A stretch of DNA of 63,989 nucleotides, filler included, from Phoronis australis (lineage: Eukaryota; Animalia; Phoronida): NCBI GenBank assembly GCA_002633005.1. It is 6 parts of 6 records of this genome, joined end to end, with 100 filler letters (N's around TTAATTAATTAA, not from the genome) between each part and the next. Parts side by side here need not be neighbours in the genome. Positions count along the whole stretch, not along the records: positions 42,153 to 58,723 come from NMRA01000608.1; 5 more parts are not named here. One strand, given 5' to 3'. The notes under the pieces are model-generated. The model searched no databases. It saw only the letters and a program-made list of their open reading frames with translations, and was not told the DNA's origin. Below, one piece after another: positions 1 to 63,989 of this stretch (positions within the stretch are counted from its first letter, which is position 1; every line of letters begins with the position of its first letter). The position numbers and the translations under genes are program-made.

Positions 1-1605
1 GTCTGACCTTCCTGTATAAAAAGAATTTGGAGTGTCTTCCTAATTAGAGCTGAACCAGGTATTGTAATGACCGAACAACGGATTTTTGAACCAGGGGAAG
101 GTCAAGTCGGAGGAACATCAAGACAGGGGAATATTGTGTACAGAAAACAACAGTAGTCTACAGAGCAAGATTTATGGTTGTGTATAAAATTGCTATTAAC
201 CAGTAAAGGTAACCAAGATGTTAATTGACCTTGTAATATGTTAATGAAAGTATGGCGCACTTTGTATTCCACAGATGTTGGTAACAGTGTTTTCATAAGT
301 CTACGCAAGTGTTAGAGCACTAAAAAGGCCAACATGGATGCACAAAAAGAATTCTTCCATTACTAGAGCTGTTCTTAAATTGAACATGCTACATCAAACG
401 TTGACAAAAATGTGACAGTGTGAGAAATCATTTAAAAAACGTATGTATGTATTGTGGTAAGAAACCAAAAGTATGCAGAATTAAAAACAAATATACAGAC
501 CATGTTAAAAATGACCAGTGGTGAATGACAGAAAGTCTTGATTGGCTAAGGGAACTTTTCGAATATACCACATGCTTGAAGCAATATCTAAAAAAGTGAA
601 GTTGCTCCCCGACAATATCACAGGAAGAGAGGATTGAAGCTCTGACTCAAGGACTTTTACATGTGGTGGACTGTGAAGGTTTTATCTGTGTTAGTGTTAA
701 TAAAATATCACAGACCCGCTGTATACTAACTGCAGATTATGGACAAATAGCCTGAAAATTAGTCTTTAAAACAACACACTGTTTAAAGTCAACCTTGACT
801 GTAAAGCCTTTACATTTACTCGTCTGACCATGGCGAAAATTCTTCGACAACACGACAACATAATGGCAATCTGCTTACCACACCCTGGTACTCGCGGCAG
901 ATAGAATGTACTTAGTGACTCGTTGGAAACGGAAACAACAATTGTCAATTCTATGCTTTTTTGTCGCGGTAATGCAATATGGTGCGTGAAAGCTACTCCT
1001 TGCGTTTGACTATTTAATTCACGCCCCCTAGAGTCGCTATGTCGCTGCTAGGACTTGAATAGTCTTCGGAAAATCTGGATGGTGCAATGTGCCTACCATA
1101 GGAAAACGCTTTAAAACTAATTTAGAATTGATTATTAAGTAGTACACTTTTAGACACCCACAAACAAGCACACACGTTTTTGAGGTTAACCACATATCTA
1201 ACGGAAATGCACAGAACAAAGATAAATTCATAAAATCCATACTAGTAAACGATGTAAATTTTGCCTTCGATGATGTCTTTCCAGGTTCCTTTAGTCTTTG
1301 CTCTGTCCTCTTTTTCTACAAATTCACAAATGTGGAAATGTAATTGAAATTAGTCAACGCGGACGTCGAAACCCCCACCCATCACACACAGCCACAATTT
1401 CAGAGCTTAACGCGTTGTTACACATGGTAACACGTACAGATGTAGCTAAATAAGACAAATTGAGATTTAAGAATAACCGATTTTTCCCAATTTGCAAAAA
1501 CCTTCCAGTGTAAAACCAATTATCATTTTTGGTTTGTGGTTGATACATTTCTACGGTGGCTCTAAAAAGGACAGCACGGCACAGCAACATTTTTCTCCTT
1601 TGCTA

Positions 1606-1808
1606 ACTCTATTATTAAGTCTATCAATAGACTTATGAACTCTATCGATAGAGTTACTATCTCTATCTATATACTTGTTAACTACATCGATAAACTTATT
1701 ATCTCCATCGATAGACTTATTAACTCTATTGATAGACTTATTAACTCTATCGATAGAGTTACTATCTCTATCGATAGACTTATTAACACTATCGACACAG
1801 TTACGATT
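1606..1808. repeat. Minisatellite, ~21-bp unit (ctctatcgatagacttattaa) with palindromic CTATCGATAG core, ~9 copies
   Basis: Directly visible tandem copies; explains the periodic 'SIDRLIN' ORF at 1635-1949. Confidence 0.9.
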
Positions 1809-3789
1809 TCGAGGTTGCTACCTTGGTTTCAATATATAAAGGATGACCGAAACAAGCATATTGTCGATTTATTCAAGCTAGGACTGACTCAAAATGAAAC
1901 AATAAAGGTAGCTATGTTTCGTTTTGGAGCATCAATAAACACAAGGTAATTGTGACGTCTTTTTGGAGACTTATGGACTTCTGCGCCGTAAAATATGTCT
2001 GACATTGATTAAGTGGTTCTTTTGTTAAAGATTTGCTATCACCTGAGGCCCTTTGATTTTATTTTAATTTGTCTTTTGTCGCTTAGTCATTGCATTTCAT
2101 CCCGTTCTCCCTTGAGGTCATATGATAAATAATTGCATGTGAAGATTTCAAACAGTTAGTTTCGTTGTAGCTATACATTTTGTTTATATATACAACTTTG
2201 ATAGGAGGGTGAATGTTTGCAGTGAAACGTGAATAGTCCTTATTCACTATTTTTTCATTTACGTAAGCCAACACTGCGTGTATTATCTTACTCATATGGA
2301 ATACATTTGCCTGCGCGAAAGTAGTTCACTTCTATCATTTTGTTCGGTAGACGGCGCTTTTGTAAACATGGTGGCTCGCGATTTCTGGTTTAGGCAGTAG
2401 ACCTATCGCGTTTTTGAATCAATGTAAATGTTACTGAACAACTGTTGTAAATGCTGACTCGGATCAATGTCCGAACCGGAAATCTAACCTGGACCAGCCA
2501 TGTACACCTGCACGGTAGTATTTGCTTAAAAAGTGAGTTAAAAGGGGTCATCACTGTATGGTCGCTTTGACTTCAACTTCAGAGTTCAGTCTTATCACAC
2601 CTAACTACTTTGAAAACAAGTCGGATACAATGTTCCCTGGTTTAGCCAGATGGAACACGGTCAGTGACAGCAAAGGTCTAGACTTGACCAGGCGAATACA
2701 TGTGTTTTTGGTCACTTTATACTAGGGAAAATGGGAAACGAACGACAGGACAAGGACATGGTCGAAACAAATTGATGAATGTAACAACTGAATAACATTC
2801 CTATTATTCGGTGGATTAGATAGTGACCACCGTCTCTAGCTGGCCCCAGTACTGCAGCGCCTCTGAGAGTTTCATACATTGATAGATTTTTGATGACTTA
2901 TGGCATGCCTCACACCGATTGAAACATCAAAGTCATGAAGTTTCAGTACCTCTTGCTCATAGAGAGACACCTTAGGTACCCATCGGTATCTTTAATTTCT
3001 TCCACCTCAAACAAATACTCCTGTAATGTAACTTTTTCTACAATCAGTCCTTCGTTCAGTTGCCCAAATTGTCAAATGGCCAGTTTTACACTGCGCGCCC
3101 ACCTATATTTACTGCGCCCGCCAGAGTGAGGCACAATTCGTCTTAAACCTTCCGACTTATGTTACTATCAGTGGATGAAACTCGTTGTCCGTGTCAGGGA
3201 CCATAATATCCGAGCAGAGTCATATTTTGTAATTCTGTAACTATAGAATTTTTGCAAAAGGTTAACTAAACATATTTTTCTTCTGCATTTCTAAAATTGA
3301 TCAGGTTGGTTAAAATTTTATAGCCATAAGTCAACTCACTTGAACAGATATAATATAATTCTAGGGGACACATCAGTCATGCTAGTAAAAATTGAAAGCC
3401 TTTGCTATTTACGTATTTTTAATTTCAGATTGTGAACTGTAATACTCCAGTGAAAAAAGGCAAAGTCAAAGACATGCATATTATGTGGAAAACTCTCATA
3501 CTCTGACTCTCACACACAAAGTTAAAAAGGCTGCATTAAGACAGAGATACTGTTTTTTTTTACTCGTTCACATGTACATTCAATTCAACAATGATTTGCT
3601 GGACACTAGGCCTGTGTTTATCTGCATCTCAAGCATTACATGTACGTTTTGTTCAAAACGCACACAGCTGCAGAAATCCGCAAGAATGGATGTCAGCATT
3701 CTCATTGCTCAGTCTGAAGATCGACAAAAACATGCAATAATTGATTCGCCACCTGTTTCTAAGACGCCAACAGGAGTAAAGAGATTGTT

Positions 3790-4120
3790 AAATTTTGAGT
3801 CCGATATGGTTGACTATGGGTATTCAGTATCTGAGGTATATCAACAATACAACCCTTTCCTGTGAAACCTGTCTAAAGACTAAACTGCACAACTTGATCG
3901 GAAAATGTTGTTTAAAATCAGTACATGTTTGGATGATCTTTGCAAGACTTCAGAAAAAAGTGTGCTTAGATTTCCCATGAGGGACCTGGAAAACAAGCCG
4001 CTTATATGGACAATTGTGAAAGAAATGGAAAATTGTCCACATGGGCTTCCACTTCTGTGTGCCATTCACTTCATATTGCTGTGACTAAGAGTGACTTCCT
4101 TGTAGCCATAATGTATAGGA
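3790..4120 (+). pseudogene. Possible highly degenerate hAT (PRKRIR/THAP12-like) transposase fragment
   Basis: Broken frames give SVSEVYQ..., TKLHNL..., SLHIAVTKSDFLVAIM, loosely resembling hAT transposase segments; many stops and frameshifts. Confidence 0.25.
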
Positions 4121-6494
4121 TACATGTAGATGTTTGCCAAAAATCCTCAACTCTGTGCCACACAGAGGCTATTGTCTGCTGCGTGTATTCGTCCTCATTC
4201 TTGCAATGGTGTACGAACATTTTTCAGATGGATCACATTTATAGCTTATTATTGTTTTTAACAAAGATTTTTAGCAAAGTTGAGACATAGTTGATGATAG
4301 CAATTAGATCGGTGATATATTACATTAAACATTTTCCAGATTGAGACAGTCTCATAAAATCAGAACACAGAAATCAAGGCTGAAATTTAATGTTTTCATC
4401 CTTAAGTTTAAGGCGTGAGTGATTTGTATATTTTCGTACTTTTCAAATTCCTAACGCTATGTTGTAGCATAACAGGTTCCAAAAATACTCCTGTAAGTTC
4501 ATAAAAAGTGACTCTCATGACAAACATTTAATAAATTGTTACCATTCCCCTTGAATTTCTGACAGACAATTGTGTGAATTTCTAAAAATTGGCACAAGCT
4601 CCGACTTCGATCAAAATAATTATTCACTGTCCCAAACTAGAGAATTTTTGTGTAATCAATTTTTGAAATTCAGTGTGTAGTTAACTGTAAAACTGATGGA
4701 TGACTGTTCTTGTTTATGACAGGATCTGCTTTAAGAAAAAAATGTAAAAATGAGGACGATTTACTGCTTAGTTTTTATCTTTAGTGATGGTGTGATACTG
4801 TACAACAGCTTTAAAAATGTCAGTGACGAAAGGTAGAAATCATAAACGACAACAGATATCAATAGTCCATTTCAGTTAATGACTCTGAAGCAGATAATAG
4901 TGGCAGTACCCATGTGGTTAAAGAGTCATGACATAATGCTTTCGATTTAAAAATCTTGAGGGACTTTCTGATATGTAAGCTAAGAATGTTTTTTTCACAA
5001 GAAATGATGTGTGTGTGTGTNTAAAATCAGTTGTATAGTGAGTTAGCCACTGAATGATCTCAGTGCTTACTATGCTTAAGGGGGTTTTGATCAAATAATA
5101 CTATTTTTATTGGTTAGACTGATGCTTAACAAGGGAAATTGCGCCACGTGATAAAATGTTATTGTTTACATGTGTTTTGGAAAAAATAAATGGTTAAACG
5201 AGATAATGAAACGTTACAATTACGTCTTTAGCATCTAACGTCAACGTATAATACAGGATTACTTTTACATAAACATTTAAAATGTCATAGATTTTGGATT
5301 TCCTGTATATAGTTAAGATTAAGAATGCATGCCTACATCATGTTCTCTGCGCATTTGTTGTTTTGGTAACACCATCACTGATGGGGTTACTCTATCAAAA
5401 ATCAAAAATTAAAGAGCAATTTTGACAGTAAGATCACCCATGAAAATCTTATTTTAATGATGTGGATTTCCGACTCTGTCCCAATTTTTGTACTTCAGGG
5501 TGACCTAAAAGGGCTGCTGGGTTCCTTGGTAATTCCAGGTTGTCGTGGCTCTTGGGAGGCATTTTTATTTAGTGCATCTGCATTGAAGAAATTTATGTTT
5601 TTGATTATTTTTGGCGGCTTTCCCAAATTTCCATAAAACGTCCAGGCTCAGATTTGGAAATTCTGGGAATTAGAAAAGGGATAAAAATTGGTGCTGTGAA
5701 ACCTGATACGAATAGATTTTATTGAAAGTATTTTTGTCTGCATTAAACTCACCATTCTAACACAATATGTCCTTCGTTGATTACCACAATTGCCACGTTG
5801 TAAGCTAATTCCTTGTTTTGGAAGCTAGTTCCTTGTTTTTCAAGTGTTTCACACCATCAATTGTTAATGCCAGAGCCTCAGGGTTAGCATACACTACTTG
5901 ATAATTACCTTTAATTATATCACCAATTGGAACACAAAGGCGGATTTGAGGGGCAGGGGCTGCCGCAAGCAAAATGAAACAGCAACAGCGCGACGCGTGA
6001 GAAAATATAACAAGTTTGAGAAGACAAAAACACAAACATGGAATTAGCTGTGTATGTCTAAAGCAGGAGATTTAGATCATTTAATAACTTACGCCAAGCA
6101 CTGCACTGGAAAATCAGGTCAAGCAGCACTATTTTGAAAAATCAAACAAATTGCTATGTGAATTACCACAATTAGCATTCAACAACATAAAAATGCATAA
6201 AACACATACAACCAAATGGAATTAATATATCAAGTACTTCTGGTTTGCGTAATCACATGTGAGTCATAACAACAAGCACTTGAAGCATAAATTCACAAAT
6301 CCGAAAATGAGTTACCATGACAGTGGATGCACATATTCATTACAAGCTTTTAGTGCAAGGCCGATGGTATTACTATGCTGCTCATGTTTTTGGGTGCATA
6401 GAAACACACGTTTTTTCAGTCAAACGTTTGACGTAAAAGTTCCTTCTTTCCAAGTTTTTTGTACAGAGAGACGTTTATAATTTGTTCATACGTA

Positions 6495-7305
6495 CAGTCA
6501 AGTGACCTAATTATCGGACGTTTTGGCACATTTTGTATTATATTTAATTAAAAATACTACGGACTGTTGTAGATTCTTTGCTGATATAAAGGCTTACCTT
6601 AACAGAATTTTTCTGTTACTATATCTTGTCACTGAAAGCCACATTTATGTTCCGACTGATCTTTAAAAAACACAACTAGCAAACCTTCGGAGAACCTAAA
6701 TATCGGACACCATGTTTCCCCATACGCCACACCGCGGAAAACTGACTAACCACGTAATGGCCGAGGGCCCCTTGTAGCCAAATTTCAACTCGACTGTTTT
6801 GACATATATGCTGCTAGAACACAGGTCCATTCCCAACAAAATTATCCATAAAATGAAATCTGGTGACGGCGCCAAGTCGTTTCGATGAATTAGTGCAGAC
6901 GACTAAAGCACGTGCAAACTCACTGCAGTTTTTAGTATCTGTTTGGATTCTTGATATGACACCCGCACGTGCGCGGTCGGGGTTTGACTTGAGTTTAAAA
7001 ACAAATGAAAAAATGGAACAGTGACATATTGTCAGTTCAACGAGATGGTTTCAACATTTTATTTTCAACTTTTATAACCGATTTTTTGCGATCGTCCATT
7101 TTAGGCCGACTTGGGGGTCTAAATTGCACCCTCTCTCGGTGAAATCAAAACGAGGCAACGCTGTAAAAAAACGAGACAGTGCCGAACATTGAATGCATTA
7201 CAACGGAACAAAAATTGGTGTCATTTAATTCTCAGATTATGCTTCAAGTAAGATTTTTTGAAATGTCCTATTTAGGTTCCGTCCGATAATTAGGTACACT
7301 ATGTG
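6495..7305. mobile_element. Non-autonomous Tc1/mariner (pogo-like) DNA element, ~810 bp
   Basis: Imperfect ~26-bp TIRs with perfect inverted core ACCTAATTATCGGACG; CA...TG termini; TA on both sides (6493-6494, 7306-7307). Confidence 0.7.
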
Positions 7306-9645
7306 TAGTACAGTTACAAACAAGCTTTTCAGTAACAAAATTTCTTGGCATATGCACTTTAGCTAGCAGGGTAATACAATTCTTAAAACAGGTAAAATAG
7401 TACCATAGCGGATATTCAAAATATTTTAAGTTATTCAGAAAAGATTGTTGAACAATTAGGAATAAAAAATACTTTTTCAATTTCCCTAAACTATTCATAT
7501 TGCTTGCTGCTATTTCGAAACCCCTCTTCCATGCTTCTCAAGCAAGTATAACAACTGATGAATGGATGATACTTATATTACTGTTGATATTTGATTTTCT
7601 TGCTTTGCTTTTCGGGAATTGTTGATTACGCTGGCATTGGGAATAATTTCACTTTCAGTTAAGGAATGATTATATAAGCCTCTAATGTAAGCATAATACG
7701 TTCCTCCAAGGTACTGGACTGAAATGGGAAACTTTGTAAAACAACAAGCCCGATGTATAGTGCTGCTGATTTAACCTATGTTGTCTGTCATACACACCAC
7801 ATTGAATAACTTCAAACTTGCCCGTGCATATCAGGAATTCCGACCAGTAACGCTTACATGTACATTGAAATTGAAGGCCATCCAACTTTGATTTTTCTTA
7901 GGAAAAATGTTATTTCGATCTTTGCAATCTAATGTAACCTTTGCAATAATTCAGTAATAGGGATAGTACATATGGTGGCTCCTTGGCAGAAAACTCAAGA
8001 CAGTTATCGACTGGTCTTACATCCGAGAAATGCTATGATACTAAAGTCAAATACAAGCTTATAGACATGAAATTATTCTGGATCGTTGTATTCTCGAGTA
8101 TTTTTCTTGTTTTTGATAGCCGTTCTTGAAAGATGACGTTATATTTCATTAGCTAGTGTAAACTAACATTAACAAATGCTTACTCAATGACCTATTTAGT
8201 TACGTCATTATCTTGAAACAAGCTTAAAAAGTATCATCCCAACTTGAATGTCAATAACTCTTTTAATTCGAAACTTTGAGCTGGGCCATCCTTTCAAGCA
8301 GTGATAAGTGAACGTGTTGGGTGATTGTGGCGTGTGTTGTTTTGCTCTAACATGACTCCTTTCAGAACTTTATTTAGAAGACCTATCAAGCTTTGGCCAG
8401 CCGATTGATACTTCCGGATGTTGTTAATAGGACATGCCATTATTTCTTATCATACACTTACTTGATATGCAAGCAGACAGGTTAAGAAAATATCCTAATG
8501 TAGCTCGTCTTTAAGCGTGCATTTTGCCGAGAACATTCAAAATTGTGTGAAGGTTTGCACAGCAAACTAAACTCTGCAACTCGCCGAATAAGAAATTTTC
8601 TCCGACGCTCACTTGAATAGAACGATCATTGCTCCTGAAATCTCGCTCACAAAATTTAAACATTGAATTTGAAATAGCTTTCATAAAGTTTATTAAACCA
8701 AGCATGTGTTTGAGTTCAACTACGAGAAAAGCTAAATATATAAGAAAGCGCAGTCCATATACGTTTGTATTTTGCTCACCTGTAACTTGTAAATCATCAG
8801 GTTGCCAATTGAGCTGCTCACTTTACGAAACTCACACAAAATGTCTGATGGATTGACACTCTCCTAAAACAAGCAAAAGTTCAGCAATAAAAGGAAACTC
8901 TACTTTTGTTTTCATATGGTCAGGTGTAACATAACTATACATTACCTGCCAAGTAGTGATATCTTGGCAATGTATATAACACTTTATACTGACATGTAGA
9001 TACAAAAATTATAGACATACAAATGCATAGTGCATGAATTAATGTTTCAATGAAGGTATAGCACACACTTAACACTATATGGAATGAACAAACAAAAATA
9101 CACTTGTGAAATAAGAGACCTCTACCAGAATAATCAAGTACGGTTTGAACCTGTAATTGTTTGATTGGGAAGTTGCCGCAAGGCTCCTACAAGTAGTTTC
9201 TGCCACAAAGTAGCTAAAGTTTATGAAACTTCAAAACTCAAAGCAAGGGAGAAATTTGAAATCTCCCGACAAATCCCAAGGTAAGACAAGTTTGTCCATC
9301 AGTTGAAGCGATTAAAGGCGGTATTAAACCCAAGTTTCCTGTCACAAACATAAACTAATACCGTGGTGAACTCGTTTCATAGTCGCAGTAGGTGAGAATC
9401 TTGGGAAGTACTGGCAGTTCTTTACTTGTTAAGATCAAACCTACATCTTTAACGAGCATGTTCTGAAGAAATAACGAGTTTTCATTTTCCGAATTTCACT
9501 TCCGAACTGACTACATTGTACATGTAAGTTTTAGGACAACGACGAATTTATAAAAGTTTAAACTGAAAGCACCGATTTTATGCCGCTTTAACCAACGACT
9601 GTAAAAATACAGTCCCGCATGAGCTACACGACATACGCACATTGT

Positions 9646-9929
9646 CAGTGGCGGATTTAGGGGGGGGGGGCAAGGGNTGTCCCCCCTAAATCCGCCAGAC
9701 ACCGTTTGAATGTTTGGGTGCGAGCAAGCAGGGGCTCGTCGGGGGTGAATAAACAAAGCATAGGCCCTGAACAGAGTGAACAAACTCCGTTTACCTTTTT
9801 TAAGTCAACAGGTCGGCAACCCCAAGCTTTCGAGGCCTCTGCGTCCCCACATTATAGGCTGGGCGCTCGCATCTGTCGAAACTCGGGATATTACCGTGCG
9901 TTGGCCCCCCAATCGTGGATCTGCCCCTG
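9646..9929. mobile_element. MITE with CAGTGGCGGATTT / CAGGGGCAGATCC termini (hAT-like ends)
   Basis: Imperfect TIRs; ATTGT direct repeat at 9641-9645 and 9930-9934; related inverted copy at ~55860-56181; similar G-rich ends near 5938, 18598, 24060 and 53274. Confidence 0.7.
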
Positions 9930-12302
9930 ATTGTTGCACTGTTTGTTTTCATGAGAAGGTCCCAATTTACTCACTGCCATTGAGAAATGGTCTTTGGGTT
10001 CAATGATGTTTTTATGTATCGCGAGAGGTATTTCTTCAATAGCAGGTGCCAGCACCATTTCGTGGGGTGAAATTAATAATGGTAGTAATCTTAGGTCCTC
10101 AAGTACCAAGAATGAACTACATTTGGACTCGACAAGGCGTGTTACCAAAATTAGTCGCCAGACAGCGTTCAACCATAAGCAAACAGAATGTAATGAGCCA
10201 ATGGAGGCTCCACAAAAGTTGTTTTGGTAGGGTGTGTTTATTGGTACCAAACTAATGGCCACTGAATGGTGCAGGGTATATTACACGTGTCTTAGAAGAA
10301 AACTGACAAATAAAACCTTGAAGTCATACAAACCTATCAACAAACTCAGAAAGTAAACAAATCGAATTTTCAGAAAGCCTCTATGCTGTTTTTGTTCATA
10401 TACAAGATAAGACACAACCTCTTTCAATTAAATAATAACACAGCTGTTAAATTTCAAAATGAGTTTGCAGTCAGTCGGATGTCAGACCAACCACTTGTCG
10501 TCATGACACTTGAGTGGTTCGTCAGATGCAGGGGTGAAAATAAGCTGGAAAACATCCACAAGATGACTCACAATGGGTCGAATCCATCCGGATATTAAGA
10601 TGTGCTGTTGTCCAGATAACAGAAACCTAGTTGCAAAATTTCTCGAAAAACTTACAAAGAAGCTAATGTAAAATATAATTGACCCTCGATGGCCCAACGT
10701 TATTCAGATCCGTCTTAACATTGTCGTTATCCAGTTTCACATGCACAGGAAAGCACTGCCGAAATTTTACCAAAGTTCCACCAATGAAATAATTTAGGAA
10801 ATACATTCGCAGACACAAAAACAAAATTACCACTTTGGAGCACAGTAGTGCGGACAGTCAGCCAAAACAACTAATAACAAATCAACGTGGAACATCCATA
10901 TGCGCGCACTAGGTGAGTCGCATGCAGTGAGCATAACAGATGTGACCACTCCCACAACAAAAACCAATGTTAGCAAATTTACTATCCTAGATAGGAACAT
11001 ACCTGTCATCATGAATCTAAGACTTACAGAGGAAAGAGACGCACACGACAACTGATACAAAAACACTTTAAAAGTCTTTTCGGAGCTCAACGTTTAGTCA
11101 AATACACGTGCTGTTTAGTAAATGTAACTTATCGAATTCAATTGTTCATTCCAAAATAAAAAGGCATCTGTTGGAGATCCATCTCAAGATTTGCATTGAG
11201 TCAAAATGAAAATAATAAGTTTTTTGCCACAAGAGAGTTCCACAGGAATCTGTCCTTCTCAAAAATGATAGTCAGCCATGCAATTTCCAGTAGTGATATG
11301 TACATGTATGCCAATGCTCTTGATACTTCATGCACCCATACTGTGAAATGGCCGATAGTGAGACAGTCGCCAATAAAGGAAACAGACAAAAAATAAGAAA
11401 ATAAAAAATGGTTAAAAATGGTATGAGATTGTGAAGATTTTGACGTATTTTAATTGAAATGCATATTTAACACCTTTCGAAGCTACATAGAGAAACGTAA
11501 ACATTTGCCAATGGGGGAACACAGGTAATCGGCTCCATCAGAAACTCATCACCTGCTGTTACGCACCTCCCTACAGATACATGTACAATATGTTAATGTA
11601 TGCCAGTTAAAGTCAGCAAAGATCCTGCAAGAGGTTTAAGAGATATGGCTGCAAAACTTCCAATAGAGGGTGCCAAATTAGTCATTTCCGTTCGAAAACT
11701 ATTCTCAGCTGCGGTCTTCCAAGTAGCTAGACATGCACGTATTTCAATGCTCATATTAATCCTTAGAGAGGATAGAGAGAACGATGACAAAACATTTGTA
11801 AAAATGGCGACTAAGTAGCATACAAGTCGTAGAAAATAACATGTGGTCGAAATGGTAAGGTATCGTTACATGTAGAATAGAAATACATCTGAGGAGCTCC
11901 AAAGATACATCAAACGTAAACATATAAAATTGCCACAAGGAAGCAGAGCGACAATCGCCTCGTTCCAAAACTCGTCTTCATCCATCGAAAACTTTATAGA
12001 ATCACTACTGCATGTCACGTCTCTCTAAGATCCTGCAACAGCCAGCAGTGTTCATCAACCCACGAAGCCGGATGCCCAGACTCCGAAAGCACACAAACAG
12101 ATGATAGGAATATTCACCCAGATATGCGCACACAAATGAAGATATGGCCATTTGTTTTCATTTACTACTCCCCGTAGTTACAATTGTCCAATTTTCTAAT
12201 CTCATTTCCGTAACTGACGAAACTCGATACATTCAGCAAATGTAGCGGAAAAAAGTTCAGTCTGATAACCTTTCCTCGCCCTGTAGCTTGCAGTGTACTC
12301 AC

Positions 12303-12401
12303 CTCGTTACATACATCTGTATTAGGTGCTGCCTCTTTTAACAAGTGAAACACGCCATGGTTACCTCCAAAAGCAGCGTAATGCAGCGGGAACATTCCAT
12401 C
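12303..12401 (-). CDS. Ankyrin-repeat exon 5 (DGMFPLHYAAFGGNHGVFHLLKEAAPNTDVCNE)
   Basis: 99-nt phase-0 exon, tag acceptor and gtgag donor, ankyrin PLHxAA..G motif. Confidence 0.85.
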
Positions 12402-12879
12402 CTACAAGAATACATTAAGCTTACCCGCAGATGCAACTTATGTTTTCCTGGACTGAATCACAATTACTTTTTCTGCGGTCCCGCGTACTGGCGTCAGGGT
12501 GTTTTTTTTATTTTCAAGGCATACCTTGTCGTGGCACTTATTCCAAACCTGCATTTGTTTAAAATCTGCACTTATTCAAGAAGGGCAGAGTGCAGACCGG
12601 CCGCTGTCTTGCTGATGCCTGTTCTTATGAAGTGCGTTGTATGTTTTACAAGTTTTTATGATTAATTATTGTTCTGAACAGTGTTCTTTTCACTTGATAA
12701 CAAATACCCAGAGGAATGAAGGAGTAACTTCTGTATATTAAACACGATTTTAGAGCGAAACTTACGTCAAGCTTCCAACACTTCTATTCAATAACATTCA
12801 GGTTTTATAAAACCATGAAAAGTTTGAGACATCTATTTGGGAAAACAGATAAAATTTGAGTCTAACACTGGAACAAAAA

Positions 12880-14663
12880 AATACTAAAACTAGCAACGTT
12901 TGGGTCCGTTTCTCACCAACTTCAGCTTGGCTTGTGACGTTACCATTATTCTGGCGAATAGGTGGCGTTTTGTCTAGACGGCGCGGCACTGACGCCAGAA
13001 CGCTATCTCATACGTGTGACAAAATTGAATCTTAAACCACCTCGTTTCTTTAAAGAGAGACTATCAACGCTCCAAAGTAGGGAGTATGCATGAGGTTTTG
13101 GGAACAATGTTTGCTTTGACCGCAAATTTGTTGCGAGCTCGCTGGAGCAGGACGAAACTCAGTTTTGTGCAAATTTATTGAGTTTTGTGTTAGATATGAA
13201 CGGTTGAAGTGAAGCGAATTTGGAAGTCCTTGATGAGAGTGTCATAACTTGTTGTATAATATGTAGTCTATTGAGGACGATCAGAAGCTGATGACGCCTG
13301 TGTTTTGAAAAAGTCTTCTTCACAGTCTAGGATATATCGTGAAATCCTTAGTATTGAAATCATGTGTCCAGGGGCGTACAGGTGGCTAAAAATAACCGAA
13401 TCGTAAGTGTCCCCGTAACCAGCATGGCGATGTTGTGACATACGCATTTTAATGGACGATTTGTTTCACCAACGTAGCTTTCTGAGCACTCGGGATCCCT
13501 ACACTGAACGCAATAAACAACACATGATTTATGACCCTTGGGGGTCTTGTCCTTGACATTAACCAGTTGGCTGTAGAGAGAATTAAACGGTTCTTGGATT
13601 ATCTAAAAGTCAAACTGTTTGAATATCCTCATGCGGCGGTTAGAAAGACCCTGGACAAAGGGAATCACCACACAAGAAGTATGACTCGCAGTAGGTGTTG
13701 TCTGAGTCTTTACTTTTCTCCTCTTTGATCTTTCCGCTTCGGTGAACGACCAACCTGTATAACGGCACTTGTTAAGGGCGTCCTTAGTGTAATTCAGTTC
13801 CTCAGAAATGGTCGAAGGATCACAAATGATAGTGTTAGCTTTGTTTTTCAAAATGCAAATGACATCCAGCTTTTGGATGAGAGGATGGTTCGAGTCAAAT
13901 TGGAGATATTGATCAGAGGGTGTACTCTTGCGGTGAACCTTGGTGCCAAATGATCTGTCCTGTTTAATGGAGACTACAAACAGTCCAGAATAGGTAGCTT
14001 GTCGTCTTTGCAGGGTACCTAAGTGAATTTGATGTTATGGTCAAACTCATTAATGAACTTGAAGAGAGCAGAGAGTTCATTCTTGCGAATAATAACAAAC
14101 GTGTCGTCCACATATCTCAACCACAATCTAGGGGGGTGGCCAGGGTACTGAGTAAGAATGAGCTGTTCGAAGACACCATATGTAGGTTTTTTATATGGGA
14201 GATACCGGTGAGCCCATTGCACATCCATGCTATTAAATGTACTGCAACTGGTTAAACACAAAATAAGTACTTTTCAGACATACATGTAACGGCAAAAGGT
14301 CGCAGACTTGATCAACTGACAGGGAACGTGTTGAATCGAGCTCTGGATCTTTGGAGATTAAACCCTCAGCAATGGACGGAGGATCTTGAGAAGGAATGCC
14401 AGTAAACAGGACACTAACATGTAAACGACGTTATAATCTCATCCGGTTTCAGAGCAAAGTACTTTAGTTTGTTCCCAAAAACTTTAGTGTTCACAACATG
14501 ATTGGGTTGTTCCCGACAGGAGGGACAAAATACTGTTAACATGTTTAACGATGTTGTACATGTAAGTTAAATAAGCAAGGTGCCTTTTTTATTTGATTTG
14601 TCACACGTGTGGGATGGCGTTCTGACGTCAATGCCGCGCCGTCTAGTCAAATCGCCACCTATT
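12880..14663 (-). mobile_element. Decayed Penelope-like retroelement (Penelope/Poseidon-like): RT plus GIY-YIG endonuclease, 5'-truncated with an inverted segment
   Basis: PPRLWLRYVDDTFVI RT motif; DQYLQFDSNHP thumb; VVYCVQC...SYVGET endonuclease; ~67-bp inverted repeat 12957-13023 vs 14597-14663; lies in an ankyrin-gene intron. Confidence 0.9.
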
Positions 14664-15223
14664 GAAATGAAAACTCAAATGTAAGCATTATTTTTATCAT
14701 TTATTCAAGATACAAATTTGAATTACATGTAGTTAAAAAATCTGGTTCTAGATTATTCATATTAACTTAATTCTTTTGCAACCACAACCCGAACACATTA
14801 TGGCCACCCAGTGAAACGAAACGGGGTAATGTGAGGTTATGCAAAAATCAAATTGGACCTTTTTGTGTGACGACATTTGAGCTAAAAAAGGTCAAAAATG
14901 CTCGTGGCTCCCTTTTTTCTCACAGCGTATTTCAAAGAAAACACGTTGAGCATCAACATAAGTCTTAGAACACATTCAATGACGTTACTTGAGTGACGGA
15001 GCCAAAACGCTCAAGGTACATGTACTCGTGACTTACAAAAAACGTTTGTTTACGCCGAAGTAAAAAATTAGCAAACCTGCATCATACATTTAAAGCTCAT
15101 AATCTGGGAAACTGAAATTTTAAAACAATATAACTCTCTTTTTCAAAGCATTATTAATTTAGTTAGAGGTAGCCTCTTGGTAACCTATCTCAACTTCACA
15201 TTTTTGAAGGACCTGTTTTAGGC

Positions 15224-15322
15224 GCACACACACACATACACACACACACACACTCACCCACACATACACACACAAAACAAACACACACACGCACACGCAC
15301 ACATACACACACACACACACAA
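15224..15322. repeat. Imperfect (CA)n microsatellite
   Basis: Directly visible. Confidence 0.95.
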
Positions 15323-15628
15323 ACATCACCTAAATGTATAAAATCGGCGATAAGTTAAAACTGTGCCAAACATTGTTAAGAGAGATTATTAACCAAGGTG
15401 ATCATTTGGTCACTGCAAATAAACACATTTTTCGAATAAGAGACCATACTGTTTTCAGTTGCCGACACTAATCAAAGAGAATTTTCTATATCAATCGCGA
15501 AATTAACGAAAAGTAATGTACAGCTATCCTCTGAAGGTTTGGATTTTTGTTTGGCACACCTCAAGATTAGTCCTTATCAGCCTGAACCATCTACATGTAC
15601 TGTATATGCGAGTTATCTGTTTACTTAC

Positions 15629-15727
15629 TTCATCCTTTTCGCGTTCATCTAATCCATTACTTCGAAGCAAATCCACTGTATCAATATTTCCTCCCAATGC
15701 AGCAAAATGCAGAACTGTTCTCTTCCC
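15629..15727 (-). CDS. Ankyrin-repeat exon 4 (GKRTVLHFAALGGNIDTVDLLRSNGLDEREKDE)
   Basis: 99-nt phase-0 exon, tag acceptor and gtaagt donor. Confidence 0.85.
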
Positions 15728-16300
15728 CTATAAGAAGTATCTTATTCAATTTAAAACGTTCACATTTATGAATTCAACCAAACTGATTACTGCATTTTTG
15801 TTGCATTACTAGGAAGTTTACGTGAGAGATCAAAACGCCCTTCTAAAGCATATGTTCTTTGAATGAGGTAGTGATTCTGTGGTTATTCAGTAGGTGGCAG
15901 TTCTTCTCCTCAATCAACATTCTGAAAGTTTTTATATATAATGCCAATTTGGGGTGCTCCAAAGCTTAAGTGTGGTACGGAGATCAGAGAACCACAGTGG
16001 CGTTTTTGCTAAGAAAAAAACATTTAAGAATTACAAAACCTTTCAAAACAATGGGGCCTGATGTCTAAATTCCAAATTATTTTTGACATCCTGGAGCACA
16101 GAGTTTGAATCAGAGTAGAAAGGAAATGTGTCAAAAAATCGATTCCCATAAAAATTTAGAACCCACGGCCGAAACGTATTCTATCTAAACATGCAATAAA
16201 AGAGCATGGCAATGTGTTCCTTTGCAAACTAGAAAAAACCCGCGTCAAGCTTGGCGTCACTGGAATACCATGCAAAACGAGAGGGGTAGAATATACTCAC

Positions 16301-16393
16301 TCTGTCTTGTGGGTGAACACTTGCTCCTTCAACCAACAACAACTTGACAATATCAAGGTGACCTCCCAAGGATGCATAATGTAAAGGCGTTCT
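16301..16393 (-). CDS. Ankyrin-repeat exon 3 (RTPLHYASLGGHLDIVKLLLVEGASVHPQDR)
   Basis: Near-consensus ankyrin repeat; gtgagt donor; expected 99-nt acceptor at 16400-16401 reads GG, and an in-frame AAG 6 nt inside gives a 93-nt exon. Confidence 0.75.
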
Positions 16394-17831
16394 CTTAAAC
16401 CAAAAGGCAAATTGATACTACACAAGGTGTTTCCCAAAAATTCATTATCACAACAAACGTGAATGGGAAAATAAAGCTTCAACGTTTAATTTCAATTCTT
16501 AAATTAAATCTGCTTTTGAATGATATTTAATATCGCGTATGACCAGGTGCAGAAAATCCGGAACAGTGAAGGACAACCAGGGCGTCGAAATCAGATGCAA
16601 TGTAGTAGCTGAAAGCATTTAAATAGTGACTGAATTCGTAAAAATCCAATTTCATAACGAGACGGTCATGCAAAGACCGAGTTCTCAAAGTTTGTTTCCT
16701 TATTTTGGTACTTGGTGGAACGAACAACACTCTTCAGTTCACACCAAGTTCTTTACTACATACTACAGACTGCCCTCAAAGAGATAAAATATTTGTAAAC
16801 AATAATTCAGATTGAAGCTCCATAGCAATTAGTTGAAGTAGGGAGAAAGGTGTATCCCCGAGCTTGCCTGCATGTGTCATTTTAAATTAATTGTTTTACG
16901 TCACCTGGAGCACGCTGTACTTGACGTGGAATCATTGCGCAAATCTCTGCTTTGATGGTTCCACGAAACTCTAATACAACTTATGTAAAAGTATCGCCAC
17001 CATAAGGCTCCACAAGCCATTGGAGGAATTCCCTTGTACATTTACCCATCCCGCAAAATCCCTCCAAAAAGTTTTGCTGTTGTGCATATTTGCTTTCTGT
17101 CAGTAGATGCACCAAAGTTCCTGAATCGGTAATGATGAGGCATTGACAAATTCAAAGGAATTCAAGATGCATTTGATCCTACTTGTTGTGATGAGGCAAC
17201 GACTTTTGACTGCCATTGATCTGAGTTTATGTCTGCGGTGACGTTTAGCTTCATGGCATCCGCTCATGATTTGTTCAAGAAACGGGAAGTGTGCAACAAA
17301 TGGCCTAAGCATCTTCTATCCCTGTTTACAGCCGTGTGAACATTTTCAGCATTAGAATACTTAAAATTTCCAGTCTATAAAAATGGTGTCCTGGTAAATG
17401 ATGTCAACAAACCTTTGAGACCTACTTCCTGAGGATCACAGTATTGTTTGAAGTGTTGAATTTGCTTCGCCCCTGAGCCCCTGAATGAACACAGAGGCAA
17501 CTCCCTTTACCCTACTACCCTCTGTCAATGTCATTGAAAACGCCGGTTGAAGTTATCTTTTGATAACGACGGCAAAATTTTTTTGGGCCGAACAGCCTTG
17601 TTGAGGTTTTGCTAATGTTAATCTCAAAACTTCATGTGATATGCCAGTATATTGAAACTGGGATTTAGCCAGCGCCTGAGATCGAACTTTGATGAAAGAA
17701 GAGACAGCTTAAATTTATCTCGAAAACATATTTAAAAAGCGATGTTTTCTTATCATTGGATGCTGCTCAGAAGGTAATTATTAATGTGTGTCCACAACAC
17801 CAAACTAATGTTTTCTTTTGAATATACTTAC

Positions 17832-17930
17832 GGAGTCAGCTTGACAAGCATCCGTTGTTTTCGTCAAAAATCCCGTTAACACTTCAGGATTACCTCCCAG
17901 CGCAGCATAATGCAAAAGGGAATCATTGTT
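17832..17930 (-). CDS. Ankyrin-repeat exon 2 (NNDSLLHYAALGGNPEVLTGFLTKTTDACQADS)
   Basis: 99-nt phase-0 exon, cag acceptor and gtaagt donor. Confidence 0.85.
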
Positions 17931-18360
17931 CTGTAAAGATACAACGGAGCATTTTCAAATTGACAATAAAGGTGATGGTTCACTCAACATCAAAATTTAA
18001 ATTGCGGTCGTTTTACATTAACCTCAGAGGTTAAAACCAAAAATTTTTACAACCCTGGGATGGATAATTTCATTATTTTAGGTCACAAGGTGAGTTGCCA
18101 AAAATGGCAACGTACTAAACACGATAAGACTTTTTTGCTATTTGCTATTAAAGTGTTAGTCAGCTCATAAGATTCACGCATATGTCCAGCTGCATGGTTC
18201 CTTTGAAGATTGCGGCAGATTTTAAGATTTGCCAGCCGGTCAAGTTGCCCTAACTCGGGCGGTGAGTGCGTCAGCGTCAGATTAGTTAGAACTGCACAGT
18301 GAACAACACTGAAATTCAACCGGCCAAATGGTGATCTTACATGCAGGAATATTAACTTAC

Positions 18361-18459
18361 GGCGTCTGCCATGGGTGGGTGGGGGAATTTATCCAAAATA
18401 AGGTTCACAATCTCCAGATTGCCCCCCAGAGTTGCAAAACGGAGAGCTCCTCTTATCCA
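18361..18459 (-). CDS. Ankyrin-repeat exon 1 of those visible (WIRGALRFATLGGNLEIVNLILDKFPHPPMADA)
   Basis: 99-nt phase-0 exon, cag acceptor and gtaagt donor; GGNLEIVNLIL ankyrin helix 2. Confidence 0.8.
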
Positions 18460-19055
18460 CTGAAAATTACGATGATTTATTGATATTATTAAAGATGGTG
18501 ACATACTTAAAGTCACTATTTCCTTTACTTTCGCCTGCTTAGATCACAAATTGAGCTTTGCCAATCGAAAGATATCACTAATTCAGAGACTAAACTCAAA
18601 GGTGGATTTAGGGGGGCAGCCCCCTTCACCCCCCCCCCGTCTGCCGCAAAAAAATAAAACAGCAAGAGCGTGAGGGAGTGTTGAGTTTCTCAATTAACCA
18701 AGACAATTAATATTATACGGCTGAAACAAAATTAGCAATGTTTGTGCGTGTGGGGGGAGGGGCTCACGTGTCCGTTTCAGACCGCTGGCGCAATCGTAAC
18801 GGAACTATGGTTAAGTAATGGCGCTCCTGGTCGATATTTGCGTGACATCCCAGCGGAGCGGCAGTGGCGCTAGGCACCATCAATTTGTGTCTGTTGTCTG
18901 CTCCACTGTGCAATTAAGGAAATTACTTCATTTTTTCAAAGAAAACGGTATCTGATTGACGATGAAGCAACAAAAGCTACTGGTAAGATGTAAATTTTAA
19001 TCAAAGCCTCAGTGAATCACTCAAAACTCATAATTTTCTCTTTGTGAAATATGAA

Positions 19056-19430
19056 AGGAAAATGCCAATCAAGAAACAGCCTATTTTGTATCAATTTAGA
19101 TCGATTAGTTCCCCTCGATTACAGCAAGTTCAGTTGTTTTACCTGACAGCTGACGGCAGACGGAGGTATTGAAATTAACCAATGACATAATAGGTTCGAA
19201 CGCAGTCTGATCAGACATTCACAACATGCTTACTGGTGTCAACTTATCGTTTGAATGCATCGTTTTGCACCAGTAAATCATCAAATTTCGATGTAAAGCC
19301 CTTACAAATACACCGGGTTCATGAACAAACGTGTTGTTTTATTTTATTTCCTTGTTTCGGATTTATAGGTATACGAACGTGCGGTAGCCTACAAGGAGTC
19401 AAGTAGTGTAGACCCCTATAGGCCAATTTA
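19056..19430 (+). mobile_element. Fragment of a Kolobok-like non-autonomous DNA element
   Basis: Aligns over ~350 bp with the inverted copy at 21255-21604, which begins TTAA|AGG. Confidence 0.6.
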
Positions 19431-21254
19431 AAATGGTCGATCGCGGAAGTTTGGGTCAATTTGGTGATAAATTCGAAACCTTCTTTCGTGAAATAAAGAC
19501 ATTAAAGATAGTGTGTGGTACTTTTAGACTTGCGATTTGTTTCAGTTCTAAACACACAAAACGCTTGTTATCCCAGGCAGTGCCTCAGGCCCGTTGGGGC
19601 AGCCGGGACTGGATATCACGAGTAAACCTCCAGTCACGTAAAGACTATACTAGTGAGCCAAAGAAATAATGTGCACGTAATTATTTTAGTGAATTAGCAA
19701 CGCAAATGCAAATGTACTTACTTGTCGGGGGGGGTGGGGAAATCAAGTTGCCCTTTTACAGAACCGTCAGTGAAAAGTTGTACAGTAACAATGATGTTAT
19801 ACAGAATTTGTTAAATGCACGAAGCTTTTCATTGTGCACCGTCTTTATTCCGTTACGTTCGTACTTTCGGAACAAAACTCTTCTCTCAACTGAACATAGA
19901 TACGGTAACTGACCTAGCGACATAATTAAAAGACACACAATATTTCGAAAAATACATGTACTTGTTTTATTCTCAAGTGAAGATAAAATGACGCAATAAT
20001 GCCACCACAGAGTATAAGCTGACGAAACACACAGTGAGACACGGCGGGTGTGAAATACTGCAAAGAATGACTAATGAAGGGGAGTAACAGGAAACTCACG
20101 CAAACAAGTGTAACGTGCGGCGCGACCCTGTTTGCTGCTCATGAAAACAGGCTTCTCAAAAGCAATTAAAAGGGACTCTAAACTTTCAAACGCAGCACAT
20201 CTTGCTCCATGTGGCGAATTGACGTGTTTTCCACAATTTCTTGACGGGTGATTTTACGTGCGTGGCATTTCAGAAAATGATCTTGAATGGCGCCATTTTG
20301 AAGATGCATGGATAACCGACGGGAAAGAATGCAAACCGTTTGACAAATGTAACATTGTTTGACGTTTGAACGAAGACACTCGTTCATAGGGCATACTAAC
20401 TCATTAACAACATTACACTGTGCAACGGGGCGGACTTTCGCTTTAGAAATGTTATTTTTCATGACCAAGTTGGAGGAGCTTTTATTTCGATAATAAATAA
20501 TAACATCGAGGTAATCATCAGGCTTACAAACTTTAACATTATCCCTTATAATTTTCTTAATGGCGTGTTCGTCTTGGCGGTATTTATTAGACATGACATT
20601 TTTGTAAAATATCTTTTTGGTCACACCAGTCCAGTTACTTCATAAATTCTTGAGGACACAAATCCCTTAATATGGAAATCCACAAAAGCATTGGTATACC
20701 CATTATTCACCAGTGTTTGTCTTATGCGATCTACGTCTTGAGTGAACAATAGCCAGTTGGATGAGACCGAATGCGCCCTCTTTAAGTTGGCCACAACGGC
20801 GAACTTATACCGCTCAGGGCACTCACTTTTGGCGTGGAGACAGAAACATTTATCAGTAGGCTTGTGGTAAACCGAGATGTAGAAAATTCAGATGGAGAAT
20901 GGTTCACAAGAACGTCCAAAAATGGAATCTTGTCATTTACAGGAAGCTCGTGAGTAAACTTCAATACAGAGTGACGCTCAAGTTCATCACGTGCTGATAA
21001 CAAGTCATCAAAGGCACAATAAACAAAAATATCATCTACATAACGTACATAGATAGGAATATCACACATTGCTAGCCCTCTTTTCCACTTCAGATATATA
21101 AAATTCCGAGAAAGTGGGACCCAGAGTAGAGCCTATGCTCACACCATCTTTTTGCAAAAACAATTTCCAATTGATATGGCAAAATAATACTTTGGTTGTG
21201 CAGATGGTCAACAACTCTCTCATATGAGTTGGTGAAATATCGGGTGGCGTTTAT

Positions 21255-21604
21255 TGGCCTATCGAACTTTGTAGGCTACGGTGTGTCCAAATACCAATAA
21301 ATCCGTAAGAGCGAAATAAAACAACACGTTTTTATAAGAACTCGGTGTACTTTTAAGGGTTTTACATCGAAGTTTGAGGATTCATTGGTGTTAAACGATG
21401 TCTTCAAGCGATCAGCTGACACCAGTAACCCGTGTTGTGAACTGCTGAACAGACCGCGTGTCAAACCGATGACGTAATTGGATAATTTCAACACCCCCCT
21501 CTGCCGTCAGGTGTCAGGTAACGCAACCGCACGTGTCGTTATGGAGTAGAACTATTCGATCTAAATTGATACAAATTAGGTTGTTTTTTGGGTGGCATGC
21601 TCCT
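21255..21604 (-). mobile_element. Kolobok-like fragment nested in the PLE RT
   Basis: TTAA at 21605-21608 followed by an AGG terminus; PLE RT peptide interrupted on both sides. Confidence 0.65.
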
Positions 21605-21748
21605 TTAAGCTCAATGAGGGGTGACCGACTAATGCTGGTAAACTTGGAAGGGTCACATATTAATAGACTAAGTTTATCGGAATATTCATCAGTTTGTTTA
21701 AAATAACATACTGGGCAGACATGTCGGCGCGGCGAATAACAATACCAT

Positions 21749-21786
21749 CATTTGAGAATAAACCAAGTATGTTTCGAAATATCGTG
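21749..21786 (+). ncRNA. Degenerate minimal type-I hammerhead ribozyme in a PLE pLTR
   Basis: UUGAGAA (U3-A8 core variant), stem II, GAAA, palindromic AUAU, C, GUG; stem II partly mismatched in this copy. Confidence 0.55.
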
Positions 21787-23805
21787 TGTCTTTTAATTAT
21801 CTCGCTAGGTCAGTTACTGTATCTATGTTCAGTTGAGAGCATAGTTTTGTTCCGAAAGTACGAACGTAACGGAATAAAGACTGTGAACAATGACAAGTGT
21901 CGTGCATTTAACAAATTCTGAATAACCGAAAACTTGCTCAGGAAGTTAAGCCAGTTCAAGTAACAATGATGTGAAAAATGTAAGTGTATATCTAAAAAAA
22001 GATTCTCCTAACATGTGACCATAGCATGTAAAATCGAGCTTTTGTTTTACAACAGACTTCTGTTAGCAAACGCTGACTAAGCATACGCTCACACGGCCTC
22101 TGTGCCCGGTCAATTAGAAGTACCTTTATTGCATCTGAAGCTGGTAATGCAGTGGTTTATTATTACTTTTTCAATGTTGAGTACGAAATCGTCAGAATAC
22201 AATGAATATACATAACCCAGAAAGCGCCAAGAGGCATTAGATCTGGGTAAAAAATACAAAGAAATCTACATGTGTATACAATTATTGTACACGTATACAT
22301 AAATAAGAAACTGATGTTATATGACTACGAATGTAAATAATTCATTTTCATACAGATGTATAAAATTCTATCCACTCACCAAAGAAATTTAATGTTATCA
22401 TGAAATTCTGATACTACATGTATTTAAAATAAAACCTTATTTTCATTTAGTTAAGTTCTTGACATCCATATCGAAAGAAATAAATTACCATTGCGGAATT
22501 TCAGAATATTTTTTGTAAACATTGGCGTATTGTTCAAGTGTCTGGAAAAGCTGTACCCTCTCCTCCTTGCATTCCTTACAAGCAAAGAAAACACGAGGAT
22601 ATGTCTGGGTTTATTCATTGCTGGCTTCTTAAAACATTTGCATTCACGAATACTCCAAAGCTACAGTATTATAAATTTTATCTAATGAGACACACTTTGT
22701 TCCAGATTTATATAAGCATTGGTTAGAGTGAGAATAATTCATTTTGAAACAGAACGCAGAATAATAAACGTCATCATGGCAACTTGCAATCCCGACTTAT
22801 ACGAGAGTTCATGAGACGAATGCTTCGCAGGTGGACGTGAAGTTTCACAGGCTGTCAGTTCGAATCGGAACACGGTGATCAAGAAACACTAGAGAGGCGC
22901 CGTGAAATTGCACAGGCAACGGAATGTATGGATAGTTTTTTGGTCAGCCGGCATTAGTCGGACTCGCTGTCGACGACTGCCTACCACAGAATCAGAGTTG
23001 TGTCACCATAGACTATAGATAGGGACTACCAACTCCCGTTAAAGCGCGAGGAGCATGTCAAGGACCAAGAGACATAAGCATTAACGATAAGAGGGCGCTG
23101 CACACGCAGGATAGAAAACTTCCGGGTTTACGGAGCAGCCGTTCCCTCGTTTCAAGATTTGGTTAAGTAATGCGTCGACTTGCTTGATTTTTTGAAGTTT
23201 TAAAAACTTGTAAAATTAAAATGCGTATATTGTTCTCTGTCATGTAATTTAAAACCTTCACAGGATGATTCAGACATGTTATGAATTATCAACGCCAGAA
23301 ACGTCTTCAGCTGATTTTCCCATTCTCCATTTTTACACTTAAGTCGCATCAGCTGTTTTTTGCTGCAAGTAGTATTAGTGCTTGTTTAAATTAAGTAACG
23401 TACGAATCAGCTCATAATCATAAGTAAAAGTATTAACCAACAAAAATGAATTCGTTACAATGTTACACAATAAATATTTGTGTAATTCACACAGCTTTGT
23501 TCCAGTGGGGAGGAAAGGCTCACCGTCATTGACATATCATTTGCAGAACCCTAGTGTCAAAAACTTCCGTCACTAGTATCACAGTGGCGCATCTAGAATA
23601 CAATAAGGGAAGTCCAACATGTCGCTCGTGGAATTGGGCAAATCGCAATAGTATGTGCACAGGCGACCCGAAAGTTGGAAGGGTAAAAAAATAATTGCAG
23701 GTGGTCTGATACACGTTGTACCAGACGTGCGCAGGCCTCGCATGTGGACCCATTGCACTGATCACCTGGAAATATTTTTATGCGTTATAAATATATGGTT
23801 AAAAC

Positions 23806-23900
23806 CGAGCTGAGGAGCTAGAAACCTGGCTCAAGGGTTTAGCAGTATGACCTGGTGGGACTTGAACCCATGACCTGGAGTAAAGAAAGCGGGCAGGTGA
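23806..23900 (-). mobile_element. tRNA-derived SINE head fragment
   Basis: Minus-strand B-box GGGTTCAAGTCCCACCAGG. Confidence 0.4.
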
Positions 23901-24089
23901 TGTGGACCTTGCGTTCTGCAAATGTATTGGTGGACTAAAAACAGCGAACGCGATTCCGGCGCTAGCGGTCCCAGTTACTCACGGTTCATGCTGTTGCTGT
24001 TGCTGTTTCCTTTTGCTTGCGGCAGCCCGGGGGGGGGGGGCAGGCTCATGCCTAAATCTGCCTATGTATCATAGGCCAACAGTACATTG

Positions 24090-24302
24090 TAGGGAATTTT
24101 CTAAATATATTCATGATTATCATTGGTTCGATACATGGCACTCGTTGCTGTTAACAATCTTTATTCCATTCCGTTCGCATCCTCGGAACAAAGTGCAAAA
24201 GTCAACAGAACATTGGTAAAGTAACTGACCAAGAGACATGATTAAAAGACAAATGATATTTCGATACATACTTGTTTCATTCTCAAGTGGAAACAAAATG
24301 AC
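24090..24302 (-). mobile_element. Diverged pLTR of the same Naiad-like PLE family, with hammerhead motif at 24252-24289; runs into a gap
   Basis: Aligns to 19800-19992; minus strand reads CAC-TTGAGAA-T-GAAACA-agta-TGTATC-GAAA-TATC. Confidence 0.75.
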
Positions 24303-24402
24303 NNNNNNNNNNNNNNNNNNNNNNNNNNNNNNNNNNNNNNNNNNNNTTAATTAATTAANNNNNNNNNNNNNNNNNNNNNNNNNNNNNNNNNNNNNNNNNN
24401 NN
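24303..24402. other. Assembly gap with artificial TTAATTAATTAA linker (also 29801-29900, 42053-42152, 58724-58823, 61541-61640)
   Basis: Identical N44-12mer-N44 layout five times. Confidence 0.97.
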
Positions 24403-25789
24403 GTACAAGACTTGGCTTACCTCAAAATCCAACTCTGCCTGGTGGTTTGGTAATTGGCCCAATCATGTTTTACACCCAACAGAATAAATGAGGAACATAA
24501 TATGGCAAGATTATACAAAAACTTTAGGTTGTAAACATCACATTTCTTGTCCGATTTTTGAAACTCAAAAACTTAACCACGGATACTGTTCACAGACTAT
24601 TCATTATACATGCTATTTAAAAACTTTCAAAACGAAAATTTAAAATACTATTGTTGCCCCCAGTGTTTTTATGATGAGTCTGATTATCTAGGGAAGATAA
24701 CATCAGCAGCATGGTACAGACCGCAAATTTTAAGGTATGCAAACCAGTCGAGTCTCAACTGGTGACGGTGTCAACGTAGGATTCTTTTTATGACATCACA
24801 GTAAACTGTTGAAGAACAAATTTAGTTGATATTTTTCATATATAACGTCTCAGCTGTTGGAACTATGATTAGAAAGTGTCGTTAGTTAGGAGCTCATAAT
24901 AAAGTTGAAATGAAAAAAGATAGAATTTGTGAGTAAACAAAGCCATAAATATGAGGAACTTAGCTGAGTCCCTATTTGGGATTGTTTCAAGCAACAGGGA
25001 ACATGGGCTCACTTTGGTTGCCCTTACTGGACTTGTAAATATTACAAAAACATGGAATACTTACTTGAAAAGAGCAAATGTCAAATTTCTTTCAAGTCCA
25101 TCAATATCTATCTATTAGTTCTATAATACCACCTATTTATTTATTTTATTTATGTATTGTGATATTTAAAATGGGGGTGGCCTCTTCAGTGATAGCGCTG
25201 CTTTCCAAGAGGGCCCTTTTGAAAAGAAATACCTTGTTAACAACTAAAAAGGCCACCAGGGGACGCTAGACTAGTCCAACACTGTCCAGACATCTCAGAC
25301 ACATACTCCCCCTAAGTTTCTATGAAGTCTGTCAATCAGTACTCCACAAATCATCCAGATATGTTCTTTCCCAAAAATACCAAAGAATAGCCCCGTCCCC
25401 TACCAGCAGAGTGAGACCGCAATAGAAATTGACCGCAAAAGCACGGGTAACAGCTTCTAATATATAAAATGCATCATTTGCACAAACTCCGTCTCCCCGC
25501 TCCACTACAGACCTTCATTGCGCCCGTTTAGGCACCACCTTGGTCCCAGGTATTGCACCGGCCCCCTATTTGGATCCGAGGTGTTCTATTTTTTTCTTGC
25601 AGGCAGTTTTTTTGCAGACACGGAGGGAGGGTGGCCAGTTTCGTACTGACCTTGGTGACGTCAGTTCGTCGGCTCAACGGCCTGGGTGACGTCACTCCGT
25701 CGGCTTAATTTCTGGCTTCTGTCACGTATATAATTCATCTGGCCTGTCGCTGCCAAAATTAATGATGCCTCATTAAAAAATCCTTACTT

Positions 25790-26640
25790 TTCCTTTAGTA
25801 AACTAAATTATTTACCCTGGTGTTGGAAAATTGGCGTTCTTCAGTTATTCTCCTGCTAAAATTGCGATGCGCTCTTTGGGCGCCATTGCGTCACCTGTTG
25901 GCCAATTTCCATGTTATTTAATCACCAGCAGATGTAATCTCAAGAGTGTGTGAATTGCTTACAGATGCCGAGATTGTACAACAGCAGGAGAGATGGGCAA
26001 CAAAGCGCCTCATAGGGAGAGGATGGCAATACGGAGATGCAGCAAAAACTCGTATCAGGCGAAAAGATCGAAGAGTGTGTAACCAGCACAAACTTGGTTG
26101 CATCACCAAATTTACATTGCGTGCGATACTGGAAGGAGGAGGGCCAGAGACTATCCCGGTGCCTACCTTCTGACGTCACCACAGAAACAGAAACAGAAAC
26201 AATCAAATGTGAGGTTGCGTACATGTCATAACAATCGCAAGTGGTTTCATTTCGTTTTAAGTTTTTACTATTTTATGATCAGAAAACTCAATTTCAGAAA
26301 AAAAACTCTCAAGAGATATCGCAAAATTTTTGGATATGGCACATACGTGCGGGTGCCACAAGTATGCACTGTTTTCAAAACGACCACAGATTTCCTTTGT
26401 TACAAAAGGCGGAGAATTACGAAAAATAACGTTTATTGGATTGTCTTCTTACTTCTATAAACGGCTGTAACGGGCAAGGTGAATGTCGGTTCATTCCCAG
26501 ATTCTGCATGCACCCCCGTTGTTAGCTCTAAGTTTCACGACGAGGTGACAAGCTGAGCACCGGGGTTCGGTGATGATTTCGGTGTCTAACCGGAGCTCTA
26601 CACACGATAGTCTTCATACAGCTAGCTGGCTTTCTACCTC
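25790..26640 (+). repeat. Interspersed repeat, probably the body of a non-autonomous Helitron; second copy at ~45820-46460
   Basis: Shared blocks such as agtaaactaaattatttacc..., ggtttcatttc..., ttccagatt.tgcatgcacacc..., cgacgaggtgacaa. Confidence 0.65.
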
Positions 26641-26945
26641 AGTATGTACATTTATGATGCAACTTTTGTTATATACAGTATTTTAAATGCATTATTAGTT
26701 TTCACTATAAAGAATATCTGATTACTGTACTTTGTGTTACGGCAGGGTCAAATGTTCTGGACAGAAATTTGTACTGCCTGGGGAAAGAATCCCGCAGCCG
26801 CAAACCTTGCCTACTAAAATCTGACAGTGACTGAAAATCTGCTTGAAGCTTTGAACACGGCCTTTTCAAGAAGTATTCCTGTCTCTTGCGATGAACACTA
26901 ATGTTCACTCTTAGTCTAAGTATCTATTACCCTCTGCGTTTCGCA

Positions 26946-26984
26946 CTAGCTGCTACCCGTGCGAAAGCACGGGTAACGGCTAGT
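26946..26984 (+). mobile_element. Helitron-like 3' terminus (GC hairpin followed by CTAG|T)
   Basis: ACCCGTGC-GAAA-GCACGGGT hairpin then AACGGCTAG-T; partial relatives near 25440 and 33915. Confidence 0.6.
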
Positions 26985-26989
26985 AAATT

Positions 26990-27650
26990 TCTAAATGGCC
27001 ATCAGGTGGTGTAGAATATCAAATCTGTCCGACAATGGGAAGGCGTTGTTGTCTCCTTAATAGAAACCTGTTTGCCGAATTTCATGAATATACATTAATG
27101 TACTCCGAAGACACAGAGATAAACGTAAAAAAATTTTGCCCTTCAGGCTTAGCGATATTTGGATCAGTTTGGAATTTGTCGTCGGCTCATTAGGAACACA
27201 TCTTTCAAATTTCACAAAGCTCCTTCAAAGGCTTAAGGAGATTCAACCGCAGATGCAAAAAACATAATCGCCACTAGGGGGCGACATAGTAGACAGACTT
27301 GTCCGAAAGTCAAGTTGTGGCCTTCTCATCAGAAACACATCTGCAAATTTTCATAATGATCCTTTGTGCAGTACACAAAAATAACAAAAATAGCCACAAT
27401 TAGGTGGGGTAAAATCCGTCGAATCTGTCCAAAAAATGGAATTGGCTGAATTTCACAAAATCCATCAAGGAACTCCGAAGATACAGCGGCTAACGCAAAA
27501 AACTAAAACTGCCACTAGTGGGCACAGCAGTACTCGTCGTCATCTGTCGTCAGCTGCATAAGAATCTGCCAAATTTCAATAAGATCCTGCAAGGGGCTCA
27601 GGAGATAGGGCTGCAGACACTGAACGTCCAGACAGAGATGACGACAATAT
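26990..27650. repeat. Degenerate ~120-bp tandem units (gccactagggggcg...aaatttca...gatcc), TE-internal array; relatives at 25250-25400 and 32300-32600
   Basis: Recurring ccactag(g)gggcg and aaatttcat..gatcc motifs. Confidence 0.55.
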
Positions 27651-28305
27651 GCACTCACATGTAAATATGTAGACAAATAAAAAGTCACTCAACTAGAAAT
27701 AACAATTCCTGCCAGCAGATAATTAATTAGGGGCAGTTATCCTACCAAGGATAAATCATTTTTGCCTAATTGCCAAGCAACTTACAGCACAATACAGGTA
27801 CTTTATGCATCACAGTTGAACAAAAATTCTGTACAGAGTTAAATAGTATTTAGAACACAATAGGACTGCCCCAGACTACACGGTGGTAGAAAGCACATGA
27901 CATGTTTGCAACTCGTAACAATCTTCAAACCTGTAAACAGACTTTTGTCATTGTCGAGGCTAAAAAAACTGTTGAGTAATTCTCAAAGAAGTCATGTTGT
28001 GTACCAACTCAACTGTAATGAATGTGAACAATTTTACACTGGAATGACGAACAGGATTCTCAGCATCAGAGTCAAAGACACACACAGTGCTGTTCTCAAT
28101 CCTTCCTTGACAACTGGTCACACTATAGATTGCTCTGGTGTTCAGATGCTAGACAAGGATAATGCAACCCTCAGGCTACTCATAAAGGAGGCTATGCATA
28201 TATGGTTGAATCATGCTGAGCGTTACCTCAATAGAAACAATGGTTCATTTAAGCTCCAACTGTTTGGATTTCTGGTCTGTCCCTCTCACAATGCATTTTG
28301 ACATG

Positions 28306-28512
28306 TACCTGTACAGTCTCTTCTCTACCTGTACAGTTTCTTCTCTACCTGTACAGTCTCTTCCCTACCTGTACAGTCTCTTCTATACCTGTACAGTCTC
28401 TTCTCTACCTGTACAGTCTCTTCTCTACCTGTACAGTCTCTTCTCTACCTGTACTGTCTCTTCTCTACCTGTACAGTCTCTTCTCTACCTGTACAGTTTC
28501 TTCTTTACCTGT
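28306..28512. repeat. Minisatellite, 20-bp unit acctgtacagtctcttctct, ~10 copies
   Basis: Directly visible. Confidence 0.95.
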
Positions 28513-28537
28513 GTGGCCTGTTTTGAGTCTGTGAAGT

Positions 28538-28584
28538 GTTTCCTTGAGAATGGTTTAGAGGTAATAAACCGAAACGTTGGATAG
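28538..28584 (+). ncRNA. Minimal type-I hammerhead ribozyme (U3-A8 variant) of a PLE
   Basis: ttcc-TTGAGAA-t-GGTTTA-gaggtaa-TAAACC-GAAA-CGTT-gga: intact core, 6-bp stem II, palindromic ACGU stem III, short stem I (TCC/GGA). Confidence 0.65.
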
Positions 28585-30141
28585 ATATGTCGTTATTTAA
28601 TTACGCGCTAATTTTAAAGTTCGTGCTTCTGTTCTGGCCTAAATCAAATGTGATCACATGACCTAGTTTTGGAAATTGACATTGGAAGGACAAATAGAAT
28701 AATGCAACCGAAAAAACTTGTAAAGAATCAGACAACATATAACATGTGAAGTTCCAGTGGTACGAAAACAAGGCAGCAAATGAGCCTGACGGATGTTTAC
28801 GGCATTGTGGGTAAATACAGCGAGATTCGAGTGTCCCTGTGTAATCCGGGGTGGCCCTACTACAGGGTTTATAACTACAACAAAAATCAATAGTCAGAAG
28901 AGATTTACCTTTCCACTTGGACTACCATTAGGAGTGAAATCTCTCATCAGCCAAACCACATTAATCTCATTTTACACAGACAGAAGTCCATTTAACAGAG
29001 AGAAGGTTATGAAGTGACACAAAATCTGAGTCAATCAGCATAGTATTGGATGATAAGTGAAACAGGATACAAGAAAATAATAACATATATGTAACAATTT
29101 GTGGTTAAGGACTTTTGACCATAAGTTTACCTTCTTGCCTTGCCCAAACCACATCAAACCAGTGTGTGATATCAATGTTGACATAGGCAAGTATCTAAAG
29201 ACTCCTCAATAACAACAAAAGTGGAGGTCACCTTGTTTTTGTGACAGTTAGTTATGAAACAATCCACAAATATTGTGACAGTTGAGGCCACAATTTAGCC
29301 ATAGAATCCTAGAAGAGGTATATAAGGAAACTGATGCTGTCAATACGGTGACTTGTTAATAAGCAGTTTCCACACAGGCATATCTTTAGTGACCAAATTC
29401 CCAACAAAACAGTTCATCTTCAGAGTTTGAAACACTACCTAAGGTTCTTTTTCCTAATACACAAATCTAAAGATTTTTAACCTGTATTTTAAAACTTTGT
29501 TTCAAAAGATACATTAAGTTTCAACAACATGACATCTCGGCTTGTGCCGTTTCTAGCTCAAAAACAATAAAAATTCACAAAGTTTTAAGAATCCCTACAA
29601 AAAAGATTAGGTTTATGGAATTAACCATTGCAAAAGGGTGGTGTTTCTGAAAAGGGCGACTTTTTCATAGATGCTCCCTACACTCTTTAAATTGGTGAGT
29701 ATCCTAATTTTCTAGCAGAACCCTCCCCCTCAAAAATATAGTCAAGCACCCTTCAGGTATAAAATACTCAGGCTTAAATTAGCCTGTGGTTGCCTGGTTT
29801 NNNNNNNNNNNNNNNNNNNNNNNNNNNNNNNNNNNNNNNNNNNNTTAATTAATTAANNNNNNNNNNNNNNNNNNNNNNNNNNNNNNNNNNNNNNNNNNNN
29901 AAGATCCTATCTGATGTCTTAGCCAGTTGACCCAGCGCAGACAATCAAGTGCACCCAATACGTAAACAGGTATGCACTCTGTGTGACACTATTGCTTTGA
30001 GCTTTTCCGCTGATATATTTCAACGTTTTAAAGATGACTTGGCAACACCATCTAAATCTCAGTTCTCGCATACAATTAGGCAGTCTGTCGGAGTGAGGTG
30101 GCAAATCAATAAATACGTGATTAAGTTGTTGGTGTCTCGTC

Positions 30142-31308
30142 TCATCGACTACTTGCTTTGTACGGTCTTCTGAACAACAAGATATGAGGTTCTGAAAGAA
30201 GAAAAAATGGACAGACCATGAGCGAAAAGATATCTAAGTATTGTAATCCATGTTCAGGAGCCAGAGTCTAACATCAGTACTCGCAACCGAGCTCAAAATT
30301 AGTCTGTGCTCGAATACAATATGATTTATAGATATATATTTCTAGTCCGAGTTTGCACTTCATCACCCCTATATCTGTGCTACAAGTAGGAACTCAAGAT
30401 TTAAAGTAAAAACTTGAAATTTGGGGTTCAAACTTTAAATCAGGGCAAGCCTCCAAATCTAAGTACTACACTCTGCAAGTGTTGTATGCAACTAGTTTCT
30501 GCAAGTATTGACAGGTTCCATATATCAATTCAGCACAACTAAACACGAAGAAATTTTCTGCAAATGACAAATTTGGGAAAATTGTGCATTGTAGAACCCC
30601 CAAAACTCGTCCCAGTTGCACAAGAAATTTGCACCATAAACTAAACCAAAGAAAGTTTTAAATCGTAAAATTCTTTGCCTTGAGGAGACAATGGTGTCGC
30701 CAATGCACCATTGTATGTCTATGATGTACATCAAGGCATATGTATGTAGCTCACTTTTCGTTCCAAATGCTATCCCTTGAGTTTATGTCCTGGACTCATA
30801 TACGTAAATCTCTGGAAGCTGGGTGACTGCATTACACCTTGCAGTTCCAGTGTCATCTTCTCCGGCATGACATGACCTACCTGGTATGTGCACCATGTAG
30901 TGTTCCCAGCCAGGTGACTGCTGCACGCCAAGGTTGCGCCACTCCGTCTCCGACATCAGATGGTTCCTTGGCACAAACTTGGAAATTTCCTTTGGCAGCA
31001 CCACATGTCTAAAATTATGAATGGCGATGTAAAAGAAAAGGAGAATACAAGATCAACCATTTGAGATTTTAACAGTGTAACCCCCAAAAGCATCACAGAA
31101 GGCAGCGCAGAGCTTCAGGCAAATTTCCCCACCAAAGCTCCACCCATACTTAAGTACAGTCAAATGTTGTGCCTGTTGCCCCAAACCCAAATATGGATAG
31201 AGGGTGGAGTCCTACCAGTTAATTTATGCACAGCACAACTCACCTGTACTCGTAGTGCTCATCCATGTACTTCTCGGAGTATGATATGTTTTCTATGGCA
31301 GTAGACAT
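30142..31308 (-). CDS. CKS1: Cyclin-dependent kinases regulatory subunit (CKS1/CKS2 family), complete 80-aa CDS; exons 31244-31308, 30881-31008, 30142-30191
   Basis: [80 protein letters not shown]; GT-AG introns; 65+128+50 = 243 nt; HxPEPH hinge. Confidence 0.97.
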
Positions 31309-31561
31309 TGTGAACAACCACACAACACGCCTTTATTCATTGAAAGCTGAAAAGAAAACATTTGAATAAAATTGATAAAGCTGCTAGCTAGTAAGAAAGT
31401 GACATTGACCCCTGACAAAGCACCAACAGGCATTAAAATCATACGGTTTTTGCAAGTTTTATTTTCAGATTTGGAACAGTAGCAACACAGAAATAGGAAT
31501 AACTCAAGGCCAACTTAGAGAGACCTTGACTTCAGTTACATGAACTAAGGTGGGAGCTCAC

Positions 31562-31680
31562 AAGCTGTAATAAAATTTATTCTTCCCAGATCATTGCTTG
31601 TTTCTTTAACCATGGGCATTGGACTACAATTAACAACTGAAACGTCTCGGAAGTGGACGATAGGGGATATGACGTCATAC
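31562..31680 (-). promoter_or_regulatory. Candidate CKS1 non-coding first exon and promoter
   Basis: Strong 5'UTR acceptor at 31347-31348; GTGAGC donor at 31561; CGGAAGTG (ETS-like, 31648-31655) and TGACGTCA (CRE-like, 31670-31677); the motifs could instead belong to a small MITE. Confidence 0.35.
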
Positions 31681-33492
31681 TACCTGCCACACGCTGTTTT
31701 TAAAAATGGCCAGTTTCCAATATTGGGGACTGAACAAAGGACTGCTCGAAGAAAAAGTTTGAAAACGGCAGTATTTGTTTGCCTATAGGAACTACACCGT
31801 CTCTATTTAGCCAGCTATAGACCGCGGTCACTGTCTATGGCGATAAAGAGTATTTGACTACTTTGCTCGAGTTGGAAGTTGACGGCCTCCTAAAAGGTGT
31901 CCCTCAATGCACAAAATGTACTTATAACAATGTGACTTTGATTTTCTAGTCAGTGTTAGATTATGGCGTATGAAGCTCCGATTAGAGCTCCAACGTCTGT
32001 ACTCCACTGTCAAGATTGAAATAAGCAGCAATAAGCTCCCAGGAGCAGATGAGCAGAACTACTTAGGTGTTGTGCAATTTCGAGGTGAATTATAGGCTAC
32101 ACAAAGTTCACATGCATCAGTTCTTAGCTGTGTTTTGACACTAGTCTTCAACTCTTCACACAACTAGCTGGGTGCACAGGTGCTCGAACTTCCCGATGAC
32201 TCATAACCACATATATGAAACACAAGAGCAATGCGGAGCGTTGAAATGCACCCACGAATGCATTTCAAATGGTGTGCTTTTAGGGTTATTTATTTGTATC
32301 ATAAAAATGGCCACTAGATGGTGCAATAACATACAATCCATCCAAACACAGGAACATGCCATATTTCATAAAAATCTGTCAAGGAACTTCAGAGAAACAA
32401 AGGAAAACAGAATAAAATGAAATTGCCACCAGTTGGATCTGCCTGAAAGTCGTCGTCGTCTGTTGTTATCTTCATATAAATATACTTACTAAATTTAGTA
32501 AAGATCCTACAGTGGGTTTAGGAGATACAACTATGGGCGCAAAACAAAACTACCACTAGGAGGCGCCACAGTAGTCAGTCACCATCATCAAAGGTCGTCT
32601 TCATAAAAACAATCTATTCCCAAGTTTGGAGCGCATTGTAAAAAGGCTGATGTCCGATGTTGTCGGCAACTTGTTGGTACTTTGTTGATTGAAAGGTTCG
32701 GCACCGTTCATTAACTGCACAGGAATTTGCACTTCGTTGACAGGCCGCGTTATCACCACGGTTTGTATCTGTAGTTGGATTATTTGTCGTACCAGCATCT
32801 GAATCAATGTCTGTATTTGGCTGAGCAAAATCCCGAAATTACTCCCCCCGGAAACACAAACTTTTGGGATAGACACAGTGAAGAGTTGTAACGGCTTGCC
32901 AGTTTTTCACAGNGTCTGTATCTGGCTGAGCAAAATCCCGAAATTACTCCCCCCGGAAACGCAAACTTTTGGGATAGACACAGTGAAGAGTTGTAACGGC
33001 TTGCCAGTTTTTCACAGGGTGCAATCATAAATATTGGACCACCCAAACAAACTCGGCGAAAGCGTTTTTATTCATATGTATGTTGAGCTGCCGGTAACAC
33101 CGATCTGTGTCACGGGGCGCGCAGAATATTGAAAAATGCACTTTTTGGGCATTAAATTCCTCATTTCTGAAATTACTGATGGCCTATTTCTTTGAGCGAC
33201 TGCCGACCAGCTGTTAATATTGAGAGAAGTGGTCATCATTTCAAGCTTTTTTTAAATTTTGCCAACACAACACTTTCTTAATTCTGGCCGATCCCGTTGA
33301 ACCCGTCCAAAATAACATTCTTGCCGTCCAACAGAAGGCCGCTGCATAAACCCTTGCTTGGGAGTCCGATTATTTTATACTTTGAAACGTACAGTTGTAT
33401 ATTTTAACGAATAAAATTTTTTAATGTGTATGACGTGACTTCCGTGTGTAACGCGTATATAGCTCTTCTAAATTACAAACTCTGAACTGAAT

Positions 33493-33563
33493 GTCTCGTG
33501 GTCTAGAGGTTTAGAGCAAATTTGCTACGTCATATGACCAAGGTACGATACCCGGTGTCTTCA
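33493..33563 (+). other. tRNA-like pseudogene or SINE head
   Basis: A-box-like TGGTCTAGAGG and degenerate B-box GGTACGATACCCGG; no clean cloverleaf. Confidence 0.4.
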
Positions 33564-33980
33564 GCAAAATTTTTGAGTAACAAATTTGTATTGAATGAAA
33601 CAAAAATTATGAACTTGTTGAATCAAATAATCGTGGAGAGCGGAAAAAGATTAGAAAATTAATAAACGTAGAGACCCAAATAAGCGTCGTATAGACCGGA
33701 AAACGAGTCTGAAAAAAATAATCGTATAGATACGGCTATTCGAAACTCGAGAGTATCTTGTATTTGATCTTGACATCATGAGCTACTCTTTGTTGAAGCA
33801 CAACGAACACTCAGTTTTTGGCAGACATTTCCGATGTCTGACCACATGTTAAGTCGCAGTAAATCACCATCAGTAAATGCCGGATTTCGCAGTAGTCCAG
33901 AGATAAAAGCCAGCAACCCGTGGTACCACGAGTATAAACAATGTTGTTTTGCATAATAAGAGTTTAATTACATTCAAACT

Positions 33981-35284
33981 GATACTAATTTATTTGCTGG
34001 GTACATACTAATTGATCTGTCTAAGGCTTTTGATTGCCTCCCCCATGAGCTACTTGTTGTCAAACTAAAAGCCTATGGCTGCACATTGAATACCTGTAAC
34101 CTCATAATGTCCTATCTCAGTGATGGAAGGATGAGAGTTAAAATTGGCTCCACTGTCAGTGACTGGTTAAATGTCCCCAAGGGCGTTCCTCAAGGGTCTG
34201 TCTTAGGCCCCATGTTATTCAACATTTCTATCAATGATATATTTTACGCTATAAGTGGTCACTGTAAGTTATATAATTACGCTAATGACAATACCCTCTT
34301 GCAAGCAGGCTCCTCTTTATCTGCAGTTCGCCTCAGCCTCAAGGTAGCTGGGCAGATGGCAATGGATTGGTTCTCCTCTAATGGAATGGCTGTAAACCCT
34401 GGTTAATTTAAGTCAATCATCTTTTCTAGGAATCGTGTACATAATAATGATAGGTATCTCATGTCTATGATTGAGTAGAGTCCGTTAAGATGCTAGCCGT
34501 CCAACTTGATAGCCAGTTAAAATTCCATGAGCATGTTGATGTTATTTTCAAAAAAACTTCTAGACAAATGAATGCCTTGTTCCGTCTTCGTAATGTTTTA
34601 GGCATTAACAGTAAGCTTAAGTTATATTAAGCATTTATAAGATCCTATTTTAATCACTGCCCCCTCGTTTGGCACCTATGTTTAATACAGAAAAGTAGGA
34701 AAATGGAAAAGATACAACACCATGCTTTAAAATTTGTGTTCAATGACAGCGAGTCAAGCTACTCACAACTCTTAGATAAGGCTAGGAGCTGCTCTCTAAC
34801 TAGTTGGCGGATGAAATGTTTATCTATTGAAGTATTCAAAAATGTTCATATTATTGGACCCTGTCCTTTGTCAGGAAAGCTTGAATTTAGAGAGTCTGGA
34901 TACGGTCTCAGAGGTGAAAACTGTCTCTATGTGAAACGCTTTAATACGATGACTTACGGATGTAACTCAATTTCCTATAAAGGTACTTTGCTATGGAACT
35001 CTTTGCCATCAGTAATGAGACAATGTACTGCCTTAAATGAATTTGCCACTCTTGCTCATGATTTTTTCTCTGAGATCGACTCTTGTGAAAACTGATACGG
35101 ATGTCTACACGCTCTGTAACATATATGTGTACTTTTGTATTTATATTTATGTTTAAGTTAGTATTTTAGTTCTGTATCTTCAATTTGTAGATTATAAATT
35201 TGTCAGATAATAGCACTTGTGCTAACGTTTCATTGTTAAATCTCACGGACTTTTAAATAAAGATTATTACTACTACTACAACTA
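33981..35284 (+). mobile_element. 5'-truncated, decayed CR1/L2-group LINE (RT C-terminal half, 3' UTR, (TAC/TAT)n tail)
   Basis: IDLSKAFDCLPH, GVPQGSVLGPMLFNI, YANDNTL (mutated YADD), stops and frameshifts; AATAAA then attattactactactac. Confidence 0.93.
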
Positions 35285-35339
35285 TGCAGAGGGCACTCAA
35301 ATAACATTCATAGGCACGCAAAAACAGAGCTCCGGAATA

Positions 35340-35970
35340 AGGTGTATTCCACAGTATTCGTTTTGTTACAGATGTGACATTCAGACACTTTAAATTCCAA
35401 TATAAAATTAGTGAAACATCACAGTAGTAAGAAATTTTAAGTACACATTACACACTTGATGGAAGCACTTCAGGTATCAACAGTTTTTAATTCTGCACAT
35501 TATAAGTGTACTAAAATTTACTTTTAATTAGTGTTACAGATGTGACCGAAAATGCCATGGTTAATATGCTAATGGTGGTTTGTCTAAAAATTCTGTTCTG
35601 TCTTTCATATTATGGAACTAGTTTCCCTATAGATAATTTAACTATTTATTTGGCTATAACATGAAGAAAAGGTTTTTCAACTAAAATCAAGTCTTTGTAT
35701 AATTATGAGCAATTTAAAAAAACCATGTGCGTTACAGATGTGACTGTTACAGATGTGACTGTTTGGCACTTGCACTATACAGAGTTGTAGAATGCAATTT
35801 TAATGAAAACAAAGCTAATAAAATCACATTAAGTGCATGTAAGGGTTGTGGGTAAACTACATGTATTTTAGTGTTTTTGATAGATGGAGTCTTAAAATTT
35901 ACTTTGCTTGTTTGCGTACACCTGTGTTTTGAGCTTCATTATGAAATTGTGGTCACTGAGAGAAAAATAC
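35340..35970. mobile_element. DNA-transposon-like repeat with four GTTACAGATGTGAC subterminal motifs
   Basis: Motif near 35365, 35533, 35731 and 35746; left end AGGTGTATTCCACAGTATT has an inverted match at ~38125-38143. Confidence 0.5.
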
Positions 35971-36284
35971 AACAACTGAACCAAGTAAGTCCTTAAACCA
36001 CCTTGAAAAAGTTGAGTTTAGTAACAGAAGTAAATCAGGTACAACTAAGACTAACATAAACACTCATGCAGGTATAATTACGAAGTGACGTGAAATGCTG
36101 ACATCACGTACTGAGCTAAAATCTTAGGATTAAATGTTCGTTTAGGCTGCGACAGTTGCTAGTCCTTGTAAATTATTCTGAGCAATGATCGATATGCAGA
36201 ACAGGCAGTTTTTTGGTTATTTGGTCCAAGTCAATCCATGTGGTGTCGTCTTGTGCTGGTAAACTGAACGCAGTCTTGTTACTA

Positions 36285-37260
36285 TCTGTTTTTCTCATGA
36301 CAGTGACTTTGATACCATCTCTTTCAACCATCATGGTCTATGCAACGTTTGAGCTCCTAGGACACGTTGTTCCATCGAAATTGGAATCCTAGCGTGAAAC
36401 AAATATCCCGGAGTCAAAACAGCTAACCAGCCCGAAAAACAAACCCGGCTTTTGAAACGCGAACCCCAGTGATCAAATGGGGAACCTTGACAATTTTTCA
36501 AATTTTCTAAGACAACGTCAATAGCCTCAAACTGAGCATTTTCTAGTACTTTCCATTTGTTTTCTGAATTTGTTAAAGATTAGCAATAATAAAACGTAAC
36601 TTACGTTATGTTGACTTGTTGCTTAAAACTCGTGCAATTTGTGGTCAGCAACTTTTCTGTTCTTGTCCTCAAGAAGAGTTACTTCAACTCCTCAATGATC
36701 ACTAAATTTGGAATCGGAATTTCTGAACTCTACGCATTCACATGCTTTTTTGGTAGATAATCCCTTAGAATTCTGTGACCCTTGTGGCATCCACCACTCA
36801 AGCACATGCCATTTTACATTGTTCACCCTGTCTATTACACTGTACACACGTCCGCGATTTAAGAATGAACACTTTTTTTGCTACAGATCAGTCCTAAGCT
36901 GTTTAAAACAACATATCACATCAACTATTTAAAATAGGAAGATTTATTGTTTCATCAAAATGTGAAATTGATACAAGTCGTATGAACACAGAGTGCTAAT
37001 AAAAGCACTATTTTCTTGCAATAAACAATGTTGGAAAGCAAGTACAGGAGTGGTGATTCGGTCTGGGATGTCCTGTCCGATCCCCAGGGTTTCTGTTTTA
37101 GAGGTCCGGGTTTGTGTTTTTCGGGCTGGTAAGCTGTTTTGAAGGTGCGGTAGTACGTTTTTGACTCAGGTCTATCTGCTTAACACCAGTTTTGATGGAA
37201 CATCTTGCTTGAAACAAATACTTCGGAACTCAACAACCACAAAATCACTGACAGAAAAAA
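36285..37260. repeat. Long imperfect inverted repeat (MITE or foldback-like)
   Basis: caaaacagctaaccagcccgaaaaacaaacccgg (~36415-36448) is the reverse complement of ~37107-37141; flanking blocks also mirror. Confidence 0.6.
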
Positions 37261-39771
37261 CACGAATTAGTCCCTCTGATGAAGGGGGATATGCCTCCGG
37301 TGAAGTGGGCGGATTTTCAGCTTGTGCTTTGGGTGAAGTTTGTGNNNNNNNNNNNNNNNNNNNNNNNNNNNNNNNNNNNNNNNNNNNNNNNNNNNNNNNN
37401 NNNNNNNNNNNNNNNNNNNNNNNNNNNNNNNNNNNNNNNNNNNNNNNNNNNNNNNNNNNNNNNNNNNNNNNNNNNNNNNNNNNNNNNNNNNNNNNNNNNN
37501 NNNNNNNNNNNNNNNNNNNNNNNNNNNNNNNNNNNNNNNNNNNNNNNNNNNNNNNNNNNNNNNNNNNNNNNNNNNNNNNNNNNNNNNNNNNNNNNNNNNN
37601 NNNNNNNNNNNNNNNNNNNNNNNNNNNNNNNNNNNNNNNNNNNNNNNNNNNNNNNNNNNNNNNNNNNNNNNNNNNNNNNNNNNNNNNNNNNNNNNNNNNN
37701 NNNNNNNNNNNNNNNNNNNNNNNNNNNNNNNNNNNNNNNNNNNNNNNNNNNNNNNNNNNNNNNNNNNNNNNNNNNNNNNNNNNNNNNNNNNNNNNNNNNN
37801 NNNNNNNNNNNNNNNNNNNNNNNNNNNNNNNNNNNNNNNNNNNNNNNNNNNNNNNNNNNNNNNNNNNNNNNNNNNNNNNNNNNNNNNNNNNNNNNNNNNN
37901 NNNNNNNNNNNNNNNNNNNNNNNNNNNNNNNNNNNNNNNNNNNNNNNNNNNNNNNNNNNNNNNNNNNNNNNNNNNNNNNNNNNNNNNNNNNNNNNNNNNN
38001 NNNNNNNNNNNNNNNNNNNNNNNNNNNNNNNNNNNNNNNNNNNNNNNNNNNNNNNNNNNNNNNNNNNGTAAACATCAAAATGAAAGTTAAAAGGCTGATT
38101 TGAAATTTTTAAGTCCATGGCACAAATACCGTGGAATGCACCTGTAACAGTCGTTTGAGTTGTGCTTGCTCATGTTTTTGGTTTTGTTGTCGACCTCACC
38201 TTTAAATTTTTATTCGATTTTGCCAAATGTTGTTCCTGAGAACGCTTTGACAAAGTACTGCCTTTTTCTTGAACTTGTCACACTTAAAACGTTCTACAAA
38301 TACTTTGTTTTTCATTATGACCTGACATTTCTCAGTGTGCACTTTGTTAACCTGTTTATTGAACTGGCTGGTCATCAATATCCCACCCACTGTTTATGTG
38401 CTTTATGCCTATTTCCTTCAGTGACCCTACATACTCTATTGTTTTAAATACTTGTTTGTGCCACTATTTTAATTGTGAATAATATCACTCGACTGACTGT
38501 AATTGTGAATAATATCACTCGACTGTAAGGCATGTATTTGACTGGAATTGTGAATAATATCACTCGACTGTAAGGCATGTATTTNTATTTGACTGTAAAA
38601 ATTGCAGCATCTAAGATTATTTTTATTTATAGGTGAATATGTTCTGTTTAATGGGTTTAATAAATAACCATTACAAATTTATGTTATGTGTTGGTTTTTG
38701 AAAATAAGATCAAACTGTGTCAAACCATCACTGTTTGGCACTTCTACTCAGTGACAATGAGTCACTTAAAAGTAATCTATAGGTATTACTTTTGTATCTC
38801 TCTTCTCTCAACTGACAAGCTTGATGTGGGACTTGAACCTCATTGGGTCCATCATTGTACCCTTCTGTTTGAGCATTGTTTCAGAAAGCACATGACAAAT
38901 GATATTTGATACTGCGTAGGTCATGCTGTTATTGTGTTATATCTCAAGGCTGTATAGGAGATAAGGGAATGTGTCCCCAAATGACTGAGTCCCAAGCGAT
39001 GGCTTGGAGGCGAGGGTGGTTGCAATTTTGGGGTGATACTGAGTTTGAACATAGCTGCAAATTTCATCTTCCTACCAACCTGCATGTGATTGACCTTTGC
39101 AAGGTAGATGTTAATCTACCATATGCTCTTGTCCAGATAGATATTGTACGACCTATTGTATCCCAAGTGGCCAAAGTGTAAAGTAGTGATGTAGTTCTGA
39201 CAGGCTATCCAACTATCCAAATCATTAAATGTTCTCGTTTTTTACTTGAATTTTGATTTTTATGCTTGTGAAAAAAGTGAAAGTTGGTTCCTTGAAGAAT
39301 TAGTACAGTACAAGTTAAAGTGTGCGTTTCACCGGCTGAAGCATTATGGGTATCACGTGATGCCAGGGATTTTGATGCATAGCTATTTTCAATTGGAAGA
39401 TTTCGTAAAACCAGCTTTATCATTAGCGACAATGACGGTTGTTTTTCAAGTGCATATTGGGACAATTGTCTGCTTGTAAACATGTGCTAACATTACTGAA
39501 AACTTGTGTATAAATCAGGGTGAACATGCTCTGCTAGTAATGCATGACAATATCTTGCAAAGTCATGGTAATCTTGCGTTTCTCATGTCTCTGAAATGCA
39601 GGTCTACTTGTAGTGTTTTAGGTGGTGAAATTTAACTTAGCATGGGGAATCTGTCCCAAAATATTTGCTGTTTATATGCATTTGTGGCTCACTTCATTTA
39701 GTCATATTCTCACTAAAAAGCTTGTTGTAGTGGACCCCTACTTTCTAATATGATGGTGACAATCAAGTTTT

Positions 39772-40298
39772 CTGTGATGTCGCTGCATGTTTTCTGTGAT
39801 GTCACTGCATGTTTCCTGTGATGTCGCTGCATGTTTCCTGTGATGTCGCTGCATGTTTCCTGTGATGTCGCTGCATGTTTCCTGTGATGTCGCTGCATGT
39901 TTCCTGTGATGTCGCTGCATGTTTCCTGTGATGTCGCTGCATGTTTCCTGTGATGTCGCTGCATGTTTCCTGTGATGTCGCTGCATGTTTCCTGTGATGT
40001 CGCTGCATGTTTCCTGTGATGTCGCTGCATGTTTCCTGTGATGTCGCTGCATGTTTCCTGTGATGTCGCTGCATGTTTCCTGTGATGTCGCTGCATGTTT
40101 CCTGTGATGTCGCTGCATGTTTCCTGTGATGTCGCTGCATGTTTCCTGTGATGTCGCTGCATGTTTCCTGTGATGTCGCTGCTTGCTTTCCGTGATGTCG
40201 TTGCTTGCTTTCCGTGATGTCGCTGCATGCTCTCCGTGATGTCGCTGCATGCTTTCTGTGATGTCACTGCATATTTTCTGTGATGTCACTGCATGTTT
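39772..40298. repeat. Minisatellite, 22-bp unit ctgtgatgtcgctgcatgtttc, ~24 copies
   Basis: Directly visible; explains the three overlapping repetitive ORFs. Confidence 0.97.
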
Positions 40299-40467
40299 TA
40301 GGTCGATATTTGTCCCATGATGCAGTTGAACAATGACATCAAACAAAGGATAATGTTGCTTTATGAAGAAAGTTTCTTGATACCGAGAATGCTGTACTTT
40401 AGCTATATATTTGATTGTAATTCACACGTGTTTGTGAAAGTGATTGTGTATCTCTGCTGTATTCCAG

Positions 40468-40586
40468 CTCGTAATGGTTCAGTAGTATCACCCTTCCATG
40501 ATATCCCACTGTTGGCCCAGAATGACGACAAGAAAGTGTATAACATGGTAGTAGAAGTGCCGCGCTGGACGAATGCAAAGATGGAG
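40468..40586 (+). CDS. PPA1: Internal exon of soluble inorganic pyrophosphatase (family I, PPA1/PPA2-like)
   Basis: [39 protein letters not shown]; cag acceptor, gt donor; other exons not found and may lie in gaps. Confidence 0.9.
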
Positions 40587-42152
40587 GTACAGTTGCAACT
40601 ATGTATACTTGACCTAGTTACTAAAAAATTCTTTGATTATCTTTGCAAGTGTTGGTGTAGGCTGCATGCAGGGTGTTTGTATACATGTATGTGTGTATGA
40701 ATAGTGTAGTGATTAGGCCTGTCTCACCTGGTCATGAGGGTTTGTACCCCACCAGATAATGAGGGTGTCTGCTTCCAGGTGTGCAGGCTCTCTGTCTCAC
40801 CTGGTCAGCATCTGCTGTCTTTAATGTACAGTTAATTAGCTATTTTACCTCAACTGAGTAGGCGGACATTTTGTTATCTGGCATAGGGTGTGGGAGAATA
40901 GATGGTTTACCATCACTTCTTTTCAAGTCATAACATGTAGTTGTCACTTAGCTTATGCTTTCATGAAATTAAGTGAGGAAAGCATTTTTATAAACTTTGT
41001 CTTTTTGATGTTGATTGGACTAATATTTGATTGGTTTTTATCGCTGGTAAGGTGATAAAAGTCCAACCATGGATTGGTTTTAAATTAATCTTCGTTTTTT
41101 TCAACAGGGGTGTTGTTATCATGGTGTTTTGCTGATAACAGTTTTGTGAGCCACTCTATAAACCTCTCATATTTATCATGCAGCAAGTAAAGTCGATAAA
41201 TTCAGTTTACAATTACAGGTATCCAAATATGAATGCAGCTAATTATGTACATTTAGTATATATGTGCATTAATCAATAGTTCTACTTGGTAAGGTGTTCC
41301 TGATTTTGTTATGAGACAGCAGTTCATTGATTGGAGTAGTTCTTAAAGAGGTTGAAGGAGCTAGTATATTGTATTCTATTACCTTTAAATGCTCTGATGT
41401 CTTTGGCACCAGTCCTGTCTTCAGGTGGATAGTCTCCGTCCTCAGCCCTGTCCACCACGACCTCTGGAGGTACGCCAACCGAGTTGATCAGGCTCGGTCC
41501 AGGACTATATGGCTCGTATCGTCTCACTTACCGGCCCAGGACTATGTGCCTGGTATCGTCTCTCTACCGGTCCAGGACTGTATGGCTCATATCATCTCTC
41601 CTATAACTTCAGTGAGGCAGCATCACAAGCCTTCCCACTTCCTCCAGACTTCTTGCACCACTGTTCATTCCTCTTCTTCCATATCCACTGTGACGCCCTC
41701 TCCGCTTGCTCACTTACAATACCAATGGCCTTCTTCCTGTATTCTTTCTCATAGAAACATAACTATTGTTTATGCACAGTGTAACACATTCCATGTATAT
41801 AGTGCAAATGTACCTAGAGCTGTAGTAATTTACATGTCTTGTTGCCCCATGTAAACTGTGGCCAACCGATGACAACCTATAAACTGGTCACATTTTCAAT
41901 CTATTAGCAGCGCCTAGAGTTCACAACTGAAAATCTAAAGGTGTCTCGGAAGACCATAGAAACTTGTACGTGTCAGATGTGTTGCAAGTACTGTCGAACA
42001 GGTTGGGGCAACAGGTTAAAGCAGGACGTGGACACACAGGTTACGACCATCTNNNNNNNNNNNNNNNNNNNNNNNNNNNNNNNNNNNNNNNNNNNNTTAA
42101 TTAATTAANNNNNNNNNNNNNNNNNNNNNNNNNNNNNNNNNNNNNNNNNNNN

Positions 42153-43997
42153 TAGAGTTCCCGTTGAAAACATTGGACCTATTTCGAGTGAAACTACCTT
42201 CAAGTTTCTCTATTCTTTTAGCCAAAGCATCGATCATAGTGACCATTTTATCAGTTTTATCACCACTATCAAGAGAGTGATGTGACTGCGATTTTCTGCT
42301 GAACTCAATGTCTAAACGACGGGCGTAAATCAGTAGCTCGCCAAATGATTCTTCGCTATTGTGTTCCACAAAATTCTTTAGACCAAGTCTGACGTCATTT
42401 GACAGCAAACCAGACACAAAATGTGATTTTAGCACAGATGGCAGCGCCTCTTTCGGAATGGGACCTGATTCAGACATTTTCATTTGAACTACTAATTTCT
42501 CTAAACGCCCAGCCCATTGCTTAACGCTTTCATTTTTATCCTTTCTAGAACTGTAGAATTTTTCAACAATTTTTCCAACAGGTAACACATCACCGTATCT
42601 AGACTTTAACTTACTAAGTAATTCGTTTACAGACAAATCACATTCAAGCAATTCAGCCGCACTGCCCCTCAACGAGCGTCTGGTAGCTTGTTTCAGAAAA
42701 CCATCGTTTTGCAACGTAACCTGCAAACACTGAACTTCGCCTAACCACTGCTGAAAGGAAATACCCGAGCTCTCACTACCTGAAAATGCGGGTAAGCGAA
42801 CAAGGTCACTATGAAAAACATTACCCCATGAGTTCACACTTGAAGACGCATGTTTACTCTCAACACTGCAAGGGTGCCGGACCCAACAACAGATGACACA
42901 ATTATCTTTTGAACAGGAGACAGCTCCCCTATCAATGAAATCAACGATGACATATTTTCATAACTTTTACCGGCACATTCACGGAGAAATGACTCATCAG
43001 TAACAGTAGCTTTTGAAATTTTTAATTTGAAATCCTTGAAATGGTTCTTACGTACAAAATTAACACACTTGTTAACCATTTTTTCAGAATCAAAGACGAT
43101 ATAAAAGAATAAGTTAACTCGCCAAGCATGCTTAACGCCATTGCGAATTTCAGCGGGCAGAAAATTCAACAACTCACCATCCTCACACTCTGGTACGTCA
43201 CCAACAATCACACATTTGTCACACAGCGAATCCATGACAAAGGATGAAATATAAGGAACATGAACAAACTAAGAATCACCCCAATAATGTGAGATAACTT
43301 GACCTACAGCATGAAAATACACTAGTTTAAGAAATTAAAGAACTCTCAATACCCGGCACATAAAGTGAACTTATGTCAAACAACAGTAACACAAAACATT
43401 TTCAGTGACACAAAATGCAACTGAGTCCAGTTTCCTGCAGGATTGGGCGTCGTCAAACACATAGTCCAGAAAGTTCCGTTCTTGGCGAGCACGAGGATCT
43501 GTTCCAGACACCACCACGAACTTGTGACCACGATAGTAGCAAATTAAGACATTGTTCTTTCCAGAAAATTCTTACCCTAGTCGGGACATAAATCTTGTAA
43601 AGTCAGCAAGCAGTTCAACTTTCCATGCAAGGCCGTAGCACGGTCATAATTTTACAGACGTCGTCAGAGAGAAGTTCTGGTTTGTTCGATTTACGTTGGG
43701 CGCCAAATGTAACCCAGCAAGTCTCCACTGAACTTCAAAATATGTATTTTCTCTCATCAGGCATTCGTTTCAGTTCAATTTGCACATGATAACGATCAAC
43801 TTTCCATGAAAGCAAAAGAAGGAAACACCCTTCTCCTAAGCCTGTCGCTAGCGAAGTGCCCGACACATACAGTCGCCCACATGCCCACGTAACGAAGGCG
43901 CACTGAGACGCAACAAAGACATTAGCATAAGAATAACTGAACATTTGCAACTAAATAAGAATAACAATAAGCGTAAAGTTACGAACGTCCCGTCACA
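42153..43997 (-). mobile_element. 5' part of a Ty3/Gypsy LTR retrotransposon: LTR, PBS and PNMA-like gag, truncated by a gap
   Basis: 290-bp LTR TGTGAC...GTTACA (43708-43997); PBS TGGCGCCCAACGT (43693-43705, tRNA-Lys-type); gag in two frames (42834-43235 and 42153-42837) with RLPAFSG, SFQQWL, RRSLRGSAA, ESVKQWAGRLE. Confidence 0.92.
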
Positions 43998-44648
43998 TTG
44001 ATATAATGTTTTTTGAAATCGTCACGTATCTCATGTACATGTACAAGTACTTATGGCCAACCAAAAGTCTGTACACGTAATCCTTCAGTTTTACTGTGCA
44101 TATTGACTGGATACCAGACATCAATTCTTATTATCAAGTTACTGTTTGCCCCAACACTGTGTTTGTAACAAATGCTCAGTGTGTCCCTGACGTAAAACCA
44201 CTATAGCTACACGGCTAATTGTTCAAGCATCACAATGAAAACAAAACCGCGAGTGCATACACGTTTGGAGCGTCTTTCAATTATGTCTATATTCTGACAG
44301 ACGTTTCCCAACCCATGTTGTCAAAAAGGTGCGTCAACTTTATACGCAAAAACATTACATGAATAATGCAATTAATGGCTAATATACACTGTCGGCCCAG
44401 ATTTGTCACATCAAACTTTGAGAAAAGCTTATTAACTTAAAAAGTCATTCTGAGTGAAGGTAGCACAGTTTTTTCAAAGCCAGTCTAATTTTATTTGTTG
44501 AAATCTCGTTGAAGTGTACGGAGTAGTGGTACGGTATGGTTAATATTAAAACGGGATCTTTTCTATGAGTCAATATCATTTCCACACGGAATTGTACGTA
44601 ACTGAAGAAATTAAATTAGCGGGGGATTCAATGAACAACAACGCATAC

Positions 44649-44798
44649 CTTCACTGCATGTCATTCCTTTAAATCCAGTAACACAGGAACAGCCGTATGG
44701 ATCTATTGTGCACACGTACTTTCCCCGACATCCTTCCTCATTATCCACCTCGGAGCACCTGGATAAGCAGTCACTTCCAAACCGATTATCTCCACAAC
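44649..44798 (-). CDS. Tie/TEK-like receptor, EGF-like repeat 2 exon (CGDNRFGSDCLSRC...CTIDPYGCSCVTGFKGMTCSE)
   Basis: 150-nt phase 1-1 exon; DPYGCSC is characteristic of Tie EGF2. Confidence 0.92.
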
Positions 44799-44872
44799 CT
44801 TTGGACACACATTAGTCAAAATTAAACTTACAACACATGAGAAAATAACCTATTTACCTGGAAGCAGAACTA

Positions 44873-47367
44873 CAGCACACATCACGAATTTTTGGCCGCC
44901 CGGTCGGAAATTGGTCGACGACTAGCCGTCGACCGGTCGGCTAAAAATTAGCCGACCGGCAGCCGCCCGCAGTGCCGACTCATAAGGCGACTCCCCAGCC
45001 GACCCTTCAGCCGACCGGCCATCAGCCGACCAGCCGGTCGGCTGCTATTTTTAGGCTAGAGTAGCAGTTGCGTNTGCCTGTAAAAGAGGTACTCCCAGGA
45101 TCATCAAGCATGTGTATGTTTTTATTCTAATGAGGCGTGCTTCGAATGTAGAATTAGTAATTATACTTTTGCAGTGGTTCATAACAAACGGATTCATTAA
45201 ACCCAGTAAATATTTTTGCAACTGCTGACTCTGCATATCAGACGTGCATATTGCATCATACCTCATCAGAGTAAAACTTGTTATCAGTCAATCATAGTAG
45301 AAAAAAATATTTTTATCATTGCCACAACACGTTAACAAACGCAGTGAGTGTCTGTAACTGTTGTGTCTAGATTGCTGATGAACTATAGTCGGTCTACGTG
45401 TATTTCCATTTTTATATCACTGATTCATGCCAAAGGTTTGAAATTGCGCCCCTTTAAGAGTTTTGACTTGCCCTGTGATCACTAGAATCCGATGCAATAA
45501 ACTTATAGAAGTTGTTTTTTAACCAGTGTAATATAGCTGAAAATTGTGTGCGTTTTGGTTTGCGAGAGTGTTCTTTTTGAATCAATGGGTTAATCATTTT
45601 ACGCTCTACATGAAAACACAGACTACTTTTTTAGGATTACATGTACCAGGTTACCCCGAAAATATTATTTTCAAAATTTTACCCCTTGGAGTATACGCGA
45701 AACGCCAAGTATTGTGTTCTTACGCAAAAGGGCTCGGAAGGCTGTAGCCTTGGTGCGAAGCTGTTTACTAAATTAAATATACAAATTTGCGCCATCGTGG
45801 GTAAAAACTCACCGAATAAAATCTTCCTAGAGTAAACTAAATTATTTACCAGCGTTGCAAAAATGGTTTTCTACAATTATTCTGCTGCTAAAGTTATGTT
45901 GCGATCTTATGCGTCGACTTTCGCCCCAATGAAATATTGCGTCACCTTTTAGCCAGTTTCTTTTTCCCAGATTCTTCAATCAAACGTTCTCCCTCGAGGT
46001 TACGTAAACGTCACAACAAATGATCAGAATTGGTTTCATTTCATTATGTTTTTGGAATTTTGATATCAGTGAACCGAATTTTAGAACAAATTTTGCTGAG
46101 ATGTGTTCATCATCTAATGGGAGATGTTGAAAACAATTTGGAAGTGGCGCGTGTCACAATGAACTTTTTTCAAAACGACGATATACGTTTTTTCGTTAAA
46201 AAGGCAGAGAGTTACGCAAGAAGATGACGTCGGATGTTTCTCACTTAAACGGCCGTAACGGGCAACTTGAATGCCAATTGACTTCCAGATTTTGCATGCA
46301 CACCCGCCAGTCTTGAGCTCATGTTGATACAAGCTTTTCGACGAGGTGACAAACGTAACTATCCGGGCTGTGTGAAGTATCGAGGTCTGTTTGGTCTCAA
46401 TAAGCAGTGGCACCTTGCTGTATTTTGAAAATAGTCTTCATGCAACTAGCTGGCTACATAGGAAGGCTCTAGTTTCGAAAAGATGTTTTACTGCGAAAGT
46501 GACAACAATTTCTGAATGATGATGGATGATGGATGACACTATAAACCGATCAGTCTTCCGTTTTCATGCGCCCATGATTTAATATCGGCGCTATGTTCAA
46601 ACCATTGTTTATGTTGTTTCTAAAATAAAATTGGGTTCTATTGCTGTACCAACATATTAAGAAATTATACAGAAATAAGCAATAATTATCTGTGGTAAAT
46701 CGCAATATACAGCGTGATGAAGTGATCATCAAGAGCAATAACGGATGAGCGCAAATGCATGATGCTTGTTGAGCATTCCGCTGCATGAAAACACTTGAGG
46801 TCGTGTATTGAGTGTTGTATTCTGATTGTTATGCAATTTTACTGTAAATTTCAAATTTCGTGCTTGTTTTTGTGCAAAATGTACTGTATAAAAAGTCTCA
46901 TATCTAAATTTAGAAATTATGCTTCCGCGATATCACTTAACGTTTGATTTTACCACGCCGTCATTAATTCAACATAAAGTTTTAGGCTGGTGAAATGTCA
47001 CGCACTTCGTATTTGTAGGTTGATTCGATTTTATTTCCTTTCAATAGTTGAACAAAAGTTTATAAACCGATGTCAAGACTTGAGTTGCCAGTGGTGAACG
47101 AACAGCGAACTGTAAAATATTTGTTTGGCCAAAGTTCACCCGTTAAGTCATCAAATGGTAATTGCCGACCAAGGACACGCTTAATCCGAATTGGTCGTCT
47201 ACGCTAGGCGACCACTTAGCCGACCCAAGTGCCGACCACAGAGGCGACTCAGTAGACGGCTCCTAGCCGACCGTTGTTGGTCGGCTGCTGGTCGGCTAGA
47301 CGACCGGTCGACGGCCGGTCGTCCACCAATTTCCGACCGGTCGGCCAAAAATTCGTGATGTGTGCTG
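44873..47367. mobile_element. 2.5-kb non-autonomous TIR element with GC-rich GCCGAC subterminal arrays, intronic
   Basis: ~70-bp TIRs CAGCACACATCACGAATTTTTGGCCG.CCGGTCGGAAATTGG; TA on both sides; contains a nested repeat. Confidence 0.85.
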
Positions 47368-48243
47368 TACTCTCAAAAGTACACAAAAACGCTGATAACA
47401 ATTAGCGTTAATGTCATTTGGAAAGGACACGTGCCTGACAGTACTCGGTCTGTAAAATACGTGTTCCCAACTATTGTAAACGATATATCACGCTCATGTA
47501 CCACGCTGTTGCTTAAATTATCACATTAGCTAATCTCTCGGTTTTATGATGAAACTCAGTGAAATTGTCATTATGACGTTTGAGGCCATGGGTAGCCTGC
47601 GTACCATACTAGCAGTGGGAAAGGCTCCGGGACTTGGTTGACAAACTGTTTTTAGCAATTGCTATGTGAACAGCTAGACCGCCCACTAAGCTGACGCCTA
47701 TATTTACTCTTAAAAATTAAATAAAACGTAGACGTAAAGAACTTTAAGACGGAATAATTAAACGTCGTTTGAATTGCCAAATAAATTGACAAGTGACATC
47801 CAGTGAAATTGGCTGTGCATACCCAGCATATATTTCGGTGGATAGGCGTATCCATCTTTATTTTTCTTTCTTATAGTAAAGATAATGGTAAGCATTTATG
47901 GGTAACCGGCTGATGTGCACCTAAGGTAGGGAATCCGTACGACCTGTATTATTATCATCCAACAAAGACGCAACAAAGGAAAATAACGGTAGCGTCCCAC
48001 AGGCTATAACCATGCGATGCTCTTACATGTACGTCGGTCGCATGGATCTTAAAAGTTACTTACAAGTTAAACAACAGCTTGCAACCTCCAAACGGCGTCA
48101 TTTGGCCTGGGTATACTGTTGAGACTGGTGTTACATTTTTACAGAGTCAGTTAACTGCTTGAAAAATGAAATCTCGTTTCGGAATTTGTTAGCTACACTC
48201 AAACAAAGTAATGGTGATTCAATTTACTAAATAGTTCTCTCAC

Positions 48244-48375
48244 CTGTTGAACAATTGTGCCCCATAAACCCGGGAGGGCAGATGCACTCCCCAGTTATGT
48301 CGTGACAAATGCCCCCATTCAAGCATTTTGGACACTCGCCAGTGCAATCAGCGCCATATTTACCACTTTTGCAAA
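48244..48375 (-). CDS. Tie/TEK-like receptor, EGF-like repeat 1 exon (CKSGKYGADCTGECPKCLNGGICHDITGECICPPGFMGHNCST)
   Basis: 132-nt phase 1-1 exon; TGECICPPGFMG matches Tie EGF1. Confidence 0.93.
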
Positions 48376-50266
48376 CTGGAATGACACAGATTAATCGACG
48401 TCTTACCGATCCACAGTCAATAGATTCACGATAAGAGCTCAGTTATCTTAGGGAGTTTAACATGTTATTCATTATAACTGGTCGACAACTGCCCCCTTTC
48501 TTGGAATATCTGTTAATTACTTATTTTCAAACCATCAATTCTAACATTTTTATATTCTCATGATGATAACATAAAGCGCTCCAAAAATCCTACCAGCCAG
48601 GTAAAAACATGTGCGCAGGGATTTTACAGAGTTGGCCATAATATTCAGAGACATGAAATTTTAAAGGTAACTTGAACATTCTCATTCACCATTCTGGGAC
48701 CAAAAGGAGTGCCGTCGACAATCATAAAACGGCAAGTAAATAGTCCATTCTTTCGACTAGAATCCCATTGAATTTTGGCAAACCTTCGAAACATGTTCGA
48801 CAATTGTCATTCTGGCCATGTGAAATCGCGACAAATTGTCTTGAGATTCCATTTATAAATAAACCAGTAGCGTCTACACCCAATGATTTCACACTTTACT
48901 CCGACAAAATTGTTATTGTATTGTCACAAAATTTCCTGTAAACTGCTAGATAATCATGTCAAAATGATCCTCCAAGCTAATTTCCAGACTGTATGAGTTT
49001 TGTTGAACGTTGTCCAATTTATTTTGGAGTCCACTGGATGAATTGTCAAAAGCTCCTCACCTCACCTCTTCGTTGCTTGGACCGAGGTCGAAAATACTTG
49101 ATAAATCGAAATACAAAGAAGTCCGTTCTTCTGGACATTGAATTTACGTTATGGATATATGCTTTTGCGTGAGAGTACACAAAAGTTGAACTCACTTGTC
49201 CTATATCCACACTGAACTAACGGTAGTTTCAGTTGCCTTCACTGCTTAATATTCCATTTGATGTTAAGACATGGATTAATTGAGTCTACGAGAGTCGAAA
49301 TGAAATTGAAATTTCCTTTCCATGTTCGCTGTCAGTACTAAGTTGGATCAATCACATAACCTGCAATCACTACCGGCATTTTTGTTCGAAGGATTAGGCC
49401 AGCGCATACACGGTAAATAACTAGGCCTACCTACATGTATATTTAAAGCGCTAATCCCTGTTTAAATTCTTTCGCTGCATAAATGTCTGCAGGCAGCCAA
49501 AAGGACGTTTTAACAGACGGTATTTGTGGACTTTTGGAGAAAAGTTACATGTATGCTTTGATTTTGAAGAGAAAATGAGTTCAATTTTTAAGTTCATTTA
49601 TTTAATTGTTTTAGAAAATGCTTCCTCTATGCATTTGTCATGGTGGCTAATGTCAGTAGAAATAGAACTAATGAAAAACGGTTACTTGCAGCAGATGCTG
49701 CATGTGTTCGGATCCCGTGTACTCAAGATCTGTATATTGCGTGAAACCAGCAGCTTGATCGTGTTCACAACGGCAACATGTTTTTAAGGTCACCGGAAAC
49801 CACTTACATGCATGCTGCGTAACTGATTAAGAACACATGTATGTCAAACCCAAAGGATTGATCGCTGTCAACTGCTTTCATTTTCCAAAGACTGATACCA
49901 CTCTTCGTTTCGCCAAGAAAACTAACTCTGATGCTCTAAAACGAGCCAGTACAGTTTGTGTTTTATTCAGGTGAGGCAAAATTTGATGTATGGTAAGCAA
50001 GTGAAGTTTGTAGACATTTTAGACACTGAAATTGGTCTCAGTTTGTTTGCCACAAATTGCGTTATTGGACTGGCAACTGATGTTCTGTTGACTTTCTGTA
50101 ATAGGCAAACATCTCCGGCAGAGTCCTATAGTTCGGTATTGTACAAAATTAGCCATTTCTCAACAACAAAACCAAGCAATTGTTGTTCAATTGATTTGTG
50201 TAATTTACAAGCAACTCTTAATGAAATCCTTCTTAACGGGAAGAATAGAAGAAATTTCTTATTAAC

Positions 50267-50512
50267 CTCTAACAATCAGGCGGGTTATGCCAAGAATGTT
50301 TCCAGTTGATCTGTATATAGTATATACGCCGCCATGTCCCACATCTACGGAGGTGATGGTGTGAGCTAGGTTACCATTCCAGCCAATTATGTCACCGCTG
50401 TTGTGAAACCCATCGTTGTCTTTCTTCCATTTGATCTCTGACGAATCTACTCCTTCAAATGTTAGAGTCGCATCGTCACCTACGCTTACTCTTGTTGTAA
50501 ATCTGCTCGTCG
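50267..50512 (-). CDS. Tie/TEK-like receptor, Ig2-like exon (TSRFTTRVSVGDDATLTF...IKWKKD...GGVYTIY...ITRLIVR)
   Basis: 246-nt phase 1-1 exon; strong polypyrimidine acceptor; RLIVR precedes EGF1 as in Tie. Confidence 0.88.
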
Positions 50513-50718
50513 CTACAGAAGAAAAGAAACACTTAGCATAATAAGTCTGTGCCTTATTTGTATTTAAGCGATAACAGTGGCATTGGCAGGCAACCTCTGC
50601 TTCGGTTCGCGAAATCTTCGAGTGGTAAACAAATCAAAAAGTGAACCGGGTATGCTTCACGTGAATACCTGTACCAATTGGATTTAAAATTTATGACACT
50701 TTAAACATAGATTAGTAC

Positions 50719-50964
50719 CTGCACTGATTGGTTGTCCCCATACTTCCACTTCACACAAAGACAAGGTTTCAGATTTGCTGTTGCCGTTCTTGATGATGTA
50801 CAAGTATCTCCCAATGACGGGACGGTCACAAGATATGTACACAGTAGTGGCGTCACTGATGGTACCGGTGTGGTGTTTGCACAGAGCGTCGGTAGAGGTC
50901 GCTGGTGGTGTGTCACTTGTATTGGAGACCCTGACTTCGAAATCTCTGAGCGAGTCGGTGAGAC
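50719..50964 (-). CDS. C-terminal half of an F-type lectin (fucolectin/FTP) domain (LTDSLRDFEVRVSN...LC...ISCDRPVIGRYLYI...LSLCEVEVWG)
   Basis: 246-nt phase 1-1 exon in a frame not listed in the ORF track; GRY and LCEVEV hallmarks. Confidence 0.88.
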
Positions 50965-51390
50965 CTTGAGTACATATGATTGCAATTTTGTTTGTGCTGA
51001 TCGCCTATCATACAGCGTATTCCATAATAATTTGCTAAGAATAAAATAACTAAATGTGTCACGCTAGGGAGCAAGTGAACAATGTGTTGGTGTAATGAAC
51101 ATTTAAGTCATCTCCACGACAGCTTATGGGGTTTACAGCATGTGTTATTTACAGTTGTCGTCAATGTGTTCCTGGCTGTGCCACAATTTATCCAAAACTG
51201 ATGGTCCACAAATAATTTGACTTCTTGTTCCCCTTTAGGGTTAGATTGCTTGAGTTTTTTGAATAATCAGTTGAATACAGGAGTATCAAACCAAATTCAA
51301 ACTACTTTGTCACCTGAGTCCAATAAAAACATGGTACTTAGCAAACCAATTAAACAAATGAAAATCAACAGTAGCAGACCAATGTCATAC

Positions 51391-51600
51391 CTGAACACAG
51401 GCTCACGTCACAATAAACCCATCCACCACTTTTAGGGTAACACCACGGTCCTCCCACCATATTATCAGGATTCCTGCAAAAATAACTTCCGCGCAGATAA
51501 GGCCACCTTGTATCGTTCCACATTTTGCATGGGGAGTTGTTATTAGCTTTTCGGACTGTACCCATGTAGTCTCTTCCTCGTTGGGTCTTTTTGCAGTCAT
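51391..51600 (-). CDS. Kringle domain exon (DCKKTQRGRDYMGT...PCKMW...FCRNPDNMVGGPWCY...YCDVSLCS)
   Basis: 210-nt phase 1-1 exon; six Cys; CRNPD and PWCY motifs. Confidence 0.93.
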
Positions 51601-52057
51601 CTAGAAATCGTCATCGGATTTTTGGTGACTCTAGCCCGACATTTATGCTTCATACATGTACCATGGTATGAACAATGTCCACAACCAACAACTTAATATT
51701 ATATGTGGGTTTAAGAGTTAGCTTTCTCGGTAGTGATGTAGTGGGAAATGTAACTTTGTGACTTCTGGGCAACCATTTTATAATTATATTGGGGAATGCC
51801 AACACATCATTTCAATTTACGAATTTTTGTCCAATGATAGCTATGATGTAACGGCAGCCAATTTTGTATCAACTGTAATGTATTGCTTTTTGTGAATAAC
51901 ATGTGTATTTTGACTCATGCGCTCCATGCGTACGTGAAGGAGGGATTACGTGATGATGCTGGAAAGAGTTTGAAAGGTTCCGAAAACACGCAAAATATAA
52001 TCGCTACGCATTTATCAAGCAAGTGACCCAACAACTGTTTAAACTGTGGACTGACAT

Positions 52058-52098
52058 CACACACACACACACACACACACACACGCGCGCGCGCGCAC
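52058..52098. repeat. (CA)n(CG)n microsatellite
   Basis: Directly visible. Confidence 0.9.
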
Positions 52099-55000
52099 CT
52101 CATGGACTGCGTAAATTTGTTACCAAGTTGGTTGCAAACTTAAACTCAATTGTTAACTAACTTAACGAAATATCGCCAACGAAGAAAATTGAGGCGTCCG
52201 TGGAGTCTACAGAGATTCATTCCACTATCACAGGATGATTCCGCTATTCTTGTCTACTAGCGGTCGCCAGGAGCCCAGAGTCCAAGATCATCACATAAAG
52301 TAACGTCGTGACATCGACATTAGTGAATTTGAAGTAAACCATAACTTGAACGCGGGTAAAAAAACACAAAAAATAAAACTGTAGTTGATGTGGGTCTGCA
52401 TCCCGACTCGAGAGTCTTAAGGTCACTGATTAAAACAAAACACTTCCACCCGTATCAACTCTGGCCAATGTTTACTTTTTGAAAACCTGCACGAAGTCAT
52501 GTAAGCAAGAGGAAGCAATGTCTGAAACACGATTAGTCACCAAACAATGAGTAATTAACTATAAATGATGCGTTAGGCAGTAATCAAAATTTCCAAAGAC
52601 GTTGGATTGACCACAAACTTAGGTATAAGATGACATAACGAGCACAGCAGTTGCTGACCCCTGCTCAAAACTGGTTTGTACAATCATATCCAAAACACGA
52701 CTAGAGGTGCTGAAAAAAGCTGCAATTAGTAGCCTTTTCGTCCTTTTGTCCATTTAGTTATTATTTTACGGGATATCTCTTGAACACCTGTCCGGATCCT
52801 GATCAAATTTAGCACAAGTGTGTGTGTAGGACTTCATGCTAAAAATATGTTGTGTCCATTTAAACAAACATCTTACGAGTTGCATTGGCAGAAGGTTTCA
52901 GTTGGTCAATTCTTCGACTATCTGTATATATTACATATTCCTTAAAATAACGTGCAAGATAACTGCCACAATTATGGTAAAGGGTAGAGTTTGAGCCTGG
53001 GACTTTTTGGCTGTAAGTTCAGTTCAGTACCATCATATTACTCTGTGCTGTTTCATTGCAACTCGGTACATATATATGGTACTCAGGCCAGTGGTGATTT
53101 GATTTGATTACACAGGCCGGTGGGAAGGCCAAACTTATTGGGGGGCACAAACCATTTCGACGTCGCCAAATAACTACCTCATCACCACCACCTCCGCCAC
53201 CCCCTCGCCCCAGTGCTCTCGATGTCACCATGCCTGTACCGAATCTCCCACGTCCGCCCTAGGTGGGTTGCACAGTGGCGGATTTAGGGGGGGCAAGTGG
53301 CAAAAAAGGTGGACACTTGAATGTCATCAATGTCCTCCTTCAAGGGCGGATCCCCTAAACATGAAAATATCTTTATTTTCAAATATCAAGAAATACGCAG
53401 CAATTGCTATAATCTGTCAGGTCATCATTTTAACTCAAATGATATAAAGTTTCGAGAAAAAAAAATAATAAAGCGAATCAAATGATATAAAGTTTCGAGA
53501 AAAAAATAAAGCAAAAGTTGCCTCCGTTATCCCTTTCCAGAGAGGGGCCTCTGGAAAAATATAGTTTCGCAAAATTGATTTACTGACTTTAAACATCCAG
53601 TAAATTAGTACACTCCACAAAAGCTTTGCTTTACAGAATTTTCTCGATTTTTCTAAAAATATGTGTGCGTTTAGACGACCTGTGTTTCAAAGGCGGAGAC
53701 CCTAACGCCAATGTCCTGACCAGGGTCCTCGAAAGGTAAACCATGCACTGATGCAGAATTATTAAAGGTTCTCTTGAACTTTCTCTCGTATCCGTATTTC
53801 GCAGTCTTTGTGTTATCCACTGTCCCCGGCCACACGCCTATGTCTGGTTGCCACGGTTCACCCAGACGCCTGAAAATTTTGGAGACCCGTGCATTCCCGG
53901 CCCCCCGGCTTCCCCACGGCCCTGTTACAAAATAACGGAAGATCACATTCCAGTATGTTTGAGAGTCTTAGTTATTAATGTAAAACCAATGTCTGCTAAT
54001 TTAGATCCCGGTTATATTTGTAGATTCCGGGACAAACGTATGTGTGCACGTGTGTGTAAATACACGCACGCGTACATACACCGTACATATGATTTTGAGA
54101 AATATGCGCGTGAGCGCATGAAAAAAAGTTGTTTTTACTCCAAATTTCGAAAATAATTATCGATCTTGTTCGCTCCGTTCCAAAGTTGTAGACAAACAGG
54201 TTCACGAAAAATGTGTGGCTAACCTGTTTTTCTCGGGTATGACACATATATAGATGAACTCACAACGCCGGAGAGCAATGCCAAAGCTACTGTGTGATTG
54301 GTTAACAATGCCACGATCCAATGGCTTAGGCGAGCAGTTTCGCGATCGTTTACCATGTTGACGTTCAAAGCAATGCGCAAAGAAATTTTGGCGCATGGAA
54401 ACAAGTAACTTGTACTTTTTATACAAAATGAATGGCATCGTGTGTGATTTGTACAGGCACCTTTGAGACGGTATCATAAACGCAACGTTGACAAATCATC
54501 GACAGTAGAAGCTTAAATATCCTGTGCACTTTTGCCCAAGGCTACTTTGACTGCAACAAGTACCGGCTTGGTATTGTGTGCAAACTTGTCTTGTGACAGA
54601 AAGGTACACTGTAATTGAATAATCACTCGTCATGAATCGTCTGCATTGCAGTGAAGTCCAGTCTAACTGAACTGTCTTCGTTGCAGAGCACAGTGTTGGG
54701 TACGAAATTCTATTCGTTATTGGCTTACACTCTACTGAGGTTGAGTTGGTAAAATGGGCTGTTCATAAGGATACATTTGGATCACCGTTTGGCGAACTGC
54801 TGAATTGCAATGACATCATCGTGTTTGCTGTCGCCAGTGACGTGAAAAATACGAAATTTTGAACGTTGGTACAAGACTGGTTAGGGTTGGGTAAAATGTC
54901 TCCCGCATCAGCTTTACTCGTCTCAGAATCGTTTTCGTTTGAGGAAATACACTGTACTGCACAACGGAATCGATTTTCAAGAGCTCACACACCCAGTAGA

Positions 55001-55132
55001 ATGAATTATACCTTTTGACGCCCAACTACAATTCGTAGGTGGTATGTAGAGCAGGCTCCATTGGATTGACATCATCAGTCAATGTACTAGGTTTGAACAA
55101 GCAAACCGAGAAATTGTAGCAAATCCACTTAC

Positions 55133-55375
55133 GTGAACCGTTTCTGCTCGTTACTTCAATTCCGTGAACTCTATGTTTCCCGCTTAAGTCAACCCTCCAC
55201 CACGGATTTTCCAGGTTACTTCTCTTCAATGTGTGAGAACACGACCGCCGGTTCATGAAGTCTGTAGACCGGTTGCCGTCAATAGCTTTCTCGGCGTCAG
55301 CAGTCCAATTCAAAGATGTAGAATTTACAAGCCTCAAAGTTGACGACTGATTAGCTCGAGACACTGGTATTTTAC
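55133..55375 (-). CDS. N-terminal half of an F-type lectin (fucolectin/FTP) domain (ANQSST...AEKAIDGN...CSHT...NPWWRVDL...IEVTSRNGS)
   Basis: 243-nt phase 1-1 exon with gtaagt donor; QSS, AIDGN, CSHT and PWWRVDL hallmarks. Confidence 0.93.
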
Positions 55376-55859
55376 CTTAACGAAAAGGAAAAATTGATTG
55401 GGAAACGTTTAAATTCGATTAAAAATACATCTCACGTAGGTTTGCCACGCCTTGGAAAATGATACTTTTGAAAATTAATAATGTTTGGAAGCCACTATTA
55501 CCATATATCAGTGTTTATCATCTTCAAAATGTAAATTTAGTCAAATTTGTTTCTAACTGCTGGTGTTATTGTGAAATTTAAACGAAGAAAATTCCCATTA
55601 TTAAAATCAGTCCTGTATCTTATCTGTCCAGTATTTTCGTATGTTCCCATGTGGGACAGCAAATCATGCGTTGGGTTCAACCACAGCATCACTTACTTGA
55701 TCCTGATCGAATATCGTAATGAATGACCGTAGGAGAAGGTGTCACATTGATGATTCAGAAGCAAAGTACAGTATTTGGAAATACGCCACTCTTTGTTCTT
55801 AATGAGAATAATCCAGATCTCAATGGCACATCGATTAACATCGAAAATGAGTTCTTAAT

Positions 55860-56181
55860 CAGAGGTTTTTCCAGAATATTGAGTTAGAGGGGACAGGTCC
55901 CAGGAATAACCAGAATTTCTCCACATGCGCGCGCCCAGCCCAAAAATGGTATGGATGCAGGGGTCTCAAATTTTTGGGTTTGCGGACCTTATTACTAAAA
56001 GAAACGGTAAACGGGGTTTGTTCAAAGTCTTTGCAGGCCTGTTCATTGTGCAATCCCTCCCCGAACCCCGTGAATGCGAGAAAATGATACTCATCAATTT
56101 TTACCCCGAACTCCCAAATGGTATCTTGGAGAATTTTGGGGGGTGGGAGGAATGGCCCCTTGCGCCGCAAATCCACCACTG
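55860..56181. mobile_element. Second, inverted copy of the 9646-9929 MITE family
   Basis: Shared internal sequence (gaacaaac.ccgtttacc...) and CAGTGG.GGATTT terminus. Confidence 0.6.
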
Positions 56182-56607
56182 GATATAATATTAACACAGT
56201 GTTCAAAAGTAATTTAAGTTTTATATGAAACCTTCTCAAAAAGAGAATGTTCCACGCATAAGTAGAACGTCTTCTTTGCGCAATGTCTTACATGTACTTG
56301 ATAACTAGCATATTTATTCATTTAGTATCAGTTCGGCTAATCTCACTGTCCCTCCTGTGTGAAATTAAACACCAGTATGCGGCTACCACGATGAGAGTAT
56401 TTTACTCAGTAAATGCCTCAAAGATACCTGTAGGCCGCAGGAAGTTGAATTCACACGTGTATCTACACCGTGTCCTTCAACTTACTTTCATGTCTACTGA
56501 GCCACCTTGCTCTATGGGAGAAAAGTAACAGTCAGTTTCATAGATTTAAACATTACAACATGGGCTTAGTAGTTGAAATATCTGTTTTGTTCAGACTAAG
56601 TAATTAC

Positions 56608-56865
56608 CGTAATTGATATTAAGAATTCTTGAATACAAATTGCTCTTGCTTCCATTAGTCGTGAAGGCGTTAATGCCAGCATGTATGCGGTACTTTTTAT
56701 ATCCCTCGGTTATGTTGGAGCTTAATTCCTTTGGTGATACCACGTCTGTAGTGTAATACACGCTGGCTGATACGATGTCAGTGGCAAGGTCAACATTACT
56801 TCCGCCATACACGCGTACAATTCCGGAGCCCAATGAAGAAAGCGTGCTGAGACGGTAGAGTGATT
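56608..56865 (-). CDS. Upstream extracellular exon of the Tie-like gene, possibly the divergent Ig1-like domain
   Basis: 258-nt open phase 1-1 exon with cag acceptor and gtaatt donor; domain identity inferred from position only. Confidence 0.6.
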
Positions 56866-59800
56866 CTGCAAAAGACTGTAGCAGCTCACTAACTATTCAA
56901 ATATACTGTGCATATTCCTGCAAAAATAAGAACATGCAGTCGTACGATGGCGAGTGTCTTGTCATTGCCGCGGCACATTATATAATGCAGCTGCTACGGA
57001 CCACTCGTTGTCCCTGGATGATGCCACAATCTTGGAGGTTTCTGTTGCCAAGAACGTGGGACAGGGCACTAAAGAGTATCCCGCGCACACTGTGCCGTTG
57101 TTCACATGATTAGTCACGTGACATCTCAGTGGCCCGCCGAAGGCCTCGAGAGCAGGACGCAACGTAGCCAGCTCAATCCGTAAGTCCAGTAATGGATATC
57201 AACATAAAGATGTACTAACTTTTACATCTATTAAAATTTCATGTTAATCACATAGATATTCATTTACAGGTTTGTGTATGTAATATTATATAACTACTTC
57301 CTGTAGTTGGAACTTTTATATCAGCAAACTTGACAGACCTAGGTACTGTATATTAGTCCCCTTGATGAACTGTTTTTGTGCAGCATAGGATTGCTGGAGC
57401 AAAATTTCTCAGTACCTTTCAATTGCTCATTAGCAACTGTAAGTAGATGTGACAAATTCAGCAATGTTATTCACATCCTTTAAAGCCCTAGTTGAAAAAG
57501 CTTCACATGGCGCAATAACATTGGCATCGTCACTCCGCACTGGCTCAGTATGAAAAGTAGCTATTACCAAACTGAGTGGATTTTTTGACTTACTACAACA
57601 AGGGGCATGGTGATCGTTTTTAAAAGATTTCTATTTAACAAGATTCTGAACATCCCTCAATTTCAGAGGAAACAAGAAAAAAAACAAATAGCCAAGTTGA
57701 GAATAGCCTACACACGGAGAGTCAATAGACACACCAAAGAAAGTCACTTGTGTTTTCACTCAAAGTTCCTTGAACATGACTGTCCCAGTAAATCAATTGT
57801 GGGCACAGATGTTTCCAGAGTATTAATTTCGTCAATTTATTTTGATCAGCATATTGAGATGTCCTTCAGGTGTTAAATAATATTAATCTGTAAGTTCACA
57901 GTTTTTAATATGTACAGAAATAAAGAAAAACGAGAGACCACTACAGATTGGTTTAAAACACAAGTGAATAATTGAAACCGAAAAAATCTAGATCACGATC
58001 AGTAAGCACAGAGCAGGCTGCCCTGACTGTGAACCCGAAGAAGTTTATTTCCACTTAATATTCAAGAGGTAATATTAAGAAAGGCTTATCACTGTCCTGA
58101 CCGAGTAGCCAACTTTTGCTTGTAAAAATCACACATGCCAACGATAATTTAATCGAATAATGATGCTTTTCATCTTGCCGTTGAGACGAAGCTAGGAGGT
58201 AATGAAACGATGCAAACCTTGTCACCCGCTGAGCAAAATTGGGCCAATGCAATGTGTTTGCACCAGAAAACATATTACAAGAGTGAAGGATCCGGCCATT
58301 GTGCGTGGGTCTGCTGATAGCCCACCGTACCAGTCCTATCACCGTAATAGCATCTTGTGCAATTGTTTATTGTAACTGCTTGGACATCGGACCAGACGAG
58401 TAGTCTACATGCACAGGATCCGCTGAACAAGCAAGAGACGTTCAGCCACTTAGTTGCTCGCAAGTAACTATCATCAGCGGTATGGAGTATCAATATATTT
58501 TTGATTATGTGTGGACTCCTGTTAAGTTTTAGACTATAGTTTAAACGTAGTCAAGTATGAATAAGGGGCTGTGCAGTTGAGACTTCCATAGATTTAAGAG
58601 TTATTGCATGCTGCTTTGAATCAGAAAGGTTTCATTTCATTACTTTGAACAGCTTCTTATTTAATTTGAACTTTTCTTATCTAGTAAAAATTTGCTTTTC
58701 AAGGCCAAAAATGGAGACACCCANNNNNNNNNNNNNNNNNNNNNNNNNNNNNNNNNNNNNNNNNNNNTTAATTAATTAANNNNNNNNNNNNNNNNNNNNN
58801 NNNNNNNNNNNNNNNNNNNNNNNTTCATAATCGCATTGTCGCTGTTGTCTCTAAAACCTGATAACTCATTTGTAATTCAAAGTAAAGATTACACTTTTTA
58901 TTGTTAATGATTAATAATGTTAATATCAAATTGTAACAGTTAGAAAGCGAACTCATTGTAACATTTGATTGCAGAGCCGCATGAGCCTCACAAAACATGG
59001 AGTAACTTTATCAAGAAAGTCTTACACTAAAACAAATGTACAATGATTTACACAGATCTGCTAGCTGAGTGACCATTATTGCAGAAGTGGAGGTGCCTGG
59101 GCTTACATCAACAACTAAATGAAAATGCTTTGCTCCTCACGCGTTAAGTTCGTGATAATCTCAAACACTTTAATTCATAACACTGTCCTGAACAAATACA
59201 TGTAAGCTATATGTCGTAGAAGGCCTAAGCATTGATATAAACCTACTCGGGTTTCATAATTAAACACCTGTAGGATATCATGACTGTCTTCAGAAATGTT
59301 AGGTAAGCTAATAGGTTTCAGAATTAATACTAAAATTCTTGTTGTACCCAGGAACAAAACCACTTTTTTACCAAACTAAAGGTCTGATTTGAAAGTTTGT
59401 CACTTCTTAAAAAGAGTCTCTGCAGAAACATACGATGTGTGCAAACGTCCACGTTGCCAGCAGATGAGGATTCACTTGTCTGTCACTTGACGAGTGACAC
59501 GCCTCTTTTCAGTGTACTTGCATGGCAGACATGAGTGAGCTGCAGTCACTCCTCTCCAGTTACACTATCAATCAGACCAATACTGCGCCAAGGACTTGTC
59601 TGCTGCAAATGTAAAAGCATTGACTCTTTGCTTCACAATAGTTTGTTATGATGCCTAAGGTTAGTTTTGGGATTGTGGTGGAAAAGATTAAAACAAACTA
59701 AAAAAATTCACCAATTTGGGACAAAACTAATTGCCATATTTGACCTTTTTTCATTTTACATGGTCGCAAGTGCCAACTAAAGTTTTCAAAATTTTGTGTG

Positions 59801-61640
59801 GTGGTGGATATCATATGAAATTTGAACAAAATAAACTATTAATTTGGTGGAAAAATATTTTCTATGAAAAGAATGAGAAAATTAAATTTCAGCTGTTGGC
59901 CATATTGTGTAGTTCTACTAAAAATTATTTTTAGACAATATTTTTACTGCCACTAGATGGCACGCTATGTTTCATGATACACAGTGGTTGGCAATGCGGC
60001 ATTACTAATATCAAATTTGGCTCGTTGAAAAAGACACCATTTACACTATTTTCACAAATTGAGAATGAAGATTTTCATCAATCAAGACATCAGTGAGTAA
60101 ATAGGAACGTTTCATACATTTTCGTTTTATTACTGATAATTCAAAAAATGAAGTCTATTGCCATTCGACTGTTGCAGCCATTTTGTTAGAGCACTACCAA
60201 AAATTACTTTGAAGATTACATAGTTCAGGTTATTTTGAAAACACTTGATTACGTGTTGAAAGAGCATATCATTGTAACTTGGGAATAAGTTTAAAACTAG
60301 ATTGATTTGAGGTCTCAAGTTTTTTCACTCGAAAGTGAAAGTATCTTTTAAAGGTCACTTGACATTTTTGCATTTGCTATTTACAACTTAAAATACCACA
60401 CAGCGCTAGGTGAAGCCAAAACCACAAACTTTAAACTGGTGAATCGTGCAATGGAGTATCTTCCAATCACAGCAATTATACAAGTGAACTTCATTGGGTC
60501 ACGCCGGGTTACCAGTACACATGCGCGCCCCAGCGGGGGGGCTCAGAGAAACAAAAAGTCCCAGAAAACGAGACAAAGTCTACCAAAAAGGCGCAGACAC
60601 ACAGTTCACAAGATGGTACCCCGTTTTTTAGTCCTGATGCCTTTTTTGTCAACAAAAGGTACACATCATCAAAAATTCAAGCCCCCCCACTCCATGGCTG
60701 GGTGCATTGCATGCTACAGAGGCAACTCGCTATAGGGTTCCCACAAAAGGTGCCTAAACAATGGTTTACAAAGACAAATTTCACAAAAAAAACACTTCAG
60801 ACACATGAACAGAACCACCAAAAACAAAATTAAAATAAGAGTATTATCTTAAATAGTGACTGAACTTAGACAGCGTACCAGTAAAGACTGTTGTGAGTCC
60901 TCGCTCTCTGTTATCTCCAGTAGTTGTGAAGGTACTACGTGGTCATTGTTATCCTCTATGGACGTGTTGTGGACTGTGGCCACTCTGGCCTTGGTGAGGG
61001 ACGCTTGTGACAGCTATAAAATTAATGTAACAACCATTACAGGAATTGACCACTGAATCTGCTCCTTCATTTATTTTTGCAACAATAGTTAATAAGGGAA
61101 ACAGTAATTTACATTTCATCAGATAACTTTTTTTTTATTAAATCACTAATTAAAATTGTTTCTTGGGTTTTGCATATAAAATTCAGGTGTAACACCTATG
61201 AATGATATTGATCTGCCTAGTTGTAATCTGTCACAAAAATAAGAGGGTGTTATTGGGGACAAATAAAACAACAAGAATAATAAATATTTTAAGTTGTATT
61301 GGCAATTTCAGGGTCACAGCTCTACAAATAAATATTTCACAGAAGGAACCAGATGGGTTCCTTAATTACAAGAGATAACACACACATTTCCGATACCCAA
61401 AGTGTAATTGAGTATCGGCTACTAAGTGGCACAGGTTAGCATAGTACCAAATGGGTACATAATACCAAATGGGTATTGGCCGATTGCCTACCAACTGGGT
61501 CGAGCAAAGCGGCAAATTCAATAACAAGTACCAAGTGGGTNNNNNNNNNNNNNNNNNNNNNNNNNNNNNNNNNNNNNNNNNNNNTTAATTAATTAANNNN
61601 NNNNNNNNNNNNNNNNNNNNNNNNNNNNNNNNNNNNNNNN

Positions 61641-62224
61641 AACAACTAATTTCATTAACCTAATAGACCATAGGAACATAGGTTCAAATATCATGAGAAT
61701 TTACCTGCGGTGCTTGGTACCGCAGCTATAACCTCAAGTAGAATTTTGAATACTAGCACCCTTAATTTGCATTAATTAGGCAAATTTGCATTAATTATGC
61801 GTATTTATCATGCAACAACATGCAATCCAATTTCATTAAACTAATGAGTCATAAGGATGTAGGTGCAAATAACATGATAGTTCATCTGTGGTTCCTGGTG
61901 CCGTAGCTATAAGCACAAGAAGAATTTTCAAAAATGGCTTTCTTAATTTGCATAAATTATGGAAATTGACAATATATCCACCACACTTGCACTATCAAAT
62001 TCGTTGACTATGGAATCATGGGCCAGTGAAAACGTCAAAGTTATCTGCCTGCAGTGCTTGGTAAAGAAATTATACGCAAAAATAGAATGTTGCATAATGG
62101 GGACCTTAATATGCATATTTAAAAAAGTGTTCAAGGGTTGCAAACGGTCACCCCCCTAAATCGTGGTTACTTAACAGCAGAGAAAAAACTTTGTCCGGTA
62201 AATCCAGGTTCAGTCCCCTGGCTA
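61641..62224. mobile_element. Academ-like non-autonomous DNA element end with ~190-bp internal tandem units
   Basis: Repeated ttaatttgcat(t/a)aattatg blocks; terminus ...gtcccctggCTA. Confidence 0.45.
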
Positions 62225-62513
62225 CCGGATAGTAAGAGATATTATGAGATTGGTTTCATGACAGTAAATGTCTTCTTCGGATTCCATTGCTAGCCAGCTA
62301 AACAGGGCGAAATCTTATGCCAGAGCTTTCATTCCACTAAAGTATAGCTTACAGTAGTCCCTGCACAAAGCAAGGGACGCCTCGTAACCACACCCTCTCC
62401 CTATTAGAACAGGCCCTAACCCTAAAATCTGGTGGTCTGGGATTGTGGGCGGGTAATAGAGACGAAGACGAGTGACTAGAAAATTATGACCACCCAGGCT
62501 GAAAAAATGTTAA

Positions 62514-63410
62514 AGGCGAAGGCAACCTTTTTTCATGTCATTTTTAGCAAAAATAAAGTTCGTTGGTTATCCCAGACATATTTTCAACCTAATTATAGCT
62601 TATCGTAATTTAATTAAATATTCGTTCTCCACTCCGGAAGTGACGTTTTGGGAGGCAAGCATTTCGCGCCAATTTCTTTTCATATACTCTGACTATGAGA
62701 GCTGTCGAGTCAGTCATTGATCTACCTCGGTTGTGATAAGTTCAGTCGTCGTTTGCTTTTGTTTACGAATCAGTCAACATGCCACGCTGTTGCTGCGTAC
62801 CGGGATGCACTCATTATGGCCCAAAGCCTGTAAGCAGCCCTGCTGCGATGTTGAGTAGTGGGAGNATGTTGAGTAGTGGGAGTGAATACAGGTCCAGTCA
62901 GTGAAGAGTACAGTTCGTCGTTCAATGAACAGATCGCCGGGTGAGCCAAACTTTGATAAGTTTATTGTGGCCTTGTCTAAAGTATTGGAGCTATTTAGAA
63001 GGTGCCAGGTGGCTGGCGAGGGAGCCACACGGCGGCATGTAAGCAGTTTGTGTGCTCAGGTCAATATTCGGTGGGAGTGTGTCGCGGTACACTCGTCCGA
63101 GCAAATGGGACAATTGTTCCTCTGTCCGTGAGACGGTAATGAGTACATTCCGGTACACAGCAACATTGTGGCATGTTGACTGACTCGTAAACAGTAGCAA
63201 ACGACGCCCGAACTTATCACAACCGAGATAGAACGATGACCGACTCGGCAGCTCTCAGTCAGACTATATGAAAAAAAATTGGCGCGAATTGCTTGAGAAC
63301 GAATAATTAATTAAAGTACGAAAAGCTGTAATGAAGTGGAAAATATGTCTGGGATAACCAACGAACCCTATTTTTGCTATAAAAGACATGAAAAAGGGTT
63401 GCCTTCGCCT
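62514..63410. mobile_element. Kolobok-like MITE with long (~300 bp) TIRs and TTAA TSD
   Basis: TTAA|AGGCGAAGGCAACC...GGTTGCCTTCGCCT|TTAA; arms mirror for hundreds of bp. Confidence 0.88.
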
Positions 63411-63469
63411 TTAAGCCCGGGTGACAGAACTGTTGTGGTGACTGGGAAGGTGTTCATGTAGTTTCAATT

Positions 63470-63756
63470 TATACAGAATTTGTTAAATGCACGACACTTT
63501 TCATTGTTCACAGTCTTTATTCCGTTGCGTTCATACTTTCGGAACAAAACTCTACTCTCAACTGAACATAGATACAGTAACTGACCTAGCGACATAATTA
63601 AAAGACACTAGGTCAGTTAATGTATCTATGTTTAGTTGAGAGTAGAGTTTTGTTCCGAAAGTATGAACACAACGGAATAAAGACTGTGAACAATGAAAAG
63701 TGTCGTGCATTTAACAAATTCTGTATAACAGAAAACTTGCTCCCGAAGTACAGTCA
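63470..63756. mobile_element. Solo fold-back insertion of two inverted PLE pLTR copies with a 12-bp TSD
   Basis: Arms 63470-63589 and 63608-63727; 29-nt tail; TSD GTAGTTTCAATT at 63458-63469 and 63757-63768; same family as 19798-21958. Confidence 0.92.
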
Positions 63757-63989
63757 GTAGTTTCAATTGCTGAGGTCTCCAGACTAATTATGCAGGAATC
63801 TCGCATCTATTCGCCATATAGCAACTTAATTATTATTTCCGAACTGTTAGCCGTCGCGCTTGTCGATTTAGCATACTCTGCAACTAGATTTCAAACTCGT
63901 TTCAAATTGTTTAAAGGGAGACAGTAATATAAACCATAATTGCCGGAAATAATTGCCGGAGTAGAAGTAAGCACCTGGTAAACAATAAG

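Follow-up and report, generated by a model that had tools for sequence, protein, structure and literature searches.

Among the closest described counterparts of the locus reported here are the F-type lectins eel agglutinin (AAA, PDB 1K12) and striped-bass FBP32 (PDB 3CQO). Sections of PMC5712786 describe the calcium motif in F-type lectin domains (FTP domains, or FTLDs) as h2DGx with Ser49, Cys146 and Glu147, a vicinal Cys82-Cys83 pair that is common but not universal, some active domains lacking it, and an FBP32 gene that is split near AAA Glu123-Cys124. Fold family, calcium motif, disulfides and salt-bridge residues are common to these lectins and to a gene of Phoronis australis that we analysed within a stretch of 63,989 nucleotides of DNA, filler included (the window). 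The Phoronis gene differs in that its CDR4 takes in a 69-residue kringle, its fucose motif is broken and the domain belongs to a receptor-like ectodomain, and its intron lies in CDR4, unlike that of the FBP32 gene.

Domains placed inside other domains are known from the gelatinases MMP-2 and MMP-9, whose FN2 repeats interrupt the catalytic domain near the active site. There a class 1-1 module was inserted internally at a pre-existing phase-1 intron, as we propose for the Phoronis gene; however the gelatinase host stays active and gains an exosite, whereas the binding residues of the Phoronis host are lost and the guests differ among its relatives. The rule that symmetric phase-1 modules insert into phase-1 introns is set out in a part of PMC3927616 with FN2 in MMP2 and the kringle in thrombin as examples. 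In bacterial RTX adhesins (AhLap), as a section of PMC12077191 describes, a beta-sandwich in two parts projects a ligand-binding domain from a loop in a similar manner, but the host is Ig-like and the guest a lectin, whereas the Phoronis lectin plays the host, in an animal gene that exon shuffling would have built. In the literature searched the nested FTP/kringle architecture is apparently undescribed, and the proposed mechanism of insertion is textbook exon shuffling.

Exon layout and host protein

A kringle sits inside one FTP domain at its sugar-binding loop (Table 1). Exon order, coordinates and 1-1 phases were confirmed as originally predicted from exon ends, frames and Pfam: the three exons have AG/GT ends, open frames and lengths that are multiples of 3, and the kringle exon is a class 1-1 module with phase-1 introns at both ends whose splice joints are seen in RNA of family members. 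The splice point falls in CDR4 directly after the Arg79 equivalent, which supports its predicted position within the sugar-binding loop. Against the Pfam model F5_F8_type_C the N-half matches positions 8-57 of 127 above the cut-off (E 8e-7) and the C-half positions 63-119 weakly (E 0.16; E 3.4e-5 against the fucolectin FBP32), the two being complementary stretches of one model. The kringle exon scores 41.1 bits against Pfam Kringle (PF00051, cut-off 34.3), carries CRNPD and PWCY motifs and can be aligned with plasminogen kringle 1 over the full length; its single-sequence fold was uninformative (pLDDT 48). The HMMER-type check proposed with the prediction (FTP/F5_F8 and Kringle) thus finds both domains at the predicted exons.

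Half-domain profiles made from eel-type repeats and run over six frames of the entire window, with stops read through, returned a single N-half (55319-55143, iE 5e-17) and a single C-half (50866-50735, iE 1e-6), all remaining half-profile matches having an iE of 1.3 or worse. This bears out the claim that neither intron holds a second half-exon, places the kringle between two halves of a single FTP domain and rules out two ordinary FTP domains flanking it; an unrelated gene nested within an intron is ruled out by the RNA joints on either side of the kringle. The whole-domain FTP profile gave one extra weak match (iE 0.11), distant and on the opposite strand (63588-63797). Word-index protein searches yielded one relevant protein among 132 candidates for the N-half exon, an eel FTP-repeat protein, and one among 49 for the C-half exon. 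Within the N-half/kringle intron there is, in addition, a high-copy repeat (near 53000-53870), and positions 52049-52103 are a microsatellite.

Table 1 Features of the gene within the window, in transcript order
Feature	Coordinates	Strand	Phase	Details
Candidate upstream exon	56608..56865	minus	1-1	85 aa; putative link to the gene; weak Fn3-associated/CHB_HEX_C match, E 0.0038
FTP N-half exon	55133..55375	minus	1-1	243 nt; AIDGN calcium motif and equivalents of Cys50, His52, Asp64 and Arg79; its end lies in CDR4 and carries an N-G-S sequon; joined to kringle exon by 2 RNA reads
N-half/kringle intron	51601..55132	minus		3.5 kb; no FTP half-exon
Kringle exon	51391..51600	minus	1-1	210 nt; 69 aa; six cysteines; RNA joints on both sides
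Kringle/C-half intron	50965..51390	minus		426 nt; no FTP half-exon; crossed by one 0-difference DNA contig
FTP C-half exon	50719..50964	minus	1-1	246 nt; joined to kringle exon by 7 reads and to Ig exon by 2 reads
Ig-like exon	50267..50512	minus	1-1	Pfam Ig_3, E 0.0013; atlas Ig matches 0.93
EGF1 exon	48244..48375	minus	1-1	Pfam EGF_2 above cut-off; Tie-1-like matches
EGF2 exon, predicted	44649..44798	minus	1-1	Tie-type, DPYGCSC; acceptor from sequence only

After the C-half an Ig domain is followed by Tie-type EGF repeats, as in the Tie family (Pfam and similarity), and EGF2 is the final exon of the gene detected within the window, which does not contain the 3' part of the gene. The Ig exon has its best local match in a sea-urchin protein (iE 3e-7) and 50 loose read ends continue from it into EGF sequence, while EGF1 is 58-73% identical to Tie-named matches. 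The comparators among Tie receptor kinases and Tie-like invertebrate receptors included Nymphon Tie-1, a Lytechinus RPTP-kappa-like protein and sea-urchin and sea-star C-type lectin-Ig-EGF-FN3 proteins, and the echinoderm members carry a lectin head atop an Ig-EGF stalk as this gene does; unlike it, none of the 32 matches has an FTP or a kringle. A tblastn search with 43 proteins including Tie kinases and phosphatases (E 0.05) found nothing after EGF2, where assembly gaps follow, and no FN3, membrane or catalytic part turned up within the window. Expected-strand read depth at the candidate upstream exon was low. The host protein, which we do not class as a Tie orthologue, is likely a cell-surface receptor with an Ig-EGF-EGF stalk that may end in a kinase, a phosphatase or just a membrane anchor. 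This stalk, the paralog family and the C-type lectin guest in a brittle star described below were all absent from the original prediction.

The lectin halves and the fucose motif

Four links of eel agglutinin cross the insert point, namely Cys50-Cys146, the calcium site, Arg41-Glu149 and Asp64-Arg131 (a section of PMC5712786). By alignment to 1K12 all four are retained in the window halves, with the six residues of the predicted bonds present, and the cysteines originally described as complementary (CSHT and LCEV) would be those of the predicted Cys50-Cys146 pair. The calcium motif is kept as AIDGN, a Ser ahead of the first Cys, and LCEV. Because the cross-half disulfide, the calcium motif and both salt bridges are kept, the two halves likely form one folded domain.

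When the halves were folded as separate chains the modelled pairing scored 0.57 against 0.00 for the best control, which supports pairing weakly and could arise from likeness to solved fucolectins; at least 95% of contacts agreed between runs and the partner pLDDT was 70-71. In the benchmark 51 of 78 solved microbial pairs came up to the mark, against 2 of 108 mismatched ones; for eukaryotic pairs the counts were 39 of 65 solved and 2 of 126 mismatched, with scores of 0.60 or lower belonging to 5 of 78 solved pairs and to all 4 passing mismatches of 180.

The original prediction held that the kringle splits the fucose motif H-x26-R-x-D-x4-R/K. In its general form the motif reads H-x24/26-R-x-D-x4-R/K (His52, Arg79, Asp81, Arg86). 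It is interrupted in the window gene, but the spacing from His to Arg is 29 and not 26 and the motif is also degenerate: equivalents of His52 and of the first Arg (Arg79) are kept, whereas in comparison with intact FTPs Asp81 is replaced by Gly and Arg86 by Ser, and the vicinal Cys82-Cys83 pair is absent at the junction. A paralog RNA read likewise has Ser at the second-Arg position. Judged by these residues the domain is a degenerate FTLD and not a canonical fucolectin; the fucose motif is broken with or without the kringle and fucose binding has likely been given up. With scaffold links retained and motif residues lost, the option of a lectin scaffold displaying a kringle, raised in the original prediction, is supported.

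Plasminogen-type kringles bind lysine through Asp-x-Asp plus an Arg. In alignment with plasminogen kringle 1 the window kringle reads D-N-M against D-N-D and has no last-loop Arg, and it is predicted to be without a lysine-binding site of this type.

Family transcripts and alternative readings

RNA runs were taken by species label, come from other individuals and were sampled at 18-19 in 100 of each run; a search of read runs for the stretch itself listed no RNA run. The kringle-C-half joint (51391|50964) was found in 4 reads with 3 starts in run X5 and 3 reads with 3 starts in run X6, and in X6 two reads each support the N-half-kringle joint (55133|51600) and the C-half-Ig joint (50719|50512), with the unaligned read letters (20, 26 and 22) equal to the exon bases remaining at the respective boundaries. 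Both inclusion junctions proposed for checking were thus seen, in reads of family members. Reads at least 95% alike to the window copy are almost absent (6 of 1230, 3 of 1054 and 4 of 386 aligned reads), so the joints derive from paralogs or diverged alleles. They show splicing in family transcripts, from close paralogs or diverged alleles, and the window copy's own expression is putative.

Among the matches listed (8 of 1353) from DNA run X1, contigs with 0 differences cover 50200-50784, 50879-52048, 52104-53164, 53378-53551 and 53723-55420, an agreement that is not independent if X1 is, as it may be, the source of the assembly. A fusion, by misassembly or deletion, of two different FTP genes around a stray kringle, one giving its N-half and the other its C-half, is extremely improbable. 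Paralogs in this family are numerous, a high-copy repeat separates N-half from kringle, and among the X1 matches listed no single contig bridges these exons, and none reads across the 52049-52103 microsatellite or across that repeat near 53165-53722; against this, transcripts sampled elsewhere, also in a separate study, have N-half spliced to kringle and kringle spliced to C-half precisely at these exon ends, the C-half start and the entire kringle lie on one 0-difference contig (50879-52048), and the break in a brittle-star protein falls at the same alignment column. The architecture could also be genuine for the family with the window copy a silent or truncated duplicate, in line with the near absence of reads at 95% identity or above, the lack of an identified signal-peptide exon, and the retroelement-like stretch and assembly gaps past EGF2, where nothing exonic was found. 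We consider this unlikely given that six exons are all open with intact splice sites and every structural cysteine, that the runs were only sampled and from other individuals, and that remaining exons could sit in gaps.

The original prediction also raised a splicing switch between two binding surfaces, in which the kringle exon would be a regulated cassette giving kringle-tipped and bare-lectin isoforms. A skipped product would be in frame (341 aa, 0 stops), with the codon at the skip junction encoding Arg at about the Cys82 position, and the pyrimidine tracts at the kringle and C-half acceptors are short. The skipping junction, 55133 to 50964, is nevertheless absent among the joints listed in both RNA alignments, a test of low power as N-half depth is 0.05-0.15 in one alignment and joints are partly listed in the other; the kringle 3' end, with 23 and 15 reads, is covered almost as deeply as the N-half exon (about 29 and 17), and skipping would not restore R-x-D-x4-R/K, whose Asp and second Arg are missing along with the vicinal cysteines. 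The switch is thus unsupported and we regard it as quite improbable. The C-half is covered 92-100 deep at its middle in X5 and the Ig exon 58 deep, more than N-half and kringle, so some family members may carry another insert or none. Somewhat less improbable, if still unlikely, is a composite site, whose retained His and Arg would still bind a sugar in the manner of galactose-binding CBM32 modules, with the kringle as a lid or second site adding glycoprotein specificity. Equivalents of His52, Arg79, Leu23 and Phe45 are all kept, but Asp81, Cys82-Cys83 and Arg86 are missing, other residues stand in for His27 and Tyr46, an N-glycosylation sequon comes right after Arg79, a 69-residue domain exits the loop at the cleft, and the Amphiura version is without His and Arg too.

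Relatives and proposed origin of the nested domain

In the uncharacterised Amphiura filiformis proteins XP_072015433 and XP_072015432 an FTP is split by a C-type lectin and followed by Calx-beta repeats and a membrane segment. XP_072015433 consists of N-half, C-type lectin (residues 309-436, Pfam E 1.7e-9) and C-half, interrupted at the same alignment column as the window gene, a nesting read from the predicted splicing of a database gene model and not from a published description. The C-half is related to that of the window (YxYIxK...CEVEVWGQ) and fucose residues are lost in both; however its guest, a C-type lectin, is about 150 residues long, the stalk is Calx-beta and not Ig-EGF, and His, Arg79 and the calcium motif are changed too. 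In its structure model 135 residues within the range 3-340 align to residues 1-154 of eel agglutinin with Z 11.1 and an rmsd of 3.2; the model is of low confidence (mean pLDDT 51.7, Foldseek E 0.029), and the intact FTP rows of its input alignment favour the fold.

Four of five metagenome loci (L001-L004, on contigs of another animal) contain a C-half exon whose acceptor, at roughly the corresponding position, and donor are both phase 1; their contigs end before upstream exons, and no insert-free relative with the CDR4 intron was seen. The fifth (L005) was a chance match and was left out of alignments and tree. The six C-halves from window, Amphiura and metagenome loci form one branch (96/95) against 11 intact C-halves, in a thinly sampled tree whose intact rows come from three proteins only, with 8 of 9 intact eel repeats used and three misplaced C-type lectin rows dropped from the alignment, and in which the window branch is long (1.96). 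An exhaustive kringle search gave no second species with a kringle within an FTP loop in the best 150 of 759 matches, mostly multi-kringle proteins, so the proteome check suggested originally found no counterpart there. Three of these 150 have both FTP and kringle (P0085, P0086 and P0130) and none is nested; in two the FTP is intact, and in the third, from a diatom, CDR4 is unbroken and the domain seems to be circularly permuted. An atlas search with the Amphiura segment returned matches all below 0.9, chordate clusters with FTP and C-type lectin for which domain order is not given.

Our favoured reading is that the kringle, set in the sugar loop of one FTP on a Tie-like stalk, is probably a binding tip displayed by a calcium-stabilised scaffold that does not bind fucose. 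We observed the order and phases of the exons, one copy of each half, the splice joints in family transcripts and the absence of motif residues; the steps that follow are our reconstruction. The CDR4 loop of an ancestor would have contained a phase-1 intron, which a symmetric 1-1 kringle exon would have entered by exon shuffling. As the first and last cysteines of the kringle would pair and keep its ends together, the host sandwich could close behind it, and fucose-contacting residues near the junction may then have decayed. The kringle would normally be included and would bind a partner, putatively a protein, without a lysine pocket. The same CDR4 intron appears to have received a C-type lectin in the brittle-star gene, and because a different module was taken up there the FTP sugar-binding loop is likely a reusable socket for modules. 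A more tentative extension, which we think possible but doubtful, is that an ancient phase-1 intron made the loop a plug-in socket with lineage-specific guests, the fast-diverging kringle of an expanded family of Tie-like receptors serving as a variable tip in immunity or self/non-self recognition.

As split FTPs fall under database cut-offs, invertebrate F-type lectin counts are likely too low; the database entry of the Amphiura protein lists no FTP. The FTP loop may also offer a natural grafting site in protein design. The locus would provide a clean animal case in which an intron in the loop that binds ligand allowed one binding domain to become the scaffold of another, with guests that apparently differ by lineage, and it makes testable whether intron position sets the sites of nesting and whether host function was lost before or after insertion.

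An F-type lectin domain divided by a kringle exon

The original prediction placed a kringle exon between the two halves of one F-type lectin (FTP) domain, and its exon order, coordinates and phases are confirmed by exon ends, Pfam and structure matches. The N-half covers positions 8-57 and the C-half positions 63-119 of the 127 in Pfam F5_F8_type_C, and the middle exon scores as a kringle above the Pfam cut-off. Among solved structures, the N-half aligns with striped-bass fucolectin FBP32 at E 9.5e-20 and with residues 17-80 of eel agglutinin (AAA); for the C-half the matches are FBP32 (E 3.4e-5) and AAA 112-150. Half-domain profiles run in all six frames of the whole window found a single N-half and a single C-half; this removes additional FTP half-exons from consideration, and two ordinary FTP domains flanking the kringle were rejected. 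The N-half, kringle, C-half arrangement is real.

Coordinates of the receptor-gene exons and of split-type F-type lectin features in other sequences
Feature	Location	Strand	Details
FTP N-half exon	55133-55375	minus	243-nt span; AG/GT ends, multiple of three, phase 1-1
Kringle exon	51391-51600	minus	AG/GT ends, multiple of three, phase 1-1
FTP C-half exon	50719-50964	minus	AG/GT ends, multiple of three, phase 1-1
Ig exon	50267-50512	minus	downstream of C-half
EGF exon 1	48244-48375	minus	downstream of Ig
EGF exon 2	44649-44798	minus	last receptor-gene exon found in window
XP_072015433 FTP N-half	ends near residue 285		weak
XP_072015433 C-type lectin	residues 309-436		Pfam E 1.7e-9
XP_072015433 FTP C-half	from about residue 440		
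L001 FTP C-half exon	793-1070		animal, metagenome contig; phase 1-1
L002 FTP C-half exon	96-390		animal, metagenome contig; phase 1-1
L003 FTP C-half exon	749-1045		animal, metagenome contig; phase 1-1
L004 FTP C-half exon	881-1170		animal, metagenome contig; phase 1-1

According to PMC5712786, the AAA fold is clamped by two disulfides (Cys50-Cys146, Cys108-Cys124), two salt bridges (Arg41-Glu149, Asp64-Arg131) and a calcium site whose ligands lie at 35-49 and 146-147. Of these links, four span the insertion point, and in structure-match alignments the residues of all four are retained in the window halves. Folded as two chains the halves scored 0.57, while the best of 3 controls scored 0.00; the mark was reached by 51 of 78 solved pairs and 2 of 108 mismatched pairs, and scores of 0.60 or less were given by 5 of the 78 solved pairs and all 4 mismatches that passed. 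By these counts the support for the halves folding together is weak, and likeness to solved fucolectins can give such a score.

Read in order, the lectin-kringle, Ig and two EGF exons keep an open frame; the count took an EGF exon 2 acceptor nine bases further up, which leaves the frame unchanged. Of 43 candidates for the EGF pair 32 were hits, among them Tie-1 kinases, Tie-like phosphatases and lectin-Ig-EGF-FN3 proteins of echinoderms. The source is an invertebrate animal; the nearest matches found, in thin sampling, are echinoderm. Past EGF exon 2 no further receptor-gene exons were found within the window, where a retroelement-like stretch and gaps follow. Directly past this exon lies a PNMA/gag-like retroelement fragment (42154-43900, minus, E 1.7e-4), related copies of which are transcribed (depth 50-95 in the RNA runs X5 and X6), and a cyclin-dependent kinase regulatory subunit (CKS) exon (30786-31052, minus, Pfam E 3.7e-22) bounds the gene downstream.

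Elsewhere, a series of one-repeat ankyrin exons runs from about 12168 to 18543 on the minus strand (Pfam Ank at 16232-16417, 15527-15727 and 12168-12401). A short-unit tandem array at 39716-40421 has a higher-order period of about 60 bases and open frames in several phases, and the plus-strand open frame 40302-40697, with SPFHDIPL and a further 13-residue stretch as motifs of soluble inorganic pyrophosphatase, is likely an exon on the opposite strand. Gaps such as 58724-58823 and 61541-61640 (44 N, a 12-base palindromic spacer, 44 N) are a scaffolding mark, not biology.

Transcripts, gene family and kringle inclusion

Contigs from the DNA run X1, which may itself be the source of the assembly, show zero differences over most of the lectin-kringle-lectin region, and one covers the kringle plus the C-half start; a microsatellite and a high-copy repeat interrupt them. 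Stronger evidence comes from RNA of further samples filed under the same species. The kringle-to-C-half joint is crossed by 4 reads in X5 and 3 in X6 (3 starts each), and the N-half-to-kringle and C-half-to-Ig joints by 2 reads each in X6; at every joint the unaligned letters equal the exon bases remaining at the predicted boundary. In addition, 50 loose read ends run from the Ig exon into EGF sequence, and nearly all exon reads share one orientation, which is what a stranded library should give for a transcript of the minus strand. We regard an artefact as very improbable.

Only 13 of 2670 aligned RNA reads, repeats included, were at least 95% alike to the window in a comparison at 80% likeness. 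Because they differ from the window, the joint-bearing reads are assigned on sequence to paralogs or strongly diverged alleles, and expression of this copy is only putative. At least 9 further DNA contigs cover the C-half, so the gene belongs to a family. That the family is genuine but this copy silent is an unlikely reading of the locus. Within an intron, short stretches at 51990-52301 match hundreds of RNA reads that run on the opposite strand and come from other loci; they are a small dispersed repeat that occurs in transcripts.

A splicing switch between two binding surfaces, with the kringle as a regulated cassette, was not borne out and we judge it improbable. No skip joint from 55133 to 50964 was among the joints listed, a search of low power (N-half depth 0.05-0.15 at 90% likeness) that at 80% likeness covers listed joints only. 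Depths in X5 and X6 are close to one another on the N-half exon (about 29 and 17), the kringle 3' end (23 and 15) and the C-half start (27 and 13), an indirect check that fits a mostly included kringle. Mid-C-half depth is higher (92-100 and 51-65), pointing to other family members whose front end is different or has diverged further. Skipping would place an Arg at the junction yet would not restore the fucose motif.

A C-type lectin at the same position

A protein search with the C-half gave a sole match, XP_072015433 of Amphiura filiformis, in which a C-type lectin interrupts an FTP domain (residues about 200-532) at CDR4, the sugar-binding loop; Calx-beta repeats and a membrane segment come after this domain, and the precomputed Pfam list of the protein is without FTP. 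When aligned, this domain and the one in the window are broken at the same column. A low-confidence model of the segment (mean pLDDT 51.7), biased because its alignment included intact FTPs, aligns with AAA 1-154 over 135 residues (Z 11.1, rmsd 3.2), more than either half supplies.

In four of five metagenome loci the C-half exon begins at roughly the same position with a phase-1 acceptor and closes with a phase-1 donor; upstream exons lie off the contigs. These C-halves are close to the Amphiura protein, and all lack an Arg at the second position of the motif. In the tree the six split-type C-halves share a single branch (96/95), apart from 11 intact halves that come from three proteins. The grouping suggests a common origin but does not establish it, since the window branch is long and the tree holds no intact echinoderm FTP. 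A separate case, Thalassiosira exigua KAL7552708, is an LRR membrane protein with an FTP-like domain between kringles (residues about 740-870); its LTLAEV strand, usually last, stands ahead of the N-terminal part, and the domain looks circularly permuted.

The sugar site and the proposed origin

In AAA the fucose contacts are His52, Arg79 and Arg86, and CDR4 holds Asp81 and the Cys82-Cys83 pair (PMC5712786). Aligned to AAA, the window lectin retains the His and Arg79 equivalents, and its N-half exon stops three residues past the latter; an N-glycosylation sequon follows Arg79 immediately, Asp81 is replaced by Gly, the Cys82-Cys83 pair is missing, and the second Arg of intact domains aligns with Ser, as it does in one paralog RNA read. 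All six cysteines of the kringle are present; of the residues that form plasminogen's lysine pocket, the second Asp and the Arg are missing from it in the alignment. A composite site of sugar plus kringle, for which the retained His and Arg79 could speak, seems unlikely given these losses.

In the open literature we found no paper in which a kringle or a C-type lectin divides an F-type lectin; Bishnoi et al. 2015, reportedly the main survey of FTLD architectures, lay with its supplement outside that scope and could bear on this. The available part of an F-type lectin review mentions solely short loop indels and tandem domain partners (PMC5712786), and a term search of the accessible text of PMC5460417, PMC514892, PMC13673367 and PMC10084454 found no mention of such a split. 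The design principle is already known from the split domains of RTX adhesins (PMC12077191). The mechanism is likewise known, from FN2 in gelatinases.

The chain ends of kringles and C-type lectins lie close together, so either could bud from a loop while the host stays closed. Symmetric 1-1 exons enter phase-1 introns by a rule described in PMC3927616. The reading we favour, and hold to be probable, is that a phase-1 intron at CDR4 took up such exons, that the host lectin would retain its clamps and give up its fucose contacts, and that the guest domain would thereby be placed at the receptor tip.
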